IMG/VR virus record: IMGVR_UViG_3300047320_000132
Coordinates: 67,101 to 131,100 of that record
Source of the DNA: a virus
Taxonomy: Duplodnaviria > Heunggongvirae > Uroviricota > Caudoviricetes
Direction: 5' to 3' (one strand)
DNA length: 64,000 nt
The notes beneath the pieces were generated by a model that had not been told where the DNA came from, ran no database searches, and saw nothing but the letters and a program-made list of their open reading frames with translations. Both the position numbers and the translations under genes were made by a program. Positions within the stretch are counted from its first letter, which is position 1, and each line of letters opens with the position of its first letter. Positions 1 through 64,000 of this stretch are shown here, one piece after another.

Positions 1-147
1 ACAGATGGACTGTTTGAACATCGTGTTGGAAATCACTGCAAGTACTGTGAATTCGCACCTTGGTGCAAGGCCAAGAAAGCTGACGGTAACCTGAAGGATC
101 TGGAAGCTGGCACCAAGAAGTTCTTTAAAATCGAAAAAGTGGTATAA
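1..147 (+). CDS. 3' end of an upstream gene (partial). C-terminus resembles PD-(D/E)XK / Cas4-like nucleases with a C-x2-C-x5-C Fe-S cysteine cluster.
   Basis: Frame 1 reads ...NHCKYCEFAPWCKAKK...KIEKVV and ends at TAA 145-147. The cysteine spacing is typical of Cas4/AddB-like C-terminal Fe-S modules. Truncated by the window edge. Confidence 0.3.
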   Translation, partial: TDGLFEHRVGNHCKYCEFAPWCKAKKADGNLKDLEAGTKKFFKIEKVV

Positions 148-251
148 GATCAACGGCTTACAGAGCTATGATCAAAGAAGCGGACTTAGGTTCGCTTTTT
201 TTATTTGGAAGTGTGGTATCCTAGTTGACTTGATTAAAGCGACGGTGAAAG

Positions 252-3227
252 ATGTTTGAAATAATTAAAAGTAGCGTTAACCTGCTTGAGCAAATAGCAA
301 ATGATACTCAACAGGCCATTGTGGAATGTGGTACGGATACATACAAATTTGAAGAAGATGAAGAAGTAGGTTGTTTCTTTTGTGGTCACAAGGGATGCCT
401 GAAGCTCTTCTATAAAGAAGACGAGCCAGAAAAAGCAGGCTACCATTGCTTCTCCTGTGAAGCTCATGGAGATGTGATCGGTTGGACGATTGAATTTGCA
501 AAGTCGAAGAATGAAGAGTTGAATGCTCGTGACGCATGTCTAAAACTTGCGAAAGAGCACGATATCAAACTCCCGTCTGGGTACAATCCGGTAGCGGAGA
601 TTTTCCAGTTGGCAGCAAACTATTACCAGACCTGTTTCTGGGAAGAGTGTAACAAGCCGTACATGGAGTTGGCTAAGCTTACCCCGTTGGAATATCAGAA
701 GACTGTTCGGGGCCATAGCGAAGAAGTCTTGAAGGGTGAGTGTGTAGGCTGGTCGGATGGTGGTGTTGTAGCGTATCTTGAAGCATTGGGTTTCGATGAA
801 GAAATCCTGGATGCGTCAGGATTGAGAAGTCAAAAGACTGGCCGAGATTTTCTCCCGTCCAGAGTGTTTATCTACCCTCACTATGTGAAAGGTAAGGTAT
901 CCCACTTTACATTTAAAGATCCTTTGAAGAAGCTTGCGTATCAGCTTCCTAACAAGTATTCGATGAATGGACATGAGTTCTGGGGTCAGGATACCGTCAA
1001 CAAGAGCGACACGGTTTATATCGTAGAAGGTGAAAACGATAGACTGAGTCTGCTTGATGTTGGTAAAACTGCAGTACTGGCGACCATCGGTCAAATCTCA
1101 GGCAGTCAAGCAGATTGGCTTCGTGAAAACCTGTCTGATAAACATATCGTCACATTCTTCGATAACGATAAAGCAGGCGGCAAGTATCGTGAGAAACTTG
1201 AGAAGATCCGTAAGTTCTTCAAGAGCCTGACTCAGGTTGTGCCTGGCGTTGAAGATGATGATATTGACAAGCTTATTCATGAAGGAGCAAACGTAGATGA
1301 AATTGTTGCGGCATGTAAAGCGGCAGACTCACAGAACGTTTCTATCGAGTCCGGGACTACGAAAGTACCATTCGATGTGGACGAAGCTCTTGAGAGAATG
1401 CGAACTGCAGACGGTGAAGCAGATTCAGGAAATCGAGGATCAGAGGTTTCTGGAAGAGATTCAGGTGATTCTGAACAAGATGTCGATATTGAAATCTTAC
1501 CGCCGGGAAAAGACCTCTCTCAAAATTCCGTCGTACAGAAGAAAGGTGCGTATTGGCGGGTAACGTTCAAGGATGGTGAACCTCAGTACAACAAGATCAG
1601 TGACTTTGTAATTGTCCTGAAGAACATCTACATTACAGAAGATGGAGATCGTCATCGTGAAGTTGTCATTATTCGAGAAGATGGGCAAAAGTCAAATCCA
1701 ATGCTCATCGATTCCGAAACGAAAGTTTCCCTTAAACCCTTTAGAACGCTCCTTGCACGAGCAGTGGATGCAGATTTCAAAGGGAACGAACGTGATATGT
1801 CAGGCGTATGGGACCTCGTTTACTCTCAGTCTGCGGAGACCCAAGTCCGTGTTACAAGAACTGTTGGTCGACATGAAGGCATGCGAGGCTGGATTTTTCG
1901 GAACAAGTTCATCTCCGACACAGGTGCCGTCATCGATCCTGATAAAGACGGAGTCTTTTGGTTGGCGGGAAAAACGGTTGGTATCAGACCAGAGTCCCTT
2001 AACGTTGCCTCGAATCAGCCTAGTACAAATGGGGACAACACCGGGAAAGTCGACATCCCTTTTATTGACCCAGATGTTTCAAGAGATGACGCAGATGAAC
2101 TGATGAAGGGTATTGTTGCTAATCTCAGTAAGAATCTGAATAGTCCAGGTCAAGCTTTGACGATTCTCGGGTGGATGTATGCGTGTATCTATTCAAATAC
2201 AATCTTCTCCTTGAACAAGAGTTTCCCATTCTTGTTTCTATGGGGGACCAAAGGTAAAGGTAAGACTTCGATTGCAAAGTGGGTTCAAGACTTTTATGAT
2301 ATGCGTGATTGTGGATACACCTCGGTTTCGCAGCTTCGATCAGCCGTCGGTTGGGGTCGTAAGGTCGAATACTATTCTTCGCTTCCAGTTTTCATTGACG
2401 AGATCCGAGCGGATAAAGAGACTGGTGAATATCTGAGTTTGTTCCGTAGTTATTTCGATCGGGCTCCGAGAACTATGGGTGTGAAAGACGGTTTCGGGGT
2501 TAAGACTCAAGAAGTCCGTTCGTGCTTTATCTTTGTTGGTGAAGACTTGTTTGATGATCCAGCAGCAAGAGAACGTTGTATCCCGGTTCGTATTCCGGTT
2601 AATAATCGAGAATTGACTGACTCGTATCGTTGGCTTGAAGACCATCGGCATCTGTTTAGCGGAATGACTTATCGCTGGATCCTGGAAGCAGCAGATGATG
2701 ATCGTGAAAAGCTTAAAGAGGAGATTCGTGAACTCGACAAAGAGCTTGTTCGAGAAGCAAAATGTTCTCAACGAGTCTCAAAGAACTGGGCAGCAATCGG
2801 AGTGTTCGCACAACGGCTTGCAGAGAAGTATCTTCCGGAGTTTGATTTCAAGAAGTATCTGTTCGAAGCATCGACTGAAGAAGCAAGCAATCAGAAGTCG
2901 GACACGACGGTCATGCAGTTTTTCGAACATGTAGAAGCAATGCAGGCAGGAGAGTTTCCGAAAATTACGCATCAACACATTATGGCGGATAGCAATCTTG
3001 TACATATCTGGTTTCCAGCCGTGTATAAAGCTGTGATTGATGATAGTCGTGGAAAGTTTCCATTCTCGAAAAATGCAGTTATCTCAGCGATCAGAGAAGA
3101 GCCTTACTTTGTCGCCGACGATAGAAAGGTGAAGATGGGATTGAACGGTGCTCGGAGAATCGTATTGACGTTGGATATGGATAAGGCTCCGGACGCAATT
3201 AAGAATATTGGGAATTACAATGATTAA
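252..3227 (+). CDS. DNA primase-helicase: zinc-binding primase, TOPRIM domain, C-terminal SF3/D5-like helicase
   Basis: 991 aa. Cys-rich zinc motif CFFCGHKGC...CFSCEAHG. TOPRIM motifs VYIVEGENDRLSL and FFDNDKAGGKYRE. Walker A LWGTKGKGKTS with downstream helicase motifs. Confidence 0.8.
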   Translation: MFEIIKSSVNLLEQIANDTQQAIVECGTDTYKFEEDEEVGCFFCGHKGCLKLFYKEDEPEKAGYHCFSCEAHGDVIGWTIEFAKSKNEELNARDACLKLAKEHDIKLPSGYNPVAEIFQLAANYYQTCFWEECNKPYMELAKLTPLEYQKTVRGHSEEVLKGECVGWSDGGVVAYLEALGFDEEILDASGLRSQKTGRDFLPSRVFIYPHYVKGKVSHFTFKDPLKKLAYQLPNKYSMNGHEFWGQDTVNKSDTVYIVEGENDRLSLLDVGKTAVLATIGQISGSQADWLRENLSDKHIVTFFDNDKAGGKYREKLEKIRKFFKSLTQVVPGVEDDDIDKLIHEGANVDEIVAACKAADSQNVSIESGTTKVPFDVDEALERMRTADGEADSGNRGSEVSGRDSGDSEQDVDIEILPPGKDLSQNSVVQKKGAYWRVTFKDGEPQYNKISDFVIVLKNIYITEDGDRHREVVIIREDGQKSNPMLIDSETKVSLKPFRTLLARAVDADFKGNERDMSGVWDLVYSQSAETQVRVTRTVGRHEGMRGWIFRNKFISDTGAVIDPDKDGVFWLAGKTVGIRPESLNVASNQPSTNGDNTGKVDIPFIDPDVSRDDADELMKGIVANLSKNLNSPGQALTILGWMYACIYSNTIFSLNKSFPFLFLWGTKGKGKTSIAKWVQDFYDMRDCGYTSVSQLRSAVGWGRKVEYYSSLPVFIDEIRADKETGEYLSLFRSYFDRAPRTMGVKDGFGVKTQEVRSCFIFVGEDLFDDPAARERCIPVRIPVNNRELTDSYRWLEDHRHLFSGMTYRWILEAADDDREKLKEEIRELDKELVREAKCSQRVSKNWAAIGVFAQRLAEKYLPEFDFKKYLFEASTEEASNQKSDTTVMQFFEHVEAMQAGEFPKITHQHIMADSNLVHIWFPAVYKAVIDDSRGKFPFSKNAVISAIREEPYFVADDRKVKMGLNGARRIVLTLDMDKAPDAIKNIGNYND

Positions 3228-3411
3228 TGAATCTCTGACTATCGCATTGTCTTTGTTGTTTATTGGAATGCCTGTTTTGATTTCAGTTGCGTACTTCAAA
3301 ATAGAAAAGAAGCCACATTCTAAAACGACAAGAAAGATGTGAAATAGTTGTTGACAGAAGGCTTTACTGATATTAAAGTAGAGTCTTCTAAACAACTTCT
3401 GTCAATCTAAA

Positions 3412-3660
3412 ATGATTAAGACACACAACGCGGAACGTCCGTTTCGCAAGCCGCATCGTAGTTTTTATGGTTCTGGTAAATTCAAGTGGGCAATCTACCC
3501 GGACTATTGGAAGGACACCTGGGGTCAAAAACCACTCCTGGGTTACGTTTGGGCGGATGATGAATTCTACGCCGTACGGGAAGCTTATTCGAAGAATCTG
3601 CTTACCATGAATTACACTTTTAGGCCGAAGGCTGTAAAGATTCACGCAGCTTCAGCCTAA
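3412..3660 (+). CDS. hypothetical protein
   Basis: 82-aa ORF in a compact + strand gene series after the primase gene. Confidence 0.35.
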   Translation: MIKTHNAERPFRKPHRSFYGSGKFKWAIYPDYWKDTWGQKPLLGYVWADDEFYAVREAYSKNLLTMNYTFRPKAVKIHAASA

Positions 3661-3686
3661 CCACTTTAGAATATATTGGAAACTAA

Positions 3687-3965
3687 ATGACAACCAAAGC
3701 ACATCTCATCAACTCGATCAGCGCCGATCTCGGTATTACCAAGAAGGCAGCAGCTGGTTTTATCAACTCCTTTGCCAAGTCGGTACAAGCCGACCTGACA
3801 GCAGCTGGCGAAGCTCTTATCCCGGGCGTCGGTAAGCTGAAGACTCGTGAGCGTTCTGCTCGCTCGGGCCGTAACCCTCGCACGGGTGAAGCTCTGCAAA
3901 TCTCGGCACGTAAGACTATCCGTCTCGCTTCGTCGAAGGGTCTCAAGGCGCTGGTTAACGCCTAA
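3687..3965 (+). CDS. HU/IHF-family histone-like DNA-binding protein
   Basis: 92 aa. MTTKAHLINSISADLGITKKAAAGFINSF...GKLKTRERSARSGRNPRTGEALQISARKTIRL is a full-length match to the bacterial HU fold, including the beta-arm RNPRTGE. An intrinsic terminator follows. Confidence 0.85.
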   Translation: MTTKAHLINSISADLGITKKAAAGFINSFAKSVQADLTAAGEALIPGVGKLKTRERSARSGRNPRTGEALQISARKTIRLASSKGLKALVNA

Positions 3966-3980
3966 AGAAAGTACCAGTTA

Positions 3981-3990
3981 TTGGTATAAG
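3981..3990 (+). promoter_or_regulatory. TTGGTATAAG extended -10 promoter motif
   Basis: One of about 18 near-identical occurrences of TTGGTATAAG (TG-n-TATAAG) in intergenic positions on the + strand. Confidence 0.45.
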
Positions 3991-4000
3991 AGTGATGTAA

Positions 4001-4032
4001 AGCCAGGCAATTTTGTCTGGCTTTTTTTATTG
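4001..4032 (+). terminator. intrinsic terminator after the HU-like gene
   Basis: AGCCAGGCAATTTTGTCTGGCT hairpin followed by TTTTTTTATT. Confidence 0.6.
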
Positions 4033-4405
4033 GTATTTACGTATGAAAGAAGTTAACGAAGTTGTACTTATTTATGCAGAACTCGAATCAAGTGAAAGCT
4101 TCGAGAATGTAGATGGAACGACAGGAGGTGGTTGTGGAGAACATAATCGTATCCTCCGAGGTGTAGCCGATAGTATTGCAGCAGCAACAGGTTTGATCTA
4201 CAAAGATTACCTGCAGACTTTGCTTGATGCTGGACTCGATCAGACAGAGTTTTCGCTGCTGTTCAAGGACTACGATACTACCGAGTATTTTGAAGTAACC
4301 CTTACTGGTACTAGCGAAGGCGAAGACGGATCCAAAAACTGGACCAATATCGTTCGTTGGTACGTAGAGCCCGCAATTCTTAACGAACTCATAGAAGAAG
4401 AGTAA
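4013..4405 (+). CDS. hypothetical acidic protein
   Basis: 130-aa ORF. The start may be the internal Met at 4043. The stop lies 3 nt before the next ATG. Confidence 0.4.
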   Translation: MSGFFYWYLRMKEVNEVVLIYAELESSESFENVDGTTGGGCGEHNRILRGVADSIAAATGLIYKDYLQTLLDAGLDQTEFSLLFKDYDTTEYFEVTLTGTSEGEDGSKNWTNIVRWYVEPAILNELIEEE

Positions 4406-4407
4406 CC

Positions 4408-5304
4408 ATGAAACTGAATCAGCCTTTTACCCGTCGCATCATTTCCCCTAACGAAGAACGTGTTGCATTCAATACACCGGAGCCGGTAAAGGCTGAGGTT
4501 TCTGAGGTTCCCCCTCTTACTCCGAAAGAAGACGATGTTCCTTCGTTAGTTTCGAATAAGCCTGAAGTGCCTAGACTTGAACGGGCTTCGTCGTCTAAGA
4601 AACAAGTTGAACTCAAGGTTCCGGGAGAGGAAGAAGTTGAAGCTTCAATAGCTATGACCGATGGCGAGGTGCTTTCGCCTGAACTTCGTCAAGCGGCAGA
4701 GCCGGAAGTTCCTGAGCTTCAGCCCAAGAAGTCTGTTGAAGATGTCCTTGCAATCCCTAAGCTTGTCGTTACTAAACGTGAGCCGGTAGCTGTAGATCCG
4801 ATTGACATTCCGAAACTCGATGCGTATAACACGATGGAGGTAGTTCATCTGTTGATCGGTCGTTCACCGGAAGACGAAGAGATCATTTTGCTTCAGTCGT
4901 TTCCTGAGCGCTTCGTTCGCACCAAGAAGACGGAGGAATTTCACGCTTCTCTGCTAGCCAGGGTAAGCAGTCACTACTCAAGTATGGTGGATGCCCGGAA
5001 GTATGATTTTGAGGAGCGTCAACATCACCATGTTCTTGCCCCTAAGCCTATTTCTGCTCTCCACGCTAATAAGGGCGTGGAATGGATGGCGTACGTGCTT
5101 GATGATGGTAAAGCTGCTGAAGCGGATATCATTGGCTATGCATTACAACATAGCGTAGCTGATACAGTAGCTATACGGGAAATCAATGAGGCAAAACTGT
5201 ATCAGAGGGATCCTTCTTACGTTTTCACCTGGGCATTGGTGAAAGTGAAGATCGGCCACGACTTCGGTTCCTACAAGTTGTCTGAACTGATGCCTTCGCT
5301 GTAA
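4408..5304 (+). CDS. hypothetical protein with Pro/Glu-rich N-terminal region
   Basis: 298 aa. Low-complexity PE-rich N-terminus and a globular C-terminus. Followed by a terminator hairpin at about 5305-5340. Confidence 0.5.
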   Translation: MKLNQPFTRRIISPNEERVAFNTPEPVKAEVSEVPPLTPKEDDVPSLVSNKPEVPRLERASSSKKQVELKVPGEEEVEASIAMTDGEVLSPELRQAAEPEVPELQPKKSVEDVLAIPKLVVTKREPVAVDPIDIPKLDAYNTMEVVHLLIGRSPEDEEIILLQSFPERFVRTKKTEEFHASLLARVSSHYSSMVDARKYDFEERQHHHVLAPKPISALHANKGVEWMAYVLDDGKAAEADIIGYALQHSVADTVAIREINEAKLYQRDPSYVFTWALVKVKIGHDFGSYKLSELMPSL

Positions 5305-5340
5305 CCTTGAAGGGGCCGAATCTGGTCCCTTATTTTTTAG
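5305..5340 (+). terminator. intrinsic terminator
   Basis: GGGGCCGAATCTGGTCCC hairpin followed by TTATTTTTT. Confidence 0.5.
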
Positions 5341-5540
5341 CCGCTTGGAGCCTCTCTTGAAGGCAGGACTAGGTTTGGTATCGACCAGGCAAGCCAGCCC
5401 GTCAGAGAGGCTGTATTGAAGTCTAAGAGGTATTCCAGTCCGAAGTTTGTGGTAGTTTTTCAGACAGAACTAGAGTCCTGAGAAAAACTGGACAGACGAT
5501 TAAAAAATTTCTTATTTAAAATCAAAGACTTAAACTAGAG

Positions 5541-5940
5541 TGTCCAATTTGTCCAATTTCACTTTGCGCTCTTGGACAGCCTCAAACGTATGCTGGCTAA
5601 GGCTTTCAGAGGATTTGTCCAATTGTCCAGTTTTTTTTCTCAACCATACCTCACTTCCTTTTTCACAATAAATTTACTAGAAAATAAAAACATAGGGTTT
5701 ACACCTAGAGTCTAAGAATCCGGGGGTCTTATATATATATAATATTTGAACTTTTTAAAAAATATATTTATATATAAGAGAGGTATTGTGGGTTTTGTAA
5801 AAAGATGTGTTACTCAATTAGAAAGTGAGGTATGGTTGAAAATTTTTTCTGGACAATTGGACAAATCCTCTGAAACCCAAGCTGGATAAGGCTTTGCGGC
5901 TGTCCAGTTTCATTTTATTTTTTGGACAAATTGGACACGA
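5541..5940. repeat. about 110-bp imperfect inverted repeat flanking an AT-rich core, built from TTGTCCAAT iterons
   Basis: The left arm (5541-5655) is the reverse complement of the right arm (5821-5940), sharing GGTTTCAGAGGATTTGTCCAATTGTCCAG and TTGTCCAATTTGTCCAA. A partial copy sits at 5941-6000. A further copy runs from 63874 to 64000 and is cut off by the window end. Confidence 0.7.
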
Positions 5941-6179
5941 AGCTCTGAAAGCCAAGCTGGGTAAGGCTTTGCGGGTTTTTGGGTTTGTCCAGTTTTTTTA
6001 AAGTCATCATTCAGGTCCTCTTTTGGTATAAGTAAAGTATGGAGAGAACTGTTGATTTCGCCTTCAGCAGAGTTCCCCTTACCTTGAATTGGGCTTACGA
6101 TTTCGTAGGGCCTTGACAAGTTGGTCTTTTACCGGAAGCTGATCCCCAATCTTCATCCGGTTTTTTTTGGTCAATTGAA

Positions 6180-7019
6180 ATGAACGACAACGTACAAACT
6201 ATCGAACAAATCCGTCACCTAGACTTCAAGGCGCTAGGTGACATGCATAAGAAATATGAGAAGAACTACTTCAGTGAAAAACTGATGCCTGGTCTTCCCA
6301 CGGTCATCCGTTTCGACGGCAACGCTTTTCACACGTTCACAAAGAACCTTAGCAAGCCTTACGACAAGGATCTGGCACAGACATTCCAATGCACGGTCGA
6401 CGATCTGATTCGAGATTTGAATCCTGATCTCGCATATCATCAAAGCGATGAGATCAGCCTCTTCTGGTTCAATCTCGATACTGAGAAACCTCTTGAGTTT
6501 GATGGTAGCGTTCAGAAGTGGTTGAGTGTGTATGCAGCAAAGTGTTCGGTTATTTTTAACTCGTACCTGCAGGGCTTTCTACCAAACAAGTTTGCTGAAC
6601 GCCCAGTCTTCGATGCTCGGGTATATCAGTATCCTCGTTGGGACCTGGCATACGATTATTTTATCTGGAGGCAGTGGGACGCCAGAAAGAATAGCGTAAG
6701 CATGGCTGCACACAGTGTCTTTTTTCATGGTGAACTTCACAAGAAGAACACTGCTGAGAAAATTGAAATGTTACGTGAGAAAGGCATCAACTTTGCAGAG
6801 TACCCAGAGTCGTTCCGTCAAGGCACGTTCACCCGTAAAGTTAAGAAGATCATGCTGATCGATGACGGAACCTGGAATCGTATCCCGGAGAAGCATCGCG
6901 GTAGCAGGGAAGTAGAACGTAGTGCGATCGTGAGGCTCACGAACATTCCGAAGCTTACGTCGTTGACGGTAAGCGATGGTAGTTTCAGGCTCTTCCACGA
7001 TCAAGCCAACGTTGCCTAA
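6180..7019 (+). CDS. Thg1-like protein (tRNA-His guanylyltransferase family 3'-5' nucleotidyltransferase)
   Basis: 279 aa. VIRFDGNAFHTFTK and AYHQSDEISLFW align to the Thg1/TLP catalytic motifs (VVRxDGRGFHKFTK, GQSDEISFVF). Confidence 0.65.
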   Translation: MNDNVQTIEQIRHLDFKALGDMHKKYEKNYFSEKLMPGLPTVIRFDGNAFHTFTKNLSKPYDKDLAQTFQCTVDDLIRDLNPDLAYHQSDEISLFWFNLDTEKPLEFDGSVQKWLSVYAAKCSVIFNSYLQGFLPNKFAERPVFDARVYQYPRWDLAYDYFIWRQWDARKNSVSMAAHSVFFHGELHKKNTAEKIEMLREKGINFAEYPESFRQGTFTRKVKKIMLIDDGTWNRIPEKHRGSREVERSAIVRLTNIPKLTSLTVSDGSFRLFHDQANVA

Positions 7020-7101
7020 ATTAGTAGCAACAATTGCGGTATAAGCGTACTGCCGGGCAAATAGCTTGGTGGTACAATATTGTTTTTAGTGAGGTAACAC
7101 A

Positions 7102-8361
7102 GTGGTAAAACTCGCCGACATGGCGCTAAACGACTTGTATGCAAAACCAAAGATTACAAGTACAGTAGAGGCAGTTATTCATGTTAAAGAGGATTTCAGT
7201 AAGATCAGCCCGACGTATTGTGAGAAGGTCTGTAAGCTGAAGTGCAAGCAATACGAATCTGTCTTTTTAGCCAAGAAAGAAGTAGACATTCTTATCATCC
7301 AGGATCATGCAGCACCGGACGGTAAGTGGGATAAGTTTGAAGGTCAGCAAGAAAAGCTGATGCAGGACATCATTTTCCATCTGTGTAAGGCAGCTGGGTT
7401 CGGGAACCTGACGTATCGTATGGTCGATCTGTTGAAGTGTTCTCCGACAGAAGCAGACTTTCCGAATGGGAAAGCTCCGACAGCAACAACGCTGATGAAG
7501 TGCAGACCCTATCTCTGGCAGGAGATTGAATCCTGTAAACCTAAGGTGATCATTAGTCTGGCAACTGCAGTGACTAAAGCGTTGGGTTACAAGAAACACA
7601 GTAATACAGGTAATCGTGGTGAGTACGTAGATAACGTCGTGATTACGATTCATCCAAGAGCACTGACGATGATTCGTCAAAACGCTTCAGGAGCCTTCTG
7701 GGGACAGGAATTGTATGGAGTGATCCTCCGTGACTTCAAGAAGGCAGCAGCGATGGTTAGAGGTGAGTTGAAGCCTCCGAAGTTGGAAGATGCTGTAAAG
7801 TTTTATCGTGAGAATAGAATTCGAGTAGCAGAGTCGATTGAAGATGTGAAGAAATACGTCGATACGGTCCAGAGTCTTCCTCCTAATTCGATCATAAGTT
7901 TTGATACGGAAACCACTTCGCTCGACGGTCTTTCTGAAGATGCTCGACTTTTAACTATCCAGTTCGGGTTTAGAGATCCCGTAGACAAAGAGGTAAAGGC
8001 AGTGGTTATTCCGTTATGGCACAGATGTAACACTGCTTATGATGCCGGTGAAGCCTGGGAACTTGTAAAACCGATTCTAGAAAGTGACCGCGCAAAATGT
8101 GGCCACAATTCGAAGTTCGATATTCTTTACATTTGGTTTACAACCGGGGTACGGGTTAAGAACGTAGCTTTTGACACCCTTCTCGTCCTTCATAGTCTTG
8201 ATAGTGGGGCGCAAGGAACCTTTGGTCTTAAAGCTGCAACGTGGGATATTGTGCCTTGGACAGGACTTGGTGGATACGAAAACAGTTTGCCCGCTCTAAC
8301 CAAGGCTAAGAATCTACCTAGCGAAGAAGAAGAGTCAGAAGAGGTTGAAAGTGAAGAATAG
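7102..8361 (+). CDS. DNA polymerase I-like (family A), N-terminal part: 3'-5' exonuclease domain
   Basis: 419 aa. Exo I motif FDTETTSLD. GTG start (ATG alternative at 7120). Acidic C-tail SEEEESEEVESEE, then a TAG stop. The polymerase domain is the separate gene at 8976. Confidence 0.8.
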   Translation: MVKLADMALNDLYAKPKITSTVEAVIHVKEDFSKISPTYCEKVCKLKCKQYESVFLAKKEVDILIIQDHAAPDGKWDKFEGQQEKLMQDIIFHLCKAAGFGNLTYRMVDLLKCSPTEADFPNGKAPTATTLMKCRPYLWQEIESCKPKVIISLATAVTKALGYKKHSNTGNRGEYVDNVVITIHPRALTMIRQNASGAFWGQELYGVILRDFKKAAAMVRGELKPPKLEDAVKFYRENRIRVAESIEDVKKYVDTVQSLPPNSIISFDTETTSLDGLSEDARLLTIQFGFRDPVDKEVKAVVIPLWHRCNTAYDAGEAWELVKPILESDRAKCGHNSKFDILYIWFTTGVRVKNVAFDTLLVLHSLDSGAQGTFGLKAATWDIVPWTGLGGYENSLPALTKAKNLPSEEEESEEVESEE

Positions 8362-8983
8362 ATACATCGACCTGACGGGGAAAGTCTTCGGAAGGCTAAC
8401 GGTAAAAGGTGTCGATACATCTAGGGTTTCGAAGCGTCCTTTTTGGATTTGTGAATGCAGTTGCGGAAATACTAAGTCGATTGCCGGGGCATCGCTAAGA
8501 GGTGGCGATAGCAATTCCTGCGGATGTTTTGCTAAAGAGTTGACTGTAGAGAGAAGTAAGACGCATGGCTTGAGTAAAAGTAAAACATACAAAACTTGGT
8601 CTGGCATGTGGCACAGATGTACTAACCCTAAAAGTACCCAGTACTCAGTATATGGTGGAAGAGGTATATCTGTAGACGACAGTTGGAAGAGTTTCGAAAC
8701 TTTCCTAGCCGATATGGGTGAAAGACCGGAAGGGATGACTATAGATCGGAAAGATGTAAATGGTAATTATTGTAAGGATAACTGCAGATGGGCCACCGAC
8801 AAAGATCAAAGTAATAATCGACGCTCTTCAAAAGTAATCACTTTTAGAGGCGAATCCCTTACCCAAGTACAGTGGGCGGAAAGACTTGGCATTTCAGTTA
8901 CTACTTTGTATACCCGCCTGTTGAATAACTGGCCGTTGGACAAAGCGTTATCTGCAGTTAATTACAGGAAGAAACATGGTTAA
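8345..8983 (+). CDS. HNH homing endonuclease inserted between the polymerase exo and pol genes
   Basis: 212 aa. Phage HNH-type pattern: FGRLTV, WICECSCGN, HRCTNPK, YGGRGI, RKDVNGNYCKDNCRWAT. Overlaps both neighbours by a few nt. Confidence 0.8.
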   Translation: MKVKNRYIDLTGKVFGRLTVKGVDTSRVSKRPFWICECSCGNTKSIAGASLRGGDSNSCGCFAKELTVERSKTHGLSKSKTYKTWSGMWHRCTNPKSTQYSVYGGRGISVDDSWKSFETFLADMGERPEGMTIDRKDVNGNYCKDNCRWATDKDQSNNRRSSKVITFRGESLTQVQWAERLGISVTTLYTRLLNNWPLDKALSAVNYRKKHG

Positions 8984-10679
8984 ACGTATCGCACAGAAAG
9001 CTAAAAAACCTATAGCAGAATTATTGGAAGACAAGATTGTAGAAAAAGCTGTAGAGGCTCCTGCTGAAAAGAAGAGCAGGAAAAAGAAAGAGCAGACAGT
9101 AGTTGAAATTCCTGAAGAGAAAAAAATCTACCGTACATATGAAGACTTCGATTTCTCCGATTTGAATACATATGCGGGTATTGACTGTATTGTCACTTCT
9201 GAGATTTTGACAGCGCTTTGGCCTGATCTTGTGAAACCACAAGAGTTACTAATGCCCAATAGATCAGGCCAACCTACGAAGATAAAAGCTCCGGGTATTA
9301 TCAAGTCTGTAGTTGAAACGGAAATGATGTGCCATGAGTTCATTATAAATCTTGAAATTAATGGCATGCTTTATGATATAGAGCGTAATAGGGCTATTTC
9401 AAAGCAGATGATTGAAGAGGTCGCTGAGTTTGATGAACGTATTTTTACTGCACTTGGTAAGAGAATAAATCTGGATTCAGGCGTTGAAGTTTCGAAACTT
9501 CTTTATGATGAACTTGGATTTGAATCACCTTTCAAAACCAAATCAGGAGATGATGCAACGGATGGGGCCGCACTTTTGACGTTGGCTGGATTAAATCCCC
9601 TGGCCAATATCTACGTAACTCCAGATCCTAAGCTTCAGTTCCTGGCGGATATGGCTAAGCGGAAGGATATTAATAGCGTCCATAATACGTTCATTAAGAC
9701 CTATGTAGAAGACTTCGTTAAGAGAGATGGGCGGATTCATCCTAGTTACAACTTGTTTGGAACAAGTAGTTTTAGGATCACATCGGATAATCCTAACTTA
9801 ACTCAGCTGCCACGCCCAAAGCACGGCTATAATGTGCGGGAGTGTTACACCATACCGAATGGATATGTCTTTATCGCCTTTGACTTCTCCTCCGCTGAGG
9901 TGAAGATTCTAGGGGCGATTTGCAAAGACAAGAATATGCTTAAGGCAATTGCCGAAGGGTTGGATTTCCACTCGTATTCGGCAAGTGCAATGATGGGCGT
10001 ACCTTACGACGAATTTATTCATATTCTTGAAGATGATTCACATCCGTTGAAGAAAGAATATAAACGGATGCGTCAAGTTGCAAAAGTTTTAACCTTCAGT
10101 TTGCTTTACGGCTCTTCTGTTAATGGTATTGCAATGCAGCTAGCTCTTACTAAAGAGAAAGCACAAGAGTTGATGGATATGTATTTCAAGGCGTATCCGG
10201 GTGTCAAGGACTACATTGAGGAGTCGCATCAGATGGCTCTGTTGAATCAGAAGGTTTGGACTCCGTTTGGTCAGTACAAGCATGAGTATGTTGCCCAACC
10301 TGCATTCAAGCGTACTGCAGCATATAATGCATCTCTGCGGAATGCCCAGAATGTTCGTATTCAGAGTGCAACGTCTACGCTTGGTCTGGTAACGTTTGCA
10401 CACCTGGATCAGGCTATTCAAAAGATTGATCCTCGTTGTAAGAGTATTTGTACCGTATATGATTCGGTAGAATTTGAAGTACCGATTGAACGTGCAGCAG
10501 AAGTGATCGAAACAGCGTTCTATTACATGAACGAATGGCCCGTAGAGCATTTCGATTGGCTGGACCTTCCGATTGGCGTGGAAGGTGAAATTGGTTTTAA
10601 CTGGGGTCAGGTAAAAGAAGTGAAGCCTGGCATTACGCAGCAAGGTGTGAATGATATGTTGATGAAGATGAGAGCGTAA
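8976..10679 (+). CDS. DNA polymerase I-like (family A), polymerase domain
   Basis: 567 aa. Motif A DFSSAEVKILG, motif B RQVAKVLTFSLLYGSS, motif C VYDSVEFEV. Confidence 0.85.
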   Translation: MVKRIAQKAKKPIAELLEDKIVEKAVEAPAEKKSRKKKEQTVVEIPEEKKIYRTYEDFDFSDLNTYAGIDCIVTSEILTALWPDLVKPQELLMPNRSGQPTKIKAPGIIKSVVETEMMCHEFIINLEINGMLYDIERNRAISKQMIEEVAEFDERIFTALGKRINLDSGVEVSKLLYDELGFESPFKTKSGDDATDGAALLTLAGLNPLANIYVTPDPKLQFLADMAKRKDINSVHNTFIKTYVEDFVKRDGRIHPSYNLFGTSSFRITSDNPNLTQLPRPKHGYNVRECYTIPNGYVFIAFDFSSAEVKILGAICKDKNMLKAIAEGLDFHSYSASAMMGVPYDEFIHILEDDSHPLKKEYKRMRQVAKVLTFSLLYGSSVNGIAMQLALTKEKAQELMDMYFKAYPGVKDYIEESHQMALLNQKVWTPFGQYKHEYVAQPAFKRTAAYNASLRNAQNVRIQSATSTLGLVTFAHLDQAIQKIDPRCKSICTVYDSVEFEVPIERAAEVIETAFYYMNEWPVEHFDWLDLPIGVEGEIGFNWGQVKEVKPGITQQGVNDMLMKMRA

Positions 10680-10680
10680 T

Positions 10681-11184
10681 ATGACTGAACAAGTAACTAT
10701 TTATACGGATGGGGCTTGTTCAGGTAATCCTGGACCTGGCGGGTGGGGTTGGATCAGAGTAGTTGAAGGTATTGCACCTGCTATTATGGATCCGTTAAAC
10801 CCTTCAAAGACTCTTAAGTTGTATTCAGAAACAGCACGTGGTAGTGGTGGAGAAGAAAATACTACTAATAATCGTATGGAGCTTATGGCAGTAATAAGCG
10901 GCCTATATAATCTAAATCATAAACCGGATTTAGACATCACAGTAGTAACTGATTCGAAATACGTTTTACAAGGCATTACTGAGTGGATCAAAGGTTGGAA
11001 AGCAAAAGGCTGGATTGGTTCAAATAAAAAGCCAGTTAAAAATAGAGACTTATGGGAACGACTTGACTCCACAGTTAATCAGTTTAGTAATTTGAAGTGG
11101 AAGTGGGTAAAGGGTCATTCAGGCAATACCTGGAACGAAGCGGTAGATCAGCTCGCAGTATCAGCAATCCCAGAAAAGGAATAA
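10681..11184 (+). CDS. rnhA: Ribonuclease HI
   Basis: 167 aa. IYTDGACSGNPGPGGWG...NRMEL...TDSKYV...GHSGN..NEAVDQLA covers the RNase H catalytic residues. Confidence 0.85.
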   Translation: MTEQVTIYTDGACSGNPGPGGWGWIRVVEGIAPAIMDPLNPSKTLKLYSETARGSGGEENTTNNRMELMAVISGLYNLNHKPDLDITVVTDSKYVLQGITEWIKGWKAKGWIGSNKKPVKNRDLWERLDSTVNQFSNLKWKWVKGHSGNTWNEAVDQLAVSAIPEKE

Positions 11185-11187
11185 GAA

Positions 11188-11931
11188 ATGATTGAGGTTG
11201 GCGTAACAATTACCGGTGCAGACGATGAAGTTAATCCCGAAATTCTCGATGAAATTGGTCGAGAATACTCTGATGTCCTATCTGTAGAATGGGGCATTCT
11301 GTTTTCAAAATCACGAGAAGGCCAACCGCGTTATCCGACTGCTCAATGGAGAGAGCAGTTTTATGGAGCAACGTATCACCGTGGTAATTTCTATTCGATT
11401 TCTGCACATCTGTGTGGTAAATCAGTAGACACATTTTTAGCTTCATACGATTACTTTGAAAATGAAGTAACAATGGGCTTTAATGCGATTCAGTTCAATA
11501 AGCTTACTGAAGAAAACAAGAGCCAGATTTTCACATTCGCTAAAGAGCGCGGTGAAAGCTGTGATGTAATTTTGCAGTACAACGCTAACACCGACGTACT
11601 TTTGAATGGGATGTTTGACGATGAAGTTCCTAACGATATCAAAATCTTGCTTGATGCTTCCGGTGGACGCGGTACTTCTTATATTGAAACTGGCGGTTGG
11701 CCAGACGCACCTGAACCGTTTGCGAGTAGGTTGGCGGTTGGCTACGCAGGCGGAATCAACCCGCAAAACGTAGAACAGACTTTGTTTGATCTGCTTCAGA
11801 TGCATCGTGACGAAACAGAAGGGTTCTTCTGGATTGACATGGAGTCTGGAATTAGAACGGAAGACAAGTTCGATATCGACAAAGTAATTGACGTGCTTGA
11901 AAAAGCCAGAAAAACTCTAGCGGAGAATTAA
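11188..11931 (+). CDS. TIM-barrel protein resembling phosphoribosylanthranilate isomerase (TrpF-like); function in the phage unknown
   Basis: 247 aa. LLDASGGRGTS, VGYAGGINPQNV and WIDMESGIRTEDKFD resemble the PRAI phosphate-binding motifs. Confidence 0.4.
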   Translation: MIEVGVTITGADDEVNPEILDEIGREYSDVLSVEWGILFSKSREGQPRYPTAQWREQFYGATYHRGNFYSISAHLCGKSVDTFLASYDYFENEVTMGFNAIQFNKLTEENKSQIFTFAKERGESCDVILQYNANTDVLLNGMFDDEVPNDIKILLDASGGRGTSYIETGGWPDAPEPFASRLAVGYAGGINPQNVEQTLFDLLQMHRDETEGFFWIDMESGIRTEDKFDIDKVIDVLEKARKTLAEN

Positions 11932-11932
11932 A

Positions 11933-12166
11933 GTGAATGAACCCTTATATTTCACAATAGCTTTTTTAATTTGGCTAGGATTGACTGCGGGAATTGTAAA
12001 GATTCACAAGTTGAAATGGCGTATGTTTGAAGATAGAGAAGCTCTGATTTTCCCAATCGCAATTGCATTGATAATTTCAGTAGCATGGGTGGTAGCTTTG
12101 CCTATTATCGCAGGTATCGCCGTTATGTACGGAATCGTATTGTTACTTTTAAAAGTTATCAAGTGA
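11933..12166 (+). CDS. small membrane protein
   Basis: 77 aa with two predicted TM helices. Confidence 0.35.
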   Translation: MNEPLYFTIAFLIWLGLTAGIVKIHKLKWRMFEDREALIFPIAIALIISVAWVVALPIIAGIAVMYGIVLLLLKVIK

Positions 12167-12173
12167 GGTAGTC

Positions 12174-13181
12174 ATGGGCGGTAATGCACTCAAACTTCAA
12201 ACAGTCAGATTAGAAAAAAAGTACTATGAACACGTAGCTGCTGGGACTTCTGATGTTTTGAAACAGGCTTTTCCCGATGCTAAGGTTGCAGTTATTCCTG
12301 CGTATGAAGAAAAGGAAAGCTTTGGAGATTTGGACATTCTGATTTCAGGCATCCCGATGGATAAGCTTCAGGAGTTTGTGGAGAAGGCTTTAGTTTCTCC
12401 TGAATATCATCAAAACGGTAACGTCCTGTCGTTCGGTTTAGAAATCACAGCTCTGTTGATGAAACGGGCTATTTTTCAAATCGACTTCATCACCGTGCCT
12501 GACGAAGATTTCGACTTCGCTTTGAAGTACTTTGCCTATAACGATTTAGGCAATCTTATCGGCCAGACTGCTCATGGCGTTGGACTTAAGTTCGGCCACG
12601 ATGGTCTGTGGTATAAATACATTGTAGATACTCAACTTGTCAAAGAAATTTGCATCACGAAAGACTTCGCTGTGGCCCTTCATCTTCTGGGCTACAGCAT
12701 GTTTGAGTACAACGCTGGTTTTCGAAATCTGGAAGACATTTTCGTTTTCACTTGTAAAAGCAAATTCTTCACTACGTGGAATTATCAACTAGAGAATCGA
12801 AACGCTGTTGGCCGTGTACGGGATAAGAAACGCAAGACGTACATGGATTTTCTGGAATGGATGAAAGACAAGGATCTTCCGTCCGAACGTATGCCGAGGG
12901 ATCATGGATTTCTTATCGCCGCAAAAGAACGTCCAGACGTCGCAATGGAATTTATCCACGCCACGTTTGACTACTTCAGAGTCGAAAGAGTCAAGAAGAA
13001 GTTCAACGGTGAATTCGTTGGGCTCTGGACGGGGTTACAAGGCAAAGAGCTTGGCGGATTTATGGCGGACTACCGAGGAAACGACCGTGAAGCGTTTCTG
13101 AAGAGAATTGAGTCTATGACTTCAGAACAAGTTGAAGTCCATGTTAAACACGTATTCGAAGAATGGAGAAAGCAGCTATGA
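12174..13181 (+). CDS. putative Pol-beta-superfamily nucleotidyltransferase
   Basis: 335 aa. ESFGDLDILISG fits the minimal NTase G[SG]...DxD motif. Sits between the RNase H gene and the Hen1/Pnkp genes. Confidence 0.4.
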   Translation: MGGNALKLQTVRLEKKYYEHVAAGTSDVLKQAFPDAKVAVIPAYEEKESFGDLDILISGIPMDKLQEFVEKALVSPEYHQNGNVLSFGLEITALLMKRAIFQIDFITVPDEDFDFALKYFAYNDLGNLIGQTAHGVGLKFGHDGLWYKYIVDTQLVKEICITKDFAVALHLLGYSMFEYNAGFRNLEDIFVFTCKSKFFTTWNYQLENRNAVGRVRDKKRKTYMDFLEWMKDKDLPSERMPRDHGFLIAAKERPDVAMEFIHATFDYFRVERVKKKFNGEFVGLWTGLQGKELGGFMADYRGNDREAFLKRIESMTSEQVEVHVKHVFEEWRKQL

Positions 13182-13369
13182 CAATCACTATTCACTTTCA
13201 ATGGTGGATGATACCTACGCTGATAACTGTACTCAGTTTCAGCTGGGCTTTATTCTGGCCATTCGAGGATGGTGCTGGGTTTCTTTCTGGACTTGCTAAT
13301 CTATTTGCATTCGTACCCGCTTCCGTTCTGTCCATGATTTCCTGGATTATCGCAGGAGTTTTGAAATGA
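13163..13369 (+). CDS. small membrane protein
   Basis: 68 aa, hydrophobic. Overlaps its neighbours by a few nt. Confidence 0.3.
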   Translation: MEKAAMTITIHFQWWMIPTLITVLSFSWALFWPFEDGAGFLSGLANLFAFVPASVLSMISWIIAGVLK

Positions 13370-13599
13370 CTTGCGATCACACAATCAGGTTACCGGATCG
13401 GTATGTAACTTGGGAAGATGATTGGACCGGGGAAGAGCACGGAGAGTGGGAATACAACCGCACAGAAAGTGCTCTTAATGACATTGATTTACACCGTATG
13501 AAATGTTCTCTATGCGGAAAGATTGAGTACTACTCAGGCGCAGCGCGTGACTACTATGAGAAGGGTATTCCTTCGCCTTACATAACGGGGTTTAAATGA
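13366..13599 (+). CDS. small Cys-containing protein
   Basis: 77 aa. CDH...CSLCGK, possibly a zinc ribbon. Confidence 0.35.
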   Translation: MTCDHTIRLPDRYVTWEDDWTGEEHGEWEYNRTESALNDIDLHRMKCSLCGKIEYYSGAARDYYEKGIPSPYITGFK

Positions 13600-13775
13600 C
13601 TGAAGCTCTTGAACATTGCCCTGAATGCGGCGAGGACAAAAAGTCCAAGATTGTAAACACGCCTATCTGGTTTGAATGCAAAACTTGTGGCTATGTGGAA
13701 GATTCATTCAAAGGACCTTCGGCAACGTTTACCCGTATGCGTGACCCAGCTGGTCCGCTTAATCAATATCTCTGA
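13596..13775 (+). CDS. small zinc-ribbon protein
   Basis: 59 aa, not in the ORF track. HCPECGED...ECKTCGY. ATGA overlap with the previous gene. Confidence 0.3.
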   Translation: MTEALEHCPECGEDKKSKIVNTPIWFECKTCGYVEDSFKGPSATFTRMRDPAGPLNQYL

Positions 13776-13778
13776 ATC

Positions 13779-13788
13779 TTGGTATAAG
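13779..13788 (+). promoter_or_regulatory. TTGGTATAAG promoter motif upstream of hen1
   Basis: TCTTGGTATAAGAAAAGTATTGTGG, 70 nt before the hen1 start. Confidence 0.45.
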
Positions 13789-13856
13789 AAAAGTATTGTG
13801 GTAGGAACGCTATCCTATCTTTATCTCTTTTAGCTCCTCAACCAGAAGGTGAAATA

Positions 13857-15158
13857 ATGGCCGTACTTACTATCGGGTCTTCGAACCCCAAGTTTTCCTG
13901 GATCATTTCCAAGAACCCTGCAACGATTCGTGAAAGCGCAGAGCCCTACAAGAAATCGATCCGTCAAGGTATGGCGTATGGATGGTTCGGAGCCGATAAT
14001 CAGAGCTTTCGACTTTGGTTTAAAGACAGTCCTCAGAACTGTTCTTTTGCGGAGGGCATTGGCCAAGAGTTTGAATATCTTGACCGTACCCGTTACGCAT
14101 CTCCCTACTTGCCGATTTCGCTGATTACGAACTGTCTTGCTACAGCGTTCAAAACTGTTCAGGAAGAAGACGTTACTGAGCCGTGGAGCGCATATCTGGA
14201 AACTACGGTCGAAATTCGCAGCGCCAGCATGTTGAATCATCTGAATCAACACTTCAATGGTTCCTTCGGGTTGGACAATGGGTACAGCTTCGTAGCCGAG
14301 CATATTGCAGGCTGTGCGTACAAGGTCACTATCTCGGGACCTACCGTTCACGAAATGCTCAATGCGGCAATGGTAATTTTCCTGATGTTCTGCGTTTCGA
14401 CAAAGAGCATCTATGTCAACCTCAAGGGCGATATCGTTGAGAAGTACATTGCTGCGATCAATCGTATCAATGCACCGTACTTCATTCGTTACCTCTTCAA
14501 ACGGAATGTATTTTCAAATCGTGACACATTTCTTAAGAACAAATCGCTGCTTGATACGGACACGATCAACCTCTGGCACGGTGACACCCTTGCTCAGCGT
14601 AAAGAAGCTATCTTCCCCCACCTGGGAGGAGGAGCGACACTCGTTGACATTGGGTGCGGTGAACTCAATTACACGCTCCCACTCAGTTCGAAATATGAAC
14701 AGGTCCTTGCGTTTGAAGCGGATGACGAACTCCGCGAGAACATGCTTGAAAAACTCAAGGGACGAGAAGTCGAAAACGTTATTCTCCGAGATGCTGCAAC
14801 TCCCGAATCGATTGATGAGTGTTCCTTGCTCTTTAGCGGAGCAGACGTGCTCATCACAGAAGTTCTGGAGCACATTCCTCTTAAAGATGCAAAACAGCTT
14901 GTTGATGCCGTTCTGAAGACTGACTTTAACAAGTTGGTTATCACGGTTCCGAACAAGGCTTTCAATGTGAATTATCTGATGACAGAAGATCAGTTCCGTC
15001 ACGATGATCACAAGTGGGAAATGAATGAACAGGACTTCTACGATTGGTTCTGGAAAATCTCTAAGTCCCATGCAGTTTCAACTATCGGCCAAGGTATCGG
15101 CGATGCGGTAAATGGCGTTCACACTTCGACGATGCTTGTCGTAACGAAAAACAAGTAA
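13857..15158 (+). CDS. hen1: Hen1-like RNA 3'-terminal 2'-O-methyltransferase (partner of Pnkp)
   Basis: 433 aa. The C-terminal SAM methyltransferase motif I LVDIGCGELNY matches bacterial Hen1. The gene sits immediately upstream of the Pnkp-like gene. Confidence 0.7.
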   Translation: MAVLTIGSSNPKFSWIISKNPATIRESAEPYKKSIRQGMAYGWFGADNQSFRLWFKDSPQNCSFAEGIGQEFEYLDRTRYASPYLPISLITNCLATAFKTVQEEDVTEPWSAYLETTVEIRSASMLNHLNQHFNGSFGLDNGYSFVAEHIAGCAYKVTISGPTVHEMLNAAMVIFLMFCVSTKSIYVNLKGDIVEKYIAAINRINAPYFIRYLFKRNVFSNRDTFLKNKSLLDTDTINLWHGDTLAQRKEAIFPHLGGGATLVDIGCGELNYTLPLSSKYEQVLAFEADDELRENMLEKLKGREVENVILRDAATPESIDECSLLFSGADVLITEVLEHIPLKDAKQLVDAVLKTDFNKLVITVPNKAFNVNYLMTEDQFRHDDHKWEMNEQDFYDWFWKISKSHAVSTIGQGIGDAVNGVHTSTMLVVTKNK

Positions 15159-15167
15159 GGATCAACA

Positions 15168-17591
15168 ATGAAAATTCAAACTAAACTCCACACAGTCTTC
15201 ATTTTGGTTGGCCCTTCGATGTGCGGTAAAACCACATTCTCGAAACAGTTCGAACTTGTGTTGAACTTTCAGTTGATGAAAGCAGGACTTGCTGCAGGTT
15301 CGAAGGTTGTAAACTTGAATTCTGATGCTGAACGAATGAACGTCTTGGATGATTTGAGTCTCCATCGTTACGCTCCGGTCATGATGGAAGCTTCGGAAGC
15401 AGCTTTCAACGTGATGATGGCGAAGTTTAAAGCGGCAATTGCGTTCCCGATCAACAGTGAATTCGTAATCGTTGATACTACTGGTATGAACGATACGTTC
15501 CGAAAGGAAATTCGTAAACTCGCTGAAGAAAACGAATATCGTACTGAATTGATTACGTTTGAATATCCGAACTATCAGTACTGGTCGGAATCGAATGAGG
15601 AAGAAAAACGGGTTGTAGAATCGAGCGCCAAGCGATTCAAACAAAGCGTCCTTCCAAATCTCGGTCGTAAAGATCATGATGATTGTATTCGTATCCGTGA
15701 ACGAGACGCCAAAAAGTGGACAGATCTGGAAGTTGAAATCGAAGATTTGGGCAAGTACGCAGCTACTCAGCTCTATCTCGGTCGAGACATGCAGGTGAAT
15801 ATCATCGGAGATGTACATGAACACACGGAAGCTGCTGAACAGCTTGTAGCTAAGGTCGGTGCAAATAGCATCAATGTTCTTGTCGGTGATTACATTGACA
15901 AGGGTAATGACACTGCCAAAGCAATTGCCTTCGCCAGGAAGTTTCACACCGACGGCGGCATTATTGTCCACGGTAATCACGAATCGTATGCTGTGAAGCG
16001 TATCAAGGGTGAAATCAAAAACCCTGATCTGGAGATGGAATCGAAGTATATGAGTTCGCTTGACGTTCTGTTGAAAGACGAAACGTTGGCAGCAGAGCTT
16101 GTGGACTTGTTCGATCGCTGTTCTGTTCCGTTCTTGAAGATTCACGGCAACCAAGTCCGTACAGTTTACGTAACCCATGCTCCGTGCGAGCAGAAGTATT
16201 TGGGTAAGATGAGTTCTGCAGCACTTAAGGCTCAGCGCAATCTGTACGGTGATCGAAAAGAAGACTACCGGAAGGCTTATGAGTTTATTTTCAAGGAAGC
16301 TGTTGGGAATTTTCCTTTGCATGTGTTTGGGCACGTTGCTCACAATGCAGCCAAATTGGAACATCGTAACAAGGTGTTTCTCGATACTGGGGCTGTTTAT
16401 GGCGGCAAGCTTACTGCTTTCTGTTACAAAGGAAATCGTTACTGGTTTGATTCGGTTCAGGCAGCTGAAAAGGTAACGGTTCACAAGGGTCTTCAGAACT
16501 TCTTGACGACTCCGATAGCACCTCCGCAGAAGCCGTTCAATATCTACGACTACAAACTGTCGCCGGAAGATATGAGATTTCTGAAGCGTACTATCGCAAA
16601 CCGAGTTCAGTACATTTCAGGAACTATGGCCCCTGCCCCGTCGACTAACACTGAAATCGAAAGTCTTGAAGCTGGACTTGAGTATTTCAAAAGTCGTGGA
16701 ACGAAGCGGGTCATGCTTCAACCGAAGTACATGGGTTCACGTTGTCAGGCGTATCTATATCGTGGTAAGCCGGAAGAGTGTTTCCTGGTTTCCCGCAATG
16801 GCTTCAAGATTCGCATGACAGAAGACCTTACTGTTATGATTCAGGAACTGCTTGCTAAGTACGAAGGAGAAAGTATCGACTTCTGGCAAGAAGAACTGAT
16901 TCTTGATGGTGAACTTCTGCCGTGGACGACCCTTGGTAAAAGTCTGGTTGACGAACAGTTCCGTGCGTATGAAGGTTTGGTACGTTACGAACTGGATGCA
17001 TTGGCTAACGATGAGGAATTTGCCAAGTTGGGATTCAAGACAAAGGTCGACGTCGAAGCTCGTCAGACTGACTTGAAAGTGTTCAGCGAAACACTAGACA
17101 TCTATGCTCAGGAAGGCCGTCCAGAATACAGTGCATTCTCTATTCTGAAGGTTGACGGTAAGGTGTTTGGTGACAAATTCCAGATTGCAGATTCCTTTGA
17201 CTTGGTTAACCAGGACGACATCGTAATCATCGACCTTGAAAACGATAAAGAGGCTTTGGAAAATGCAAAGACTTTCTTCAACTGTAAAACCGTTGATGAA
17301 AAGATGGAAGGCCTTGTAATCAAGCCTCTTGACGGTACGGCAGATGTTGCACCGTATATGAAGGTTCGGAATGAAAATTACCTGACTCTTGTGTATGGCT
17401 ATGATTACAAGAACCGTTATGAAGCCCTGTGTCGTCAAAAACGTGTCGGCGGTAAGCTGAAGGTTTCTATCAAGGAACACGATCTTGCACTGGCAATGCT
17501 GACAGCAGACAATGGCCCTGCTCTGACTGAACTGGTTGTGAAAATGATCTCGCAACTGAATGAAGAAAAGACGCTGGATCCGCGTTTGTAA
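15168..17591 (+). CDS. pnkp: Polynucleotide kinase-phosphatase with ligase-like adenylyltransferase domain (bacterial Pnkp-type RNA repair enzyme)
   Basis: 807 aa. P-loop kinase ILVGPSMCGKTT. Metallophosphatase motifs GDVHE, GDYIDKGND, VHGNHES. C-terminal nucleotidyltransferase/ligase-like domain around QPKYMGSRC. Domain order matches Pnkp of the Pnkp-Hen1 RNA repair system. Confidence 0.8.
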   Translation: MKIQTKLHTVFILVGPSMCGKTTFSKQFELVLNFQLMKAGLAAGSKVVNLNSDAERMNVLDDLSLHRYAPVMMEASEAAFNVMMAKFKAAIAFPINSEFVIVDTTGMNDTFRKEIRKLAEENEYRTELITFEYPNYQYWSESNEEEKRVVESSAKRFKQSVLPNLGRKDHDDCIRIRERDAKKWTDLEVEIEDLGKYAATQLYLGRDMQVNIIGDVHEHTEAAEQLVAKVGANSINVLVGDYIDKGNDTAKAIAFARKFHTDGGIIVHGNHESYAVKRIKGEIKNPDLEMESKYMSSLDVLLKDETLAAELVDLFDRCSVPFLKIHGNQVRTVYVTHAPCEQKYLGKMSSAALKAQRNLYGDRKEDYRKAYEFIFKEAVGNFPLHVFGHVAHNAAKLEHRNKVFLDTGAVYGGKLTAFCYKGNRYWFDSVQAAEKVTVHKGLQNFLTTPIAPPQKPFNIYDYKLSPEDMRFLKRTIANRVQYISGTMAPAPSTNTEIESLEAGLEYFKSRGTKRVMLQPKYMGSRCQAYLYRGKPEECFLVSRNGFKIRMTEDLTVMIQELLAKYEGESIDFWQEELILDGELLPWTTLGKSLVDEQFRAYEGLVRYELDALANDEEFAKLGFKTKVDVEARQTDLKVFSETLDIYAQEGRPEYSAFSILKVDGKVFGDKFQIADSFDLVNQDDIVIIDLENDKEALENAKTFFNCKTVDEKMEGLVIKPLDGTADVAPYMKVRNENYLTLVYGYDYKNRYEALCRQKRVGGKLKVSIKEHDLALAMLTADNGPALTELVVKMISQLNEEKTLDPRL

Positions 17592-17610
17592 TTAAAGAAA
17601 CAAGGCTTTA

Positions 17611-17620
17611 GTGGTATAAG
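17611..17620 (+). promoter_or_regulatory. GTGGTATAAG promoter motif after pnkp, heading a structured noncoding region
   Basis: GTGGTATAAGTGAATTGG. About 300 nt of noncoding sequence follows. Confidence 0.4.
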
Positions 17621-17933
17621 TGAATTGGAATAACGTATGCTTCATTTACGTCGTAAGTGAGAGGGTAGAGTAACTTTACCCATATACTCTCCCAGCTCCA
17701 AGTTCTGAAACAGAACTTTACGCTGGGTTCCGGGCCACGCCCAACGAGGTTATTCCGTAACCAGGCCGAGATGTTTTCGGCTAGCTTCGCAAGTATCTGT
17801 TCGTTTTAGATTGTTAAACCGAAAGCCAGGGAGCAACTCCCTGGTGTATAATTCGGGCTCTTGAAATAAAAGCTCGCCCGGAATACCCCTACGTGTTGCG
17901 AAGTGACCAACGTAACAAATCAAGGAGAAATTA

Positions 17934-18284
17934 GTGTCTGAACGTAATTTGGGAGAGATCCGTCAAACTGAACTGGATCTCATTGAACAACTCACTGCAG
18001 CTAACGCTGCTGGTGAAGCTATCGTTTATCCGGTAGCAATACGCACGAAGTATTGTGCATGTTCAAGTTATGGAGAGACTGACTGTCGGTTTCATTCCAG
18101 ACTTGAACCAGGTTGGGAAGTATGTCCGGAAATCACTGAGGCTTCGCAGATCGGAACCCTCAAGAATGGGCGTTGGCTGTACATCACAACCGGTGAACCT
18201 GTCAATCAGGATGATCCGACTGAAGCACAAGACAAGGCACTCGCAGATCGCCTGTCAAATGAGCTGATTAAGGCCGTACAGTAA
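17934..18284 (+). CDS. hypothetical protein
   Basis: 116 aa. GTG start with an RBS. Preceded by a 300-nt structured noncoding region. Confidence 0.4.
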   Translation: MSERNLGEIRQTELDLIEQLTAANAAGEAIVYPVAIRTKYCACSSYGETDCRFHSRLEPGWEVCPEITEASQIGTLKNGRWLYITTGEPVNQDDPTEAQDKALADRLSNELIKAVQ

Positions 18285-18285
18285 G

Positions 18286-18318
18286 AGAAGAGGGTGCCAA
18301 GCGCACCTTCTTTTTTTA
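18286..18318 (+). terminator. intrinsic terminator upstream of nrdA
   Basis: GGGTGCCAAGCGCACC hairpin followed by TTCTTTTTTT. Confidence 0.55.
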
Positions 18319-18476
18319 GTCGGATAAAGAAAGCATATATAGCAGCGACGCTTTCTGCTAACGTAAAAAATACCGACGATATCATTGCTAACAGTTTCCC
18401 AGAAACCGTTATACTAAGAATTCCCTCCAAGAATTCAGGGTCTGAAATTACGGCCCGCTCCAGCAATGATACAATA

Positions 18477-20774
18477 ATGAACCTAGATAACATCGAAATT
18501 GAAGTAAAGCATATGAAGTTTGTAACCAAGAATGATGGCAGTAAAGAAGCCCAGAACCTCGACAAGCTGCACAAGTTTGCAGAGTTTGCATGTGAAGGCG
18601 TAGAGGGCGTATCTCCCTCAGAGTTGGAAATGGAAATTTCTCAGCATCTATATGACGGAATTCCTACCAAAGAGATTAATGAACAATTTGTTTCAGCCTG
18701 TAAAAGCCTTATGTCAGCAGGTAAGTATCACTATGACAAGGTTGGCGGTAAAGCTCTTTCTTACATCGTACGGAAGGAAGCCTACGGAGAATTCAAGTCT
18801 CCGAAACTGTTTGACATCGTGAGCAGGAACGTAGCCATTGGACGCTATGATCCCGACATTCCTACAATGTATACGGCAGAAGAATGGGAACAGCTTGATG
18901 CAATGATTGACCACAGTCGGGATGAATTGTTCCGTTTGGCTGGTGCAGAGCAGATGCGTATCAAGTATCTGAGTAAGAATCGTGTAACGAAGCAGATTTA
19001 CGAAAGTTTTCAGATTCCGTTTATCCTTGTCCCTGTAGTTCTATTTCGCAACGAAAAGAACCGCATGGTAGAAATCAAGAAAGCGTATGATAATCTAAGT
19101 CTGTTTGATATCAGTCAGCCTAGTCCGATTATGTCAGGCGTTCGCACGATTCTGAAGCAGTTCTCGTCGTGTGTTCTGATTGACGTTGATGATACAATTG
19201 ATAGTATCGGTGCTTCGCATCACGCAATTCTGAAGTATGTTTCGAACAAGGCAGGACTTGGTGTAAACGTTGGCCGTAATCGTGGACTTGGCGCACCGAT
19301 TAAAGGCGGAGAAGCGATTCACACCGGTGTGATTGGATTTATCAAGGATCTAACTGCGGGTACGAAAAGCTGTTCGCAAGGTGGTATGCGAGATGGTGCA
19401 GTAACGTTCAACTTTCCGATCTGGCACTACGAAGCTCCGGAACTGATTTTGCTTAAAGACTCGACCCTTCCGGTAGAGCAGACGAATCGTCAAGCAGATT
19501 ACTGTGTTCAGTTCAACAGGTTTATTTATAAACGTGTTAAAGACAATAAGGATATCTCGCTGTTCAGTCCCTATGAAACACCTGGCCTCTATGAAGCTTT
19601 CTTCAGCGATCAGGCGAAGTTTGAATATCTGTATGAGAAGTATGAGGCTGACCTTAGTATCCGTCGTCGTACGATGTCAGCACAAAAGCTATTCAACGAC
19701 TTTGTTACACAACGTAGTAACACAGGTCGTATGTATTTCAGTAACGTAGACACGGTCAATGAACGTTCGTCGTTCAAGGTACCCATCTACATGACGAATT
19801 TGTGCGTAGAGATCACTCTGCCTACGACTCCGCTTGACGATATTAAAGCAGGATTCCCGTCAGAAATTAGTATCTGTACCCTTGGTGCTATTAACTGGGG
19901 CAAGATTAACAAGCCTTCGGATTTTGAAGAACCGTGCCGTATGGCCGTCCGAATTGCAGATGCAGTACTCGACTACCAGGACTATCCAGTAGAGGCAGCA
20001 AGACAGTCTACAATGGCTCGTAGACCTATCGGTATCGGTATCATCGGCTTCGCTCACTTCCTGGCCAAGAAAGGTCTGCCGTATGACCGTATCTCGCTTG
20101 GTCTTATCGACGAGTTTGCTGAAGCCTGGTCGTATTACCTGATCAAAGCTTCTGTTGATTTGGCAAAGGAAAAGGGTCCTTGCCCGTTGTGGAAAGAAAC
20201 GAAGTATTCGGATGGTTGGTTCCCGCATATGACTCGTGCAGCTGGGCTGGATAAAATCCTGCCGCACAAGACCAGAATGCCGTGGAACGAGCTTAGAGCA
20301 GACCTGTTGAAGTATGGTATTCGTAACAGCACGCTGATGGCAGGGATGCCTAGCGAAACGAGTTCGCAGCTGTCAAACGAAACCAATGGCTTTGAAAAAG
20401 CTATGGGTCCGGTGATTGTCAAGCCGTCGAAAGATGCAGCGCCTCCGATTGCAGTACCCGAAGTTGATGAATTGATGTATGCTTATGATTGGCTGTGGGA
20501 ATCTAAAAGTCCCCGTGGTTATCTGGAAGTGACAGCAGTATTTCAAAAGCACATGGACCAAGGTATGTCCATTAATTTCTCGTATAATCCGAAGTTCTTT
20601 AAAGATGAAAAGCTTGATACAGAAACTCTTGGTAAAGACATTATGTACGCTTACAGCCTGGGCCATAAAAACGGTTATTACCAGAATACTAAAAAACCAG
20701 GCGAATCGGACATTCTGGGCTTCGTAGAAGATACAAGCGCAGCAGGTTGTGAAGGTGGCGCTTGCCACATTTGA
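18477..20774 (+). CDS. nrdA: Ribonucleotide reductase class I large subunit
   Basis: ATP-cone KFVTKNDGSKEAQNLDKLHKF. Active-site TNLCVEITLP. C-terminal Cys pair CEGGAC. The track start at 18294 overlaps a terminator hairpin, so the start at 18477 (or 18513) is preferred. Confidence 0.85.
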   Translation: MNLDNIEIEVKHMKFVTKNDGSKEAQNLDKLHKFAEFACEGVEGVSPSELEMEISQHLYDGIPTKEINEQFVSACKSLMSAGKYHYDKVGGKALSYIVRKEAYGEFKSPKLFDIVSRNVAIGRYDPDIPTMYTAEEWEQLDAMIDHSRDELFRLAGAEQMRIKYLSKNRVTKQIYESFQIPFILVPVVLFRNEKNRMVEIKKAYDNLSLFDISQPSPIMSGVRTILKQFSSCVLIDVDDTIDSIGASHHAILKYVSNKAGLGVNVGRNRGLGAPIKGGEAIHTGVIGFIKDLTAGTKSCSQGGMRDGAVTFNFPIWHYEAPELILLKDSTLPVEQTNRQADYCVQFNRFIYKRVKDNKDISLFSPYETPGLYEAFFSDQAKFEYLYEKYEADLSIRRRTMSAQKLFNDFVTQRSNTGRMYFSNVDTVNERSSFKVPIYMTNLCVEITLPTTPLDDIKAGFPSEISICTLGAINWGKINKPSDFEEPCRMAVRIADAVLDYQDYPVEAARQSTMARRPIGIGIIGFAHFLAKKGLPYDRISLGLIDEFAEAWSYYLIKASVDLAKEKGPCPLWKETKYSDGWFPHMTRAAGLDKILPHKTRMPWNELRADLLKYGIRNSTLMAGMPSETSSQLSNETNGFEKAMGPVIVKPSKDAAPPIAVPEVDELMYAYDWLWESKSPRGYLEVTAVFQKHMDQGMSINFSYNPKFFKDEKLDTETLGKDIMYAYSLGHKNGYYQNTKKPGESDILGFVEDTSAAGCEGGACHI

Positions 20775-20782
20775 GGTGAAAG

Positions 20783-20998
20783 ATGTACAATCTAGTTCTG
20801 GTTAGACACTTCGATAAGGAGTGCAGCGACATGTACACGAAAGTGACTGTCGAAATGGATGGTGAAGTTCTTCATGAATTCGGAGACTATTACCACGACA
20901 AGGGATATGAGAAGGCGTCGGCGTATACGTTGGCGTTCTTTGATCTCTTCGGAACTGACGAAGTTAAAGTCACAGACGAAGACCGAGTAGAAGATTAA
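20783..20998 (+). CDS. hypothetical small protein between nrdA and nrdB
   Basis: 71 aa. Followed by a terminator at about 21000-21030. Confidence 0.35.
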   Translation: MYNLVLVRHFDKECSDMYTKVTVEMDGEVLHEFGDYYHDKGYEKASAYTLAFFDLFGTDEVKVTDEDRVED

Positions 20999-21030
20999 CG
21001 AGAGCCGGGGAAACCCGGCTTTTTTACCAC
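20998..21030 (+). terminator. intrinsic terminator between nrdA and nrdB
   Basis: AGCCGGGGAAACCCGGCT hairpin followed by TTTTT. Confidence 0.6.
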
Positions 21031-21043
21031 TAGAAGTTGAGCA

Positions 21044-22153
21044 ATGACCCAAGCAACACCGCTACATGTATTTAAGATTCGAGATAAATCTCCGCTCGAC
21101 ACGAAGCTGTTTCTCGATGAATCAGGAACGGTGGACATTTCCCGTTCCGATATTGTGAAGTATCCGATCTTTGAAAAACAGGCTCAGAAGATGGATGAGT
21201 CCAAATGGGAACGAACAGAAGTCATTCTGACCCGAGACAAGATCGATTTTTATGATGTTCTCAGCACTAACGATCAATTCATCTTTACGTCTAATCTTAA
21301 ACGTCAGATGATGCTGGACACGATTCAAAGTCTAGGCCTTGCAGAAGCTTTGCTACCTCTGGCTTCGGATCCGATGATTAAACGTTGTATCAACATCATC
21401 ACGTATTTCGAAGAAGTTCATAATATGACGTATGAACATATTCTTAAGAACGTGTATAATGATCCGACGGAAGTAACGGAAAGCATTAAGCATATGGATC
21501 TTATCGTAAAGGCTGGCGAAAGCATCAGTCGTTACTACGATGATCTCCTTATGGAAACTGCAAAGTATCGTCTTAATATGACGACGCTTCACCAGTTGAA
21601 GAAGAAGCTCTGGTTGGCACTGCAGTCGATCAATGCTTTGGAAGGCATTCGATTCTTTGTTTCATTTGCGTGTAGTTTCTCGTTTGGTCAAACTGGTCGT
21701 ATGATTGGTAACTCCAGTCTTATCAAGTTGATTGCAAACGATGAACTATTGCATGTAGCGTTTACTACGGCTTTGCTTAGAACGTTGCCAGAAGACGACG
21801 AAGAGTTCTTTGTAATTCGTAAAGAATGCCTGGAAGAGTCCATGCATATCTTTATGGAAGTAGTGTCTGAAGAGAAGACTTTTAACAAGTTCCTTTTCCA
21901 GGAAGGTTCACTGATCGGATTGAACCAACACATGTTGGACCTGGAAATCGATCACCTGGCCGATAAGCGTATGCGTGCTGTTCATATGCAGTATCCGAAT
22001 CCCGCGCCGAAGACCCGTCCGCTTCCGTGGATGAGCAAATGGCTGAACGAAGGTGAAATGCAACCTGCACCGCAAGAGACTGAAAAGACTTCTTACGTTA
22101 AAGGCATTGTTAACACGTTGAATGAGAATTCGTTCGACGATATCGAACTATAA
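21044..22153 (+). CDS. nrdB: Ribonucleotide reductase class I small subunit
   Basis: 369 aa. Ferritin-like di-iron motifs (ELLH...E..H) and FFVSFACSFSF, as in R2 proteins. Confidence 0.85.
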   Translation: MTQATPLHVFKIRDKSPLDTKLFLDESGTVDISRSDIVKYPIFEKQAQKMDESKWERTEVILTRDKIDFYDVLSTNDQFIFTSNLKRQMMLDTIQSLGLAEALLPLASDPMIKRCINIITYFEEVHNMTYEHILKNVYNDPTEVTESIKHMDLIVKAGESISRYYDDLLMETAKYRLNMTTLHQLKKKLWLALQSINALEGIRFFVSFACSFSFGQTGRMIGNSSLIKLIANDELLHVAFTTALLRTLPEDDEEFFVIRKECLEESMHIFMEVVSEEKTFNKFLFQEGSLIGLNQHMLDLEIDHLADKRMRAVHMQYPNPAPKTRPLPWMSKWLNEGEMQPAPQETEKTSYVKGIVNTLNENSFDDIEL

Positions 22154-22396
22154 ATGAAAACTCCGGAACAGATTGAAAATCCGGATCTAACAGAACTTAG
22201 AATCATGGCTCGGGAGTATATGAGCCTTGTTTCTGGGGAAACGGCTTTTACAAAAGCCACTGCAAAGGATCTGGAAAACGCGCAGGCAGCCCTTGTCTGT
22301 TATGCGATTGAAGCGTTGTACGGTAAAGGTATTATTGAGAAGATTGCTTCCGAGGCAATCAGAGTCATGAATGAGATTATGAAAGATGAAGGCTGA
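22154..22396 (+). CDS. hypothetical protein
   Basis: 80 aa. Starts 1 nt after the nrdB stop. Confidence 0.35.
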   Translation: MKTPEQIENPDLTELRIMAREYMSLVSGETAFTKATAKDLENAQAALVCYAIEALYGKGIIEKIASEAIRVMNEIMKDEG

Positions 22397-22673
22397 GAAT
22401 ACAAACGTTGAAGTAGAAGGTCCGATGCTGGTTCAACTGGCAGATCCCGATTGGACATTGGTTAAAGGTCTTGCGGCACAAGCAGCTGAGCTGACTGCTG
22501 AAGGTAAAATGACTCAGGCTAATGACATTTACCAGAGCTTGGCTATCGAAGCAATGCACACGCTGTATGGTCCTAACGCCATTGTTAATTTCATTCAGTA
22601 TGCAATGGAACAAGAAGCGAAGAAGCAGGTCAGTCGTATTCAGACTCTTGGCGAGTATCGCTTCAAGGCATAA
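22386..22673 (+). CDS. hypothetical protein
   Basis: 95 aa, overlapping the previous ORF. Confidence 0.35.
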   Translation: MKAENTNVEVEGPMLVQLADPDWTLVKGLAAQAAELTAEGKMTQANDIYQSLAIEAMHTLYGPNAIVNFIQYAMEQEAKKQVSRIQTLGEYRFKA

Positions 22674-22675
22674 GT

Positions 22676-23455
22676 TTGGCATACGTTTATAAATGGGTAC
22701 ATACGCCTACTTTACAATGGTACGTGGGAGTGCGATATGCAACGGGATGTCACGTAGATGACGGATACATTTGCAGTTCAGAAAGTGTAAAACCAAGAAT
22801 TCTTCGCAATCCGAGTGAATGGAAAAGAGAGATAGTAGACGTTGGCGACGCTACCGAAATGCAGACTTTAGAGTTAGAGATACTACAGCTTTCCTATAAC
22901 TCTAAAGACACTAGATGCTTAAATAGAAATGCGACAAACGCCCCTCCTAGGTATCAAGGTCAAGATCACCCCTCGTTCGGAAAAGAAGCTTCAGAAGAGA
23001 CTCGTGCAAAGCAGAGCAAAACTCGGAAACGTCTTTACGAAGATTTGGAATTCTACGAAAAAAACGCAGAGAGAGCTAGGCAGGAGGGGTTTAAGAGACG
23101 AGGTATACCTACCGGACCCCATCCTGTAGACGTACGTAATAAAATAAGCGATACTTTAAAAGCCAATCCTCAAGTTATAGCTGCTTGTAAAGCACGAGCA
23201 GAATTACAGAAAGGAAAACCGAATATTAAATTAGGCAGACCTGTAGTAGGGATCTCTATTTCGAAAGATGAATCTGCTAAATATTTCATATCTGCTGGTG
23301 AAGCGGGGCGAAATGGATTTACCCAAAGTCAAATAAATAACTGTTGTAGTGGCAAGAGAAAATCTCATAAAGGCTATACCTGGAGATACGCTACGAAAGA
23401 AGAGATACTTGAACAATTTAATGAACACGCAGAAATATTACTCAGTAGGAATTGA
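22676..23455 (+). CDS. GIY-YIG homing endonuclease
   Basis: 259 aa. N-terminal VYKWVHTPTLQWYVGV is the GIY..YIG motif. C-terminal NUMOD-like DNA-binding repeats. Confidence 0.75.
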   Translation: MAYVYKWVHTPTLQWYVGVRYATGCHVDDGYICSSESVKPRILRNPSEWKREIVDVGDATEMQTLELEILQLSYNSKDTRCLNRNATNAPPRYQGQDHPSFGKEASEETRAKQSKTRKRLYEDLEFYEKNAERARQEGFKRRGIPTGPHPVDVRNKISDTLKANPQVIAACKARAELQKGKPNIKLGRPVVGISISKDESAKYFISAGEAGRNGFTQSQINNCCSGKRKSHKGYTWRYATKEEILEQFNEHAEILLSRN

Positions 23456-23960
23456 CCCAGGTTTCAAATCGTTAGGATTAGCAATTCTCAGCAAAGAAAT
23501 CAATTCAGAAAAAATCATTCTCGTCCATTCATGTACCTTGAATCCTTTCGAACTTGGTGGTATAATTCCTGCGCTTAAAGAAGTCTGTAGAATTGTAGAA
23601 AGTAAAATTCCCGACCACGAACAGGCGATGATTTACACTGGGATGGAACGCTACGTTTCGTACCAGAATGTGAACACCGCTGAGGCTGAGAACATCCTTA
23701 TGATGATCGGGGCCTTGATGGTTGGATTGAACTACTACAATAGTGCTGGAACAAAGATGGTTCGTGCTATTGAGTGGAAAACAGGCCTTGTTAAAGCTTT
23801 GTTCAAGTGGAAGAAGTTTACGAATCCAAGTGACAAGCTAGACAAGAAATTCAGCGTGGCTGCTGCTAACTGCTTAACTGATAACGCAAAGCATGAAACT
23901 AATCACGAATCTGATGCGATTTGTATCGCAGCTCTTCCGTTCGTCCCAGGCTTCAAATAA
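23421..23960 (+). CDS. RuvC-like Holliday junction resolvase
   Basis: YYSVGIDPGFKSLGLAILS is the RuvC/YqgF family N-terminal catalytic Asp motif. Start moved to Met 25 of the track ORF to avoid overlapping the upstream endonuclease. Confidence 0.6.
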   Translation: MNTQKYYSVGIDPGFKSLGLAILSKEINSEKIILVHSCTLNPFELGGIIPALKEVCRIVESKIPDHEQAMIYTGMERYVSYQNVNTAEAENILMMIGALMVGLNYYNSAGTKMVRAIEWKTGLVKALFKWKKFTNPSDKLDKKFSVAAANCLTDNAKHETNHESDAICIAALPFVPGFK

Positions 23961-23982
23961 AGACACCGAAGCACTTTGGGCT

Positions 23983-24294
23983 ATGCAACAGATCATCGTT
24001 GATCATGAGATGGACCGATTCAATCGTCCTCTTGAGCAGATTATCAACGAGGGTAGTCTTGGTAAGATCGAGGAAGAGAAACCCAAAAAGACTCAGGCTG
24101 AACTGGATTACGAACTGATGACTACAAAGTTCAATCCGGGCAGGGATTTGATCGTAATGAGTCCAGAGAGACTCGCAGCCATTCTTGAGCTTGGACGCCC
24201 CTATCCCCTGATGGCTGGGGTAACGATCGAAATGTTGTTTAAACATATTCTGGTGTTTGACGGCGTTCGAAATATCGGAATCGTAAAAAGCTGA
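23983..24294 (+). CDS. hypothetical protein
   Basis: About 100 aa once the start is trimmed to the Met after the RuvC-like gene. Confidence 0.3.
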   Translation: MQQIIVDHEMDRFNRPLEQIINEGSLGKIEEEKPKKTQAELDYELMTTKFNPGRDLIVMSPERLAAILELGRPYPLMAGVTIEMLFKHILVFDGVRNIGIVKS

Positions 24295-24297
24295 TTC

Positions 24298-24307
24298 TTT
24301 GGTATAA
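24298..24307 (+). promoter_or_regulatory. TTGGTATAAG promoter motif upstream of tRNA-Leu(TAA)
   Basis: TTTGGTATAAGAGAAGTACGG. Confidence 0.45.
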
Positions 24308-24350
24308 GAGAAGTACGGAGAAAAATTTCTCCTTGCTCTTTAACCCATAC

Positions 24351-24435
24351 CCGACTGTGGCGTAATCGGTAGCCGCAACGGACTTAAAATCCGTCGCCTT
24401 TTGGCGTACCAGTTCGAGTCTGGTCAGTCGGACCA
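24351..24435 (+). tRNA. tRNA-Leu (anticodon TAA)
   Basis: Acceptor CCGACTG/CAGTCGG. Anticodon stem ACGGA/TCCGT with loop CTTAAAA. Long variable arm. T-arm CCAG-TTCGAGT-CTGG. CCA encoded. Starts about 45 nt after a TTGGTATAAG promoter. Confidence 0.7.
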
Positions 24436-24461
24436 TTTCCATTTCTTCTTTAGGTTGCAAA

Positions 24462-24869
24462 ATGGCACTTAGCAAACAAGACGTGTTTAACAAGGTTTCG
24501 TTGCATCTGTTGAAGCAGTATGAGAAAAGCGTTGCCCCTGACGGAGAAAATCCGCATACGGGTAAGCAGATGACGAAGTGCATGTATCGTGGTAATAACG
24601 GCCTTATGTGCGCAGTTGGCTGTTTGATCCCTGACGAGTTGTACGATCCGTCAATCGAAGAACAAACCTCAAGCAGTGTAATTGCATGTGACGCACGGCT
24701 ACAGGAATTGTTTGAAGAAAATGTAATCGACGATGAAGTGTTTTTCTTGGACAGTCTTCAAATGATCCACGATAATACCCCAGTAGATGAGTGGTATCAT
24801 GAGCTGATTTACTTTGCAAAACTGAGTCTCCTCAATACCGACGTACTTTTTAACAAGGATGCAGTATGA
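24462..24869 (+). CDS. hypothetical protein
   Basis: 135 aa. Confidence 0.4.
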   Translation: MALSKQDVFNKVSLHLLKQYEKSVAPDGENPHTGKQMTKCMYRGNNGLMCAVGCLIPDELYDPSIEEQTSSSVIACDARLQELFEENVIDDEVFFLDSLQMIHDNTPVDEWYHELIYFAKLSLLNTDVLFNKDAV

Positions 24870-25120
24870 AAATCGTAATTGCAGACGGTGCCTTTGACGG
24901 CATTTCTGAAGAAGAGAAAGAAGAGATCATTGCAGAGATTAAAGCTGCGATTGCTGATGGCTCTTTCTTTAGTGAAGCAGAACCTGTTGATCTGGACCAA
25001 CTTGCAGCAGAAGATCCGGAGGCTTATGAGAAGCTTCTGAATAACATTGATAACCAGAAGGTCGAAGGTGAAGGTCAGACTTTCGAGGTTGACACTTCGT
25101 TTGGCAAGACGGTGCATTGA
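24866..25120 (+). CDS. hypothetical acidic protein
   Basis: 84 aa. ATGA overlap with the previous gene. Confidence 0.4.
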   Translation: MKIVIADGAFDGISEEEKEEIIAEIKAAIADGSFFSEAEPVDLDQLAAEDPEAYEKLLNNIDNQKVEGEGQTFEVDTSFGKTVH

Positions 25121-25485
25121 TGTTCCTCTACAAACGAAGATCAAGTTACGCCAACGGGCAAAAATACGCTTGCTTCGATTGTAGGGTTTGTTTTGCCAGT
25201 ACTCATTTCTGTCCGCATTGCAGAAAAGCTACAGTCAATGTAGGGCAGAGATTTAAAGCTCCTAAAAGAACGAACGTCAAAGAGTGGGATATCCTCGCTC
25301 TTTGGCACTACCGTTCAGACAGGAAAATTAGTATTGGTGGACGCAAACCGGCTACTCTTAAAGAGGCTAGAGAACGGTATAGTGAAACGCTCAAAGACAG
25401 GTTCGATCACAAGATCACTAAAAATGGACTTACACATAACGGGAAGTACGCTTCGTATAGCCCACCCTATGTGACTTTCAAATGA
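25117..25485 (+). CDS. hypothetical Cys-rich protein
   Basis: 122 aa with a CFDCRVC...CPHC zinc-ribbon-like motif. Confidence 0.4.
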   Translation: MMFLYKRRSSYANGQKYACFDCRVCFASTHFCPHCRKATVNVGQRFKAPKRTNVKEWDILALWHYRSDRKISIGGRKPATLKEARERYSETLKDRFDHKITKNGLTHNGKYASYSPPYVTFK

Positions 25486-25497
25486 TTCGGGGTTAAA

Positions 25498-25758
25498 ATG
25501 TCAGATACCATGAAATACATTATTATTAATGAACACTCTGCTGTAGTATTTCCCGCGAGTATCTACCATAGCGATGCAGCTGATATGGTGGGCGGCGAAC
25601 TTGGAAGTAGACATGTTACTGGAGCAGGGTATCTCGGTGCTGACGAACACGGAAAACTCTATGTGTATGGCCGCTCTGAGGGCTTTAATCTAGACTCCCG
25701 GCCTGAAGATTTGGAAGTCATTATGGGAGCGTTGCATAGGCCTTGTAAGCCGATGTGA
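25498..25758 (+). CDS. hypothetical protein
   Basis: 86 aa. Confidence 0.35.
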   Translation: MSDTMKYIIINEHSAVVFPASIYHSDAADMVGGELGSRHVTGAGYLGADEHGKLYVYGRSEGFNLDSRPEDLEVIMGALHRPCKPM

Positions 25759-25774
25759 TAAAATTGTTGACACA

Positions 25775-25806
25775 TATAGTGTTTCCGTATTAAAATCATT
25801 TTTACC
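25775..25806 (+). promoter_or_regulatory. sigma70-type promoter (TTGACA-N17-TATTAA) in front of the tRNA cluster
   Basis: TTGACACATATAGTGTTTCCGTATTAAAAT lies directly upstream of the first tRNA. Confidence 0.45.
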
Positions 25807-25820
25807 TGTCGGTGCTTTGT

Positions 25821-25893
25821 TCCGGAATAGCTCAGTTGGTAGAGCAACGCACTGTTAATGCGTGGGTCCCTGGTTCAAGTCCAGGTTTCGGAG
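25821..25893 (+). tRNA. tRNA-Asn (GTT)
   Basis: Acceptor TCCGGAA/TTTCGGA. Anticodon stem ACGCA/TGCGT, loop CTGTTAA. T-loop TTCAAGT. Confidence 0.75.
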
Positions 25894-25926
25894 CATAGCA
25901 TCGATAGGTTTAAGGGAAATTCTGGA

Positions 25927-25999
25927 GGGGATGTAGCTCCAATTGGTAGAGCAACTGCTTTGCAAGCAGAGGGTTATCGGTTCAAATCCGATCTTCTCC
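25927..25999 (+). tRNA. tRNA-Ala (TGC)
   Basis: Anticodon loop TTTGCAA. A G3-U70 wobble is present, which is the Ala identity element. T-arm ATCGG-TTCAAAT-CCGAT. Confidence 0.7.
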
Positions 26000-26004
26000 A
26001 GAAT

Positions 26005-26098
26005 TTTCTTTATGGGCCTATGGCGAAATTGATAGACGCGCTGGATTTAGGTTCCAGTGTCTTCGGACGTGTCAGTTTGAATCTGACTAGGCCTACCA
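26005..26098 (+). tRNA. tRNA-Leu (TAG)
   Basis: Acceptor GGGCCTA/TAGGCCT. Anticodon loop TTTAGGT. Long variable arm. T-arm GTCAG-TTTGAAT-CTGAC. CCA encoded. Confidence 0.75.
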
Positions 26099-26106
26099 TT
26101 ATTTGT

Positions 26107-26182
26107 TGCGGTGTAGTTCAATTGGTAGAACACCGGATTTTGATTCCGCATGTTACAGGTTCGAGTCCTGTCGCCGTTACCA
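26107..26182 (+). tRNA. tRNA-Gln (TTG)
   Basis: D-arm GTTC/GAAC. Anticodon loop TTTTGAT. T-arm ACAGG-TTCGAGT-CCTGT. The 1-72 pair is U-U, so the first pair is weak as in other Gln tRNAs. CCA encoded. Confidence 0.65.
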
Positions 26183-26193
26183 GTGTATTTTAC

Positions 26194-26284
26194 GGAAGAT
26201 TGGCAGAGTCCGGCTTATTGCACTAGTCTTGAAAACTAGCAACCACTTGACGGTGGTTCATCCGTCCAAATCGGATATCTTCCT
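26194..26284 (+). tRNA. tRNA-Ser (TGA)
   Basis: Perfect 7-bp acceptor GGAAGAT/ATCTTCC. Anticodon stem CTAGT/ACTAG, loop CTTGAAA. Long variable arm. T-loop TCCAAAT, with C rather than U at position 55. Confidence 0.7.
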
Positions 26285-26294
26285 AAAGTACATT

Positions 26295-26369
26295 GTCACA
26301 TTCGACTATCGACTAGGTCAACACCCTTTCACGGTGTAGAGATGGGTTTGATTCCCATATGTGACTCCA
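26295..26369 (+). tRNA. tRNA-Glu (TTC), non-canonical D- and T-loops
   Basis: Acceptor GTCACAT/ATGTGAC. Anticodon stem ACACC/GGTGT, loop CTTTCAC. The D-loop has no GG and the T-loop is TTTGATT with no C56. The same paired deviation appears in the Asp and Pro tRNAs. Confidence 0.55.
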
Positions 26370-26373
26370 GAAT

Positions 26374-26460
26374 AGAAACTTGGGGGAGTGGATTAACCCA
26401 GCACCCTGCTAAGGTGCCAGCTCTTATTAGGGCTCATCCGTCCGAATCGGATAGTTTCTG
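26374..26460 (+). tRNA. tRNA-Ser (GCT)
   Basis: Perfect acceptor AGAAACT/AGTTTCT. Anticodon stem GCACC/GGTGC, loop CTGCTAA. Long variable arm. T-loop TCCGAAT. Confidence 0.7.
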
Positions 26461-26462
26461 AG

Positions 26463-27017
26463 TTAATCGATTTTTAATTTGAAGTGTTTGACGACCTCTA
26501 CACATAGTTGTTGAAATTCTTCTAATGACAAATCGCCTTTAGCAACGTTGGCTGCTTTGCAAGCAAAATTGCAGTTTTCTAAAGTCCCCGGTCCACCTTT
26601 AGATCTAGGGACAATATGATCTAGATGATATTCTGACGTTTTGTGTAGATCTATATCTCTTCCCGTAAGGTAACACTTACCAGTAAATTTGGAGAGAAGG
26701 TCTTCCCAATTAAAAGAATCCGGAGTAAGCCTGGTTACTTGTCTACCTTTAGAGTCTTTAGTTTGAAAATCTCTAATTTTATCGTGGACTGGTTTTTTAA
26801 CTTGACCGCTTGCAGCGATAAATCGTTCCTTCTTTTGAAGAAGAGGATTATTCTTACGGAGTTCTTTGGTGCGATCTCTTACTTTTTGTTTTTGCCCATC
26901 ACCCAAGTGATAGGATATGGTAGCCTTAGAGCAATTAAGCTGTTTTTTAATTTCTGAGTATGAAGCGCCCTGCTCTCTCAGTGATTTGATTTGTTGTTCA
27001 AGAGTTGTATTTAACAT
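26463..27017 (-). CDS. HNH homing endonuclease with N-terminal HTH, inside the tRNA cluster
   Basis: 184 aa. HLDHIVPRSKGG...NCNFACKAAN is an HNH motif. The N-terminal helix-turn-helix resembles sigma region 4. It is the only credible - strand gene in the window. Confidence 0.75.
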   Translation of the reverse strand: MLNTTLEQQIKSLREQGASYSEIKKQLNCSKATISYHLGDGQKQKVRDRTKELRKNNPLLQKKERFIAASGQVKKPVHDKIRDFQTKDSKGRQVTRLTPDSFNWEDLLSKFTGKCYLTGRDIDLHKTSEYHLDHIVPRSKGGPGTLENCNFACKAANVAKGDLSLEEFQQLCVEVVKHFKLKID

Positions 27018-27080
27018 AGTTCGAATCCTTAATATGAATTATAAAAGATTCGAACCTTAAATGCAAATAGTTATTAATAC

Positions 27081-27165
27081 CGGTGTGTGGGTGAGTGGTT
27101 AAAACCAGCAGACTGTAAATCTGCCGCCTCTGGCTTCGATAGTTCGAATCTATCCGCACCGACCA
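27081..27165 (+). tRNA. tRNA-Tyr (GTA)
   Basis: Acceptor CGGTGTG/CGCACCG. Anticodon stem GCAGA/TCTGC, loop CTGTAAA. Long variable arm, as in bacterial Tyr tRNAs. T-arm GATAG-TTCGAAT-CTATC. CCA encoded. Confidence 0.75.
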
Positions 27166-27179
27166 AACAGAGAAGAATT

Positions 27180-27362
27180 ATGTCTTCTAAAACAACGCAG
27201 TACAAGGACATGGTCCTGTCTACCAACACAGATCTTTTCAAAGCAGTTCAGGACGGTGAAACTGAAAAAGCTGCGCAGATGTACAAAGATCTGAACGACG
27301 CCTTCTATAAAGCTAACCCTGGGTGGAAGCCCTATCCTTCGAAGGTGAAACATGTCGCATAA
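27180..27362 (+). CDS. hypothetical small protein
   Basis: 61 aa from the internal Met. The upstream part of the track ORF overlaps tRNA-Tyr. Confidence 0.3.
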   Translation: MSSKTTQYKDMVLSTNTDLFKAVQDGETEKAAQMYKDLNDAFYKANPGWKPYPSKVKHVA

Positions 27363-27735
27363 ACAAGTTATCGTAATGCGCAAAGACCTTGGAATGCGCA
27401 AAGGGAAAATGATTGCTCAAGGTGCGCATGCAAGTCTTGCGGCGATTCTGAGTCAGATGCGAGAATACATCCACGACACTCTTGAGTTGCAGATGGATGA
27501 AAGAACCAAGCCTTGGCTCACAGGCAACTTCAAAAAAGTGTGTGTATATGTAAATTCCGAAGAGGAACTACTCGCACTCTATGCAAAGGCAAAAGCTTCT
27601 GGCATAATCACTGCATTGATTACAGACTCAGGTCTGACAGAATTTCACGGTGTCCCGACCAATACCTGCATCGCAGTTGGTCCGGATTTTGAAGATAAGA
27701 TAGATACGGTGACCGGTGGGTTGCCACTTCTATAG
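27352..27735 (+). CDS. pth2: Peptidyl-tRNA hydrolase, PTH2 family
   Basis: 127 aa. VIVMRKDLGMRKGKMIAQGAHAS...FKKVCVYVNSEEEL...ITDSGLTEFHGVPTNTCIAVGP matches the PTH2 signature along its whole length. Confidence 0.8.
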   Translation: MSHKQVIVMRKDLGMRKGKMIAQGAHASLAAILSQMREYIHDTLELQMDERTKPWLTGNFKKVCVYVNSEEELLALYAKAKASGIITALITDSGLTEFHGVPTNTCIAVGPDFEDKIDTVTGGLPLL

Positions 27736-27747
27736 AGGAAATGTATA

Positions 27748-28020
27748 ATGAGTTTTATCCAAACAGTTGAAGACGACGTTAAAGCAGTAGTCGCAAAGAT
27801 TGAAGGTCTGTTCCACAGCAAGACTGCTGAAGAGATCAAGACCGAGCTTGAAGCAGAGGTCAAGAAGATTCAAGACGCTGCTGAAGCAAAGATCGAAGCG
27901 CTTCGTGCAAAGATTCAGCCGAAGATTGACGCAAAGCTTGCCGAAATTAAAACGGATGTTGCAGCAGCAGTTTCGACAGCAGTTGCAGATGGCGTAAAGA
28001 GCGCAATCGAAAAGGCTTAA
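27748..28020 (+). CDS. hypothetical coiled-coil protein rich in Ala, Lys and Glu
   Basis: 90 aa of amphipathic helix repeats. Confidence 0.45.
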   Translation: MSFIQTVEDDVKAVVAKIEGLFHSKTAEEIKTELEAEVKKIQDAAEAKIEALRAKIQPKIDAKLAEIKTDVAAAVSTAVADGVKSAIEKA

Positions 28021-28029
28021 AGTTTCAAT

Positions 28030-28106
28030 GTCGGGATAGCCAAATTGGTTAAGGCCTTCGCCTGCAAAGCGAAAGATTGAGAGTTCGAGTCCCTCTCCCG
28101 ACTCCA
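28030..28106 (+). tRNA. tRNA-Cys (GCA)
   Basis: Acceptor GTCGGGA/TCCCGAC. Anticodon stem TTCGC/GCGAA, loop CTGCAAA. T-loop TTCGAGT. CCA encoded. Confidence 0.7.
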
Positions 28107-28155
28107 GTTATAACAGGTCCCGCTGCTACCTGATAAAGAAAGCAGCCCAAACACT

Positions 28156-28230
28156 GGCTCCATCGTATAGTGATTATTACACTCCCCTGTCCAGGGAGAT
28201 ATCGGAGTTTGATTCTCCGTGGGGTCGCCA
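28156..28230 (+). tRNA. tRNA-Asp (GTC), non-canonical D- and T-loops
   Basis: Anticodon stem CTCCC/GGGAG, loop CTGTCCA. T-arm CGGAG-TTTGATT-CTCCG. The D-loop lacks GG. CCA encoded. Confidence 0.6.
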
Positions 28231-28702
28231 ATACAGTAGAAGCACCATGTCTGAACTGAGTTTGAAGGATCACGTTAAAGGATCCGTAGTTTTGAAAAGT
28301 ATCACAAAGGTAATCTTTGGTATACTACTTCGTCTGGACTTGAGTTTCCGGTTCCGATTTCAGATACTGGTGATGCTGAGTTTCATATCTCTGATAAAGC
28401 GCTGTTATTCATGCGCTGGATTAGAAAGCACCTAGATGAAATTGCAAAAGCAAAGCAAGAGCAAGAAGTAAGCATTGGTTAAAAGAACCTCCTCCGTTAG
28501 GTTGCGCAGTGCCCCATATGGATCGCTCCCTCGTAAATGGGAAACGTCAGGCCCGAGTGACGTAAATTCTCGGCATCCCAATTCTAGACGCTGAGCGTTA
28601 AAGCTCACTGCCAGAAGTTAAACAGACATCCCGTGTGGGGATTAGATCTGCGGGGGTATGGCCGTTACGACCTGGACAATGTCGCTAAACTTTTGTCCAC
28701 AC

Positions 28703-28780
28703 GCCCGTATAGCTCAGTTGGTAGTAGCACTCGCCTTGTAAGCGAGAGGTCACTGGTTCGAATCCTAGTTACGGGCACCA
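28703..28780 (+). tRNA. tRNA-Thr (TGT)
   Basis: Perfect acceptor GCCCGTA/TACGGGC. Anticodon stem CTCGC/GCGAG, loop CTTGTAA. The T-arm register is ambiguous (one extra nt or one mismatch). Confidence 0.6.
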
Positions 28781-28787
28781 GTATTTC

Positions 28788-28863
28788 CCCCAGGTAGCTC
28801 AGTTGGTAGAGCGGCATGTTGAAGCCTTGCGCGTCGGAGGTTCGAGTCCTTCTCTGGGGACCA
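28788..28863 (+). tRNA. tRNA-Phe (GAA)
   Basis: 76 nt with standard numbering. Anticodon loop TTGAAGC. T-arm GGAGG-TTCGAGT-CCTTC. CCA encoded. Confidence 0.65.
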
Positions 28864-28873
28864 GTTTAACAAT

Positions 28874-28951
28874 CGCGGAGTAGAGCAGCCCGGTAGCTCA
28901 GCAGGCTCATAACCTGAAGGTCGGTGGGTTCAAATCCCCCCTCCGCAACCA
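28874..28951 (+). tRNA. initiator-like tRNA-fMet (CAT) with C1-A72 mismatch
   Basis: CGCGGAGTAGAGCAGCCCGGTAGCTC...GGCTCATAACC...TTCAAATCC...CTCCGCAACCA is very close to E. coli tRNA-fMet and includes the unpaired C1-A72 end that marks initiator tRNAs. Confidence 0.7.
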
Positions 28952-28956
28952 AACAA

Positions 28957-29032
28957 CGGAACTTAGCTCAGTTGGTAGAGCCTCGGATTTACATTCCGAA
29001 TGTCACAGGTTCGACCCCTGTAGTTCCGACCA
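28957..29032 (+). tRNA. tRNA-Val (TAC)
   Basis: Perfect acceptor CGGAACT/AGTTCCG. Canonical D-arm. Anticodon stem TCGGA/TCCGA, loop TTTACAT. CCA encoded. Confidence 0.75.
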
Positions 29033-29049
29033 TTAATAACGAGGTAGAC

Positions 29050-29256
29050 ATGGCAACCGATAGTAAAGAAATCGTTCGTGTATTCCGCAGTTACAAAAAA
29101 GAGAATGGTTGGCCGATGGCTCACGAAGCTGCTAACCTAATCGAGAAGTTAGAGAAAGAAGTAGCAGATTTGAAGATTGGTATTGAAGTTCTCTGCAAAC
29201 AACTAGGTGAAGCTAATCATAATCACCTTGCATATCTAGTCGATCAACTTAAATAG
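29050..29256 (+). CDS. hypothetical protein
   Basis: 69 aa from the Met after tRNA-Val. The longer track ORF overlaps three tRNAs. Ends with TAG. Confidence 0.4.
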   Translation: MATDSKEIVRVFRSYKKENGWPMAHEAANLIEKLEKEVADLKIGIEVLCKQLGEANHNHLAYLVDQLK

Positions 29257-29261
29257 ATTTA

Positions 29262-29339
29262 CCCTGCTTAGCTCATGTCTGGTAGAGCACTCGACCGATA
29301 ATCGAGAGGTGCCTGGATCGTCGCCAGGAGCAGGGACCA
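29262..29339 (+). tRNA. tRNA-Ile (GAT)
   Basis: Perfect acceptor CCCTGCT/AGCAGGG. Anticodon stem CTCGA/TCGAG, loop CCGATAA, with C at position 33. T-loop ATCGTCG is unusual. CCA encoded. Confidence 0.65.
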
Positions 29340-29475
29340 AACAAAGCAATATGAACCACCTAGAAGAAGAAGCAGCCTGGTGTAGAGCGCAGCTTAAAGA
29401 AATGGTTGGAGACAGGTTGTACAAGTGTAGTTGCTGGATTTTGCATACAGACGAATGTGAAAGAAGGAACAAAGA

Positions 29476-29718
29476 ATGTTTGATCGATCAGAACGCAGAC
29501 ACCACGTCGAAAGGTTAAAAGAAACACGCAAAGCATACGGTTGGCGTAAAGAACCGTTGACACCCAGGCAACTCGGTGCAGTAGTACAACATCCGCAGAT
29601 GTGTTCCTGCTCTGGGTGTGGAAATCCTCGTAGACACAAGTGGTTTAAGAGCGAGTGTTTAACTCTTCAGGAACGTTCACAATTAGAAGCTCTTAAAACT
29701 TACGAGTTTGAAGGGTAA
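29476..29718 (+). CDS. hypothetical basic Cys-containing protein
   Basis: 80 aa with a CSCSGC motif. Confidence 0.35.
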   Translation: MFDRSERRHHVERLKETRKAYGWRKEPLTPRQLGAVVQHPQMCSCSGCGNPRRHKWFKSECLTLQERSQLEALKTYEFEG

Positions 29719-29728
29719 TTTCAACAGT

Positions 29729-29806
29729 CCGAGTGTAGGCTAGCCAGATTAAGTCGTCTGCTTTGGGAGCAGAAAATCGCAGGTTTGAATCCTGCCACTC
29801 GGACCA
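29729..29806 (+). tRNA. tRNA-Pro (TGG), non-canonical D- and T-loops
   Basis: Acceptor CCGAGTG/CACTCGG. Anticodon stem TCTGC/GCAGA, loop TTTGGGA. T-arm GCAGG-TTTGAAT-CCTGC. The D-loop lacks GG. CCA encoded. Confidence 0.6.
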
Positions 29807-29817
29807 CTCTTTTCACT

Positions 29818-30033
29818 ATGACAACCCTATATCAAATCAAGCTTGTTGTGGATCGTGTTTATCCTGAATACAAAGCCAATAGTGGTTTCATCGATAGTCT
29901 TGACGTCGTAGAAATCGTAATGGCTGTAGAAGATCAACTCAACGTTCAATTCGACGATTACAAACTTGAGAAGTTTCAGGCCGATACTCCGCTGGCGGAT
30001 ATTCCTGAAATTCTTTACGGAGCATTGGTTTAA
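29818..30033 (+). CDS. acpP: Acyl carrier protein
   Basis: 72 aa. SGFIDSLDVVEIVMAVEDQLNVQFDD carries the DSL phosphopantetheine-attachment serine in the usual helix-II context. Start moved to the Met after tRNA-Pro. Confidence 0.6.
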   Translation: MTTLYQIKLVVDRVYPEYKANSGFIDSLDVVEIVMAVEDQLNVQFDDYKLEKFQADTPLADIPEILYGALV

Positions 30034-30090
30034 TGTTTAACGACGCATACTTTCACAATTGGCATAGTAGACCATATAGAGGAAACTACT

Positions 30091-30492
30091 ATGTCACGCA
30101 CTTATCGCCGTCAAAAGGGTTACGTTCCTAAATACGTTATCGATGCGACTGAGCCTCTCAAAGGCCCGGATGCAGAAGACGCTGAACGTCTGACCGATCC
30201 CAAGAACTTCTACCGTGGAAAAATCCCCGGTTGGTACAAGGGTTACGCAAAGGTTAACGGGCAGTGGTTCCGCTACGGAACTAACAAAGCTTTCGGTCAG
30301 CAAATGGCTTTCTGGTTCGGGGATCACGGCTACGCCTGGCGTCGTCTCTACGGAAAGGACACTTGCAAATTTGTCCGAGGGCACACCCAGGTCCAGTACC
30401 GTATGGATGCCAAGTTGGAACTCGACAAGTACCGCAAGAACCCTGATTACGAAGTACAAATTCCCCGCAAGAATCTCTTGCCGTGGGACTGA
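30091..30492 (+). CDS. hypothetical protein
   Basis: 133 aa rich in aromatic and basic residues. Confidence 0.45.
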   Translation: MSRTYRRQKGYVPKYVIDATEPLKGPDAEDAERLTDPKNFYRGKIPGWYKGYAKVNGQWFRYGTNKAFGQQMAFWFGDHGYAWRRLYGKDTCKFVRGHTQVQYRMDAKLELDKYRKNPDYEVQIPRKNLLPWD

Positions 30493-30494
30493 AC

Positions 30495-30525
30495 AACGCC
30501 CAGCTTAGGCTGGGCTTTTTATTTG
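30495..30525 (+). terminator. intrinsic terminator
   Basis: GCCCAGCTTAGGCTGGGC hairpin followed by TTTTTATTT. Confidence 0.6.
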
Positions 30526-30533
30526 GAGAAATC

Positions 30534-31148
30534 ATGAGCTGGAGCATCGCCCTGCTTGAGAATACTGTCGAAGTTTCTGCAAAGATTGCGGAAGAGTTAG
30601 TTAAGGCCCAAAGCTATAAGGGAGAATTCTGGAGCAACGGATTTGAAGTAACTTACAAGGGTAAGCTTTACTTCAACCCCGATCACTCCGAACACATGGA
30701 CTTTTTAACAGACGAAAAGTTACTGGAAGTACTGACGAAGAACAAGGTTGAAGGCAGGATCTGTTTCGCTTCGCTTGAAGGCGACAACAGAGGTGAATTT
30801 TGGGGCTATGAATTTGATGGCAAAGGCGCAGTGCATGCGCTTGTAGGCTCCCTTGTATTTCAGCGTAAAATTGTCGAGCCGGAAATCCAATTTCCAAAAG
30901 AATACGTCCTGGTTAAAACCTCACGAGTATACTACGGTGGTCCAGTCCGAGAACCACACCTACCGGTTACCTCTTTGGACGTGGCTATAGCCCTTGCACG
31001 GGGCTCGGTTAATCCAGTTGGGTACGATGTATATGAACTGGTTCCCCGAGGCACTGAAGCCCTGCATCCAGTTTGGAGATATGCCGATCGTGCTTCATAT
31101 AAACAGGCAGTAGATCAGATTGACCCCCTTCATGACGGAGTTGAGTAA
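30534..31148 (+). CDS. hypothetical protein
   Basis: About 204 aa. Start moved to the Met with the GGAGAA RBS, because the track start overlaps a terminator hairpin at 30495-30522. Confidence 0.5.
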   Translation: MSWSIALLENTVEVSAKIAEELVKAQSYKGEFWSNGFEVTYKGKLYFNPDHSEHMDFLTDEKLLEVLTKNKVEGRICFASLEGDNRGEFWGYEFDGKGAVHALVGSLVFQRKIVEPEIQFPKEYVLVKTSRVYYGGPVREPHLPVTSLDVAIALARGSVNPVGYDVYELVPRGTEALHPVWRYADRASYKQAVDQIDPLHDGVE

Positions 31149-31324
31149 TGGAAGTCAAAGTTCAACTTACAACAGAAGAAGTAAAACAGGCTATTAAGAA
31201 TTACGTGAATACACAAGGAATGAGCCTCTCTGTTAAAGAAATACAATTCGGGGACAGAGGTGAAGCTACTGTTACTTGTGAAAAGGCGAAGCACCCAACT
31301 GGTTTTGGAGCATACGATCGATGA
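31148..31324 (+). CDS. hypothetical small protein
   Basis: About 58 aa (MEVKVQLTTEEVKQAIKNYV...). ATGA overlap with the previous gene. Below the ORF-track length cut-off. Confidence 0.3.
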   Translation: MEVKVQLTTEEVKQAIKNYVNTQGMSLSVKEIQFGDRGEATVTCEKAKHPTGFGAYDR

Positions 31325-31424
31325 GCTGGCCTGAAGCTTTCGCAACAGTAGGATGCGCATTTGCGTTCGTAGCGTTTATCTGGATCTTGACACGCTAACT
31401 GTGTTTTATTAAACTAGCAGTATT

Positions 31425-31500
31425 GGGAATATAGCTCAGTTGGCAGAGCAGCGGATTCTAAATCTGAAGGTCTCGGGTTCGAGCCCCGATGTTCCTACCA
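31425..31500 (+). tRNA. tRNA with CUA anticodon (amber suppressor-type). Amino acid identity unresolved.
   Basis: A 76-nt canonical cloverleaf. Acceptor GGGAATA/TGTTCCT. D-arm GCTC-AGTTGGCA-GAGC. Anticodon stem GCGGA/TCTGA, loop TTCTAAA, so positions 34-36 are CTA. Short variable arm. T-arm TCGGG-TTCGAGC-CCCGA. A73. CCA encoded. Confidence 0.55.
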
Positions 31501-31614
31501 AACATTTAAAGGAATTACCATGAAGCTCGATAAGCTCTAGGTTACGAAGCCTCCGTAAGACAACCTTACCTAAAAGCACCGTAGTACCTACACTTTTACT
31601 TAAGGAAATTAATC

Positions 31615-31938
31615 ATGTCTTACATTTATTCAATCATTCGCAAAGATATTCCCCTCGCAGATCAGATCGTTCAGACTGCGCATTCCGCATTTCACGCTGG
31701 CCAAGCCGATCCGAAAAACGGTGCGGCATTAGATTGTGAAATCCCTTCGCTGGTCCTCTTGCAGGTGCCAAACGAAGAAGCCTTGCTTGAGCTTCACAAA
31801 AAACTTAAGGCTGCAGGCATCGTTCACAGCACGTTCCACGAGCCTGACGATGACATGGGTTGGACGTCGATCACGACCGTGTCTATTAATCAGGAAGATC
31901 GTAAGCTCTTTAGTAATTTGCCTTTGTGGAGACCCTAA
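31615..31938 (+). CDS. divergent PTH2-like peptidyl-tRNA hydrolase candidate
   Basis: 107 aa. The N-terminus IYSIIRKDIPLADQIVQTAHSAFHAG parallels the PTH2 motif (vvRxDLxMxxGKxaAQxxHA). The rest of the protein is divergent. Confidence 0.4.
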   Translation: MSYIYSIIRKDIPLADQIVQTAHSAFHAGQADPKNGAALDCEIPSLVLLQVPNEEALLELHKKLKAAGIVHSTFHEPDDDMGWTSITTVSINQEDRKLFSNLPLWRP

Positions 31939-32166
31939 ATGAACGATAGGATTCTTATCTTCTACAATAAGGCGCATAACACTGATACCTCAATACCGCC
32001 GTGGGTCTGCCAATCTAAAGGTCAGACATACAATGTTAATCATATTACAATCGGAAGTGGCATTGGCTTCTCGACCAAGGAGAGGCCCGACCACTCTAGT
32101 ACCAAGGCGTGTCTCGTTGTTAAAGGTACGTTGACGATCAAGGATGGTGAGGCGTTGATAAATTAA
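31939..32166 (+). CDS. hypothetical protein
   Basis: 75 aa. Confidence 0.3.
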   Translation: MNDRILIFYNKAHNTDTSIPPWVCQSKGQTYNVNHITIGSGIGFSTKERPDHSSTKACLVVKGTLTIKDGEALIN

Positions 32167-32212
32167 TCTTTACAACTTTTCTTTAGATGTATGTTTAGAG
32201 TAAAATAGAAAT

Positions 32213-32758
32213 ATGAACTCTGACATACTTCAACCCTTGATAGATATGGGATTGACAGCCAAAGAAATGAGTGAACATCTTGGCTGTTCAATTCATAAAG
32301 TAAAGTACTACATGAAAAAACTGGGTATTAAAACCCAGCTTGCCCAAAAGTACGATTCATACGTTTCGTATGAACAATTAAAAACTAAAATTTGCCGCTC
32401 TTGCAAATTAGAAAAATCTGTTTTTGAATTTAGAAAAGTTGTTATATCTGGTAAAGAAAAACCCGGCTCTTATTGCAAAGCGTGTGTAAAGCAACAAAAC
32501 TATGCAGCTAAAAATAGTATTAAAAAACAGGCCTTAGATTATAAAGGTAATAAATGCCAGTGTTGCGGATACGACAAATATGAAGGCGCTTTAGAATTTC
32601 ATCATTTAGATCCTAAAGAAAAAGACTTTCTTATTTCTAGATACGGACGAGACGCTACTTTAAATGACAAAGATTTATTTACAGAATTAGATAAATGTGC
32701 TTTACTGTGTTCCAATTGTCACCGTGAGGTTCATGCAGGACTCATTAAACTAGATTGA
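32213..32758 (+). CDS. HNH homing endonuclease with N-terminal HTH, paralog of the gene at 41978
   Basis: 181 aa. GNKCQCCGYDKYEGALEFHHLDPKEKDF...LLCSNCHREVH is near-identical in its C-terminal half to the 41978 protein. Confidence 0.75.
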   Translation: MNSDILQPLIDMGLTAKEMSEHLGCSIHKVKYYMKKLGIKTQLAQKYDSYVSYEQLKTKICRSCKLEKSVFEFRKVVISGKEKPGSYCKACVKQQNYAAKNSIKKQALDYKGNKCQCCGYDKYEGALEFHHLDPKEKDFLISRYGRDATLNDKDLFTELDKCALLCSNCHREVHAGLIKLD

Positions 32759-32760
32759 GT

Positions 32761-32770
32761 TTGGTATAAG
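32761..32770 (+). promoter_or_regulatory. TTGGTATAAG promoter motif upstream of the tRNA-like elements and the AAA+ gene
   Basis: TTGGTATAAGAGAATTGTG. Confidence 0.45.
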
Positions 32771-32798
32771 AGAATTGTGAAAGAACATTTCTTTTATA

Positions 32799-32868
32799 AA
32801 CAAAATAGCTCAATTGGTAGAGCGCACATACTCTTGTGAGGCTGGGGGCTCGTATCCCCCTTTTGTTA
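32799..32868 (+). ncRNA. tRNA-like element (pseudo-tRNA?) with canonical acceptor and D-arm but a defective anticodon arm
   Basis: Acceptor AACAAAA/TTTTGTT. D-arm TA-GCTC-AATTGGTA-GAGC. T-arm GGGGG-CTCGTAT-CCCCC. The anticodon region does not form a standard 5-bp, 7-nt stem-loop. Lies 28 nt downstream of a TTGGTATAAG promoter. Confidence 0.35.
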
Positions 32869-32884
32869 GCTTAGTAAACTTCTT

Positions 32885-32968
32885 GGGCGTGACACCGTGC
32901 GCTGGCAGGTAACGGCCTCATAAGCCGTCGGAGAAATCCCATCGTGGGTTGGAATCCCACCGCGCCCA
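32885..32968 (+). ncRNA. tRNA-like element with CAT anticodon loop, long variable arm and an over-extended terminal stem
   Basis: Acceptor GGGCGTG/CGCGCCC. Anticodon stem ACGGC/GCCGT, loop CTCATAA. 15-nt variable arm. T-arm GTGGG-TTGGAAT-CCCAC. The terminal helix extends to 13 bp (AACTTCTTGGGCG/CGCCCAAGAAGTT), which is not tRNA-like. Confidence 0.35.
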
Positions 32969-33052
32969 AGAAGTTTATTGAGAAGCTTTATAACCACCCC
33001 TCTGAAGTCTAGAGGGGTTTTTCTTTGCAGCACTTTTTGTAGCCTAATCGAT

Positions 33053-35116
33053 ATGGAAACGAAGGAAATCAACGTGAGTGACATTCAAGAACAAATCGCG
33101 GAATCGAATGCAGGCGCTGCTATTGGCGAAGTTGCCAAGGCTGATGTACCCGCTGTCGCTCCGGAAGTCGCTGCGGCGGCTGCACAAGCTGCAATGATCG
33201 CAGAAGTGGTCAAGGCTGCTCTCGAAAACGCCGGTCTTGGCAAGACGGATCCGATCGCAGAAATCGCGGCGATCTCGATCAGCAGCGACGAAATGCCTGT
33301 CGCTTCCCGTCCGATTGCAGAAGTGATTCCGGGCCGTACTGGACAGATCAAGGTTTATGTTCCGTATGACATTCGTGCGGACATGAACAACTATGGTCGT
33401 GTCATCGGCAGCCGTATGAACACGTCCACGAACGAGTTCAACTACATCAACAACCCGGCACAGTTCAACGTTGCTCGTGGCGCGGGTATGGTTGGCGGTC
33501 TGGAAATCTTCAAGAACCGTTCGAACATCGAATCGTACCTGAACAACCTGGACGACTACAACGACGATCAGGACTTCATCGAACGTGTTCGTTCGCAGAT
33601 GACCCGTATCCTCGAAGAAGTGAATGCGTTCTACGCAAACACTCTCGGCAATATCAGCAATCTGTCGGTCAACAACGAGTTCACGTATGACGAACTCGCC
33701 GTTCTCCTGGCTCAGCCTGGCATCAAGCTGGTTGTCGAAGACGACTTCGCCCTGGTTTGTGTTACGACTCACGCTGCAAGTCAGCAGATGAGCATGAGCG
33801 GCCCGTACATCGCTGCAGCTGGGCATATGTACGCACGTAACGGTCAGGAAATTCAGCAATTCACGCATCAGTACTACTTCGGTGGTTACGACGGCAAGAA
33901 GAGCCTGAAGGAACTGGGCATCACGCCGTTGGAATCGGATGCTGAACTCAAAGCCCGTCTCCTCGCTCGTGGCAAGCGCGGTGTCGAAGTTACGGCTTCG
34001 TCGTCGTACATGCAGTACAAGGGCGATCTGGTTCGTCGCGGCTACTGGAGCAACACGGCTTTCCGTTCGACGGGTCGTGTCATGATCGACTTCCAGGCAA
34101 TGCGTATCATGGATCCGAACTACCGCAAGTTCTTTGGCGGAACTCAGGATCGTGACTCGTACGGCTACACGGCCAAGGCTGAAACGGTGAAGCTGAGCGA
34201 TGACGTGTATCTGACGTTCTCGCCGTATGTTTATGGCTTCTCGTTCCTGTCGAAGGTCTGGGGTGAAATGCTGGTCGACAACATCACTCCGATTCAGTTC
34301 CGTACGGATGCTTACGGCAAGCTGGTGATGGACGAAGATCAGAAGGAAATGATCGTGTCGCTGGTGGAAACCCAGCTGGAAGGCAAGAAGGTCGACATCA
34401 TCGATGGCAAGGGTGGTGGCACGATTTTCCTGCTGGCCGGTGAACCGGGTACTGGCAAGACGCTTACTGCTGAAGTTACGGCAGAGCATCTGAAGCGTCC
34501 GCTGTACATGGTTGGCGTTGGCGAACTCGGGACGAGTGCCAGCGAGCTGGAAGACAATCTGCGTCAGGTTCTGGATATCGCCGCGACGTGGAATGCAGTG
34601 CTCCTGCTTGACGAATGCGACATCTTCATGGAAGCCCGTACGGATAGCAATATCCAACGGAATGCTATGGTCGGTGTTTTCCTGCGTCTGCTGGAATACT
34701 ATCAAGGCGTTCTGTTCCTGACGTCGAACCGTGCAAGCAACATCGACAAGGCGTTCTACTCCCGTATCAGCATGGCGATTAACTTCCCTGCGCTGACTAC
34801 TGGTGACCGTGTTCAAATTTGGGAGAACAACCTCAATATGAATTCGGTGCAACTCACCGCGACGGAAATTCTTTACCTTGCCGAAACCTACGAGATCAAT
34901 GGTCGTCAGATCAAGACGGCTACTCGCAACGCTTCGGCTCTGGCACTGAAAGGCAAGCGTCCGACGGACATCAAGGACTTCCAACTGATCCTCAACAAGG
35001 GTCTGGAATTCCAGAAGGCGGTGTTCGAACGTGGTGGCAAAAACGACATGACGTTGCTGGGCATGCACAAGGATGCTCACGTCGTTGCTGACGTCGAGTT
35101 CAAAGACGTTAAGTAA
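33053..35116 (+). CDS. Large AAA+ ATPase with an approximately 450-aa N-terminal domain of unknown function
   Basis: Walker A GEPGTGKTLTA. Walker B VLLLDECDIF. Sensor-1 LFLTSNRASNID. Arg finger region FYSRIS. Codons are visibly GC-rich compared with the flanking genes. Start moved to METKEIN. Confidence 0.75.
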   Translation: METKEINVSDIQEQIAESNAGAAIGEVAKADVPAVAPEVAAAAAQAAMIAEVVKAALENAGLGKTDPIAEIAAISISSDEMPVASRPIAEVIPGRTGQIKVYVPYDIRADMNNYGRVIGSRMNTSTNEFNYINNPAQFNVARGAGMVGGLEIFKNRSNIESYLNNLDDYNDDQDFIERVRSQMTRILEEVNAFYANTLGNISNLSVNNEFTYDELAVLLAQPGIKLVVEDDFALVCVTTHAASQQMSMSGPYIAAAGHMYARNGQEIQQFTHQYYFGGYDGKKSLKELGITPLESDAELKARLLARGKRGVEVTASSSYMQYKGDLVRRGYWSNTAFRSTGRVMIDFQAMRIMDPNYRKFFGGTQDRDSYGYTAKAETVKLSDDVYLTFSPYVYGFSFLSKVWGEMLVDNITPIQFRTDAYGKLVMDEDQKEMIVSLVETQLEGKKVDIIDGKGGGTIFLLAGEPGTGKTLTAEVTAEHLKRPLYMVGVGELGTSASELEDNLRQVLDIAATWNAVLLLDECDIFMEARTDSNIQRNAMVGVFLRLLEYYQGVLFLTSNRASNIDKAFYSRISMAINFPALTTGDRVQIWENNLNMNSVQLTATEILYLAETYEINGRQIKTATRNASALALKGKRPTDIKDFQLILNKGLEFQKAVFERGGKNDMTLLGMHKDAHVVADVEFKDVK

Positions 35117-35150
35117 TCTGTAACGAAGGCCGGGCTTAGTCCCGGCTTTC
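35117..35150 (+). terminator. terminator-like hairpin after the AAA+ gene
   Basis: GCCGGGCTTAGTCCCGGC followed by TTTCTCT, a weak T-run. Confidence 0.4.
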
Positions 35151-35165
35151 TCTCGGGAGAATACA

Positions 35166-35546
35166 ATGAGTAAAGTACTGAAAAAGTTGAAGGCTATTCG
35201 CCGTCTGGTCAAGAACATTCCGGGCAAGAACATCGACTTGGACAAGTTTGTTACGACGAATGGGGCTACATACACAGACTCTGTGATGTGCCCTGCGGCC
35301 TGGATCACAACCGACGTGTTCGTTGGTAAAGGCCTGTATCTCGTCGAAGACGAGCACGGACTGTGGAAAATTACCTATAGGTCCAAAGACAACTTCGAAG
35401 CCCTGGCTGAATTTCTGGGTGTTTCAGAAAACGAAGCTGGTGATCTGTTCGGCCCGGTTTTCCACAATGAAGCGTGGGGAGGGTATCTCTCTCACAAAAA
35501 GCTCTTCCTTCAACGTATCGATAACCTGATCGAGGCGTACAAATAA
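35166..35546 (+). CDS. hypothetical protein
   Basis: 126 aa. Starts after a terminator-like hairpin at 35117-35150. Confidence 0.45.
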   Translation: MSKVLKKLKAIRRLVKNIPGKNIDLDKFVTTNGATYTDSVMCPAAWITTDVFVGKGLYLVEDEHGLWKITYRSKDNFEALAEFLGVSENEAGDLFGPVFHNEAWGGYLSHKKLFLQRIDNLIEAYK

Positions 35547-36028
35547 TGGATCCGATTGAAAGACTAAAGCAACTGGAAGCTGAACTCGCTGCTGTGAAAC
35601 TGCAGATCGCCGCTGAAGCTCGGGCTCCTGGCTTTAAGAAGGCAGCGGCGGGGGATACGTATCATCGGATCTATCAAGACTTCGACGGTTCGTTCAAAAC
35701 CTCCGCAAACACTGGCGCTCCTGCGTTTTCGCGTCGTCCTCTGTTTGGTAACAAAACCCAGGCAATGGACTTTGCGAATGCAATCCAGACCATTCTGGAA
35801 ATGCGTATACAGCCTGGCATGATGGTTCCGGAACCTCATGAAACTTCGGTGGTTGTAATTCCGCAGCGCAATGGTACAATCAAGTACCAGTCCAGCAAAT
35901 GTACGGACGCAATTCCGTCGACTATCTACGCTCGTTTCAAGACAGTCGAAGCTGCAAAGGCAGCAGTCGCTGCAGTTGGCGAAACGCGTGTCATTGCAGC
36001 AGCAAAGACGCTGGCATTTTTCAAATAA
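35546..36028 (+). CDS. hypothetical protein (N-terminal coiled coil, Ala-rich)
   Basis: 160 aa. ATGG overlap with the previous gene. Confidence 0.45.
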   Translation: MDPIERLKQLEAELAAVKLQIAAEARAPGFKKAAAGDTYHRIYQDFDGSFKTSANTGAPAFSRRPLFGNKTQAMDFANAIQTILEMRIQPGMMVPEPHETSVVVIPQRNGTIKYQSSKCTDAIPSTIYARFKTVEAAKAAVAAVGETRVIAAAKTLAFFK

Positions 36029-36034
36029 CAAACC

Positions 36035-36235
36035 ATGAAGAAAATCGCAGCAGTTGCCTACGGGATTTTGGCAACGCTCTATCTGTTGTTCCTGCTGTTG
36101 CCCGTAACACAGCAGTTGGTTAATAATGGAGGCGACCTGATTTACTTCGTGCCGCTGCTGTGGTTGACCATCCCGCTAATCGCCTTTGGCGGTTGGTATT
36201 TCTTCCTCAAACCAAAGAAACAAAAAACACAATGA
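36035..36235 (+). CDS. small membrane protein
   Basis: 66 aa with two TM helices. ATGA overlap with the SPFH gene. Confidence 0.4.
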   Translation: MKKIAAVAYGILATLYLLFLLLPVTQQLVNNGGDLIYFVPLLWLTIPLIAFGGWYFFLKPKKQKTQ

Positions 36236-37077
36236 AGAAACTTCTTCTTATCGTCGTTGTATTCATGCTCGGTGCCTGTACCAAGGTTGGCGCAGGCTTC
36301 GTCGGTGTTCAGGTGGATAACTACGGCAGTGACCGTGGCGTCCAGAACAAGGTTCTCGGCCCGGGTTCGTACTTCACCGGCTGGAACACGACTGTGTACG
36401 AGTATCCGACGTTCACGGAAAACTACGTGTACAGCAAGGCTCCGGAAGAAGGTCATCCGGCCGACGAGTCGATCACGTTCCAGGCAAAGGGTGGCGTTGC
36501 CATCAATGCTGACTTCGGTGTTGCGTATCACATCGCTGCAGACAGTGCTCCGCTTGTGTTCCAGAAGTACCACAAGGATCTGAACGGTATTACCGACGGT
36601 CCTTTGCGTAACCTTATCCGTGACAGTCTTAACGAAATCGCGGGTAAGCTTACCTTCGAGCAGATCAGCAATGACATTCCGGCCTTCATGGTTGCTGTTA
36701 ACGCTGAACTCGCCAAGCGTGCAGCACCTAGCGGGTTGTCGGTTGAACTGCTCTCGAACGTAGGCGCATTCCGTTGGCCTCCTGCGATTCAGGATTCCAT
36801 CAATGCTCAGCAACAGGCAAAGATGGACGCTATCACGTCGCAGAACCAGCTGCAGAAAACCCAGGCAGATGCTGCAAAGCGTATTGCCAATTCGGATGCC
36901 GACCTGAAGATCGCTGCAAACGAAGCACAAGCTACGGCTATTCGTGGTCAGGCACTGGCCAAGAACCCGGAGATTCTGCAACAAATGTGGATCGAAAAGT
37001 GGAACGGTCAACTTCCGACGTATCAACTCGGCAGTGGCAGTTCGGCTCTTATCCAGCTTCCGAAAATGGGTAACTGA
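36232..37077 (+). CDS. SPFH/band-7 (prohibitin/HflKC-like) lipoprotein
   Basis: Lipoprotein signal MKKLLLIVVVFMLGAC. SPFH core around ITFQAKGGVAINADFGVAYHI. A C-terminal coiled-coil Q/A-rich region is typical of flotillin/HflK-like proteins. Confidence 0.7.
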   Translation: MKKLLLIVVVFMLGACTKVGAGFVGVQVDNYGSDRGVQNKVLGPGSYFTGWNTTVYEYPTFTENYVYSKAPEEGHPADESITFQAKGGVAINADFGVAYHIAADSAPLVFQKYHKDLNGITDGPLRNLIRDSLNEIAGKLTFEQISNDIPAFMVAVNAELAKRAAPSGLSVELLSNVGAFRWPPAIQDSINAQQQAKMDAITSQNQLQKTQADAAKRIANSDADLKIAANEAQATAIRGQALAKNPEILQQMWIEKWNGQLPTYQLGSGSSALIQLPKMGN

Positions 37078-37079
37078 TC

Positions 37080-37256
37080 ATGTTAGGCTTACTTGCTTTC
37101 GTAGCTGCAAAATGTGTTGAACGATACATTGGTCTCGATGATGCGGGCAGAGAAGACGTAAATGAAGGTCTTAAGGAACTCAAGGATATGGTCGTGGGTT
37201 CTGACGAAAGTAAGAAGCCTGATCCTGAACCGTGGCCGTTTCCTCGCAGTAAGTAG
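37080..37256 (+). CDS. hypothetical small membrane-anchored protein
   Basis: 58 aa, directly after the SPFH gene. Below the track cut-off. Confidence 0.3.
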   Translation: MLGLLAFVAAKCVERYIGLDDAGREDVNEGLKELKDMVVGSDESKKPDPEPWPFPRSK

Positions 37257-37590
37257 TTTCAAGTTTCTCTTAACGACTTGGTATAAGTACATTACGGAAC
37301 ACCTATAATTTAGTTGTTCCGTTCTTCTTCAGGTGAAACCGTGTTTCTTCCTAAAGTCATCCGTGACCTTTTCCGCATTGATACGAATCCAGTCGTTTCG
37401 ATCGATGAGGAACAAATTCCGAAAACCTGTGCAGAACATCGCAGCAGAGTGATTCTGGACAATCAGTCAGCAGCACCAGTACTGGTACACTACCGAAAGC
37501 AACGTCGAGTAGTGTCGCAGCAATTGTAGTACTTTGTTTTTCCCTTCCCAAACTCGCTGAAGTTTTCGCATATAAATGGAGAGTATTCAA

Positions 37591-37998
37591 ATGGCAGACA
37601 ATCGCCAAACCAAGACCAACACCCAAGGCAAGAAGCCTTTCAACAAGGCCGGTGCGAACAAAGCTGAGATCCAGACGTTCATCGATGGTCACAAGCGCAC
37701 CGAAGTTAACCCGAAGACCGGCGAAACGAAGATTTTCTGGAAGGAAATGCTCGTCACTCCGGAAACGCACAGCCGTCCCCGTGTCGGCAAGACTGCTCGT
37801 GACGCAGCTAACGGCGCGGCTCGCCGTAACTACGAGAACAAGCAAAGCCGTGCAAGCTGGATGAACGACAGCAAGCGTACGGCGGCAAACTTCCCGTACA
37901 ATTCGTGCAACGGCAAGCGTAACCGCACTGTCGTCACCGGCAAGGGCAACGAACGTATTACCCTGACGTACAAGATGGCTGGCGGTCGGGGTAAGTAA
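37591..37998 (+). CDS. hypothetical highly basic protein (nucleic-acid binding?)
   Basis: 135 aa, very rich in Lys, Arg and Asn. Confidence 0.45.
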   Translation: MADNRQTKTNTQGKKPFNKAGANKAEIQTFIDGHKRTEVNPKTGETKIFWKEMLVTPETHSRPRVGKTARDAANGAARRNYENKQSRASWMNDSKRTAANFPYNSCNGKRNRTVVTGKGNERITLTYKMAGGRGK

Positions 37999-38124
37999 CA
38001 TGAAACCCATGCACGGTATTGCTCTAATCCTGGCATTCGCCATCGGCGGTACCGTGCTTGGATGGAGTCTGGGCGAAGGCGCTTCGTGGCTCATCGTTAA
38101 ACAAATATCAAACCGGAGTTGTAA

Positions 38125-38331
38125 ATGAAGAAAGTTTGGATCATCCGTGGCACGAACGGCGAACACTCGCATGAAGTCAAAGAAGAACTGAAGAAGGTTC
38201 GTGATCAGTTGAACAAGGAAGCAGGCTTCGATCTGAACAAGGCAATCGCCGATAACGATGGAAACATCGGCAAAGCAACGGCACTGATGCCCTTCAAGAT
38301 CAGGAAGGGTCCGGATCATCCCCGTCTGTAA
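38125..38331 (+). CDS. hypothetical protein
   Basis: 68 aa. Confidence 0.4.
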   Translation: MKKVWIIRGTNGEHSHEVKEELKKVRDQLNKEAGFDLNKAIADNDGNIGKATALMPFKIRKGPDHPRL

Positions 38332-38402
38332 CAACTGAAGTAAACGTACTGGAACTGGCTTAGGCTGGTTCCAGTTCCTTAACTCTAAACCTTTCTTTTT
38401 GT

Positions 38403-38606
38403 ATGAGCATGAATCAATGTGATGGTTGCAGGGCAAAGATCCCCCTTAAGAAAACAGCCTTAGGAGGAGAACTTCACAAAGGTGACGACTACAACAGCAC
38501 ATTCGGTTGCGATGCGTATCGTTATACAGAAGCTTTTAACGAGGAGTTTCAAAATGGATTTGAGCGAAGCCTTGAAATTTGCAGAAGAATGCAAGAAGAA
38601 CGGTAA
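38403..38606 (+). CDS. hypothetical small Cys-rich protein
   Basis: 67 aa. CDGCRAK...FGCDAY. Confidence 0.3.
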   Translation: MSMNQCDGCRAKIPLKKTALGGELHKGDDYNSTFGCDAYRYTEAFNEEFQNGFERSLEICRRMQEER

Positions 38607-38674
38607 CATCAGCACGTCAGCTAAGGCAGCCATTGCTTTGGCTGATGAAGTTAAACGGCTAAGAGAAGAAGAGA

Positions 38675-39205
38675 ATGAAAGAAGAGCGTCAGACACCTTT
38701 GGTTTCGATTAACCCTAAAGACCTACGCATCGACTGTTATGGCGGTGCCGTAGGTGGTCAAAGAGTAGGAATGGCTAATGGTGTGAGAATCACGCACATC
38801 CCTAGCGGTATTGTGACCGAATGCATTACAGAACGCAGTCAACACAAGAACAGAAACGCGGCCTTGAAAGAACTCGAAGAGCTAGTCTATGTGTGGGAAG
38901 GTTCCAAAGTATCGGAGCCTCATCCTGACGATTTCGCAGTAGACAAGTTCGCAGCCATGATGAAAGCGAAGCTTGCAAAGTCTCGTGAGAAGGGTAGAAG
39001 CGGTTGGGATGATCCAGAACAATGCAGTACAAAACGATTAGCGAATCTTCTTGTCAGCCATGTCCCCAAAGGGGATCCCGTAGACATTGCAAATCTGGCA
39101 ATGATGCTGGCGCTAAGAGAAGCCGACCCGGCATTGCTAAAAGACGCCTTTGAAGGCGAAGCTATGGCCATGATGGAACGGGAAGGCTGGTCTTCTGGAG
39201 GCTAA
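38675..39205 (+). CDS. GGQ-motif peptidyl-tRNA hydrolase domain protein (class I release factor-like; ArfB/PrfH-like)
   Basis: 176 aa. [48 protein letters not shown] is the RF-1 catalytic domain signature (GGQ plus the ERSQ..N block). The C-terminal half is unrelated. Confidence 0.65.
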
Positions 39206-39219
39206 TTTAAACCTTCATT

Positions 39220-39229
39220 TTTGGTATAA
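39220..39229 (+). promoter_or_regulatory. TTGGTATAAG promoter motif upstream of the tandem paralog array
   Basis: TTTTGGTATAAGAGAGTTGTATAAG. Confidence 0.45.
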
Positions 39230-39384
39230 GAGAGTTGTATAAGAAGTAGCCTTTAATTCTGCATCTCTCTTTTTTGGTTGGTCAAAATGCGTCGCCGTAA
39301 TACCCTTAAATTCGCAGGCTACGTCATGTGTGTCGTAGTTGGATTCACCTGCGTTCTACTAACAGCAAAACTCGGAGTAACGAA

Positions 39385-39801
39385 ATGAACAACGAAATCA
39401 AACAGGAATGGATCTCTGCTCTGCGTAGCGGCGAATACAAACAAGCCAAACATGTCTTGAACGGTGACGGCGGCATGTGTTGTCTTGGCGTTCTCTGTGA
39501 TCTTTACATGAAGAAAACTGGAGAAGGTGAATGGGTGCCGAGAACCGCTAAGGAGGAAGATAGCAGGGTTTTGCAAAAGTATACTTCCATTGGTACATTT
39601 GAAGGGTCAGAAGTTGTACCTCCTGCTAGTGTTATGAAATGGGCCGATCTCGACAAGGAAAATCCCAATACTGGAATTTACCAGGGATTTACAAAGTCCT
39701 TTGAAGATACCCCTGGCTACTTGGGGTATTCTTTGGCCGAACTCAACGACGGTGGGCTTACCTTCAACCAGATTGCTGACGTTATTCAATTCACGCTATG
39801 A
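39385..39801 (+). CDS. tandem paralog 1 of a five-gene family of short acidic proteins
   Basis: Conserved N-terminus MNNEIKQEWISALRSGEYKQ...GMCCLGVLCDLY and conserved C-terminus LNDGGLTFNQIADVIQ, with a variable middle. Preceded by a 33-aa membrane mini-ORF with an ATGA overlap. Confidence 0.6.
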   Translation: MNNEIKQEWISALRSGEYKQAKHVLNGDGGMCCLGVLCDLYMKKTGEGEWVPRTAKEEDSRVLQKYTSIGTFEGSEVVPPASVMKWADLDKENPNTGIYQGFTKSFEDTPGYLGYSLAELNDGGLTFNQIADVIQFTL

Positions 39802-40151
39802 ACCAAGAAATCAAAGCAAAGTGGGTAGCTGCGCTTCGCAGCGGTGAGTACAAACAGAGCGTCGGCTACTTGAAAAGAGACGATGGGTTCTGTTGCCTCG
39901 GAGTCCTTTCCGATGTTCACGCAAAGGAAGGAGGTCCGCAATGGGAACATGCTGGCTCTGGGATTCAAGAGGTTGAACGCTGTGGGGGGTATCCCCCTCA
40001 AGTAACTCTTAATTGGGCTGAATTCGCAGAAACTTCTCTCGTTCCTGGTTTGCTTACCAGAGAAGGGGATGGGGAAGGCTTGGTAAGCCTGAACGACTCC
40101 GGTGAATTCACCTTTTCTCAAATCGCTGACGTTATCGAGTACTTCTTCTAA
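39798..40151 (+). CDS. tandem paralog 2
   Basis: MNQEIKAKWVAALRSGEYKQ...GFCCLGVLSDVH...LNDSGEFTFSQIADVIEYFF. ATGA overlap. Confidence 0.6.
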   Translation: MNQEIKAKWVAALRSGEYKQSVGYLKRDDGFCCLGVLSDVHAKEGGPQWEHAGSGIQEVERCGGYPPQVTLNWAEFAETSLVPGLLTREGDGEGLVSLNDSGEFTFSQIADVIEYFF

Positions 40152-40501
40152 TGAACCAAGAAATCAAAGCCAAGTGGGTAGCTGCGCTTCGCAGCGGAGA
40201 ATATGTCCAAGGTCAACGATACCTGAATGGTCCCGATGGATTTTGTTGTCTGGGTGTTTTATGTGATCTATACGGTAAAGAAACTGGAGAAAAATGGTTC
40301 GATGAAGGAGGTGACGGAAAACGCATGCTGGACGGCTGGACTGTTCCTCCGCTACAAGTCCAGAAGTGGGCGGATCTTGGTAGTGATCTCGGATACACCG
40401 GCGTAGAAACTCCGGCTACTGACTCTGTTTCGCTTGTCGATCTAAATGACTCTGGTCTGCCTTTCTCTCAAATCGCTGACATCATCCAATACGCACTGTG
40501 A
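40151..40501 (+). CDS. tandem paralog 3
   Basis: MNQEIKAKWVAALRSGEYVQ...GFCCLGVLCDLY...LNDSGLPFSQIADIIQYAL. ATGA overlap. Confidence 0.6.
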   Translation: MNQEIKAKWVAALRSGEYVQGQRYLNGPDGFCCLGVLCDLYGKETGEKWFDEGGDGKRMLDGWTVPPLQVQKWADLGSDLGYTGVETPATDSVSLVDLNDSGLPFSQIADIIQYAL

Positions 40502-40854
40502 ACAACGAAGTTAAAGCCAAATGGGTAGCCGCTCTTCGGAGCGGTGAATACAAACAGGGAACAACTAGACTCAAGACTGTTTGGGATGAAGAAAATCCGA
40601 AGTTTTGCTGTCTTGGAGTTCTCTGTGATTTGCATGACAAGGAACTCAACTGCGAACAATCGTTTGAAAGCATCGCAGGAGAATTACCTGATCATGTAAA
40701 AAAGTGGGCGGGTTTGGAAGAAAACAACCCGTACATGCGTCAACCAGCTTCGCTTGCTTATCCGAAAGAATGGAGAACTCATATTTCTGTTCTTAACGAC
40801 ATCAAGCAATTTTCTTTCAACCAACTAGCTGATCTCATCGAAGCACAACTATGA
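40498..40854 (+). CDS. tandem paralog 4
   Basis: MNNEVKAKWVAALRSGEYKQ...KFCCLGVLCDLH...LNDIKQFSFNQLADLIEAQL. ATGA overlap. Confidence 0.6.
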   Translation: MNNEVKAKWVAALRSGEYKQGTTRLKTVWDEENPKFCCLGVLCDLHDKELNCEQSFESIAGELPDHVKKWAGLEENNPYMRQPASLAYPKEWRTHISVLNDIKQFSFNQLADLIEAQL

Positions 40855-41219
40855 AAAAGCGTATCAAGAACAAATGGATCAAGGCACTGCGCGGCGGTGA
40901 TTACAAACAGACTACGGGTGCGTTGCGTGACGACGAAGGTTTCTGTTGCCTCGGCGTTCTATGCAACATCCATGCTCAGGAACATCCTGAAGTTGCGGCG
41001 AAAGAACCCTGGCCAGACGAATATATGGGCGCTAGTGGCTTGCTTCCCCTGGCGGTAGCTGAATGGGCTGGACTCAATCCTTCTGTTTTGGACTCGGCTG
41101 ATGTACCGACCGATGTCAAAGTCACGTATCGTGGGAAAGAAACTAAGCTTTCTACGTTGAACGACACTGACCAACTCAGCTTCAAGAAGATCGCCCGAGT
41201 CATTGACCGCTGTTTGTAA
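40851..41219 (+). CDS. tandem paralog 5 (most divergent)
   Basis: MKKRIKNKWIKALRGGDYKQ...GFCCLGVLCNIH...LNDTDQLSFKKIARVIDRCL. Confidence 0.55.
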   Translation: MKKRIKNKWIKALRGGDYKQTTGALRDDEGFCCLGVLCNIHAQEHPEVAAKEPWPDEYMGASGLLPLAVAEWAGLNPSVLDSADVPTDVKVTYRGKETKLSTLNDTDQLSFKKIARVIDRCL

Positions 41220-41247
41220 GCCTGTAATTCAATTACGTACGTACGAC

Positions 41248-41257
41248 TTGGTATAAG
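41248..41257 (+). promoter_or_regulatory. TTGGTATAAG promoter motif upstream of the His/Ala-rich secreted protein gene
   Basis: CTTGGTATAAGTTAATTAGG. Confidence 0.45.
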
Positions 41258-41331
41258 TTAATTAGGAAGCACTATAGTTTATTATGGTTTTTCCTTTTTT
41301 CCCTTTTCAAATTTAACAAGAAGAAGTAAGA

Positions 41332-41610
41332 ATGAAAAACTTGATGCTCGCTGCTGCTGCAATGGTTATCGCAACGTCCGCTATGGCTTATGGCGTTTCC
41401 GGTGGCCACGCTTCTGCTGGTCATGTTTCCGTTTCGGCTCACTCGGCACCTTCGGTTCACACCGCAGTTGTTGAAGCCCACACTGCTCCGGTTGCTCACG
41501 AGGCACCCGTCGCAAAGGCTCCCATAGCCAAGACCCCGGTTATCGTGCCGGTCGGTCATGTTTCCGCAGCAAAGCCTGTAAGCGGCGCTTCTGCCGTGAA
41601 GGGTAAGTAA
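41332..41610 (+). CDS. secreted His/Ala/Val-rich repetitive small protein
   Basis: 92 aa. Signal peptide MKNLMLAAAAMVIATSAMA, then low-complexity repeats (HASAGHVSVSAHSAPSVHTAVVEAHTAPVAHEAPVAKAP). Confidence 0.5.
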   Translation: MKNLMLAAAAMVIATSAMAYGVSGGHASAGHVSVSAHSAPSVHTAVVEAHTAPVAHEAPVAKAPIAKTPVIVPVGHVSAAKPVSGASAVKGK

Positions 41611-41977
41611 CACCTCAACCGTCTGCGTTGAGTTCACACTTTGCGAGAAGGTGTGTTTTACAGTAGCCTACTCTGATACGAAGGCATCCTCTGATCCTGC
41701 ACGTCGTGCCGGGATTTAGGATATCGCGTCGGAACGTTACCCGACTAGGTGTTTGGACCACCGAAAATAAAACGCAGAACCCCCGTAGTCCAGTACGGGT
41801 TTCCTATTGAAGGGCTACTGTGGACCTTCCATTCTGGATAACGGAATGAAATGTGAGTACTTGATCGAAAGGTCGAGAGACAGGTGAATTAACACTAGCG
41901 AAGCATTTAGAGGAACTCAACGCTTGAAATGTCTAACTCAGTAAGCTAAAATAATTAAAAAGCTTAATGAGTTAATA

Positions 41978-42502
41978 ATGACAAAACAAGAACTTGAACA
42001 GATGACTAAAGAAGGATGGTCAACTAGAAAAATCGCGGCCCATTTTGGAGTTAGCCAATCTAGTATCAGATACCATCTTTATAAACACGATCTTAAAACA
42101 TCGACTTTTTCATATTTAAAAGTTGAAGGGAAACCTGATTGGAGAAGATGCTCTACTTGCAAACTTGAATTTCCTATTACGGAATTTCAAAAAATAAAAA
42201 ATACAGAACGATATAGAACTTCGTGTAAAAGTTGTATTTCAAATCACTTAAAGGAAATAAGAGTAAATACTAAAAGTTCGGCAGTTGAATATAAAGGCGG
42301 TAAATGCCAACTGTGTGGATACAATAAATCTCATGCTGCCTTAGAGTTTCACCACAGAGATCCTAAAGAGAAAGATTTTGGAATTGCCAAACAATGGTAT
42401 AGAAAATTAGATGATATTTTGAAGAGAGAATTAGATAAATGTGATTTGCTTTGTTCAAATTGTCATCGAGAAGTGCATGAGCAGTTAAACACAACCAAGT
42501 AG
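41978..42502 (+). CDS. HNH homing endonuclease with N-terminal HTH, paralog of the gene at 32213
   Basis: 174 aa. GGKCQLCGYNKSHAALEFHHRDPKEKDF...LLCSNCHREVH. Confidence 0.75.
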   Translation: MTKQELEQMTKEGWSTRKIAAHFGVSQSSIRYHLYKHDLKTSTFSYLKVEGKPDWRRCSTCKLEFPITEFQKIKNTERYRTSCKSCISNHLKEIRVNTKSSAVEYKGGKCQLCGYNKSHAALEFHHRDPKEKDFGIAKQWYRKLDDILKRELDKCDLLCSNCHREVHEQLNTTK

Positions 42503-42524
42503 TCAAAAAAAGGAAACCAGCAAC

Positions 42525-42938
42525 ATGAGCAACGCTATCATTCGTTTGGCGGATTCGCAATTCAGCAAGGAAGTCGAAGACTTCGGCGGTCTGAGCATCG
42601 ACCTGAAAGACGCTCTCGAAGAGCTGCAAACGAAGCAGAAGAAGGAAGCTGCACAATCGGCTGCACAGGAAGTGATGAAGCTTCTGAACGGCGCAAGCAC
42701 CAGCATCGAAAACCACGTGCATGCCATTCAGTCGGCGCGTCGTCTCGAAGCTTCGTCGAAGGTGAAGATCCACGAAATCAACAAAGCCAAAGCTTACGGC
42801 CTGGCTACGAACAACTTCGTGCCGCTGGGCATTCTGACTGGTGCAATCTTCGCCCATCACGTCGAGAACAAGGAATTGCTGAAGATCGACGAGTCCAAGC
42901 TGCCGGAAGGCTGGGACAAGAAGCCGGAATCGAAGTAA
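42525..42938 (+). CDS. hypothetical protein
   Basis: 137 aa. GC-rich codons. Good RBS GGAAACCAGCAACATG. Confidence 0.5.
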   Translation: MSNAIIRLADSQFSKEVEDFGGLSIDLKDALEELQTKQKKEAAQSAAQEVMKLLNGASTSIENHVHAIQSARRLEASSKVKIHEINKAKAYGLATNNFVPLGILTGAIFAHHVENKELLKIDESKLPEGWDKKPESK

Positions 42939-43297
42939 GCCGCTAGGTAGAACCCTGCGCAACTCAGGGTCGGGGAGCTTCGGCTCCTCGCTACGCTTAT
43001 GGTACTCTTGGGAACGACGCCCATCTCATACTACTATTATCCCGAAAGGGCCTAGTTTGAGATTCTAACTTATTAGGCATTCACTGCCGAGACGAAAGAC
43101 TCTTCTGCACACTACTTTAGCGGAAGAGGGATAGCTCTAAAGTGTGGAACTCAACCTGAGACCGCTAGACGGCAATGTTTGAGGAGGGATCCTAATTGTA
43201 AGGGCTAGACCCAAGAGGGTCCCTCACCTGTTTTACCGTTGTTCACTTTTCCCTTTTCGAAGAATCAAAACCAACCTGTTTCAAGGATAAAAGCAAC

Positions 43298-43975
43298 ATG
43301 ATGAACCTGTTCAATTCGCAATCGAAGTTCCTGAATCGCCTGTTCCGCAAGGTCGACGGTCTCGTGTGGGATGTCACGACCGGTAAGCTCGGCATTCAAG
43401 GAAACGACGGCGTGATTACGCTCGAAGTCGCTGAAGGCGAAGGCAACCGCCCCGCAACGTTCTCGATCTCCGTCAATCCGTTCGACGGTTTCGGTCTGCC
43501 GATCCCGGCATTCGCTTCGAACACTCCGCACGAACAAATCGAAATCGGCGATCTGATCGTCGGTTCGAGCAAGGTCCTGGGCTGGGTTATCGAAAAGAAA
43601 CCGGCTTCGCTGGTTCTGCTCGGCCAGGACGGCATGCAGAAGCAATACAACCCGCCGAAAGTCGCAGTCATCGGCCAAGACGGTTGCCTGGTCGTGAAGA
43701 GCCTGACGGGTCTGCTCGGCGGCTCGGGTGCTCAGAGCCTGCAAAGCTCGCTGCTGCCGCTGCTGATGATGGGCGAAGGCACGAACCTCGATCTGGACAA
43801 GCTGCTCCCAATCATGCTGTTCACGCAACAGGGTCAAGGCGCTGCTGGCGGTAACGCGCTGGCACAGATGCTGCCCATGATGATGATGATGGGTGCTCTG
43901 AACGGCAACAATGCTCAAGCGGTTCCGGGCCTGCAAGCGAAGTCGTCGGTTCCCCCGCTGCAAGTTCGTCGTTAA
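43298..43975 (+). CDS. hypothetical protein with Gly/Met/Leu-rich C-terminal region
   Basis: 225 aa. GC-rich. The - strand ORF 43265-43963 is the antisense artefact. Confidence 0.5.
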   Translation: MMNLFNSQSKFLNRLFRKVDGLVWDVTTGKLGIQGNDGVITLEVAEGEGNRPATFSISVNPFDGFGLPIPAFASNTPHEQIEIGDLIVGSSKVLGWVIEKKPASLVLLGQDGMQKQYNPPKVAVIGQDGCLVVKSLTGLLGGSGAQSLQSSLLPLLMMGEGTNLDLDKLLPIMLFTQQGQGAAGGNALAQMLPMMMMMGALNGNNAQAVPGLQAKSSVPPLQVRR

Positions 43976-44068
43976 GCAGTAAATAAACGGCTGGGCTCCT
44001 ATAAGGGGCCTAGTCTGTTTTGGAAAGACTTGAAGGTCTTTCTAAAGCAATGTATAATCGTTATCTTT

Positions 44069-44148
44069 GGGATCGTAGCTCAGCCTGGTTCAAGAGCATT
44101 CGACTTTTAATCGAATGGTCGTTGGTTCAAATCCAACCGGTCCTACCA
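44069..44148 (+). tRNA. tRNA-Lys (TTT)
   Basis: Anticodon stem TTCGA/TCGAA, loop CTTTTAA. T-arm GTTGG-TTCAAAT-CCAAC. CCA encoded. A TGTATAAT -10 lies upstream. Confidence 0.7.
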
Positions 44149-44150
44149 AC

Positions 44151-44229
44151 AGGTCAGTAGTGACAATTGGCTTAACACGCAGGACTCCAAATCCTTGAGA
44201 TTGCGGTTCGAATCCGTACTGACTTGCCA
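44151..44229 (+). tRNA. tRNA-Trp (CCA)
   Basis: Acceptor AGGTCAG/CTGACTT. Anticodon loop CTCCAAA. T-arm TGCGG-TTCGAAT-CCGTA. CCA encoded. Starts 2 nt after tRNA-Lys. Confidence 0.6.
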
Positions 44230-44249
44230 TATTAATAACAGGAGTAATC

Positions 44250-44462
44250 ATGGACGAACACGTTCTGCCAGTAGTGAAACATGAGTTTCCGCTGCAAGTC
44301 GTAATCGGTAGCGAAGTGGTGACTTTCAATTCGCCGGAAGAAATCCCTGCCGGTGCGCAGTTCAAGATTTACGTGAAACCCGAACCTGAGGTTGTGAAGG
44401 CAGTGCCGAAGATCATCAATACCGGCAAAGCTCGCACCTGGAACAACAACGCAGTGGATTAA
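44250..44462 (+). CDS. hypothetical protein
   Basis: 70 aa. Confidence 0.4.
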   Translation: MDEHVLPVVKHEFPLQVVIGSEVVTFNSPEEIPAGAQFKIYVKPEPEVVKAVPKIINTGKARTWNNNAVD

Positions 44463-44474
44463 GGAGTAGTTGAG

Positions 44475-44873
44475 ATGATGCACGGAAATGGACAACGTTC
44501 GGTTACGGTCGATCGCCTGAAGCTGATCGAAAAACTGAAGTCCAACCTTGAAATTCACATCAAGGACTACGAAGAAGCAAAGATCGGTTACAAGATCAAA
44601 CTGAAGCAGGATCTTGAAGATGCTCTGGAATTCTTCGACGAAAGGCCGTACGAACAGCTTCCCAAGCTCATCGTCCAGAACAATCCTCCGCGTAGCTACG
44701 AGAAGGAATACCTCGATGCTATCACGCTGCTCGAATGGCAAGTCGGCGATACGGTGGAACTGGACCAGACGACGTTCAAGCAATTCGTTCAGAACGAGTG
44801 GGCGTGGAGCGGCGGGTTCGAAGCGATGAACACGACCTATAAGAGCTTCGCAGCAAGCGCCGCTCGTCGTTAA
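44475..44873 (+). CDS. hypothetical protein
   Basis: 132 aa. Confidence 0.45.
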   Translation: MMHGNGQRSVTVDRLKLIEKLKSNLEIHIKDYEEAKIGYKIKLKQDLEDALEFFDERPYEQLPKLIVQNNPPRSYEKEYLDAITLLEWQVGDTVELDQTTFKQFVQNEWAWSGGFEAMNTTYKSFAASAARR

Positions 44874-44985
44874 CAAGTTTCAGTGCGGGTTTGGTATAGA
44901 TGAATGTGCAGCGGTTTTCCAAACCGACGAGACGAGTTTGATACTCGTAGCCCGCTCAAAGTATCTAAGGTAGAAAGTTCTTAGA

Positions 44986-45059
44986 GCCACTGTAGGATAA
45001 TGGATTAATCTCCGGAGCTTCTACCTCCGTTTATGCGAGTTCGACCCTCGCCGGTGGCT
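44986..45059 (+). tRNA. tRNA-Arg (TCT)
   Basis: Acceptor GCCACTG/CGGTGGC. D-arm GGAT-AATGGATTA-ATCT. Anticodon stem CGGAG/CTCCG, loop CTTCTAC. T-arm GCGAG-TTCGACC-CTCGC. No CCA encoded. Confidence 0.6.
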
Positions 45060-45356
45060 CTAAGTTCTTTCCCAGGAGTAACATTTTGGAAACCAATCAT
45101 GAAACTCAGAGCAATCTTCCTGTTTGTAGTAACGATGATGACGATGGCCTCGTGCGCAACACAGCCGAGCCCCGCGTATTACGCAAAGGATTCTTTCTTG
45201 CATGGCGTCTCAGCGACAACGAATTAGACCTCCCCGACGAGAAGGTTTGAACGAGGTTCTTGTCTCCAAAGCTAAGGGCGGCGGAGAGCATAAGAACCGT
45301 AAAGACAAACGAACGTATAAGCGTAAGCTTGACAAAGAGTCAAAGGAAGAGTTGGA

Positions 45357-45602
45357 ATGATCAAGCAAGTTAAAGACCTGAAATTCGCCGACATCGGCAT
45401 TGCTGGAAAGGAAGAAACTCCTATTCAAAAGGCTAACCGTCTGGGCGTTCCCCTGATCCCTAAGAAAGAACGTGTTCCGTTTCAGGAACCCAATCCGATT
45501 ATCGCTGTGTGCGGACAATGCGGACACGAAGTTCGCAGTATGGAATACAAATCATGCCCTAAGGGCGAATGCCCCTTCGGTAGCTCGGTTACGTTGAACT
45601 GA
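45357..45602 (+). CDS. hypothetical zinc-ribbon protein
   Basis: 81 aa. CGQCGHEVRSMEYKSCPKGECP. Preceded by a 52-aa basic mini-ORF (45203-45360) with an ATGA overlap. Confidence 0.4.
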   Translation: MIKQVKDLKFADIGIAGKEETPIQKANRLGVPLIPKKERVPFQEPNPIIAVCGQCGHEVRSMEYKSCPKGECPFGSSVTLN

Positions 45603-45638
45603 TTTTGGTGGCGTTGTAGCTGTTCGTGGTTCCCTCCT

Positions 45639-45672
45639 TTTGGTGCTCGATTTCTGAGCACCTTTTTTTTGA
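45639..45672 (+). terminator. intrinsic terminator
   Basis: GGTGCTCGATTTCTGAGCACC hairpin followed by TTTTTTTT. Confidence 0.6.
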
Positions 45673-45775
45673 TTGTCCAAGATGTTATTTGGTATAAGAA
45701 TAATGGAAATAAGTTGGAAACTATACTTATAACAGAGGCGACTCTCACTCCTACTTACAAGTCAAAGAGGTAACC

Positions 45776-46000
45776 ATGAGCTGCAAACTGAAGAAAGAGA
45801 CATCGATCGACGCAAAGAACAACGCTGTTAGACTGTCACGTTCACTAAGAAACAGTAAGCCTAAAGACGGGACTGAAAAGAGTCAGTTCAAAGCGTATTA
45901 TTGTGAAGAGTGCGATGCCTGGCATGTAACGAGTAGTCCAGTAGCACAATCCAAACCCCGGCACAAGCATACCAGTGCCTTAATACCAGCCATAACATAA
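45776..46000 (+). CDS. hypothetical zinc-finger protein
   Basis: 74 aa. YYCEECDAWH. Confidence 0.4.
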   Translation: MSCKLKKETSIDAKNNAVRLSRSLRNSKPKDGTEKSQFKAYYCEECDAWHVTSSPVAQSKPRHKHTSALIPAIT

Positions 46001-47397
46001 TGACCAAGATAATCCTTCATACCTGCGATAATGCGGAAGACAACGCAATGCTCCAGGCGTTGTACTCCCGCAGCGCAGAGAGTGTCACGACCCACCTTGA
46101 GAAAATCAAGGAGACTGGGTCGGGGAAGTTTATGTCCCAATACTACCTGGGCTATGGCCACGCGTCCATTGGGGACTGCGGCGGCGATACCCTTTACTTT
46201 GAGGGGATCTCGATGCTGGCCGCAAAGGCAATCGAGGACAACCCTCTTTTCGTCGGACAGGAGTGCAGCTCTCGATACATCGATTTCAGTACCGCCGATT
46301 TCTATAATAACGGACGTACGTTAGCAGAACTCAAAGCCATTGAGGATCTGTATGCTCGTTACCGAGCATTCTATACGTCTTCAATGGAGCCTTTGAAGAT
46401 TGCCCTGCGTGAACGATTCCCCATCCAGGAAGGAGACAAAGAGGCCGTTTACGAGAAAGCTATTGCTGCTCGTGCTTTTGATATTCTCCGTGGCTTTCTG
46501 CCTACAGGTGCTACTACCAATGTGGCTTGGACATTCCGATTTAGCAACGCTGGTGAGCACCTCACCTGGATGATGCACCATCCGCTGAAAGAAGTAAAAG
46601 AGCTTGCGGTGGAAGCGTATCGGATGTTGTGGACTAAGTACCCCAACTCGTTCAGGTTCGATCACGCTGGGTTTATCGACAGCATTAACGTCGACGGTGC
46701 TTTGCCGGAAATCGAAGGGGCCGAGAAGTATGCCTTCGAAAGCGAAATGGACAACTTCTATACACAGATCTGGGTTCCTGAAAAAGGTCGTAAGCTTTGT
46801 CGTACCGAGGATCTTCTGATCGAAGTGGAACTGGATGACGAAACTCCCAGTCTGGCCAAGTTGTCGAGCGGTTTCGTGAATCGGACGAAACGTAGCAAGC
46901 TGCATAAGCATTCCCTGTTCAGTAAACAGGACGTCTACGTTTCGGCGACTCTGGACTTCGGATCGTTCCGGGATATTCAACGTCATCGTAATGGCTATTG
47001 TAGCATGCCTATGGTGACGGATGAATTCGGCGTGCATCCCTGGTACTACGACAACCTCACGGAAGATCTACGTAAGGAAGCGTATATCCTTCTGAATGCG
47101 ATCGAAGCAACTTACGCTCTGCTTGTCCCAGATGGTACTGACGTTAATGCCCGGGCTCAAGCTCAGTACATTCTTCCGATGGGTAACGTGGTACCGGTCG
47201 TGTTGAAGTATGACATCAGGCAGTCTGTATACGTGGCTGAGTTGCGTTCCAGCAAAACGGTACATGCTACGCTTCGCCCGGTTGCCCAAGAAATGGCGAG
47301 AGTGCTGGGAGACTTCGGTATCCCTATGTACTACGACAGGGATGAAGATAACTGGACTGTACGTCGCGGTGAGCAAGATATCATCAAGAAGAGTTAA
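46000..47397 (+). CDS. thyX: ThyX-like protein (FAD-dependent thymidylate synthase family) with an apparent internal domain duplication
   Basis: 465 aa. The C-terminal half carries FRDIQRHRNGYCS, the ThyX RHR motif. The N-terminal half has a ThyX-like EGIS...SSRYI block but no RHR. Confidence 0.5.
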   Translation: MTKIILHTCDNAEDNAMLQALYSRSAESVTTHLEKIKETGSGKFMSQYYLGYGHASIGDCGGDTLYFEGISMLAAKAIEDNPLFVGQECSSRYIDFSTADFYNNGRTLAELKAIEDLYARYRAFYTSSMEPLKIALRERFPIQEGDKEAVYEKAIAARAFDILRGFLPTGATTNVAWTFRFSNAGEHLTWMMHHPLKEVKELAVEAYRMLWTKYPNSFRFDHAGFIDSINVDGALPEIEGAEKYAFESEMDNFYTQIWVPEKGRKLCRTEDLLIEVELDDETPSLAKLSSGFVNRTKRSKLHKHSLFSKQDVYVSATLDFGSFRDIQRHRNGYCSMPMVTDEFGVHPWYYDNLTEDLRKEAYILLNAIEATYALLVPDGTDVNARAQAQYILPMGNVVPVVLKYDIRQSVYVAELRSSKTVHATLRPVAQEMARVLGDFGIPMYYDRDEDNWTVRRGEQDIIKKS

Positions 47398-47478
47398 ACA
47401 AATTTAGGTATTATGGTATAAGCAAAGTGTCGGGGAAATTACTTCCTTGGCACTTTCTTTTTAGTCTAGGAGACTTAA

Positions 47479-47958
47479 ATGTATCAAGCAGATAACGGTC
47501 GTTACACCCTCATCCAGATCGAAGCTTTGGCATTGGTCCTGGAACGTACAGAAGATGGCAAGCTGGTTCACCTCGGCGCTCCCGCCCATCTCTCGCTCGA
47601 AGAGAGTCTCAATGATATCCGTGCTGGTATCAATGAAACGCTTGTCGACGTTAAGAGAACCAAGGAGATGGTCCTCAAACAGTGGAACCGTTTCCAGGCA
47701 ACCAAACCGTTCATGGAAGCTCGTGAACTGGAACTTAACGAAGTGATGTGGAAAGGCTTCGAACTGCAAAAGTACGAATCCAAAAAGACCAGCGCAATTG
47801 CCGCTCTGGAACAGGCACTGTACGAACTTACGGACATCATGCTTGAAAACGACGTAACGTTGAAGAGTCTCGAGGATTCTACAGGGACTGCTGAAGTCAA
47901 ACACGTAAGTCTGGATGACGTCAAAAATCTGTTTGACGGATTCGGAAAGAAAGAGTAA
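47479..47958 (+). CDS. hypothetical protein
   Basis: 159 aa, helical and acidic. Confidence 0.45.
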   Translation: MYQADNGRYTLIQIEALALVLERTEDGKLVHLGAPAHLSLEESLNDIRAGINETLVDVKRTKEMVLKQWNRFQATKPFMEARELELNEVMWKGFELQKYESKKTSAIAALEQALYELTDIMLENDVTLKSLEDSTGTAEVKHVSLDDVKNLFDGFGKKE

Positions 47959-48015
47959 CATAGGTTTGTGCGGTAACAGAGAGTTGCCGCTTTTCTTTAA
48001 CTTCGAGAGGCTCGA

Positions 48016-49164
48016 ATGTCAATTATATCCCTTAAGCACGAAATCGTGCAGCAGTATGAAATCGTTTCTACGGAACGCAAACCCAAAGAGTTTGATCTTG
48101 CAGTAGTAATGGGTCGTTTTGAACCCTATCACGTTGGTCACCAGATTCTCGTCAACAAAGCACTTCTGATCGCAGATCGTGTTCTTGTATTGATCGGGTC
48201 TGCAAACGCCCCCCGCACTATCAAGAATCCCTTCACGTACGATGAACGTGCGACGATGATCGCTATGTCTCTTACGCAAGAAGAGATGGGTACCTTGCAC
48301 GACAGCAGATTCTTGACGGAAGCTCTTGTAGACAACATGTACTCTGACGATGACTGGGCAAAACAAGTCCAGGAAAAAATCTCCTACTGGACTCCGAAAT
48401 ATGATGCTTCAACTCCAGTTGAAAAACGTAAACCAATAAAGATCGCAATCGTCGGCAATAAAAAAGACGAGAGTTCGTATTATCTCGATCTATTTCCGCA
48501 ATACGACTACGTCCCGGTAGATGAAGTAAAACTTGGATTTGACGCTACGTCTATTCGTGAAATCATCTTCGAAAAGCCGGGGTTCATCGATCTGCTGAAA
48601 AGCCTAGTTCCTTCGTACACTTTCGACTTTCTGAAAGACTTTATCAAGTCTCCGGAATACTACCGTCTGTCTCGTGAATACCAGATGGTTAAGAAGTATA
48701 AGGAAGCCTGGTCAGTGGCCCCGTATGCACCTACGTTTGTTACCGTGGATGCAGTGGTGAAGAAAGCTGGACACGTTCTTTTAGTCAAGCGGAAGGCGGC
48801 TCCTGGAGAAGGACTCTGGGCATTGCCGGGTGGATTTGTAGAACAGAATGAGAGGCTCAGAGATGCGGCACTTCGTGAACTCAAAGAAGAAACAAGCATT
48901 GATCTGCCTTCTGGTCTTCTGCTTGGTAGTATGGGCGAAGGCGTTGTTTTTGACCATCCTAATCGCAGCTTGCGTGGGCGCACTTTTACCCATGCTTTCC
49001 TCTTTGATCTTGACCGGGCGGATAAGAAAGCTGGAATCCCCAAGACCAAAGCAGGAGACGACGCAGCAGATGCCAAGTTCTTCACGTACGACGAAACCCT
49101 GAAGATGGCAGATAAGGTCTACGAAGATCATCTTCCCATTATTCGCAAGCTGGTCGGTATCTGA
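48016..49164 (+). CDS. nadM: Bifunctional NMN adenylyltransferase / Nudix hydrolase (NadM-Nudix type)
   Basis: The N-terminal cytidylyltransferase motif MGRFEPYHVGHQ is an HxGH box. The C-terminal Nudix box is GGFVEQNERLRDAALRELKEETSI. Confidence 0.75.
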   Translation: MSIISLKHEIVQQYEIVSTERKPKEFDLAVVMGRFEPYHVGHQILVNKALLIADRVLVLIGSANAPRTIKNPFTYDERATMIAMSLTQEEMGTLHDSRFLTEALVDNMYSDDDWAKQVQEKISYWTPKYDASTPVEKRKPIKIAIVGNKKDESSYYLDLFPQYDYVPVDEVKLGFDATSIREIIFEKPGFIDLLKSLVPSYTFDFLKDFIKSPEYYRLSREYQMVKKYKEAWSVAPYAPTFVTVDAVVKKAGHVLLVKRKAAPGEGLWALPGGFVEQNERLRDAALRELKEETSIDLPSGLLLGSMGEGVVFDHPNRSLRGRTFTHAFLFDLDRADKKAGIPKTKAGDDAADAKFFTYDETLKMADKVYEDHLPIIRKLVGI

Positions 49165-49868
49165 TGAGCAACACCATTTCCGAAGAAGATTTGACCATAA
49201 AGAATCTAACCGCTAAGTACTACGTTTATTCTTTAAGGGCTGAAAATGAACACATGCCGTTTTATATCGGTATAACTGCTGTTAATCGTAGACGTTTTAA
49301 CGAACATATGTGCAGAGCTAATAAGGGAGACAGTAAACTTGTCTATACCAAAATTAGAAAATGTATAAATGAAAACGTTAGAATAATTCACGAAGTATTA
49401 TTAACTTCAGAGTCTCAGAGCGTAGCCCTTGAAATGGAAAAGTTTTTAATTCAGTCGTATGGTAGGCAGGATATTAAAACAGGTATCCTTAAAAATCATA
49501 CGGCTGGGGGAGACGGTGTACATGAGTATCGTCATACTGAAAAAGCCCGTGAGAAAATGAAACTGGCTAAGCTTGGCAATAAGTTAAACGTTGGGCGTAA
49601 ACGACCTGATGTTGTTGAAAAATGGAGTAAGCCTATTTCTATGTTTAATCACAAAGGCGAATTGGTTAACACATTTAATTCTGCAAGAGAAGCTTGGAAA
49701 GAGACGGGTATTCATTTTGGCGGTATTTCAGCCGTATTAAGTGGTAAGAATAAACGAGTCAAACAAAAACCAACAGGTGATTATTTTGTATTCAGATTTC
49801 GAGAAGAATCTTGTACAAGTATTGAGCCTTTTAAAAATCAAAAATCTGGTCGTAGCCCTAAGCAATAG
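49164..49868 (+). CDS. GIY-YIG homing endonuclease between nadM and nadV
   Basis: 234 aa. KYYVYSL...PFYIGIT is the GIY-YIG motif. C-terminal NUMOD-like repeats. Ends with TAG. Confidence 0.75.
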   Translation: MSNTISEEDLTIKNLTAKYYVYSLRAENEHMPFYIGITAVNRRRFNEHMCRANKGDSKLVYTKIRKCINENVRIIHEVLLTSESQSVALEMEKFLIQSYGRQDIKTGILKNHTAGGDGVHEYRHTEKAREKMKLAKLGNKLNVGRKRPDVVEKWSKPISMFNHKGELVNTFNSAREAWKETGIHFGGISAVLSGKNKRVKQKPTGDYFVFRFREESCTSIEPFKNQKSGRSPKQ

Positions 49869-49900
49869 ATGCTTAGTATTTTATTTAGTGAGGAACTAAA

Positions 49901-51298
49901 ATGTCAAACTTCAAAATTAATCCGTTACTTAACGTCGATAGTTATAAAAATTCTCATTTCTTGCAATACCCACAAGGCACTTCTGCCCTGTACTCATACG
50001 TGGAAGCACGCAAGGACAACAGCGGGTTTGGGATCAAGAACTCAACGTTCTTCGGTCTCCAGGGTTTCATCAAAGACCACTTGCTCAACGCAATCACGGC
50101 TGAGCATGTCGAGTACGCAATGAAGGTCAATTCTATTCACGGTGAGCCCTTCGCTAAGAAGGAATTTGATCGCCTGGTGAAAGTGCATGGAGGTCATGCT
50201 CCGATGGTGATCCGTGCAGTCCCGGAAGGTCTGCAAGTTCCGATGTCGAATGTGCTGGTCGATGTAATGTCTACTGACGAAGAAATGCCTTGGATCGGTT
50301 CGTTCTTCGAAACCCAGATCCTTCGTGCAGCGTGGTTTGGTACTACGGTAGCTTCCATTTCGAGGCACTGTAAAGAGATCATCTTCAAGTACCTTGTCGA
50401 TACGTGCGATAGGCCGCTCGACGAAATGCCCTTCAAGCTTCATGACTTCGGTGCCCGTGGCGCAAGCTCTACGGAGACTTCTGCAATTGCTGGCGCAGCG
50501 CATCTGATCAATTTTATGGGTACAGACACCATGCTTGGCATGGAGTATGCACATCAATTCTACGGAGCTGACTACAATGGCCTGGGTTATTCTATTCCCG
50601 CTGCTGAGCATTCCACTATTACTAGTTGGGGGCGTACGCACGAAGCTGACGCTTATAGAAATATGTGCGAAAAATTCGGCCAAGGCCTATTCGCTGTTGT
50701 CAGTGATAGCTACGATATCTTTAACGCTGTTAAAAATATCTGGGGCGGAGAGCTTCGTGACTTTGTCCTGGCCCAACCTGGTACTCTTGTGGTTCGTCCA
50801 GATTCTGGTGAACCTGTATCTGTCGTTTCTACGGTGGTCGGGCTACTGGCCGATGCGTTCGGTTACAGTGTTAACTCGAAAGGCTTTAAGGTCCTGAACA
50901 AGGTCCGTGTCATTCAAGGTGATGGTGTAAACCCTGAAAGCATCGAGAAAATTCTTGCTGCTCTTAAGTTGGCTGGATTCAGCGCCGAGAACGTTGCATT
51001 CGGCATGGGCGGGGCGTTGCATCAGAAGTTGGATCGTGATACGCTTTCGTTTGCAATGAAGGCTTCGTCTGTCTGTGTTGATGGCAAGTGGCTTGACGTA
51101 TACAAGAATCCTATTGCTGGCGGTAAAACCAGCAAGCGCGGACATCTTGCACTAGTCGAAGATAATGACGGAGTGTTGACCACGATTCGTCGTGAAAATG
51201 CTATGGGTCGTGTAGATCTGTTGGAACCTGTATATGCGAATGGTGTTTTGATTCGTGACCAGTCTTTTAGCGATATTCGTCGCAACGCAGCAATCTAA
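49901..51298 (+). CDS. nadV: Nicotinamide phosphoribosyltransferase
   Basis: 465 aa. The N-terminal NPLLNVDSYKNSHF matches the conserved NadV/Nampt start. Length and overall pattern fit Nampt. Confidence 0.8.
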   Translation: MSNFKINPLLNVDSYKNSHFLQYPQGTSALYSYVEARKDNSGFGIKNSTFFGLQGFIKDHLLNAITAEHVEYAMKVNSIHGEPFAKKEFDRLVKVHGGHAPMVIRAVPEGLQVPMSNVLVDVMSTDEEMPWIGSFFETQILRAAWFGTTVASISRHCKEIIFKYLVDTCDRPLDEMPFKLHDFGARGASSTETSAIAGAAHLINFMGTDTMLGMEYAHQFYGADYNGLGYSIPAAEHSTITSWGRTHEADAYRNMCEKFGQGLFAVVSDSYDIFNAVKNIWGGELRDFVLAQPGTLVVRPDSGEPVSVVSTVVGLLADAFGYSVNSKGFKVLNKVRVIQGDGVNPESIEKILAALKLAGFSAENVAFGMGGALHQKLDRDTLSFAMKASSVCVDGKWLDVYKNPIAGGKTSKRGHLALVEDNDGVLTTIRRENAMGRVDLLEPVYANGVLIRDQSFSDIRRNAAI

Positions 51299-51346
51299 CC
51301 TCAAAGGGGAAACACTATGAAGTAATTCTATTTATGGAGGTTTCTC

Positions 51347-51541
51347 ATGAGTTTCGATAACAAGTTTTATCCGAACCGCAAAGACAATCGTCGACCTTAC
51401 CCAGATTGGGTAGGTTCAAAAGGGTTTGACAGATCCTGCCGCAATCACGGCGGTTGTAATTACTGCGTTTCGAATAGACGAATCCACTGGTTACGTGAAT
51501 TAGCCAAAGCAGACGACAAACTCAAAGAGTTTGGAATCTAG
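51347..51541 (+). CDS. hypothetical protein
   Basis: 64 aa. Ends with TAG. Confidence 0.35.
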   Translation: MSFDNKFYPNRKDNRRPYPDWVGSKGFDRSCRNHGGCNYCVSNRRIHWLRELAKADDKLKEFGI

Positions 51542-51819
51542 TGTACACGGGGCTACGGCCCCGTTTCTTATTGGAGAAAAAGATGACTACTGCTTGTGAT
51601 GGTACGTTTCCGCGCTTGGAGAACTGGGAAGTTTATCCGTATTTTCCAGGCTCACAATCTGAAGTGTTAGTTGCAGAGGGTGACATCTACAACGACAAGC
51701 GTTGGCCGGATGGTACGCATATTTACACGTCCGCTGTGAAGAACCTGGCTGATGACGAAACCTCGCTTCAGACTCGTAATACCCTTTACCAACTTGGCAA
51801 GAAACTGGAGACGGCATAA
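51541..51819 (+). CDS. hypothetical protein
   Basis: 92 aa (alternative start at 51583). Confidence 0.35.
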   Translation: MYTGLRPRFLLEKKMTTACDGTFPRLENWEVYPYFPGSQSEVLVAEGDIYNDKRWPDGTHIYTSAVKNLADDETSLQTRNTLYQLGKKLETA

Positions 51820-52313
51820 TGAATCACGCTATGTGGGAACTATATTGGTTGACCCGCTTCATCAATATCCATGATGGTGCTGGTACCGTTTGGGGTGTCC
51901 TTATGGGTGCTTTAGGTATAGGTACTTTCCTCTCTATCGTCACTTGTATTGACGTGAGGGATGGTGAGAAAAGTGCGCATGTTTATAAATGGCTTAAACG
52001 TACGTACCTAACCTTCGGCATTCCTTGGTTGATTGCAAGTTTGCTTTACACCTTCACCCCAACCAAGGAAGAAGCTGCGTTTATCGTAGCCGGTGGAGCG
52101 GTGGTAGCCGCAGCACAGAGCGATGCCGGTCAACGGATTGCTTCAAAGTCTGTAGCCGTGCTTGAGGGTAGTCTCGACACCATTCTCGGTAAGGAAGCTG
52201 TAGCCAAGGCTCAGTTGGATGTTGAGAAACGCGTTGTGGATGCTGTGAAAAACCAGATGGGGATTAAAGGTGAAAGTCAAGGATCTGAAAAAGATGCTGG
52301 AAACGGTAAGTGA
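51819..52313 (+). CDS. hypothetical membrane protein
   Basis: 164 aa with two or three TM helices. Confidence 0.45.
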   Translation: MNHAMWELYWLTRFINIHDGAGTVWGVLMGALGIGTFLSIVTCIDVRDGEKSAHVYKWLKRTYLTFGIPWLIASLLYTFTPTKEEAAFIVAGGAVVAAAQSDAGQRIASKSVAVLEGSLDTILGKEAVAKAQLDVEKRVVDAVKNQMGIKGESQGSEKDAGNGK

Positions 52314-52451
52314 TGACGCCGAAATCGTGATAGGTGGCAGTGACCATCAGTACCTGATTGCAGAGATGGAGATTAGAAAAGCGGAAAAGACCAACTATGG
52401 TCTATTCGAACCTGATGCGCTTTGTACGAATACGGTGGACGTTTTTCTAGT

Positions 52452-52492
52452 GTGGTAATTAGAAGCCGGGTTTTACGACTCGGCTTTTTTTA
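52452..52492 (+). terminator. intrinsic terminator, same family as the one at 63836
   Basis: AGCCGGGTTTTACGACTCGGCT hairpin followed by TTTTTTTA. Confidence 0.55.
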
Positions 52493-52508
52493 CTTTTCTG
52501 AAGTATTT

Positions 52509-52518
52509 TTGGTATAAG
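52509..52518 (+). promoter_or_regulatory. TTGGTATAAG promoter motif
   Basis: TTTTTGGTATAAGAGTTTTGG, directly after a terminator. Confidence 0.45.
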
Positions 52519-52576
52519 AGTTTTGGAGTAGAGTAGTTTACTTTTTCTATACTAACGTCAAGGACTTATAAGAATC

Positions 52577-52939
52577 ATGTTGACCATCGCTTTGTGGGTA
52601 ATTCTCTGGGTAGCAGTTGGCGTTGTAATCGCCGCTTTGTTTTCTATCTCGAAGGAAAAGGACCGGGTCTTCGTGTGGAAAGACGAAGTAGCAACTGAAC
52701 TTTACGAACAGTTCAACGTTGATTATCGTATTGCATTTCAGATAGTCGACGGTACATTCTCCACATGGAGTTTGATGTACAAAACTGGTATGGCGGGTAT
52801 TCCGAGGGCCGTTGCTTTGCGTCTCTTCTGGCGTAAGGCAGACGAATCGGGTTGGATGCCGCATCATTTCAACAAACGGATTATGCCTGACGAACTGTAT
52901 CATCATCATTCGTGGGGCGGCATTATCGTCGAGGCTTGA
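52577..52939 (+). CDS. hypothetical membrane protein
   Basis: 120 aa. N-terminal TM helix. Preceded by a terminator and a TTGGTATAAG promoter. Confidence 0.45.
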   Translation: MLTIALWVILWVAVGVVIAALFSISKEKDRVFVWKDEVATELYEQFNVDYRIAFQIVDGTFSTWSLMYKTGMAGIPRAVALRLFWRKADESGWMPHHFNKRIMPDELYHHHSWGGIIVEA

Positions 52940-53140
52940 ATGTCTGAAGTAAATTGGGACAAAATCAATGTTGCAATAGATTTGAAAGTACGCCCAAAAA
53001 TTTCACCCTTACCGTGTCCTCTCTGTAAGTCAGATCAAGTGCAAGTCTGCATGGACACTAACAACCCTATTAAAGACTTTGTCAAATGCAGGCACTGTCA
53101 CTGTCAAGCCCCTTTCAAAGCTTGGCAGGATAGGAAGTAA
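52940..53140 (+). CDS. hypothetical zinc-ribbon protein
   Basis: 66 aa. CPLC...CRHCHC. Confidence 0.4.
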   Translation: MSEVNWDKINVAIDLKVRPKISPLPCPLCKSDQVQVCMDTNNPIKDFVKCRHCHCQAPFKAWQDRK

Positions 53141-53172
53141 AAAGAGAGAAGCTTCGGCTTCTCTTTTAGTTT
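53141..53172 (+). terminator. intrinsic terminator
   Basis: GAGAGAAGCTTCGGCTTCTCTC hairpin followed by TTTTAG. Confidence 0.55.
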
Positions 53173-53181
53173 GGAGAAAAT

Positions 53182-53445
53182 TTGAATAGCGATATGATCA
53201 ATGGCTTGCTGGAATTCGCAGGCTCTTTCTTTATCCTCGGGCACTGCAAGGCGATGTATAATGCCAAGGACTCTCGTGCAGTAAGCCTTCTTGCTACACT
53301 GTTTTTCTTTACCTGGGGACTCTGGAACGTTTACTTCTTTCCAAGTCATGGATTGTACTGGAGCTTCCGAGGTGGACTTTTTATGGCCGCTGCCAACATT
53401 CTGTGGGCCTGGCTGATTATTTACTATAGATGGATTAAGAAATGA
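53182..53445 (+). CDS. hypothetical membrane protein
   Basis: 87 aa. Confidence 0.4.
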   Translation: MNSDMINGLLEFAGSFFILGHCKAMYNAKDSRAVSLLATLFFFTWGLWNVYFFPSHGLYWSFRGGLFMAAANILWAWLIIYYRWIKK

Positions 53446-53627
53446 AACAAAAACTAAAAGCCTTCTTCAGCAATCGCTTTATCTTCCTGGCAACGATGCT
53501 TATTTTTGCGATGCTTGTCGGCTACGACCTTTCGACACATAACTGGACCTGGTTTATTATCGATTGTATTTTCCTTACATCCGATGCTTTCATTTTCGCT
53601 GACCACACCAAAAACTGGAATTCGTAA
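53442..53627 (+). CDS. hypothetical membrane protein
   Basis: 61 aa. Confidence 0.35.
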   Translation: MKQKLKAFFSNRFIFLATMLIFAMLVGYDLSTHNWTWFIIDCIFLTSDAFIFADHTKNWNS

Positions 53628-54250
53628 TGGCTGACGCTCTCATTGAAAAATTTGACCTACTCATCGACATGGATGGGGTTGTAGCAAAGTGGTATCCGGG
53701 TCTTCTGACATTATATCAGGCGCAGTATCCAGATCGTCCATATGTCAAACCTGAAGATGTGACCAAGTTCTACGTCGAAGAACTGTATCCGGAAGAACAC
53801 CGTGATGACGTTGTGGCAATTGCCCGTCAGAAAGGTTTCTACACGTTCCTGCCGGTGATGGAGGGGGCGAAAGAAGCCCTGAAAGACATTGAGGAAAACT
53901 GCCTGGACTTCATCAATCCTTTCTTCTGTACTTCGCCAGAAGTCGAGTACGAAGACTTGATGTGCCATTCAGAAAAGGTCCAGTGGACCAATCTTCACTT
54001 CGGACCTTTCTGGGTCAAGAACACGATCATCACGAAGGACAAGACGATGGTTATCGGCGACCTTCTGATCGATGATAAACCGGCGATCAAAGGTTCACGT
54101 AAACCGGTATGGGATCACCTGCATTACGCACAGCCCTATAACAAGGGTGGGCAATTAAAGAAGCAAAACCCGGAATTGGGTTTTACGTGGAATGAATGGC
54201 CTAAACTGCGTGAGGCTATCCGCGTAGTTGTTTATGGAGAACAGGAATGA
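53627..54250 (+). CDS. HAD-superfamily 5'(3')-deoxyribonucleotidase-like protein
   Basis: 207 aa. The N-terminal LLIDMDGVVAKW is a DxDG(V/T) HAD motif I in the context typical of NT5C-type nucleotidases. Confidence 0.5.
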   Translation: MADALIEKFDLLIDMDGVVAKWYPGLLTLYQAQYPDRPYVKPEDVTKFYVEELYPEEHRDDVVAIARQKGFYTFLPVMEGAKEALKDIEENCLDFINPFFCTSPEVEYEDLMCHSEKVQWTNLHFGPFWVKNTIITKDKTMVIGDLLIDDKPAIKGSRKPVWDHLHYAQPYNKGGQLKKQNPELGFTWNEWPKLREAIRVVVYGEQE

Positions 54251-54410
54251 GTTTCGCTAACCGCCTATTTGTAGTATTGGCTGTGATTAACATAATCCTG
54301 TTTGTTATTGCAGTTCACAGCGAATATACCGGACTTGCGATTGCAGAAGCTTTTACGAGTCTTCTTTGCACCCTTGGCGCTGTATCGAAGTTCAAGTAAC
54401 GAAAGCTGTT

Positions 54411-54420
54411 TTGGTATAAG
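54411..54420 (+). promoter_or_regulatory. TTGGTATAAG promoter motif
   Basis: TTTTGGTATAAGAGTATTGG. Confidence 0.45.
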
Positions 54421-54465
54421 AGTATTGGTAGTAACAATACTTTTATGCCTACACAAGGAGAGACC

Positions 54466-55227
54466 ATGAATGACACTGATTTGAAACGCAAGAAGTTCGC
54501 TGGGATCATTAAGATCGCAATCGGAGCTATAGCGATTGCATTCCTCGCACCTGCTATCATGCTTTTAGTCAAAGGACTAATTGGCATCGCTATTGCTGGA
54601 CTCGTGAGTCTGGCGATTGTTAACGGTGCGCCCGTCATTTCGATGAAACTTGCGAACTGGAAGGTCAAAGAGATCGTCCAGGAAGCCAAGACGAACCCCA
54701 TCGAGACGATGGTCAATGTTGCAAATGACCGGGCTGACCGATTGAAGGAAGCCCTTCAGCGAATCGGCGATCTCTCTGCGAGTGTCAAAAACTTCGCAGA
54801 CAAGGTCGTTGGCTTCAAGAAGCAATGGCCCAACGATGCAGCAATGTTCGACCAGGCCGTTACCAACGCTCAAAAAGTGTTGGCCAAGTGGACCAGTGAC
54901 TACAAAGTCGCCAAGGGGGCGTTGGAAGCTTATCTGTTGGAAATCGAGAAGTGTCGTGCTGTGAATGAGATGGCCGTGGAAATGGCAGCTCTTAACAAGA
55001 TGGCGCAGATGGACTCCGACAAGTTGATGGAAGAGTTGAAGTCGAAGACTGCCATCGATGAAGTAAGCCGTCGCATGAATAGTGCAATGGCTCAACTGGA
55101 AACGTCACTGCTGGAAGAAGTCAACTTCTCGGTTACGCCGGGAACGGCAATTTCCAATAACCCTACTCCGGTCGCAAACTTCGATACTGTCGACGCACAT
55201 AGTCCGGTCGTCGCAAAGGTAGGTTGA
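54466..55227 (+). CDS. membrane-anchored coiled-coil protein
   Basis: N-terminal pair of TM helices, then a long helical region. Confidence 0.45.
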   Translation: MNDTDLKRKKFAGIIKIAIGAIAIAFLAPAIMLLVKGLIGIAIAGLVSLAIVNGAPVISMKLANWKVKEIVQEAKTNPIETMVNVANDRADRLKEALQRIGDLSASVKNFADKVVGFKKQWPNDAAMFDQAVTNAQKVLAKWTSDYKVAKGALEAYLLEIEKCRAVNEMAVEMAALNKMAQMDSDKLMEELKSKTAIDEVSRRMNSAMAQLETSLLEEVNFSVTPGTAISNNPTPVANFDTVDAHSPVVAKVG

Positions 55228-55228
55228 C

Positions 55229-55423
55229 ATGCCTAAAGTAGTTGGCCAAGACACTTCCGTAGCTAAGCGCGTTACGTGCTCTCACTGCGGAGCCATCAAC
55301 GAGTATCTACCCGACGAAGTCCGGGAGCTGTATCGTGGAAAAGATATGAGTGGCTGTAGTGAAGGCTACGATGGGTTCAACTGCGGTCAGTGCGGTAAAG
55401 AAATCCATACCTGGAGTTTTTAA
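55229..55423 (+). CDS. zinc-ribbon protein
   Basis: 64 aa. CSHCGA...CGQCGK. Confidence 0.4.
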   Translation: MPKVVGQDTSVAKRVTCSHCGAINEYLPDEVRELYRGKDMSGCSEGYDGFNCGQCGKEIHTWSF

Positions 55424-55550
55424 TGTACACGAAACAACCTGACGGCACTGGTACTTGGGATATTCTGGATCCTGACGGTGATTACCTCGTTACGATTCAG
55501 GATGAAACCTCAGCGGATATTCTACTGTCTCATCTCAACCGAGGGTAAAC

Positions 55551-55736
55551 GTGCCTGTTATCGATGTTTACTGTAGTCATTGTGGTCAAAGATTGGAACA
55601 TCAGTCAGGGCGTATCTGGCATGGTGAACACGATATTGCTCCGCAGTACTGCTGGATTGATCCGATGCACGGCTCTCGGCTTCACGAGCCTGTAATTAAA
55701 CTTGAACTTTCTTCGGAGTACACTAACTGTGTATAG
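55551..55736 (+). CDS. zinc-ribbon protein
   Basis: 61 aa. CSHCGQ. Confidence 0.35.
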   Translation: MPVIDVYCSHCGQRLEHQSGRIWHGEHDIAPQYCWIDPMHGSRLHEPVIKLELSSEYTNCV

Positions 55737-56030
55737 ACTGATTGCCAGCCTCTTGGTGGTCCTGGTGTGCGTGAGTGGCTACTTCGCCTTTGACCACACC
55801 ACGTCGACCGCTTCTGTGGGCTCTGATGACTCCACAGGCGTATCCCAGCCCTCGGCTCCGGCTGCGGCCCCGTCCTCGGACGATAACAATCTCAAAGACC
55901 TGAAGGTGAACTAAGTGGACATTACAAATCTGCTGCTTGACGCAGCGGCAATTCTGCTTGCCGTAGTTTGTGTGTTCGGCTACACCGAAGTTTTCTGCAT
56001 CCTCTTTCTTTCCAATACCCAGGAGAAGTC

Positions 56031-56960
56031 ATGATTTGGTCCCGCGTTCCCCGTATCCCTTTGATCATTCTCACAACGTTGCTCACATTTCTCGTGTGTC
56101 ACGCTGCTCACGCTCAATCTCTCGCCGTAGCAACTGGCGGGCCTGCAGGTACGTATCACGCGATGTTCAGGGAGTTGAATGCGCGTTGCGGTGTCGATAC
56201 CGGAAGCGGTATTGACATCAAGGAAGTACCGTCGTCGGGGTCGAACGAAAACGTCGACAAGATGGTGGCCAATCAGGTCAATGGCGCATTCGTTCAGACC
56301 GACGTGCTGATCCTGCGTAGCAAGACCGAAGATCTCAGCAAGGTCAAGACTCTGTTCTCGCTTCACTCGGAACAGGTTCACCTGATCGCTCGGGCTGAAG
56401 GTGTGAAAGAAGGTGGGGTTATGGGCTTCGGTGCCAAGACCATTCACTTCAACACGATTTCGGACCTGAATGGTCGTAGCGTCGGCGCTGCCGGTGGTTC
56501 GGTTCTTACTGCGAAGGTGATCAAGGCTCAAAGCGGGGTGAATTACAATGTTGCCGAATTTCCCACGAACAAAGCTGCACTCGATGCTCTTCAAGCAGGA
56601 CAGGTCGACGGTGTTGTCATTGTCGGCGGAGAGCCGATGGCTGAAGTTGCAGCGTTGCCTGCCACGTACAGGCTCCTGCCTATTCAACCTGCAATCCAGG
56701 ACAAGCTGAAGGCGGTATATCAACCTGCGCGTCTGTCGTATCGTAACCTGAACGCAGCGGGTGTGCCGACGGTTTCGATCCGGTCGTTGTTCGTGACTCG
56801 TGAATACAAGTCTGCACGCTTCGTGTCGGCTTTGACTTCGCTGCGTGCATGCTTCAACAAGAACATCGACGACTTGCAAGAAACCACAAATACGAGTCCC
56901 GCCTGGCAATCGGTTGACGCCAAGGATCAGGGTAAGTGGGCGTGGTATGACCTGAAATGA
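56031..56960 (+). CDS. periplasmic solute-binding protein, TAXI-family-like
   Basis: Signal peptide MIWSRVPRIPLIILTTLLTFLVCHAAHA. LAVATGGPAGTYHAMFRELN resembles the TAXI TGGTGGTYY motif. GC-rich. No permease gene is adjacent. Confidence 0.45.
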   Translation: MIWSRVPRIPLIILTTLLTFLVCHAAHAQSLAVATGGPAGTYHAMFRELNARCGVDTGSGIDIKEVPSSGSNENVDKMVANQVNGAFVQTDVLILRSKTEDLSKVKTLFSLHSEQVHLIARAEGVKEGGVMGFGAKTIHFNTISDLNGRSVGAAGGSVLTAKVIKAQSGVNYNVAEFPTNKAALDALQAGQVDGVVIVGGEPMAEVAALPATYRLLPIQPAIQDKLKAVYQPARLSYRNLNAAGVPTVSIRSLFVTREYKSARFVSALTSLRACFNKNIDDLQETTNTSPAWQSVDAKDQGKWAWYDLK

Positions 56961-57145
56961 ACTGGCTAACAGTTCTTTCCCATCTGTACGTTTTAGGATT
57001 CGGATTTCTCTTCGGAGCGTACCTGATGGATATTTTGAGTCATGCGCAAGGCGAAGCAAAAGATCTGCTTAAGGTATTTGTGGTTTGCCTGTTCTGGCCG
57101 ATTATTCTTCCGGGCTGGATATTCCTTGCATTACTGATGGGTTGA
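56957..57145 (+). CDS. small membrane protein
   Basis: 62 aa with two TM helices. Confidence 0.35.
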   Translation: MNWLTVLSHLYVLGFGFLFGAYLMDILSHAQGEAKDLLKVFVVCLFWPIILPGWIFLALLMG

Positions 57146-57190
57146 TTCAAAGGGCGCTTTTATAGGCCCTTTTTCTTTAGGCGAGATAAA

Positions 57191-57451
57191 ATGAACTTCT
57201 GGGTCATATACGCATCGATAGGTTTTGTATTTCTTATGTTCGGACTTGCGTTTATAAGTTACGAAGAGGACGGACACGTAGACGAAGGCGATATTGGGAT
57301 AGCCGCATTTTTCTCAGCAGTTTGGCCACTCGTGTTGACATACGGGATTTTTAGTTTTGTGTTACATATTCCGATTTGGATAGGCGGGCATTTAAAGGAA
57401 CGTAGGAATGAACAAGTTAGAGAGAAACAACGTCAACGAAGCGATAGCTAA
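57191..57451 (+). CDS. small membrane protein
   Basis: 86 aa with two TM helices. Confidence 0.35.
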   Translation: MNFWVIYASIGFVFLMFGLAFISYEEDGHVDEGDIGIAAFFSAVWPLVLTYGIFSFVLHIPIWIGGHLKERRNEQVREKQRQRSDS

Positions 57452-57576
57452 GACCTTGGCTCAAGTCCGTTCTGATTTTGAAAGTCTGGGCGGTATCAGC
57501 AAACGTTTGAAAAAAGAACAGCATAAGGCTAGAATGAAGGCCTTCGAGCAAAACGCATTTAATAAAGGAAAGAAAA

Positions 57577-57870
57577 ATGTCTGACGCAACATACGAAAAG
57601 ATTGAACCGACGTTGAACCTGGAAGAATTCAAGAATTCGACTTCTGACTACTGGGAATATTTCATTTATAGGCCTGATGTCGACCCGGCTAAGCTGGCGA
57701 TGGGCATCCATCCGGTCGGCGTACCCTTCCATTCAATAGAATTCGGAGGCAGTGTTTTTTACGTAATCGAAGGAAAACTCTGGGAAAAAGGTCACGTCGG
57801 GGTTGACGATAAAGGCGTCTTCGTCGAATTTCATAAACAGAAAGGCGAGTTCAAAGGGTACGGGATTTGA
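57577..57870 (+). CDS. hypothetical protein
   Basis: 97 aa. Confidence 0.4.
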   Translation: MSDATYEKIEPTLNLEEFKNSTSDYWEYFIYRPDVDPAKLAMGIHPVGVPFHSIEFGGSVFYVIEGKLWEKGHVGVDDKGVFVEFHKQKGEFKGYGI

Positions 57871-57871
57871 A

Positions 57872-58099
57872 ATGGGTTTTCTATATTACCTCATAGGTAC
57901 TGTGATTTCGTACTTTATTCTAGTTATGCTTCTAGGATGGTTTCTGGGTGGTGAACTAGACCTTAGTGATCCAGACGATGTTGTTGCTTCACTTGGATTT
58001 CCAGCAATAGCTGCGGTATTTTGGCCTATTACGCTCCCTCTTTCGCTAGCAGCAGTTGTAGCTTACAAAATCCTCCAGATTTTTGAAAAGAAGAAATGA
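57872..58099 (+). CDS. small membrane protein
   Basis: 75 aa from the internal ATG. Two TM helices. Confidence 0.4.
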   Translation: MGFLYYLIGTVISYFILVMLLGWFLGGELDLSDPDDVVASLGFPAIAAVFWPITLPLSLAAVVAYKILQIFEKKK

Positions 58100-58100
58100 A

Positions 58101-58553
58101 ATGACTACCTTGTATAAACATCTGCAAGAAGTACGCATCGAAGCAATGAAGGCTAAAGACACCTTCACTTCGACCAAGCTTGGCACCATTCTCGGTGAAG
58201 CGAAGCAGCTCGCTACGAAGAAAGAGAATCGAGATCCGACCGATGATGAAGTTCTGTCGGTGATCAAGAAAGGTCTTGAAGGGCTTGCAGAAATGCTTAA
58301 GCTGGAGACAGACGATTTCAAGAAAGCCAATCTCGTGCTTGAGCGTGACATGCTGCAGAAGTTCATGCCGACGCAGTTGTCTGAGTTGGAAATCAAGACG
58401 CTCATTGAAAACATGGCGTTTGACAAGCTCGGTACAATTATGGCCGTATTCAAACTTAACTTTGCAGGTAAGTACGATGGTAAAACGTTGAAGAGACTTG
58501 CGGACGAGTATCTTGCTAAATACGACCGAGTTGACTGCGATGTAGGGAGTTAA
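58101..58553 (+). CDS. GatB/YqeY-domain protein
   Basis: LSELEIKTLIENMAFDKLGTIMAVFKLNFAGKYDGKTLKRLADEYL follows the C-terminal YqeY pattern (LSeeEl..lv.eaia..g...mg.vMg.l......aDgk.v...v...L). Confidence 0.5.
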   Translation: MTTLYKHLQEVRIEAMKAKDTFTSTKLGTILGEAKQLATKKENRDPTDDEVLSVIKKGLEGLAEMLKLETDDFKKANLVLERDMLQKFMPTQLSELEIKTLIENMAFDKLGTIMAVFKLNFAGKYDGKTLKRLADEYLAKYDRVDCDVGS

Positions 58554-58554
58554 C

Positions 58555-58779
58555 ATGACTGGCCTTGAATACATTATGAATCTCAATGAGGTTTGTCAGT
58601 TTCGTAGCACTGAGCGTAAACCAGGGCCATGTTCAAATAGTGAACTCAGACGACTGCTTGACCAAGGCGCATTACGTGTCAATGGTCAAGTGGTGAAGTC
58701 TAGGGACGCTATTCCTTTTCCCGTGGCAAGCGCGGTGATGTTCCCTAAAGCAGTAAATGGAAGGATAACGTTGTTATGA
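58555..58779 (+). CDS. small S4-like RNA-binding domain protein (Hsp15/YbcJ-like)
   Basis: 74 aa. SELRRLLDQGALRVNGQVVKSRDAIPFPV resembles the S4 domain core. Confidence 0.35.
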   Translation: MTGLEYIMNLNEVCQFRSTERKPGPCSNSELRRLLDQGALRVNGQVVKSRDAIPFPVASAVMFPKAVNGRITLL

Positions 58780-59033
58780 GAATCAAAAGTGCTGCTACCT
58801 CAAAGCATTACGAGCCGGGCACGTTTACTTATGATCCGTTCTATCGGAGATTTTTCTATAGCCCAGATCTTAAGGCTTATGATGATGTTACTAAAAGCGG
58901 ATGGAAATTCTGGAAGAGAAGACGTGCTATCGAATGGACCATACATGAACGTGAACTGTTTCGCAAGGAACATGGAGTTTGGGTACCTTACAATGTAACC
59001 GGTTCGCTATTTGGTTTGTTCTTCGGTTATTGA
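58776..59033 (+). CDS. hypothetical protein
   Basis: 85 aa. Confidence 0.35.
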   Translation: MRIKSAATSKHYEPGTFTYDPFYRRFFYSPDLKAYDDVTKSGWKFWKRRRAIEWTIHERELFRKEHGVWVPYNVTGSLFGLFFGY

Positions 59034-59140
59034 TTTCAATTTTTACGTAGTTTGTGGTATAAGCAAATTGTGAGGGAAGTCATAGCCGCGTTGACTTCTC
59101 TCATTCTACTATTAGCGGCTTTTGTTTAGGTTCTACAAAG

Positions 59141-59404
59141 ATGTCTACTATTTCTCTTCAATCAGCAGCTCGTACTTTCGTTCGCAACGCAACCACTCTC
59201 CGTCAAGAAAGCAACATCAGTTTTGCTGACATGGCCGCAGCAACCAAGCTGTCGGTGTCGACGCTCAAGCGTATCGAACAATATGCTCGTCTCGGCGCTC
59301 TCGCTGGTAACTACCGTCCGAACATTGCTACAATCGTGAAGATTGCTAATGTGGCAAATGTCACGCCAGATGATCTTCTGCAACGTGAACTCGAAGTTGA
59401 GTAA
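59141..59404 (+). CDS. XRE-family helix-turn-helix transcriptional regulator
   Basis: 87 aa. NISFADMAAATKLSVSTLKRIEQ is a Cro/C1-type HTH. Confidence 0.5.
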   Translation: MSTISLQSAARTFVRNATTLRQESNISFADMAAATKLSVSTLKRIEQYARLGALAGNYRPNIATIVKIANVANVTPDDLLQRELEVE

Positions 59405-59486
59405 ATAATCGCTGTGTAGTATACTTGGGGCATAGCCTCTGAACGCTGTGTCCCTTCTGTTAAATCTCGGAACAACAGAGGCGATC

Positions 59487-59651
59487 ATGATGAATGAAGT
59501 TATTAGCGTTGCAGAGTACGAAGAAGGTTTTGCCTTGATCGAAGATTCTCAAGGCAAGTACATGGTTACAAAGGACAGCCCTGAGATCACTGAAATACAG
59601 TTTCCTCGGTGTTACCTCACAGATCGTGATCGTCAAGCCCTTCTGACGTAA
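59487..59651 (+). CDS. hypothetical small protein
   Basis: About 54 aa from the internal Met. Confidence 0.3.
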   Translation: MMNEVISVAEYEEGFALIEDSQGKYMVTKDSPEITEIQFPRCYLTDRDRQALLT

Positions 59652-60296
59652 CACAAGAACAAGTTGCATGCGGAAGTAAGGTCCGTTCTCCTGCCCGGAA
59701 TGAGCAACCTGGGTTACCTTGCAGAATTGCTTCCATGACTTAGTATTTTGTAACGACAACGTTACTAGAAGTTTGTAACAGGCTTCAAAGTTGTCTTCCG
59801 CCCAGCTTGCAGCTGGAGCGGAGACCCGAGATGTCTTCGCCGAGAAGAAGAACATCTTGTCCTTGGCCGCCGGCGCCGAAGGTTCCGGAGACGGGTATAG
59901 TAATACACATGAGTTAGTCGTGGTATAATCGTAGTAGAAGTAAAGCAGGGCTCTCGTAGCTCTGCTAAAGCAGAAGTTTGAAGTATCAAACTGTCATTGT
60001 GGAAGGCCATCTATTGGTTGAAAGCAACGGGACAGAGAGTATCTGTAACAGTGCTCTACGCTTCTCGCTACACAACGCGAAAAGCAAAATCTCTACCCAG
60101 CTGGTTGCTGGGTAAAGGCAAATTCTGGGACGTCGTCGAAGCAGGTCTTCTACCCTGGTAAAGGTACCTTTATCAGGCTGGAGCACGAGGCTTCGTAGCA
60201 GAATGAGTTCAAACTAAAAGAGCCGACGAATTTGGGTTACCGCCAAAATTGACTCCAAGTTCATAAACTTGCTCTTTCAATAAATTTCGTTTTAGT

Positions 60297-60306
60297 GGTA
60301 TAATGT
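60297..60306 (+). promoter_or_regulatory. GTGGTATAAT promoter motif inside the noncoding repeat region
   Basis: A consensus extended -10 with no ORF downstream for about 780 nt. Confidence 0.4.
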
Positions 60307-60420
60307 TTATGTAGAGCCGCATTTAACTAGGTTATCTATTGCTCAGAAACCTCCTAGTTATATTCTTTGTTCTACTTCCGCTTTAATCCTGAAGCAGTCG
60401 TCAATGACTGTTTTGGTATT

Positions 60421-61050
60421 AAAGTTCATGGGCCGTAGAAATGGATTATCTAATCCCAAATCGCAAGTCACAGGTTCGAGTCCTGTAACCCGCTGCAGTT
60501 GCGGGTTTAATTCAGTTGGCAGAATGGCGATTCCTGATTCTATTTCGATCTCTTGCCTATCTCAGTTTCACGAGCCGAATGTTCAAGGTTATCTACTAAG
60601 CCAAAGTTAGAATAAAGCGTATTACGCAGTTTCCGGAAACGGGATAGTACCTAGGTCTAACACCGTTGTACTCTGCTTGAGCTAAAGCTATCGCGGGTGA
60701 ATCCTGCATCTCCTTGACAATCCTTGCTCGTATCAAGTTTCACGACGAACCGAAAGCGTAGGGTTATCTACAAACTTCAATTGGTGAAAACTGTTAGGTC
60801 GAAAGACCATCTCCCTTGCACCACTTGTTCGTCTTCCGTTTATGCTGAACCGCTAGTATTGTGTTATCTCCATTATCAGGACGTATTTCAGGTTCGAATC
60901 CTGACGGCACAATTAAGAGCATTCTGTGTTCTTGGTTGTGCTGTAGTTAAACTGGTATAACGCGTAAAACGCGCAGTACACTCTTTGTTCAGCTTCAAGT
61001 TTGTGAGCCGTTCAGATTTGGATTATCCTTTTAAGATTTCCTCCAGATCA
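60421..61050 (+). repeat. five copies of an approximately 40-nt element AGTTTCAYGRGCCG...GGTTATCTAC carrying DnaA-box-like TTATCYACA cores. Two copies are followed by tRNA T-arm mimics.
   Basis: Copies begin near 60421, 60556, 60731, 60827 and 60981. GGTTCGAGTCC and GGTTCGAATCC stem-loops follow copies 1 and 4. Confidence 0.5.
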
Positions 61051-61079
61051 ATTTCATTTGCTCACTTCAGTTTTATACA

Positions 61080-61526
61080 TTGCTAGTATTTAGCATGTCA
61101 ACTAATTCAAATTCTAAAAAATCACAACAGTTAGGTATGCCGTTTGGTACCGCCACAAATAAGCTCAGAAAAAAAGTAATGTTTTCTCTATTAGTCAGAC
61201 ACCGAGAAAATATATGTTTTAAATGCTCAAAAGATATTGAAACAGAAAATGAACTTAGCATTGAGCATAAAAAAGATTGGTTAGATGTAGGTTCTGAATT
61301 ATTCTGGGATATAGACAACATTGCATTTTCACATCTCAAATGTAATAAACCTAGAAAAGAATTCTACGAGAGTACTCGAAAAAATATAGTAGATGGTAAA
61401 CAAGAATGTTTCTCGTGTAAAACGTTTAAACCAATTTCTGAATTTTGGAAAAACAGAACCCGACATAGTGGGATAGACAGTCAATGTAAAGATTGTGTAA
61501 AAAGATACAGACGCAGTAAAAAATGA
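61080..61526 (+). CDS. HNH homing endonuclease
   Basis: 148 aa. SIEHKKDW...NIAFSHLKCN is an HNH motif. Cys pairs CFKC and CFSC...CKDC. Confidence 0.7.
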   Translation: MLVFSMSTNSNSKKSQQLGMPFGTATNKLRKKVMFSLLVRHRENICFKCSKDIETENELSIEHKKDWLDVGSELFWDIDNIAFSHLKCNKPRKEFYESTRKNIVDGKQECFSCKTFKPISEFWKNRTRHSGIDSQCKDCVKRYRRSKK

Positions 61527-61544
61527 CCTTTCGTATGTAACCAA

Positions 61545-61925
61545 GTAGTATGTTGGTAGTCAGGGAGCAACTTCCTGGTTAAATCTGCCACCGGTCCGTT
61601 CCGCTACGTTCGTTACGTGCTTCGCACTACACGACCTACGCTGCACTACCCGGAGGCGATGAGGAGATCTGCCCCAGAACGGGCAATGAGGTTAGGTCAT
61701 AACCCCGCAACACCAAGACTTACGTATTTTGTTTCAATGAAACGATGATAGAGTAACTCTGTCAGATATCGGTTCAGCTTCGCTGACTGGGATGTGCTCC
61801 AGGAGCACGAGCTGGGGGTACCCGTCGTACCCCGGGGAAGAGCTGCAGCATGGTTCTTCTTAACACCACATGAGGTAAGTCCAAAGGTCTGTTAGCTTCG
61901 GCTTTCAGACCTTCTTTTTTTAGTC
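61545..61925 (+). ncRNA. candidate structured noncoding RNA (Y RNA / YrlA-like?) immediately upstream of the Ro60 homolog
   Basis: About 380 nt with no ORF. GC-rich with many local helices, for example CAGGGAGCAACTTCCTGG and CCCCGGGG palindromes. Ends in an intrinsic terminator GGTCTGTTAGCTTCGGCTTTCAGACC plus a T-run at about 61885-61921, directly before the RBS of the Rsr gene. Confidence 0.4.
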
Positions 61926-61956
61926 AGTTAAACTTTGTTCCTCAAGGAGCCTTAAC

Positions 61957-63579
61957 ATGTCTTTCAATTCCCTCTCTAACAATACCAACACCCGCACTCA
62001 AGCAAAGACTACGGTTCAGACCAAACCGGCTGGTAATGCTTCTGTCGCTCAAGTAAAGAACAACGCTGGCGGCTTTGTGTTTGAGGTAACGCCTCTGCAG
62101 AAGCTCGATCGTTTCCTGATCATCGGTACGAGCGGTGGTACGTTCTATCAGTCCGAGAAAGATATCACCAAGGCCAAGGTCGACGATATCGTCAAGTTGA
62201 TCCAAACGAATGGTAAGGTTGTGGTCGACCGTATCGTTGAGATCAGCCAGGCTGGTCGTGCCAAGAACAATGACTACGCGTTGCTTGCTATGGCGTTGGT
62301 CTTCACTCACGGTGACGTGGCTACGAAACTGTATGCCAAGGACAAAGTGAACCTCGTGGCTCGTACTGGCACACACTTTCTGCACTTCGTGAACTTCGCT
62401 TCCGGCCTTCGCGGATGGGGCCGTAGTCTTAAGAACGTTGCTCAAAAATGGTACTCGGATAAAACGGTAACAAATCTTGCGTATCAAGTCGTTAAGTACA
62501 AACAAAGAGACGGATGGTCGCACCGCGATGTTCTTAGACTCAGCCACGTAAAGCCTGGCGAAGACGTGGTTCGTCAAAACCTTTACAAGTACATCGTGAA
62601 GGGTCCGGAAGCGCTTGCTATAGGTGACCAGGTTCCTGAGCTTCTGATTGCAGTAGAAGAGGCTAAGACCTGCAACAAGAACAAGCTTGTACAGCTTATC
62701 GGCGAACACAGGCTTACGCATGAAATGGTCCCGAACGAAATGAAGTCGCATCCTGAAGTCTGGGAAGCACTCGTTCCGCATATGGGCCTGAATGCATTGG
62801 TTCGTAACCTGAACAAGCTGACGGCTGTTGGACTGATCAAGCCTTTCTCGGAAACGAGTAAGCTGGTCACGACCAAGCTTCTGGATGTGGAACAGCTTCG
62901 TAAGGAACGTCTGCATCCGATGTCGATTATCGTTGCTAAGAAGATCTACTCTCAAGGCAAGGGCGATAAGGGTTCGCTGGTTTGGACCCCGGACAATACC
63001 GTCAAGGATACGCTTGAAGCGGCGTTCTACCTTTCGTTCGACGCGGTGGAACCGTCTGGTAAGAATATTGTTCTGGCGCTTGACGTGTCAGGTTCAATGG
63101 GTTCGGCTATTCCGGGTGTTCCGCAGTTGACGTGTTGTGAAGGTGCTGCACTGATGGCTATGGTTTCGGCTCGTACGGAACCTTGGACTGAAGTGTTGGG
63201 CTTCGCTAAGACGTTCAAGCCGCTGAACATCACGAAGCACGATACGCTTGAATCGGCTACCACCAAGGCGCATGACTGGAACTTCGGTTCTACGAACTGT
63301 GCTTTGCCTGCTGAACATGCGCTTGCACACCGTTGGAACGTAGATGCGTTCTGTATCTATACGGACAACGAGACGTATGCTGGTAAACAGCACCCGTTTC
63401 AAGCAATGCAGAAGTATCGTCAGGGCATGAACAAGCCTGATGCAAAGCTGATCGTAGTCGGTATGGCAGTCAATGACTTCAGCATCGCAGATCCCAAGGA
63501 TCCGAACATGCTTGATGTTGTGGGCTTCGATACGCAGACGCCGCGTTTCATGTCTGAATTTATAGCTGGACGTATCTAA
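61957..63579 (+). CDS. rsr: Ro60/TROVE-domain protein (Rsr ortholog) with C-terminal vWA domain
   Basis: 540 aa. LQKLDRFLIIGTSGGTFYQSEKDI...IVKLIQTNGKVVVDRIVEISQAGRAKNNDYALLAMALVF aligns to the human Ro60 N-terminus (LHRFLCFGSEGGTYY...IRLIEDGRG...VIQEIKSFSQEGR...EPMLFALA). The C-terminal vWA MIDAS is VLALDVSGSMGS. Confidence 0.8.
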   Translation: MSFNSLSNNTNTRTQAKTTVQTKPAGNASVAQVKNNAGGFVFEVTPLQKLDRFLIIGTSGGTFYQSEKDITKAKVDDIVKLIQTNGKVVVDRIVEISQAGRAKNNDYALLAMALVFTHGDVATKLYAKDKVNLVARTGTHFLHFVNFASGLRGWGRSLKNVAQKWYSDKTVTNLAYQVVKYKQRDGWSHRDVLRLSHVKPGEDVVRQNLYKYIVKGPEALAIGDQVPELLIAVEEAKTCNKNKLVQLIGEHRLTHEMVPNEMKSHPEVWEALVPHMGLNALVRNLNKLTAVGLIKPFSETSKLVTTKLLDVEQLRKERLHPMSIIVAKKIYSQGKGDKGSLVWTPDNTVKDTLEAAFYLSFDAVEPSGKNIVLALDVSGSMGSAIPGVPQLTCCEGAALMAMVSARTEPWTEVLGFAKTFKPLNITKHDTLESATTKAHDWNFGSTNCALPAEHALAHRWNVDAFCIYTDNETYAGKQHPFQAMQKYRQGMNKPDAKLIVVGMAVNDFSIADPKDPNMLDVVGFDTQTPRFMSEFIAGRI

Positions 63580-63591
63580 CAAGGAGTCAAC

Positions 63592-63831
63592 GTGAGAGAA
63601 GAAGATTACGAATCGCTCAAGAAATTGAGCAGAGAAGAGTTTCAAGAGTATCTGAAGGCTCTTACGGTGACTCAGCAGTTAGAGCTGCTTGAGCTTGGCA
63701 TGAAAGACCTTGAGAAGTCTGTCGAGGCAGCATCTGAAAGTTTGCAAAAGAACTTCTCAAAGCAACTTGAACTTCAAGACTCTTCCCGGAAGGAAATGGA
63801 AGCGTTGCTCGTGAAGGTTATGGTTCGTTAA
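63592..63831 (+). CDS. hypothetical coiled-coil protein
   Basis: 79 aa. GTG start. Followed by a terminator. Confidence 0.35.
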   Translation: MREEDYESLKKLSREEFQEYLKALTVTQQLELLELGMKDLEKSVEAASESLQKNFSKQLELQDSSRKEMEALLVKVMVR

Positions 63832-63835
63832 ACAA

Positions 63836-63870
63836 AAAGGCCGGGGTTTCGACTCGGCTTTTTTTAGCCT
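63836..63870 (+). terminator. intrinsic terminator, same family as the one at 52452
   Basis: GGCCGGGGTTTCGACTCGGCT hairpin followed by TTTTTTTAG. Confidence 0.55.
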
Positions 63871-64000
63871 TGAAAAAAACTGGACAAATGAGGAATCACT
63901 GAAAGCCTTACTGGTATTGGGTTGCTGGTTACGTGTCCAATTTGTCCAATTTCACTTTGCACTATTGGACAGCCGCAAAGCCTTATCTGGCTTGAGTTCT

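Follow-up and report, generated by a model that had tools for sequence, protein, structure and literature searches.

A conserved palindromic cassette repeated along the genomes of Arash-related lytic phages, and its possible role as a replication origin

A gene-free stretch near the beginning of a 64,000-nucleotide segment of a Caudoviricetes genome (the window, to whose first letter all positions refer) raises the question of what purpose long inverted arms around an AT-rich core may serve in a phage, and what it means that the same module begins again where the window ends. The initial annotation had offered two answers: a replication origin with iterons around an unwinding element, or operator arrays for a phage regulator that mark the 5′ ends of transcription modules. 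Herein we identify positions 5483–5999 as one copy, and 63873–64000 as the start of a second copy, of a conserved cis-acting cassette, carried by a clade of ~180-kb lytic phages to which Salmonella phage Arash and Vibrio phage D69 are related. The cassette is described in no paper that we found: a literature search on regularly spaced phage repeats and multiple iteron origins returned nothing relevant, and the Arash paper mentions neither repeats nor promoters. Apart from T4 and T7, there is hardly a large lytic phage for which we know how replication starts or how a genome of ~180 kb is organised.

The gene-free stretch (5305–6179) contains a sole ORF, of 69 aa on the minus strand, which is probably spurious. 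Within it, 5483–5999 forms a single long imperfect palindrome of two inverted arms around an AT-rich core, larger in extent than was annotated (~520 bp in the window; 300–650 bp across the clade) and ending in a perfect 12-bp terminal inverted repeat. Arm A (5483–5659, plus strand) carries six TGTCCA-type sites, at 5489(−), 5541(+), 5550(+), 5573(−), 5616(+), and 5624(+), together with an S2 element (~5579–5612), a T8 run (5631–5638), and an inverted-repeat boundary block, AACCATACCTCACTT (5642–5656). Arm B (5820–5999, minus strand) is an inverted copy of arm A, with sites at 5850(−), 5858(−), 5901(+), 5923(−), 5932(−), and 5986(+) and the boundary block AAGTGAGGTATGGTT (5823–5837). It consists of two tandem 75-nt units (5844–5899 vs 5918–5974, 86%), and what had been taken for a further partial arm at 5941–6000 is present but is rather the second of these units. 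Both arms share the spacing TGGACA -52/54- TGTCCA -9- TGTCCA -22/23- TGGACA -43- TGTCCA -8- TGTCCA, which spans 5483–5659 on the plus strand and 5999–5820 on the minus strand. Inverted pairing is 17/17 between 5540–5556 and 5922–5938 and 85% complementary over 59 nt between 5601–5659 and 5820–5878, while blastn aligns 5573–5659 with 5906–5820 at 80%. Folded as single-stranded DNA, 5480–6000 yields one hairpin of −107.7 kcal/mol (z = −12.9; 0/100 shuffles as good).

The repeat sites seen at annotation are equally real, since 12 TGTCCA/TGGACA hexamers lie in 517 bp where 0.23 are expected (Poisson P = 3e-17). Over 71 copies the arm-site consensus is (A/G)T(T/C/G)TGTCCA(A/G)TTT, and in the window the sites form tandem pairs 8–9 bp apart in both orientations; the relatives carry outer arrays of 3–5 direct sites with an exact 10-bp period, i.e., helically phased. 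The arm motif is an 8–9-bp, lineage-specific predicted protein-binding motif in at least five copies. The arms also hold an AAAGCC-N11-GGCTTT inverted repeat and a perfect integration host factor (IHF) consensus, AATCAAAGACTTA (WATCAANNNNTTR; 5520–5532, plus strand), which is preceded by an A/T tract and separates the outer site from the tandem pair. The density of this consensus is 1–4.5 per kb in the cassettes of the window lineage and D69 against a background of 0.03–0.06 in complete genomes, a 20- to 100-fold enrichment in the arms that points inward without exception; in the Arash cassettes no strict IHF consensus was found.

Arm C (63873–64000, plus strand), the left arm of the second cassette cut by the window end, bears out the module annotated there. 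It has the spacing of arm A, with sites at 63881(−), 63934(+), 63943(+), and 63966(−) (four hexamers in 127 bp, P = 4e-7), and 5540–5598 and 63933–63992 are 88.5% identical. The syntenic cassette of a 134-kb IMG/VR relative (L021) runs on into an identical AT core, and the distance from the first cassette to arm C, 58 kb, equals the 59-kb gap of related genomes. Directly before arm C, after the operon of a Ro60/TROVE gene (61957–63579), stands an intrinsic terminator (63840–63866, plus strand; GCCGGGGTTTCGACTCGGC then TTTTTTT) that is likewise syntenic with L021. The first cassette similarly follows the intrinsic terminator of the upstream ORF (5310–5341, plus strand; a 9-bp stem with five G–C pairs at 5310–5331, then ATTTTTTAGC). 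This order of terminator and cassette recurs in L016, L023, L157, and Arash, and a terminator lies upstream of every cassette copy examined. On the other side, a promoter-like extended −10 element, CTTTTGGTATAAG (6020–6032, plus strand), would direct transcription outward, in the direction of the Thg1, UDG-exonuclease, and PolA genes. With at most one mismatch, TTTTTGGTATAA occurs eight times in the 64 kb, always on the plus (gene) strand, where 0.39 are expected, and TGGTATAA is found ~200 bp outside the inverted-repeat boundary in 12/13 window-lineage cassettes.

The core (5660–5819) is asymmetric and, as annotated, AT-rich: at 24% GC against 46% in the window it is the lowest-GC segment of the whole window, and the 11 lowest-GC 150-bp windows in the 64 kb all fall within 5621–5731. 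Two outward-facing TATATATAAGA boxes (an inverted repeat, 5727–5741/5765–5779) surround TTTTTAAAAAA, and TATATATA is unique to the core within the window; in Arash, 20 of the 21 TATATA occurrences lie inside its five cassettes. The 70-nt centre (5718–5787) is identical in the window and the 134-kb relative (L016, L021), while its flanks diverge by 12–25%, and its homologue can be recognised in Arash, D69, L157, L158, L162, L165, and L171. The window core as a whole matches that of L016 at 82% on the same strand and that of L023 only as the reverse complement (73% vs 60%). The core is conserved across the clade in sequence as well as in composition, which exceeds the usual need of an unwinding element and points to specific recognition, e.g., by an RNA polymerase.

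The relatives were reached only via the PolA protein, as the region itself found nothing by blastn among INPHARED phages and a degenerate core pattern was too unspecific in IMG/VR (>120 chance AT-rich matches). A metagenome scan yielded one locus, L023, and a scan of genome contigs matched only an uncultured MAG, which gives no clue to the host. Of the ~20 related phage genomes examined, at least 12 have a homologous cassette at the corresponding place in the gene order, and the positions are syntenic across phages whose PolA proteins are only 45–49% identical. Complete genomes of isolates contain the copies too, which excludes an assembly artefact, and position is conserved across relatives; the conditions that the annotation had named as refuting (assembly artefacts, or no conservation of strand or orientation in related genomes) thus do not refute it. 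The genomes carry three to five cassettes at conserved, near-equal spacing. The five Arash copies lie at 26.6, 66.4, 100.2, 138.5, and 173.3 kb (gaps of 34–40 kb; P for all gaps ≥33.8 kb ~2e-5), and two Arash-like IMG/VR genomes likewise have five copies 32–41 kb apart. D69 has three, at 67.4, 125.2, and 185.4 kb (58–69 kb apart; P = 0.005), and in the window lineage, with gaps of 46, 59, and 76 kb in a 181-kb contig, the evenness is only moderate (P ~0.05). Between lineages the AT core is kept and the repeat in the arms differs (TGTCCAA, TGTAACC, TTGCWACAT, or TCCGCACTT; TGTCCAA in the window phages and TGTAACC in Arash).

One cassette always adjoins the primase, HU-like, UDG-exonuclease, and PolA genes, and two of the Arash copies lie among structural genes; the Arash copy nearest to TerL is 7.5 kb from it and most are far away. 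Compared with the window, L023 has the core the other way round; the same holds for L013 against L016 and L021 and for copy 2 of D69 against its copies 1 and 3. The orientation of the core relative to the flanking genes is position-specific, with two copies “anti” and one “co” in each related genome and agreement among D69, D181, and D148, and in three Arash-type genomes all five copies share one orientation.

Among the neighbouring genes, a candidate for a factor acting on the cassette is a 92-aa DNA-bending protein of the HU/IHF family (3687–3965, plus strand; HU 9e-14, IHF 1e-13; phrog_379), which may recognise the IHF-like and S2 elements. Its gene is kept in D69 (gp197) and in Arash (where the ORF, 100 bp from cassette 2, is not annotated), and adjoins the syntenic cassette in L153–L158, L163, L168, and L170. 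A site-preferring phage protein of the HU family is known in TF1 of SPO1, to which this gene near the cassette is comparable, the binding of its product to the cassette being hypothetical. No Rep/initiator family was found among the neighbouring ORFs. The ORF that adjoins the cassette (4408–5304, 298 aa) is fast-evolving and has no recognisable DNA-binding domain or fold, its relatives aligning only via short (V/I)PPLT-like repeats; for the 991-aa primase, a PDB sequence search came back empty, and no family was assigned to its C-terminal 600 aa, PHROGs listing the C-terminal part only as “DNA primase”. The XRE gene at 59141, which had been proposed as the source of the regulator, does encode a genuine HTH protein, but tblastn finds no homologue in Arash or D69 and the protein is therefore not a clade-wide partner. 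The operator reading, which puts the cassettes at the 5′ ends of transcription modules, agrees with the context as well, with a terminator before all copies examined and an outward promoter in 12/13 of the window lineage.

The explanation that we tentatively prefer, at somewhat below even chances, is that the cassettes are several replication origins at even spacing, in which initiator sites specific to each lineage and IHF surround an unwinding element. A hypothetical, rapidly co-evolving phage DNA-binding protein would load cooperatively on the arm sites, and host IHF and/or the phage HU/IHF-like protein would bend the arms such that both wrap the core. The TATATATA/T5A6 core would then melt, aided by negative supercoiling in the wake of the outward-firing promoter, while the upstream terminator would shield the cassette from read-through transcription; the nearby primase and a T7-type PolA with a gp2.5-like single-strand binding protein would begin synthesis. 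Multiple origins are in use in phage T4, herpesviruses, and archaea, and evenly spaced origins would cut the copying time of a 180-kb genome. The origin reading is favoured by the site arrays and palindrome, by a core that is the GC minimum of 64 kb, by the enriched, inward-pointing IHF consensus, and by the outer arrays of 10-bp period in relatives. A lineage-variable arm motif around a conserved core is, moreover, the pattern of initiator/iteron co-evolution. The regular copy number and spacing, the copy adjoining primase, HU-like, UDG-exonuclease, and PolA genes, and the terminator upstream with an outward promoter downstream argue in the same direction; variable core orientation, and cassettes in late/structural regions of Arash, suggest a function that is independent of orientation. 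The origin reading is weakened in that the searches found no initiator, no DnaA box (none in the cassette at ≤1 mismatch), and no GC-skew inflection at the cassettes in the complete genomes of Arash and D69, where the skew tracks gene strand (AT skew likewise gave no signal at cassettes). Further points against it are that the core sequence itself is conserved, that the sites form 8–9-bp tandem pairs in both orientations, unlike classic 22-bp direct iterons, and that spacing in the window lineage is only moderately even. The annotated origin is thus partly supported: its architecture is borne out and gains IHF sites, phased arrays, a co-varying motif, regular copies, and synteny, whereas no initiator, DnaA box, or skew inflection was found.

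Iteron origins with IHF (lambda ori, pSC101, R6K gamma, P1 oriR, P4 ori/crr) share with the cassette clustered short sites for a replicon-specific protein and IHF bending (both predicted here), an adjacent AT-rich unwinding element, and a site sequence that co-varies with lineage; the cassette differs in its 8–9-bp sites in both orientations, its two inverted arms, its lack of DnaA boxes and of an initiator gene found nearby, and its three to five near-identical copies per genome. HSV-1 oriS/oriL and the archaeal ORB-DUE-ORB arrangement resemble it in their alternating A/T centre, inverted initiator sites (predicted here), location between transcription units, and several copies, although no UL9 or Orc1/Cdc6 homologue was seen here, the arms are much longer (~180 bp) and contain IHF sites, and the host is bacterial. 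Phage T4, whose genome of ~170–180 kb has several dispersed origins (oriA, C, E, F, G), some with iterons (oriE) or needing a nearby promoter, is similar in scale; its origins, unlike the cassettes, are not copies of one sequence, palindromic, or regularly spaced. R1 parC, P1 parS, P1 pac, and lambda cosB also place a short-repeat array on either side of a core and use IHF bending between the two arrays or next to them, but are single-copy beside par or terminase genes, and neither kind of partner turned up near the cassette. The virion-RNAP promoters of phiKZ and AR9 (AAATATATATTAT-N6-G) have an extended alternating A/T box like that of the core, and Arash also packages a multisubunit RNAP; these promoters are nevertheless 28–41 in number, simple, and unidirectional before early genes, compared with three to five palindromes of 300–650 bp with site arrays and variable orientation.

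The last resemblance underlies the alternative that we take most seriously, though it is unlikely, namely that each cassette is a regulated bidirectional early-promoter hub. The outward TATATA boxes would be promoters for the virion-packaged multisubunit RNAP, the arms would be operator/enhancer arrays with IHF looping and a lineage-specific regulator, and regular spacing would let a promoter enter early from any end of a circularly permuted genome. The most abundant protein of the Arash virion is the RNAP beta-like gp206, and beta′ gp216 and sigma gp10 are also present in it (PMC10585845). The AR9 virion-RNAP promoter has been defined experimentally, and promoters of the phiKZ type consist of extended AT-rich sequence (PMC5312081; PMC8244752); against that consensus, the core boxes of Arash (TTTATATATTAC), L157 (TTTATATATTAT), and D69 (TATATATATTAG) match at 9–10/13 positions, and the window box (TATATATATAAT) matches more weakly. 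Clade-wide conservation of the core sequence is what polymerase recognition would be expected to leave; restriction of the motif to cassettes and their location at operon starts also favour a hub. Three to five copies are, however, few beside the 28–41 early promoters of phiKZ and AR9, orientation relative to flanking genes varies, two Arash copies sit among structural genes, a simple scan of 5200–6300 found no sigma-70-type promoter, and the arm hairpins would cut short transcripts leaving the core. A separate, far commoner promoter motif, TTTTTGGTATAA, always on the gene strand, already follows each cassette and is the better candidate for a general early promoter. Regular spacing is also what would be expected of chromosome-architecture elements, whose coated arms and IHF would make topological barriers, loop anchors, or gyrase-type sites that divide the genome into three to five equal supercoiled domains. 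Such a position-dependent role belongs to the strong gyrase site at the centre of phage Mu, and spacing in three lineages, orientation-independent placement at operon boundaries after terminators, IHF sites with a phage HU-like gene, and a palindrome that could extrude as a cruciform would all fit. We nonetheless regard this as improbable, since no gyrase, SMC, or ParB-type partner was found among the ~60 window ORFs scanned, strict conservation of the core is left unexplained, and we know of no precedent in lytic phages. A broader proposal, itself rather doubtful, holds that the cassettes are not simple origins but position-dependent genome-organising elements, either evenly spaced entry promoters at which the injected virion RNAP could engage (perhaps pulling the genome in) from either end of a circularly permuted genome, or loop anchors that fold the replicating chromosome into three to five equal domains.

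Inverted repeats of 60–180 bp flanking a core that is found in both orientations (L023, L013, D69 copy 2), in a lineage whose assemblies often break in cassettes, could suggest an invertible switch, in which a site-specific recombinase or phage homologous recombination flips the core and so varies the output of an internal promoter; this is quite improbable, given that orientation is position-specific and the same between related genomes (D69, D181, D148, and the three Arash-type genomes), which also weakens the case for frequent inversion, that among the ~60 window ORFs scanned neither a tyrosine nor a serine recombinase was found (no domain of an integrase, resolvase, or invertase), and that repeat length and number explain the contig breaks. 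A selfish miniature (MITE-like) transposon or a terminase recognition (pac) site would fit the 12-bp terminal inverted repeat, and the P1 pac site and the Mu and Tn7 ends similarly place hexamer arrays and IHF around a central region. We judge it very improbable, as there is no target-site duplication (the A5/T7 flanks merely extend the inverted repeat), positions are syntenic between distant phages, a selfish element would not be regularly spaced, and a pac site is single-copy near terminase genes whereas the three to five cassettes lie mostly far from TerL. Least probable of all are small RNA genes, whether Y-RNA-like partners of Ro60 or short core-initiated transcripts. Arm C does follow the Ro60/TROVE gene, the arm ends AAAAACTGGACA and TGTCCAGTTTTT can pair, arm RNAs fold stably, and a hairpin and T-run come after the core in L016 and L154, but Rfam at gathering and permissive thresholds returned only tRNAs and chance microRNA-like matches on the palindrome and no Y RNA/YrlA, the closing stem cannot form in the left arm of L023, where all sites point one way, and half-sites keep their sequence instead of co-varying. 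Cassettes also occur in Arash, where tblastn finds no Ro60 homologue, and in the window far from Ro60. As pairing is not conserved, we abandoned the Y-RNA idea.

If the cassettes are origins, as we tentatively prefer, this would be the first phage group to have several identical origins at even spacing, as archaea, herpesviruses, and eukaryotes are known to use multiple origins; if they are not, their regular spacing requires a new explanation, and genome-organising elements would imply selection on spacing besides sequence, a new principle of phage genome design. As a sharply defined, clade-wide cis-element present in the cultured phages Arash (Salmonella Typhimurium) and D69 (Vibrio), the cassette is open to experiment. 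A hairpin telomere was also considered and dropped, with different genes on the two flanks and contig breaks off the symmetry centre. Window-lineage assemblies often break inside cassettes because a repeat of at least 300 bp occurs three times per genome, and the cassettes account for metagenomic assemblies of these phages falling into pieces of 46, 59, and 75 kb.

The window comes from a large lytic phage whose genome is transcribed almost wholly from the + strand. It carries genes for replication (primase, UDG-exonuclease, PolA and RNase H) and nucleotide metabolism (ribonucleotide reductase, ThyX and NAD salvage), as well as 22 tRNAs and a toolkit for RNA repair and translation. Between a 298-aa ORF (4408–5304) and a Thg1-like gene (6180–7019), the stretch 5305–6179 has no credible ORF, in agreement with the initial annotation, and it bears a palindromic repeat element (5483–5999; the "cassette"). 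TGTCCA/TGGACA hexamers occur 12 times in these 517 bp versus 0.23 expected (P = 3 × 10−17), forming the two inverted arms that had been proposed: these are mirror images with identical spacing (arm A, 5483–5659, +; arm B, 5999–5820, −). The "partial arm" also reported there is a true repeat but not a separate one, and was seen because arm B consists of two 75-nt units in tandem. Folded as single-stranded DNA, 5480–6000 gives one hairpin (−107.7 kcal/mol, z = −12.9). The 160-bp core between the arms (5660–5819) is indeed AT-rich, its 24% GC being the minimum of the entire 64 kb, and contains the only TATATATA in the window. The further copy noted at the window end is the left arm of a second cassette (arm C, 63873–64000), 88.5% identical with unchanged site spacing and truncated by the window end.

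A DNA search of INPHARED found no related phages. Protein searches with PolA retrieved Salmonella phage Arash (OQ632216.1, 180.8 kb; 49% identity) and the Vibrio phages D69, D181 and D148 (about 187 kb; 46%), and closer relatives came from IMG/VR and one metagenome contig. Of about 20 relatives examined, at least 12 carry a homologous cassette upstream of the UDG-exonuclease gene (including L153/L016, L154, L156, L157–L159, L162, L165, L170, L171, L023, Arash and D69); it was not detected at six loci (L163, L164, L166–L169) by a simple TATATA-cluster criterion, with an ORF listing added for L163. The arm motif is specific to each lineage (TGTCCAA in the window group, TGTAACC in Arash and L171, TTGCWACAT/GTGTAACAT in D69, and TCCGCACTT, in 10 copies, in L162), while the core plan, GGGGnTC-TATATATA ... 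TTTTTAAAAAA ... TATATAAAG(A)GG, is shared, and the 70-nt core centre is identical in the window and a relative though the flanks diverge by 12–25%.

Taken over 71 copies, the arm sites have the consensus (A/G)T(T/C/G)TGTCCA(A/G)TTT. Arm A carries a perfect IHF consensus, AATCAAAGACTTA (5520–5532), placed between its outer site and its tandem pair. Sites of this type are scarce genome-wide (0.03–0.06 per kb) and recur, always oriented inward, in the cassette arms of the window lineage and D69, with additional copies in L154 and L162; a degenerate relative of the element, AAAGCC-N11-GGCTTT, occupies the equivalent position in the other arm units and is also found in Arash cassettes. Since all sites in the left arm of the related locus L023 point in one direction, the repeats cannot be RNA stem partners, and are therefore predicted to be DNA protein-binding sites. 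The layout of the cassette suits the assembly of a bent nucleoprotein complex, itself a prediction, around a readily melting core of conserved sequence.

The core is asymmetric, and in L023 its orientation to the flanking genes is opposite to that in the window (reverse-complement score 65 versus same-strand 7), while for L016, on a 134-kb IMG/VR relative, the same strand scores higher. The first cassette of that 134-kb contig carries the reverse complement (98.8%) of the left half of the others, and in D69 copy 2 has the opposite orientation to copies 1 and 3. Within the window lineage orientation is position-specific and conserved between genomes (two "anti" and one "co" wherever all three cassettes are seen), and it is identical in D69, D181 and D148 and uniform in the three Arash-type genomes. 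Core flips therefore appear to be rare in evolution, with the cassette apparently functional in either orientation. A scan of about 60 window ORFs turned up no site-specific recombinase.

Cassettes recur at near-regular intervals along these genomes. Arash has five (26.6, 66.4, 100.2, 138.5 and 173.3 kb; gaps 33.8–39.8 kb), as does each of two Arash-like 182.6-kb IMG/VR genomes (gaps 31.7–41.2 kb), D69 (186.7 kb) has three (67.4, 125.2 and 185.4 kb; gaps 57.8–68.7 kb), and a 181.4-kb contig close to the window has them at 67.6, 113.9 and 172.8 kb (gaps 46/59/76 kb); the 58 kb separating the window's two cassettes matches the 59-kb gap. If five points were placed at random on a circle, the probability that every gap would be at least 33.8 kb, (1 − 5 × 33.8/180.8)^4, is about 2 × 10−5 for Arash, and the same test gives P = 0.005 for D69. 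Common ancestry of the lineages and the synteny of their cassettes mean that these values are not independent tests. In Arash, a 105-nt core is 100% identical among all five cassettes, which hold 20 of the 21 TATATA occurrences in the genome. Many IMG/VR contigs of the window lineage start or stop within a cassette, because a 300–500-bp repeat occurring three times per genome breaks short-read assembly. The window end (63990–64000, ...GCTTGAGTTCT) is the exact arm position where IMG/VR contig 3300047320_000137 also ends, and the source contig probably stops at arm C for this reason; this observation also concerns L017, L004, L005 and L008.

Intrinsic terminators close the genes upstream of the first cassette (5310–5341) and of arm C (63840–63866), and an extended −10 element, CTTTTGGTATAAG, lies downstream of arm B (6020–6032). 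The cassette is a conserved, multi-copy, regularly spaced and orientation-tolerant cis-element, insulated by a terminator, and is followed by an outward-firing promoter in 12 of 13 cases in the window lineage. The promoter-like motif TTTTTGGTATAA, of extended −10 type and including this element, occurs eight times in the window, always on + (3978, 6020, 24296, 39218, 45686, 52506, 54408 and 59051; 0.39 expected), and is probably the general early or middle promoter of the phage. A conserved leader of ~135 nt (6035–6168) between promoter and Thg1 start codon, kept in L016, L023 and L154 with a few compensatory changes, ends in a terminator hairpin (6132–6160) with a T8 run, 12 nt upstream of the ATG, and might be an attenuator or small RNA.

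Among candidate trans factors, ORF 3687–3965 encodes an HU/IHF-family protein, conserved in D69 as gp197, and its gene adjoins the syntenic cassette in 9 of 13 relatives compared by tblastn (L153, L154, L156–L158, L163, L168, L170 and a close relative of L159). It forms a conserved pair with an 82-aa protein (FYGSGKFKWAIYPDYW..., 3412–3660) directly after primase, an order likewise found in 9 of the 13 (tblastn). The Arash HU-like gene is an unannotated ORF (66702–66977, +; L026 31702–31977) 100 bp from cassette 2, where the annotation instead carries an overlapping minus-strand ORF, gp116c (66432–66938), which also overlaps the cassette and is probably mis-called. The XRE-type protein (59141–59404) initially named as a possible regulator is a genuine HTH, but a tblastn search of Arash and D69 gave no homologue. 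In seven relatives the cassette is directly preceded by the fast-evolving ORF 4408–5304, which bears repeated (V/I)P(P/S/K)L(T) motifs, returns no family or PDB matches and has only short PPLT-like repeats in common with its counterparts (PPLTxxKK in L157, L158 and L162, at the same position).

We tentatively rank first the possibility that the cassettes are multiple replication origins. Lineage-specific sites, IHF and an AT-rich element would follow initiator-iteron logic, negative supercoiling would come from the promoter directed away from the core, as it does from gidA transcription at oriC, and equal spacing would minimise the time to replicate the genome. HSV oriS/oriL and archaeal ORB-DUE-ORB origins share the palindromic layout and multiple copies, and the 170-kb phage T4 is able to use several origins. 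The origin proposed in the initial annotation retains its sites and AT-rich element, with IHF added, but no replication initiator was found for the cassettes, nor DnaA boxes or a skew signal at them. Conservation of the core sequence suggests specific recognition, which counts against an origin and favours the main rival, that the core boxes are promoters for a virion RNA polymerase. Arash virions contain a multisubunit RNA polymerase with a sigma-like factor (PMC10585845), which fits, and the boxes resemble the AR9 virion-polymerase promoter, AAATATATATTAT-N6-G (PMC5312081); we nevertheless rank this below the origin reading, given only 3–5 cassettes per genome, of varying orientation and occurring among late genes, and a distinct, abundant promoter motif that already exists. 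Origins and such promoters are not exclusive, because transcription can activate origins. We regard the architecture, switch, small-RNA, MITE and pac readings as less likely.

Targeted literature searches found no published description of these cassettes, and the Arash paper mentions no repeats, promoters or origins. The individual parts are familiar, but not their combination, in a virion-RNA-polymerase clade, of identical palindromic cassettes with a conserved core and lineage-specific arms in 3–5 near-equally spaced copies.

Elsewhere in the window, the 22 tRNA genes form a cluster (24351–45060) that includes a CTA-anticodon tRNA of amber-suppressor type (31425–31500; ARAGORN call tRNA-Pyl), a possible sign that stop codons are reassigned or suppressed late in infection. 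The RNA-repair and translation-rescue toolkit is unusually rich (6180–7019, 13857–17591, 27352–27735, 38675–39205, 58083–58553 and 61957–63579), comprising a Thg1-like tRNA-His guanylyltransferase, Hen1 and Pnkp, PTH2 peptidyl-tRNA hydrolase, an RF-1-domain (ArfB-like) protein, YqeY and a Ro60/TROVE protein with a vWA domain. Four tandem ORFs of ~117 aa (39798–41219) have near-identical 5′ ends (39798–39844 versus 40151–40197, 98%), which indicates a small, recently duplicated gene family. Homing-endonuclease-type genes (HNH, GIY-YIG, NUMOD) lie at 8345–8983, 22676–23455, 26463–27017 (−), 49164–49868 and 61080–61526, one of them between the UDG-exonuclease and PolA genes and another within the tRNA cluster on the opposite strand.

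Follow-up and report, generated by a model that had tools for sequence, protein, structure and literature searches.

Bacterial Hen1 systems combine RNA repair with immunity to re-cleavage, and pnkp and hen1 of the canonical system always lie in one operon (PMC4411300). In the Pnkp1-Rnl-Hen1 heterohexamer of Capnocytophaga gingivalis (4xrp, 4xru), hen1 is unlinked from pnkp1-rnl (PMC4411300). Phage T4 carries Pnk and Rnl1, a kinase/phosphatase and a ligase that restore the cleaved anticodon loop of tRNA against PrrC (PMC7824862; PMC12776372). The T4 system has no methyltransferase, and thus a repaired tRNA can still be cleaved. Phage tRNAs and RNA repair have both been discussed as counter-defence (PMC7824862; PMC11555353). 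PNKP and Hen1 were annotated in a phage as early as 2018, in Xanthomonas phage XacN1, whose authors ascribed tRNA repair to them beside 56 tRNAs, Thg1, a CCA-adding enzyme, and Pth (PMC5852040). A literature search returned no paper tying Hen1 to phage anti-defence.

The DNA analysed here is a stretch of 64 kb (the window) from a large, uncultured phage. Two neighbouring genes on its + strand had been proposed in an initial annotation as a Hen1/Pnkp RNA repair cassette. Both ORFs were found intact and co-oriented, with 9 nt between them, and the following features were assigned to the locus.

13780..13787, + strand: promoter-like motif TGGTATAA(G), 70 nt upstream of the hen1 ATG
13857..15158, + strand: hen1, 433 aa (ORF list); bacterial-type Hen1 (RNA 3'-terminal ribose 2'-O-methyltransferase plus ligase-activating N-domain)
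13866..14558, + strand: Hen1 N-terminal (ligase-activating) domain, residues 4-234 (Pfam PF22032 Hen1_N)
14592..15152, + strand: Hen1 C-terminal SAM-dependent methyltransferase domain, residues 246-432 (TIGR04074, PDB matches)
15159..15167, + strand: hen1-pnkp spacer, 9 nt, GGATCAACA (sequence read)
15168..17591, + strand: pnkp, 807 aa (ORF list); polynucleotide kinase-phosphatase-ligase
15168..15719, + strand: 5'-OH polynucleotide kinase domain (P-loop), residues 1-184 (Foldseek, conserved motifs)
15768..16478, + strand: calcineurin-type binuclear metallophosphoesterase (2',3'-phosphatase) domain, residues 201-437 (Pfam Metallophos, Foldseek)
16575..17588, + strand: ATP-dependent RNA ligase (adenylyltransferase and C-terminal helical) domain, residues 470-807 (Pfam PNKP_ligase, PDB, Foldseek)
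17612..17619, + strand: next copy of the promoter-like motif TGGTATAA, 21 nt past the pnkp stop

The 807-aa Pnkp consists of a kinase, a calcineurin-type phosphatase, and a ligase, as initially claimed, according to Pfam, Foldseek, and its invariant catalytic residues. The motifs on which that claim was based are present at residues 15-23 (GPSMCGKTT), 214-218 (GDVHE), 240-246 (GDYIDKG), and 269-273 (GNHES). The protein matches TIGR04075 with an E value of 8.1e-38 and has more than 248 full-length homologues of the same architecture. Each of the three domains in its AlphaFold2 model (monomer; mean pLDDT of 92.2) matches the corresponding solved Pnkp/Rnl domain with a Foldseek TM of 0.70-0.77. 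In alignments of 40 sequences each for Pnkp and Hen1, with identities down to ~35%, none of the catalytic residues expected for the four activities (kinase, phosphatase, ligase, and methyltransferase) varies.

The kinase domain scored 25 bits against Pfam AAA_33 (2.6e-5), which is below the cut-off of 27, and has the fold of C. thermocellum Pnk (4gp7/4gp6/4mde; TMt 0.77 by Foldseek). Its P-loop (residues 15-23), SDxxR motif (52-56), and RxxxR lid (112-116) contain the invariant residues G15, G20, and K21; D53 and R56; and R112, respectively. The phosphatase domain matches Pfam Metallophos (2.1e-9; 38.5 bits, cut-off 21.5) and, by Foldseek, the CthPnkp phosphatase 4j6o (TMt 0.72) as well as lambda phosphatase 1g5b. 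Its motifs GDxH, GDxxD, GNHE, H337, and GH389 are invariant, the conserved residues being D215, H217, D241, N270, H271, H337, H385, H389, and D406, and a Pfam scan of the 807-aa protein gave no HAD_PNKP match. The ligase domain matches Pfam PF16542 PNKP_ligase (1.5e-22; 80.8 bits, cut-off 28.2), the PDB Rnl chain 4xru_B (2.8e-36; 128 bits; 27-28% identity), and the CthPnkp ligase 3ty8 (2.7e-11; 45.6 bits). Its fold resembles those of Rnl 4xru (TMt 0.75) and Pnkp-C 4e6n (TMt 0.70), which speaks against the absence of a ligase-like fold. Motifs I, Ia, III, IV, and V are represented by the invariant residues K520, G523, R543, D580, E582, E714, G715, K719, K732, and R734, including K520-Y-M-G523 with the motif I lysine K520, D580/E582, E714-G-x-V-x-K719, and K732-x-R734.

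The 433-aa protein was identified as Hen1, in agreement with the original proposal, by its Hen1_N domain (2.6e-50; 171.6 bits, cut-off 27) and a C-terminal methyltransferase with E-x-x-E-H and RHxDH motifs. PDB Hen1 chain 4xrp_C matches its full length (residues 3-431; 3.4e-25; 92 bits), which argues against a protein lacking Hen1 similarity. The methyltransferase domain matches TIGR04074 (region 269-459; 2.5e-17) and the solved Hen1 methyltransferase domains 3jwg/3jwh/3jwi/3jwj (6.5e-11 to 4.5e-9 in the PDB sequence search). Invariant residues in the 40-sequence alignment include K19, P21, R36, G38, and W43 of the N-domain, G266, G268, and E269 of SAM motif I, and E335, E338, H339, R381, H382, and H385. 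From HEN1 structures, E335, E338, H339, H382, and H385 are presumably metal ligands. The motif LVDIGCGELNY quoted for this protein is present at residues 262-272; its GCGE is the SAM-binding motif I shared by class I methyltransferases in general and does not single out Hen1. What identifies the protein as Hen1 is therefore the Hen1_N domain, together with the match to solved Hen1 over the whole length, and not GCGE. More than 222 Hen1 homologues were found, and 315 clusters matched at E <= 1e-30 among 1.84 billion representatives.

The phage pair shares the domain inventory and within-protein domain order of Anabaena variabilis/Clostridium thermocellum Pnkp-Hen1 (TIGR04075/TIGR04074), in which the genes are also adjacent and co-oriented, and its kinase and phosphatase have the folds of their C. 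thermocellum counterparts. However, the phage sequences are very divergent, with 130.1 bits against bacter_Pnkp (TIGR04075; NCBIfam equivalog cut-off 750) and 62.5 bits against bacter_Hen1 (TIGR04074; cut-off 340). With scores this far under the cut-offs, the pair was rejected as an equivalog of canonical Pnkp/Hen1, and equating its functions with those of the enzymes studied is an extrapolation across ~20-28% identity. The phage ligase and Hen1 are nearer to the Capnocytophaga system, which provides their best solved-structure matches; Hen1 scored 92 bits over its full length to 4xrp_C, compared with at most 45 bits to the Cth/Ava methyltransferase domains. The two systems also share the logic of heal, methylate, and seal. 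However, the Capnocytophaga ligase (Rnl) is a separate protein, and healing there falls to a T4-like Pnkp1 whose phosphatase is of the HAD type, whereas the phage has one 807-aa polypeptide in which the ligase (residues 470-807) is fused to a kinase of the Cth type and a calcineurin-type phosphatase, and the 9-nt linkage of the phage genes differs from the unlinked hen1 of Capnocytophaga. Membership in the Capnocytophaga-type three-component system was thus excluded, as there is neither a stand-alone Rnl nor a HAD-type 3'-phosphatase and only the ligase and Hen1 sequences fit.

Other phage modules differ from that of the window. The Hen1 proteins of XacN1, Vibrio phages RYC and sm033, and Stenotrophomonas phages CM1/RAS14 are 28-32% identical to the phage Hen1 and adjoin an Rnl-type ligase, and the fused three-domain Pnkp is absent from these modules. 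In the module of the Xanthomonas jumbo phage XacN1 (ORF197-199), kinase and ligase are separate proteins, accompanied by Hen1, and no phosphatase lies adjacent, while RYC and IMG/VR locus L018 combine Rnl with a Hen1-kinase-HAD phosphatase fusion (HAD_PNKP found). The analogy drawn earlier to T4 Pnk/Rnl1, with the methylating bacterial solution, holds at the level of function only, since the phosphatase (HAD) and ligase (Rnl1) of T4 belong to families unrelated to those of the phage Pnkp. These families and the presence of Hen1 rule out membership in the T4 type.

Chromosomal hen1-pnkp operons of Bacillales (Gottfriedia, Neobacillus, Paenibacillus, Listeria, and Enterococcus termitis) belong to the clade of the phage pair and share with it the gene order and the fused three-domain Pnkp, but their proteins are only 31-38% identical to those of the phage. 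The E. termitis operon adds a downstream RlaP nucleotidyltransferase (PF10127), which the phage lacks at that position. The canonical gene order is pnkp then hen1. The reverse order was observed here as initially described, but it proved not to be unusual, occurring in ~20 of 25 IMG/VR viral loci and in 22 Bacillales genomes; it is the rule for the clade on both viral contigs and Bacillales chromosomes, and no peculiarity of this phage. The two genes lie side by side in almost all 25 viral loci and in the 22 Bacillales genomes, and Hen1 and Pnkp homologues occur on the same contigs at the same identity tiers. The phage pair is a divergent sister clade within the known system and not a new kind. 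A syntenic phage relative with proteins 44-46% identical keeps hen1-pnkp between PolA and RNR. Related phage-size contigs keep the pair at 65-81% and at 41-47% identity, which indicates long purifying selection.

The hen1 stop codon (TAA) is followed by the spacer GGATCAACA and the pnkp ATG, and a Shine-Dalgarno-like TAAGGA overlaps the stop codon, so that the two genes may be translationally coupled. The upstream copy of TGGTATAA lies in the 81-nt gap separating hen1 from the preceding ORF. The window contains 20 copies in total, each of them on the + strand (1.3 expected by chance); they are mostly intergenic, with some ahead of tRNA genes, Thg1, and primase. The motif is probably a phage promoter. 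The copy at 17612..17619, where the motif is invariant in 6/6 aligned relatives, presumably opens the following transcription unit, and hen1-pnkp therefore look like a self-contained bicistron. The GC content of the pair equals the phage background, which argues against a recent insertion. The window contains 22 tRNA genes by ARAGORN and 2 more Rfam matches (~24 in total), including Lys-UUU, Tyr, Asn, Asp, and Arg-UCU; no split or intron-containing tRNAs were detected in the ARAGORN scan. The pair lies in a replication/nucleotide-metabolism block (primase, PolA, RNase H, PolX-like protein, and RNR), and the window also contains, near the pair, Thg1 and PTH2 genes, NAD salvage genes, and a Ro60 gene with two Y-RNA-like (YrlA-like) elements. 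Many of its small ORFs are unannotated. No ribonuclease, toxin domain, or defence gene was present among the window proteins scanned. A lytic lifestyle of the phage is plausible.

The most substantial alternative to RNA repair against host defences, although an unlikely one, is routine RNA metabolism, in which the pair would help in the maturation or protection of RNAs encoded by the phage itself, such as tRNAs, Y-like RNAs, or other small RNAs; for example, Hen1 may methylate 3' ends against host 3' exonucleases or tailing while Pnkp tidies processing intermediates. The tRNAs and Y-RNA-like elements do require processing, the motif TGGTATAA is common to hen1-pnkp and the tRNA clusters, and eukaryotic HEN1 shields the 3' ends of small RNAs. 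However, the ARAGORN scan detected no tRNA in the window that would need ligation, and the strict pairing with a complete heal-and-seal enzyme in both phages and bacteria points to break repair rather than end protection. Moreover, the one role known for bacterial Hen1 with Hen1_N is that of partner to a ligase (PMC4411300). It is considerably less probable that the pair shields phage translation from a ribotoxin deployed by the phage itself for host shut-off or exclusion of competitors, with selected tRNAs pre-emptively cut, repaired, and so immunised. The lasting immunity conferred by methylation (PMC4411300) and the many small ORFs would fit, but the scanned proteins offer no candidate nuclease, and the scenario is pure speculation without one.

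An equally improbable role is the processing of DNA ends by Pnkp during replication or recombination, with Hen1 as an accessory factor. T4 Pnk and PNKP enzymes can process DNA ends in vitro, Pnk-type kinases and phosphatases accept DNA ends, and the pair sits in the replication block; however, Hen1 requires a ribose 2'-OH, the ligase domain falls in the Pnkp/Rnl RNA-ligase clade, and the pairing with Hen1 is obligatory throughout the family. Least credible is an inactive or decaying cargo of bacterial origin. The homologous Bacillales operons would provide a source, but both ORFs are intact with all catalytic residues, the GC content is that of the phage, and bacterial versions are only ~35% identical, while the conservation in related phage-size contigs already largely refutes this possibility.

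Hen1 and pnkp thus probably form a dedicated two-gene operon, a complete Hen1-dependent RNA repair kit, and from the context its most likely role is to counter host tRNA-cleaving defences, for example, PrrC/RloC-type anticodon nucleases, PARIS, Septu, retron PtuAB, or toxin RNases. By analogy with the biochemistry of Anabaena/Clostridium Pnkp-Hen1 and Capnocytophaga Pnkp1-Rnl-Hen1, Pnkp and Hen1 would form a heterotetrameric complex, most likely acting in early or mid infection, alongside the phage's own tRNA array. A metal-independent ribonuclease would cut RNA, most plausibly a tRNA anticodon loop, leaving 2',3'-cyclic-phosphate and 5'-OH ends. The calcineurin-type phosphatase of Pnkp would take off the cyclic phosphate, its P-loop kinase would phosphorylate the 5'-OH, and the Mn-dependent C-terminal methyltransferase of Hen1 would methylate the 2'-OH of the new 3'-terminal nucleotide. 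The Pnkp ligase domain, activated by the Hen1 N-domain, would then seal the break through a K520-AMP intermediate. Because the 2'-O-methyl at the junction takes away the nucleophile for transesterification, the repaired site would be protected from a second cut.

Two adjacent genes on the + strand, taken in the initial annotation for a phage-borne Pnkp/Hen1 RNA repair cassette, were found as open reading frames (ORFs) at exactly the positions proposed.

13857-15158, + strand, hen1, ORF of 433 aa with a TAA stop codon
15168-17591, + strand, pnkp, ORF of 807 aa with an ATG start

The spacer between the hen1 TAA and the pnkp ATG is 9 nt long (GGATCAACA), and a Shine-Dalgarno-like TAAGGA overlaps the hen1 stop codon. 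The G+C contents of hen1 (0.47) and pnkp (0.45) equal the average of the window (0.46). All of the motifs quoted initially are present, with LVDIGCGELNY at residues 262 to 272 of Hen1 and GPSMCGKTT (15 to 23), GDVHE (214 to 218), GDYIDKG (240 to 246), and GNHES (269 to 273) in Pnkp.

Sequence matches identify the product of the first gene as a bacterial-type Hen1 of full length. Residues 4 to 234 match Pfam Hen1_N (E = 2.6e-50), the C-terminal class I methyltransferase aligns to positions 269 to 459 of TIGR04074, and the 433-aa protein can be aligned over its entire length with Hen1 of the solved Capnocytophaga repair complex (4xrp_C, E = 3.4e-25), which is the significant Hen1 similarity expected from the initial annotation. 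Among PDB sequences, it also matches the Hen1 methyltransferase domains 3jwg, 3jwh, 3jwi, and 3jwj. The 807-aa protein contains three modules, a P-loop kinase (Pfam AAA_33, residues 10 to 143), a calcineurin-type phosphoesterase (Pfam Metallophos), and a ligase (Pfam PNKP_ligase, E = 1.5e-22, residues 479 to 778). When an AlphaFold2 model of this protein built from 40 homologues (mean pLDDT, 92.2) was compared with the PDB using Foldseek, each module retrieved its expected solved domain, with target-normalized TM values of 0.77 for the kinase (CthPnk, 4gp7), 0.72 for the phosphatase (CthPnkp phosphatase, 4j6o), and 0.75 and 0.70 for the ligase (Rnl, 4xru, and Pnkp-C, 4e6n). Domain matches and predicted folds agree with the P-loop kinase, calcineurin-type phosphatase, and ligase-like adenylyltransferase proposed for this gene.

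For each protein, 40 sequences that are between 81% and about 34% identical to it were aligned, and all residues expected for activity are invariant. They comprise G15, G20, K21, D53, R56, and R112 in the kinase; D215, H217, D241, N270, H271, H337, H385, H389, and D406 in the phosphatase; K520 (motif I KxxG), R543, D580/E582, E714-G715-x-V-x-K719, and K732-x-R734 in the ligase; and G266, G268, E269, E335, E338, H339, R381, H382, and H385 in Hen1. The D-x-x-R and R-x-x-x-R motifs of the 807-aa protein are presumably kinase elements as in the CthPnk and T4 Pnk structures, and we take the E-x-x-E-H motif and the later His of the 433-aa protein to be methyltransferase metal ligands, as in HEN1 structures.

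The pair is not an equivalog of the canonical two-component system of Clostridium thermocellum and Anabaena variabilis, since its NCBIfam scores are 130 bits for Pnkp and 62.5 bits for Hen1 against cutoffs of 750 and 340 bits, respectively. The window ligase is nearer to the Rnl of the three-component Capnocytophaga system (128 bits) than to the C. thermocellum ligase domain (46 bits), and Hen1 is likewise nearer to that of Capnocytophaga (92 bits over the full length) than to the C. thermocellum and A. variabilis methyltransferase domains (≤45 bits). In contrast, the healing half is of the C. thermocellum type, with a kinase and a calcineurin phosphatase, and differs from Capnocytophaga Pnkp1, in which a T4-like kinase is joined to a HAD phosphatase. 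With a Capnocytophaga-like ligase and Hen1 side and a C. thermocellum-type healing side, the window Pnkp is thus intermediate between two characterized systems. A collection clustered at 90% contains more than 248 full-length homologues of Pnkp and more than 222 of Hen1 that share the architecture of the window proteins; their identity tiers run in parallel, and both genes occur on common contigs. An exhaustive scan of 1.84 billion representative proteins yielded only about 315 Hen1 clusters at E ≤ 1e-30, which indicates that the Hen1 family is rare. By sequence comparison, the window pair is a new, divergent member of Hen1-Pnkp repair, which enlarges this sparsely sampled family and provides an intermediate of two biochemically characterized bacterial systems.

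When IMG/VR was scanned with the Hen1 alignment, 25 viral loci were identified on contigs of 9 to 530 kb; these loci were surveyed with domain HMMs built from our own alignments and checked with Pfam. In about 20 of the 25, hen1 is directly followed by a fused three-domain pnkp, and the remaining loci are rearrangements about a constant Hen1 and ligase core.

Domain arrangements that depart from hen1 followed by fused pnkp (coordinates are those of each locus)
Vibrio phage RYC and locus L018: Rnl and a Hen1-kinase-HAD phosphatase fusion
Xanthomonas phage XacN1: separate genes for kinase, Hen1, and Rnl
Locus L022, 7354-11473: pnkp in two parts, one gene for the kinase and another for the phosphatase and ligase, separated by about 1.4 kb
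Locus L027, 8247-11177: pnkp phosphatase domain with an insertion of about 116 residues
Locus L028: divergent orientation

The pnkp interruptions in L022 and L027 may be mobile-element or intein-like. Bacillales genomes (Gottfriedia, Neobacillus, Bacillus, Paenibacillus, and Listeria) carry genes of the same clade, also with hen1 before pnkp, at 30 to 36% identity, and the order pnkp then hen1 was found in one 2.2-Mb metagenomic genome. The gene order pointed out in the initial annotation as the reverse of the usual one therefore stands, but as a trait of the clade common to viral loci and Bacillales chromosomes rather than a phage novelty. The pair is conserved across a lineage of 90- to 180-kb phages and recurs, with its domains arranged differently, in Vibrio, Xanthomonas, and Stenotrophomonas jumbo phages. 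On a 168-kb phage contig (L005) whose proteins are 44 to 46% identical, it likewise lies between DNA polymerase A and ribonucleotide reductase (RNR). Megablast of the cassette and of window positions 32001 to 57000 against deposited phages revealed no DNA-level relative. Judged by DNA polymerase identity, Salmonella phage Arash (49%) and Vibrio phages D69, D148, and D181 (46%) are closest among isolates; none of them gave a Hen1 match in the search of deposited phages.

In Enterococcus termitis, hen1-pnkp of the same clade is followed by an RlaP nucleotidyltransferase, and an ORF upstream of the window pair was considered as a comparable third component.

12174-13181, + strand, 335-aa protein, PHROG 24943, with more than 1,600 homologues

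This protein had no Pfam match and no PDB sequence match. Its AlphaFold model (pLDDT, 94) includes a palm resembling that of Pol X (beta/lambda) enzymes (Foldseek E of ~3e-7 over ~180 aligned residues), with invariant residues G51, D52, D54, and D104, and its BLASTP similarity to RlaP was insignificant. The candidate was rejected: the ORF stands beside hen1 only in the closest relatives and is absent from that place in other Hen1-bearing viral loci, so its association with the cassette is not conserved.

Proteins identical to the window pair are encoded on a 131-kb JGI contig. The window, which derives from an uncultured phage, also encodes primase, Thg1, PolA, RNase H, RNR, PTH2, and ThyX, together with the following features related to tRNA, RNA protection, and NAD+.

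6180-7019, + strand, Thg1-family tRNA-His guanylyltransferase/3'-5' polymerase homologue (Pfam)
24351-45060, + strand, array of 22 tRNA genes (ARAGORN)
27352-27735, + strand, PTH2 peptidyl-tRNA hydrolase, inside the tRNA array (Pfam)
31425-31500, + strand, tRNA with a CTA anticodon, amber-suppressor type (labeled "Pyl" by ARAGORN)
32799-32868 and 44885-44956, + strand, two extra tRNA matches (Rfam)
48016-49164, 49164-49868, and 49901-51298, + strand, NMN adenylyltransferase-Nudix and nicotinamide phosphoribosyltransferase with a homing-endonuclease-like ORF between them
60462-60530, + strand, YrlA (Y RNA-like) match (28 bits, E = 0.002)
60886-60961, + strand, YrlA (Y RNA-like) match (23 bits, E = 0.05)
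61957-63579, + strand, Ro60/TROVE and vWA protein (Pfam, 8e-58 and 6e-36)

The tRNA isotypes include Lys-UUU, Tyr, Asn, Asp, Gln, Glu, and Arg-UCU, which are known anticodon-nuclease targets. The tRNA with the CTA anticodon raised the question of TAG recoding, which could alter the gene calls. This was rejected: ORF coverage rises less when TAG is read as sense than in the TGA or TAA controls, and the ORF statistics give no indication that TAG is recoded genome-wide. Both YrlA matches fall below the Rfam gathering score of 69; they lie in an ORF-poor stretch 1 to 1.5 kb upstream of the Ro60 gene, and in the first the T-arm precedes the D-arm, as in a typical permuted tRNA-like module. In Salmonella, rsr and its Y RNAs share one operon with the RtcB/RtcA RNA repair genes, by which the Ro60/Y-RNA-like element may share an RNA-protection theme with Hen1-Pnkp. 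The NAD+ salvage pair resembles the NAD-reconstitution counter-defense modules of phages. The same "translation-apparatus protection" repertoire is found in XacN1 and in jumbo phages in general (PMC5852040, PMC7824862), and the window Thg1 and PTH2, with tRNA-maintenance functions, parallel that of XacN1.

Twenty copies of the octamer TGGTATAA(G) are present in the window, all of them on the + strand, against 1.3 copies expected by chance. Most copies lie in intergenic gaps, none has a conserved -35 element, and two bracket the pair.

13780-13787, + strand, TGGTATAA copy 70 nt 5' of the hen1 ATG
17612-17619, + strand, TGGTATAA copy 21 nt 3' of the pnkp stop
140, 3982, 6024, 24300, 32762, 45690, and 54412, + strand, examples of other TGGTATAA sites from the octamer count

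Copies also precede the primase, Thg1, and tRNA clusters, and the copy at 60953 falls within the D-arm-like portion of one Y-RNA-like element. Around the operon, a scan for canonical sigma-70 promoters and for intrinsic terminators gave nothing above chance, and TGGTATAA is the more informative signal there. We infer that TGGTATAA is a phage promoter element, likely of a phage-specific extended -10-type class that drives replication, tRNA, and RNA-repair genes. The hen1-pnkp pair would form its own bicistron, expressed together with the replication and tRNA genes.

A conserved, highly structured RNA was found after the pnkp stop and ahead of the 116-aa ORF of the RNR operon.

Within 17592-17933, + strand, conserved structured RNA of about 320 nt

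It begins directly 3' of an invariant promoter-like motif, TGGTATAAG, has a minimum free energy of -111.5 kcal/mol (z = -5.3 versus shuffles), and matches no Rfam family. The predicted fold contains hairpins with GNRA-type loops and a helix formed over a long range by CUUGCAAG and UUGCAAG, and base pairing is predicted between a CUCUC segment and the ribosome-binding site (GGAGA) of the ORF that follows. A scan of IMG/VR and metagenome contigs for further copies yielded only six sequences (five distinct) from one lineage. Compensatory changes occur in 24 of the 77 predicted pairs among these related contigs, so few in number that the covariation is only suggestive. We propose the RNA as a candidate cis-regulatory element of the o116-nrdAB operon, either a new leader or a new riboswitch. 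In the gap after pnkp, the 168-kb relative L005 has a tRNA-like sequence with a long variable arm (10450-10535), then a TGGTATAA motif, and then a leader differing from that of the window.

Immunity by tRNA cleavage is a major antiphage strategy (PrrC/RloC, PARIS, Septu, retron PtuAB, and OLD), to which phages are known to respond with spare tRNAs or with repair of the T4 type. In a phage, the most evident use of the pair would be against tRNA-cleaving abortive-infection and toxin systems. Following homology to reconstituted systems (PMC4411300, PMC3675462), the phosphatase would open and then remove the 2',3'-cyclic phosphate, the kinase would phosphorylate the 5'-OH, and Hen1 would methylate the 2'-OH of the 3'-terminal nucleotide. 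The ligase, activated by the Hen1 N-domain, would then seal the break via K520-AMP, and the methylated junction would resist recleavage. Less confidence is given to a role of the pair in RNA maturation or 3'-end protection, and self-immunity to a phage ribotoxin and DNA end repair are also rated lower. The position of the pair, kept in the 168-kb relative, argues for long-term retention under selection; that it is dead cargo is another reading held with lower confidence.

With these corrections, the interpretation as a phage Hen1-Pnkp repair system is supported. The kind of system is not new, and the occurrence of Hen1-Pnkp in phages has already been noted; in the literature searched, the annotation of XacN1 was the sole mention of a phage Hen1 (PMC5852040), and no report of a test on any phage Hen1 was found. 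A broader joint reading, which we regard as tentative and a little short of even probability, is that the clade represents an undescribed third Hen1-repair lineage, which large phages have repeatedly recruited for "repair and vaccinate" counter-defense. This lineage would be characterized by hen1 before pnkp and by a Hen1 and an Rnl-type ligase of the Capnocytophaga type, with the ligase joined in one protein to a kinase and calcineurin phosphatase of the Clostridium type, would be common to Bacillales chromosomes and many unrelated large phages, and in phages would have had its healing domains repeatedly shuffled around the Hen1 and ligase core (fused Pnkp, Hen1-Pnk-HAD, split, and inserted). 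No description of it was found in the literature searched, and the RNA-repair survey of Burroughs and Aravind (2016) may catalogue the clade. The counter-defense idea is directly testable with purified proteins or cultured carriers (phages RYC and XacN1). If the reading is true, tRNAs would be immunized for good against host anticodon nucleases, which is beyond the reach of T4-type repair. Phage Hen1-Pnkp would then be a qualitatively stronger answer, in which the repaired site is also uncuttable.

Follow-up and report, generated by a model that had tools for sequence, protein, structure and literature searches.

An ordinary Pth2, a suppressor-tRNA-linked Pth2-fold protein and a release-factor-domain fusion in the tRNA island region of a phage

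Three genes resembling translation-rescue factors lie within 12 kb in the tRNA island region of a phage with a genome of roughly 130 kb, which raises the question of whether this locus encodes one function three times over. The earlier note on this DNA read them as a Pth2 peptidyl-tRNA hydrolase, a divergent second Pth2-like protein and a GGQ protein resembling ArfB and PrfH, which together would recycle stalled ribosomes and peptidyl-tRNAs. In the window, i.e., the whole stretch of 64,000 nucleotides analyzed here, all three open reading frames are present on the plus strand where that note placed them, and they contain the peptide strings it quoted. The 12-kb stretch nevertheless holds three different things rather than one function thrice. 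The best overall explanation, which we hold tentatively as only just short of probable, combines an ordinary Pth2, a self-regulating module of a suppressor tRNA and a Pth2-like protein, and a release-factor-domain fusion in which the GGQ motif has decayed.

The wider window contains early, replication and nucleotide-metabolism genes only, among them the following RNA-related features:

6180..7019, plus strand: Thg1-like tRNA 5′-end (3′-5′) nucleotidyltransferase (Pfam Thg1, 91.4 bits; phrog_4717, 1.5e-66)
13857..15158, plus strand: Hen1 (Pfam Hen1_N, 171.6 bits)
15168..17591, plus strand: Pnkp kinase-phosphatase-ligase (PNKP_ligase, 80.8 bits; Metallophos; AAA_33 kinase domain)
24351..32969, plus strand: tRNA island, with 19 tRNAs found by ARAGORN and one by Rfam only (32799-32868)
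27352..27735, plus strand: Pth2 peptidyl-tRNA hydrolase, 127 aa (Pfam PTH2, TIGR00283; stop codon TAG)
58083..58553, plus strand: YqeY/GatB-C-like protein (YqeY, 46.6 bits; cut-off 27)
58555..58779, plus strand: S4-like protein of 74 aa adjoining the YqeY gene (S4, 22.0 bits; cut-off 22.8, marginal)
61957..63579, plus strand: Ro60/TROVE RNA-binding protein (vWA_Ro60, 195.4 bits; TROVE, 124.9 bits)

Hen1 and the three-domain Pnkp are encoded by neighboring genes (13857..17591) and constitute an RNA-repair pair. HNH endonucleases and small ORFs are scattered among the tRNAs of the island, and the window encodes 22-24 tRNAs in total according to ARAGORN and Rfam. The contig ends just downstream of the Ro60 gene. 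A DNA-level search of GenBank for a close phage relative returned tRNA matches only. The YqeY-like protein of the earlier note is solidly supported by its profile score, whereas its S4-like neighbor scores marginally and had no match in a PDB sequence search.

This context accords with a reading in which the three genes all encode enzymes for ribosome rescue or peptidyl-tRNA recycling, which act with the RNA-repair genes to sustain translation under attack by host nucleases or by toxins that corrupt tRNAs. One window contains a genuine Pth2, a copy of the release-factor domain with GGQ intact, the abundant tRNAs, Pnkp/Hen1, Thg1, Ro60 and YqeY; Mycobacterium phage Phabba, too, combines a Pth2 with an 'RF-1' domain protein; and RNA repair combined with peptidyl-tRNA recycling against tRNA nucleases was proposed earlier for jumbo phages by the same logic (PMC7824862). 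We nevertheless regard the rescue reading as rather unlikely for the three genes as a set, for reasons that lie in the second and third of them.

Gene 27352 is an ordinary Pth2, a type already annotated in phages, and here the earlier note was right to call the assignment unambiguous. Its product exceeds the curated cut-offs of both Pfam PTH2 (113.6 bits, cut-off 23; positions 2-115 of the 115 in the profile) and TIGR00283 (106.6 bits, cut-off 82), and it aligns over its full length with four solved archaeal Pth2 structures (2zv3, 1rzw, 1wn2 and 1rlk; E = 7e-23 for 2zv3). The GK-x-AAQ-x-HA and D-x-G-x-TE motifs are intact, and K19 and D92 match the equivalent residues in these four structures. 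The Lys and Asp of the two motifs are reported to be catalytic in the Pth2 of S. solfataricus. Homologs were identified in 33 GenBank phage records and are mostly labelled peptidyl-tRNA hydrolase. The enzyme would most likely serve peptidyl-tRNA recycling in a phage equipped with tRNAs and RNA-repair enzymes of its own. A programmed read-through fusion from the TAG stop codon into the in-frame ORF at 27748 was considered and rejected, because a relative (L011) has a different gene order.

The second gene lies in the same island, in the following arrangement:

31425..31500, plus strand: amber-suppressor tRNA with anticodon CUA (ARAGORN; Rfam tRNA, 60.3 bits)
31615..31938, plus strand: Pth2-fold protein of 107 aa, a distinct family, adjoining the CUA tRNA
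31939..32166, plus strand: ORF of 75 aa that begins one base past the stop of the Pth2-like gene

The tRNA has the anticodon loop UUCUAAA, A73 and an encoded CCA. Its orthologs in sister phages, 80-83% identical, differ in the anticodon stem-loop and have the anticodon UCA instead. The 75-aa ORF matched no known family in Pfam or PHROG and is kept as a 76-aa gene directly 3′ of the Pth2-like gene in three sister phages (L006, L007 and L011).

The protein encoded by gene 31615 has a Pth2 fold, scoring 22.4 bits on Pfam PTH2 (just under the cut-off of 23) and 17.2 bits on TIGR00283 (cut-off 82), and 24 of 40 relatives match PTH2 at E < 0.1 (best, 3.8e-6). The family has ten invariant residues (R9, D11, A15, D16, Q17, Q20, H23, E76, P77 and D78). 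Both hhalign and HMMER align A15-D16 onto the G-K of Pth2, which places an aspartate, invariant in 40 sequences, where Pth2 has its GK-motif lysine. The resemblance to PTH2 and the adjacency to the CUA tRNA stand as the earlier note had them, and the protein does not fail PTH2 profile matching altogether; the idea of simply another Pth2 does not stand.

The pairing with a suppressor tRNA extends far beyond this phage. It recurs in distant phages and in Chloroflexota genomes. Among 51 distinct loci with the Pth2-like gene, 39 are informative; a suppressor tRNA lies beside the gene on the same strand in 33 (28 CUA and 5 UCA), and none adjoins it in the other six. The suppressor tRNA and the Pth2-like gene are thus shown to form a conserved two-part module. 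The suppressor is the only tRNA detected in the five Chloroflexota genome loci and in most non-phage metagenome loci. There it lies 554-610 nt upstream of the Pth2-like gene with a conserved ORF (ORF X) between them. Pfam and PDB gave no match for ORF X, and the window's lineage has no homolog of it. The absence of the aligned GK lysine, together with the suppressor-tRNA link, which persists in bacterial genomes that lack repair genes nearby, speaks against the rescue reading. The pair is apparently undescribed so far: keyword searching of the literature, with most subscription journals outside its coverage, found no description of it.

In 28 loci, the Pth2-like gene opens with ATG or GTG, three codons and a TAG, which is the arrangement of most bacterial-type copies. 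A Shine–Dalgarno sequence lies upstream of these ORFs, and the stop codon of ORF X overlaps their nucleotides 6-8. The base after the leader TAG is U in just one of the 28. Mid-gene stops occur in other Pth2-like genes, as TAG in L024, L025 and L034 and as TGA in L053. Because the leader TAG lies between the start codon and the domain, the full-length bacterial-type protein can arise only where the neighboring amber suppressor reads it. Clues to the amino acid inserted by the suppressor diverge: when near-identical Pth2-like genes are paired, TAG stands opposite Q in one case and opposite Y in a second, and the tRNA at 31425 has no close paralog among the window tRNAs (the best, a Val tRNA, is 78% identical).

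These features could in principle reflect hitch-hiking, with the adjacency of tRNA and Pth2-like gene being that of a mobile cassette with no functional coupling and the TAG being just the closest stop upstream or the terminator of a mini-ORF in the leader. An integrase neighbors one locus (L009), as does a SocA-type antitoxin domain, tRNA genes are frequent integration sites, and shared ancestry among related sequences means that the locus counts are not independent. However, the adjoining tRNA is a suppressor in 33 of 33 cases and never a sense tRNA; the leader stop is always TAG, matching the CUA anticodon, and always stands three codons past a Shine–Dalgarno-equipped start while the flanking codons vary; and 25 of 27 loci have no canonical start codon between this TAG and the conserved first strand from which translation might begin instead. 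We thus consider hitch-hiking highly improbable.

Another reading takes the suppressor tRNA, the Pth2-like protein and the truncated release-factor domain as a kit for code change, which would boost read-through of one stop codon for late genes with in-frame stops while a GGQ-less domain 3 competes with RF1/RF2. In recoded phages, standard-code 'code change modules' do include suppressor tRNAs and release factors (bioRxiv 10.1101/2021.08.26.457843), mid-gene TAGs lie inside the Pth2-like genes of L024 and L025, and late genes would be outside a window with the gene content described above. In the window, a suppressor tRNA is present, no in-frame TAG was seen in its genes, and TAG serves as a terminator. 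TAG ends four of 33 genes in the window's lineage, TGA ends 6-9 of about 35 genes in the UCA-bearing sisters, and the anticodon alternates between CUA and UCA among close relatives at 86% protein identity, a pattern hard to square with recoding of a fixed kind. Ordinary chromosomal contexts, moreover, surround the Chloroflexota modules. The code-change reading is distinctly unlikely, less so than hitch-hiking.

We favor instead, as a possibility somewhat short of probable, a natural circuit for control of nonsense suppression, which consists of a suppressor tRNA and a Lys-to-Asp Pth2-fold enzyme specific to it, with the amber at codon 5 as the sensor. It would have spread across Chloroflexota chromosomes and large phages, with the phage versions sensorless and toggling between amber and opal. 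In this circuit, the Pth2-type pocket for the tRNA 3′ end, with Asp/His/Glu replacing the aligned GK lysine, might hydrolyze the ester on the suppressor tRNA, an activity that we assume. An active suppressor would in this way induce its own antagonist and close a negative-feedback loop. The window copy of the Pth2-like gene contains no in-frame stop codon, and the regulatory argument therefore extends to this phage by homology only. Its lineage may have lost the sensor codon while the anticodon flips between CUA and UCA, and the pair, under constitutive expression, might act as a dosed read-through device. The sign of the interaction could also be the opposite, with the Pth2-like protein helping the suppressor, e.g., through its recycling following drop-off. 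Should the pairing function as proposed, it would be a natural, self-limiting use of a suppressor tRNA that does not poison the cell, with a bearing on how phages and bacteria tolerate or use stop-codon read-through and on the onset of code changes. It would also represent a new activity for the Pth2 fold and a tunable "off-switch" enzyme for orthogonal suppressor tRNAs, useful for synthetic genetic-code expansion.

The third gene encodes two domains:

38675..39205, plus strand: release-factor-like protein, 176 aa
38702..38908, plus strand: class-I release-factor domain 3, aa 10-78 (GGQ at aa 26-28, ERSQHKNR at aa 53-60)
38912..39181, plus strand: C-terminal four-helix domain, aa 80-169 (phrog_8298 at 4e-21)

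The N-terminal half is, as previously claimed, the GGQ domain of class I release factors: it matches Pfam RF-1 over aa 10-75 at 56.3 bits (cut-off 35), it is assigned to the domain-3 fold, and its GGQ and ERSQHKNR blocks line up with RF2 residues 232-302. The suggested resemblance to ArfB and PrfH ends at the short length. The protein obtains 14.4 bits on ArfB NF006718 (cut-off 100) and 20-32 bits on PrfH profiles (TIGR03072, 31.7 bits; cut-off 166.65), compared with about 59-60 bits on the prfA/prfB profiles, themselves far below cut-offs of 370-423. A search for PF03462 and for the PCRF and codon-recognition domains (PxT or SPF motifs) found none of them, so the protein is not RF1 or RF2 proper. 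An RtcB partner, expected of a PrfH-like factor, was found neither among window ORFs of at least 350 aa nor in the 10 kb upstream. Judged from these alignments, the domain is of the RF1/RF2 type, not that of ArfB or PrfH.

The C-terminal domain, with the motif HPDDxAVDxFAxxMKxKLxxxRxKGRxGWDxPxxC...HxxKGDPxDxANxxMM, matched no sequence in Pfam, NCBIfam, PADLOC or PDB. Phages and prophages carry this module very widely, with 152 clusters at E < 1e-30 and thousands of phage proteins besides this one, and the domain is nearly invariant. Its other fusion partners (Lar, ASCH/DUF3850, DUF4406, R67-DHFR and HTH) were considered as a guide to its function and gave no coherent hint.

The fusion of the two domains defines a family of about 6-8 clusters at 50% identity. 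Only three of 15 members (the window phage and two relatives) retain GGQ, three others have G[FY]Q, and the motif is absent in the remainder, a syntenic ortholog included. Because 12 of 15 members lack GGQ, catalysis is probably not the conserved role of the family. Most of these members still hold the THxPxG and ERSQxxN scaffold, and docking rather than peptide release is therefore the likeliest conserved role, with the A site or the peptidyl-transferase region of the ribosome as the probable place. The window phage's GGQ copy might retain hydrolytic activity. The rescue reading is further weakened by the dispensability of GGQ in most orthologs and by the occurrence of the same fusion beside RdgC on a small, unrelated phage contig that lacks a tRNA context. 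Of the proposed recycling kit, the genuine Pth2 and the repair and RNA-related genes thus remain, whereas the Pth2-like protein is partnered with a suppressor tRNA and the GGQ is mostly lost. Such decay suggests that phages reuse the release-factor domain as a ribosome-docking piece, not as an enzyme, and changes the reading of many phage "RF-1 domain" annotations.

Compared with archaeal/eukaryotic-type Pth2 (PF01981; 2zv3, 1wn2 and 1xty; also jumbo phages and mycobacteriophages), gene 31615 thus differs in its invariant Asp in place of the GK lysine, in a new EPDD block, in a score just below the Pfam threshold and in its link to a suppressor tRNA, for which keyword searching of the literature found no counterpart in Pth2. 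No sequence-level relationship was detected to Atu0240 (PDB 2gax), which has a Pth2-like fold. In logic only, the module is analogous to the in-frame UGA of prfB (RF2), in that a translation factor gene contains an early in-frame stop whose reading is set by the activity that the system controls; prfB escapes by a +1 frameshift, with RF2 abundance as the quantity sensed, whereas in the module the escape would be read-through by a neighboring dedicated tRNA and the product has a hydrolase fold. Gene 38675 is most similar in sequence and fold to domain 3 of RF1/RF2 (PF00472), sharing the strand-loop-strand-strand-helix order, GGQ and the RSQHKN block, but it lacks the PCRF and codon-recognition domains, continues after GGQ with RVGM rather than HVNK/RT, and belongs to a mostly GGQ-less family with a foreign C-terminal domain. 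Unlike ArfB/ICT1, it ends in a folded four-helix domain instead of a basic C-terminal tail; unlike PrfH, it has no domain-2 remnant; and unlike mitochondrial mtRF-R (C12orf65), it has no adjoining S4-type partner. The phage 'RF-1 domain' proteins (phrog_20323 and phrog_3122; Acinetobacter phage 133, Vibrio phage nt-1, Pseudomonas phage phiPsa347 and Mycobacterium phage Phabba) are likewise phage-encoded copies of domain 3, but these are single-domain proteins of 64-131 aa, whereas in gene 38675 the domain is fused to the HPDD...GW...DxAN helical module.

The earlier note read three genes of the window, encoding a Pth2 peptidyl-tRNA hydrolase, a second Pth2-like protein and a release-factor-like GGQ protein, as a translation-rescue set. 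All three open reading frames are present with the sequences quoted (27352-27735, 31615-31938 and 38675-39205), confirming the observation itself. The chief outcome of the sequence comparison is a conserved pairing of a suppressor tRNA with a Pth2-fold protein that has a putative amber sensor codon, and we found no description of this module in the literature.

Almost all window genes lie on the + strand. A DNA-level search of GenBank with the window returned no close relative; the DNA polymerase points to Salmonella phage Arash (49%) and Vibrio phages D69/D181 (46%) as nearest relatives. Contigs encoding the same proteins or close relatives of them measure 107-134 kb, and the phage hosting the Hen1/Pnkp/Thg1 set is, at about 130 kb, below jumbo size. 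ARAGORN identified 22 tRNAs in the window and Rfam two more, and Thg1, Hen1, a three-domain Pnkp, ribonucleotide reductase, ThyX, NAD-salvage enzymes, YqeY and Ro60 are also encoded. The finding therefore falls within a tRNA island whose phage is clearly equipped for RNA repair and for supporting translation.

RNA-repair genes and additional tRNA-like features of the window
6180-7019: Thg1-like enzyme
13857-17591: RNA-repair pair of Hen1 and Pnkp (kinase-phosphatase-ligase)
32799-32868: tRNA-like, Rfam-positive (49.5 bits), ARAGORN-negative
44885-44956: tRNA-like, Rfam-positive (37.9 bits), ARAGORN-negative

In the corresponding place of four relatives (loci L020, L031, L032 and L033), ARAGORN reports odd "tRNA-???" genes with two-base anticodons. 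The DNA polymerase is apparently split between an ORF with UDG and 3'-5' exonuclease domains (7102-8361, with a TAG stop) and one with a PolA domain (8976-10679); the 212-aa ORF between them (8345-8983) may, from its position, be a homing endonuclease. The sole match of a 335-aa protein at 12174-13181 is a PHROG labelled "DNA polymerase". Just before the Ro60 gene (61957), a stretch with few ORFs contains two matches to the Y RNA-like YrlA (60462-60530 and 60886-60961) that, at 28.1 and 23.3 bits, fall below the gathering score of 69; they may represent phage Y RNAs.

The gene at 27352-27735 is an unambiguous Pth2, as proposed, scoring 113.6 bits against Pfam and exceeding the TIGR00283 cut-off. 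Its product aligns over the full length with four archaeal Pth2 enzymes of known structure, including the GK..AQ..HA and DxGxTE blocks. Among GenBank phage records, 33 hold a homolog, mostly annotated as peptidyl-tRNA hydrolase; such a gene is ordinary for a large phage. Phage Pth2 has been proposed to clear peptidyl-tRNA when host nucleases jam translation and has been grouped with RNA ligases, Thg1 and Ro60 (Iyer et al., PMC7824862), so that the clearance reading of the earlier note is reasonable and in spirit already published. The Pth2 gene stops at TAG, and the ORF 27748-28020 follows in frame four codons on (region 27733-28020), so amber suppression would yield a fusion of the two; the gene order differs in a relative (the sister phage L011), and the arrangement is therefore probably a coincidence.

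The 38675-39205 product, likened earlier to ArfB and PrfH, scores far below the cut-offs of both profiles and is closest to domain 3 of RF1/RF2. In its model, the three strands and the long helix that make up domain 3 are joined by a short linker to a distinct four-helix domain. This two-domain fusion is rare (12 proteins when clustered at 90%, some 6-8 clusters at 50%), and most members have lost the GGQ motif.

State of the GGQ motif in 15 members of the fusion family
GGQ kept: 3, window phage included
GFQ or GYQ: 3
GGM: 1
unrecognisable: 8

In a sister phage, a GGQ-less member occupies the identical syntenic slot (AAA ATPase, SPFH protein, fusion gene, tandem DUF8296 genes). Even copies that retain GGQ read RVGM at the place of the release-factor sequence HVN(K/R)T. 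With the motif mostly lost and its flank altered, peptide release is unlikely as a conserved function of the family. The THxPxG motif, the RSQxxN block and the helix are conserved throughout, and this kept scaffold suggests docking at the usual binding site of domain 3. The C-terminal domain, far better conserved than the N-terminal one, matched no named family and recurs, joined to unrelated partners, in thousands of proteins from phages and prophages. Another fusion member is a neighbour of RdgC on a small contig that looks phage-like and has no tRNA context, so the fusion is not tied to the translation cluster. Single-domain small "RF-1" proteins differ from it and are annotated in many phages, such as Mycobacterium phage Phabba, which also encodes Pth2.

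Genes flanking the GGQ gene
32978-35116: AAA ATPase of about 700 aa (best PADLOC match IetA, 62.6 bits; weak DUF7025)
36160-37077: SPFH/Band-7 lipoprotein
39328-41219: five tandem paralogs of 116-157 aa (DUF8296, phrog_18067), directly downstream

The AAA ATPase and SPFH/Band-7 genes are syntenic between the Pth2-like and GGQ genes in all relatives examined. The DUF8296 paralogs share the motif KWxxALRSGEYxQ...FCCLGVLCD, and relatives carry four to six copies in the same place.

Of the accessory proteins invoked for ribosome rescue, the YqeY assignment is firm and the S4-like one marginal. RtcB, the usual partner of PrfH, was found neither among window ORFs of at least 350 aa nor in the 10 kb upstream; the Pnkp ligase domain and Hen1 together cover the role of an RNA ligase. 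The rescue interpretation finds partial support, for Pth2 and the general theme, and none as stated for the other two genes.

For the second gene, at 31615, a role as another rescue Pth2 is at odds with both its sequence and its surroundings. The family numbers 47 proteins in a set of 5.8 billion and has R9, D11, A15, D16, Q17, Q20, H23, E76, P77 and D78 invariant. Both HMMER and hhalign align A15-D16 on the Pth2 G-K, and the position of the lysine that we take to be catalytic in Pth2 is therefore held by an invariant aspartate, D16. The gene is also tied to a suppressor tRNA, the tRNA-CUA 115 nt upstream, and in the lineage of the window a conserved 75-aa ORF directly follows it.

Positions of the orthologous suppressor tRNA in the window and at loci carrying the Pth2-like gene
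Window: 31425-31500 (+), anticodon CUA
L006 (sister phage): 3159-3234
L007 (sister phage): 2668-2743
L029: 976-1051
L030: 632-707
L031: 1787-1861

In sister phages the orthologous tRNA (80-83% identity) shares the D, T and acceptor arms and carries UCA (opal) rather than CUA, even where the Pth2-like proteins are 86% identical. The entire anticodon stem-loop differs between the two forms; by eye, that of the UCA tRNAs presumably resembles E. coli tRNA-Trp.

Genome, viral and metagenome collections yielded 51 distinct loci, 39 with enough flanking sequence. A same-strand suppressor tRNA adjoins the Pth2-like gene at 33 of these 39 (28 CUA, 5 UCA), counts that overstate independence because related sequences share ancestry. 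At one more locus the copy is degenerate, and no census locus has a sense tRNA adjacent to the gene. Distant family members (46-48% identity) show the same association in non-phage settings: at two such loci, an integrase-bearing island and a plain bacterial chromosomal region, tRNA-CUA is the sole tRNA within 12 kb. Chloroflexota-type loci always have ORF X (about 150 aa, MNTLSRAITA...FTPxTNxxKLxNG) between tRNA-CUA and the Pth2-like gene. ORF X matched nothing in Pfam or PDB and is absent from the phage lineage of the window.

Occurrence of ORF X among the loci
L013-L018 and L036-L068: ORF X (e.g., L014 2520-2981)
L024, L025 and L027: divergent copies

At 28 loci, the Pth2-like frame consists of ATG or GTG, three sense codons, TAG, one to eight variable codons and the conserved domain. 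Upstream of the start codon is a Shine-Dalgarno sequence, and the ORF X stop codon overlaps nucleotides 6-8 of the frame. From TAG to the first conserved β-strand, 25 of 27 cases offer no canonical start codon. U after a stop codon is the strongest terminator context, and U follows this TAG in only one of 28. Two more loci have TAG at codon 3 or 4, and four others a mid-gene TAG or TGA, one such TAG standing for CAG (Gln) of a nearly identical protein. Since TAG and its distance from the start are fixed while the flanking codons vary, we conclude that full-length synthesis in TAG-leader organisms would depend on the neighbouring suppressor tRNA. The lineage of the window lacks the sensor codon. 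The early region of these phages shows no sign of recoding, because the cognate stop codon still terminates genes. A metagenome locus (L049) holds a near-copy of the L036 gene with two extra TAGs, one at a Tyr and the other at the TAA stop of L036, which suggests either decay or genuine TAG decoding in that organism.

Pth2 enzymes bind the tRNA acceptor end and cleave the ester to the peptide. Given the rebuilt acidic/His pocket, the linkage to one tRNA and the sensor codon of its own, the Pth2-fold protein would most simply act on the 3' ester of its partner suppressor tRNA. Removing the amino acid or peptide would then give negative feedback that caps suppression, and the change from Lys to Asp could, speculatively, shift preference to a free α-ammonium group and so to aminoacyl- over peptidyl-tRNA. 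Such a negative-feedback circuit, with its in-frame stop codon, would share the logic of prfB and its in-frame UGA. The protein might instead help the suppressor tRNA, giving positive feedback; sequence does not fix the direction of the loop, and we infer this functional model of the pair from sequence.
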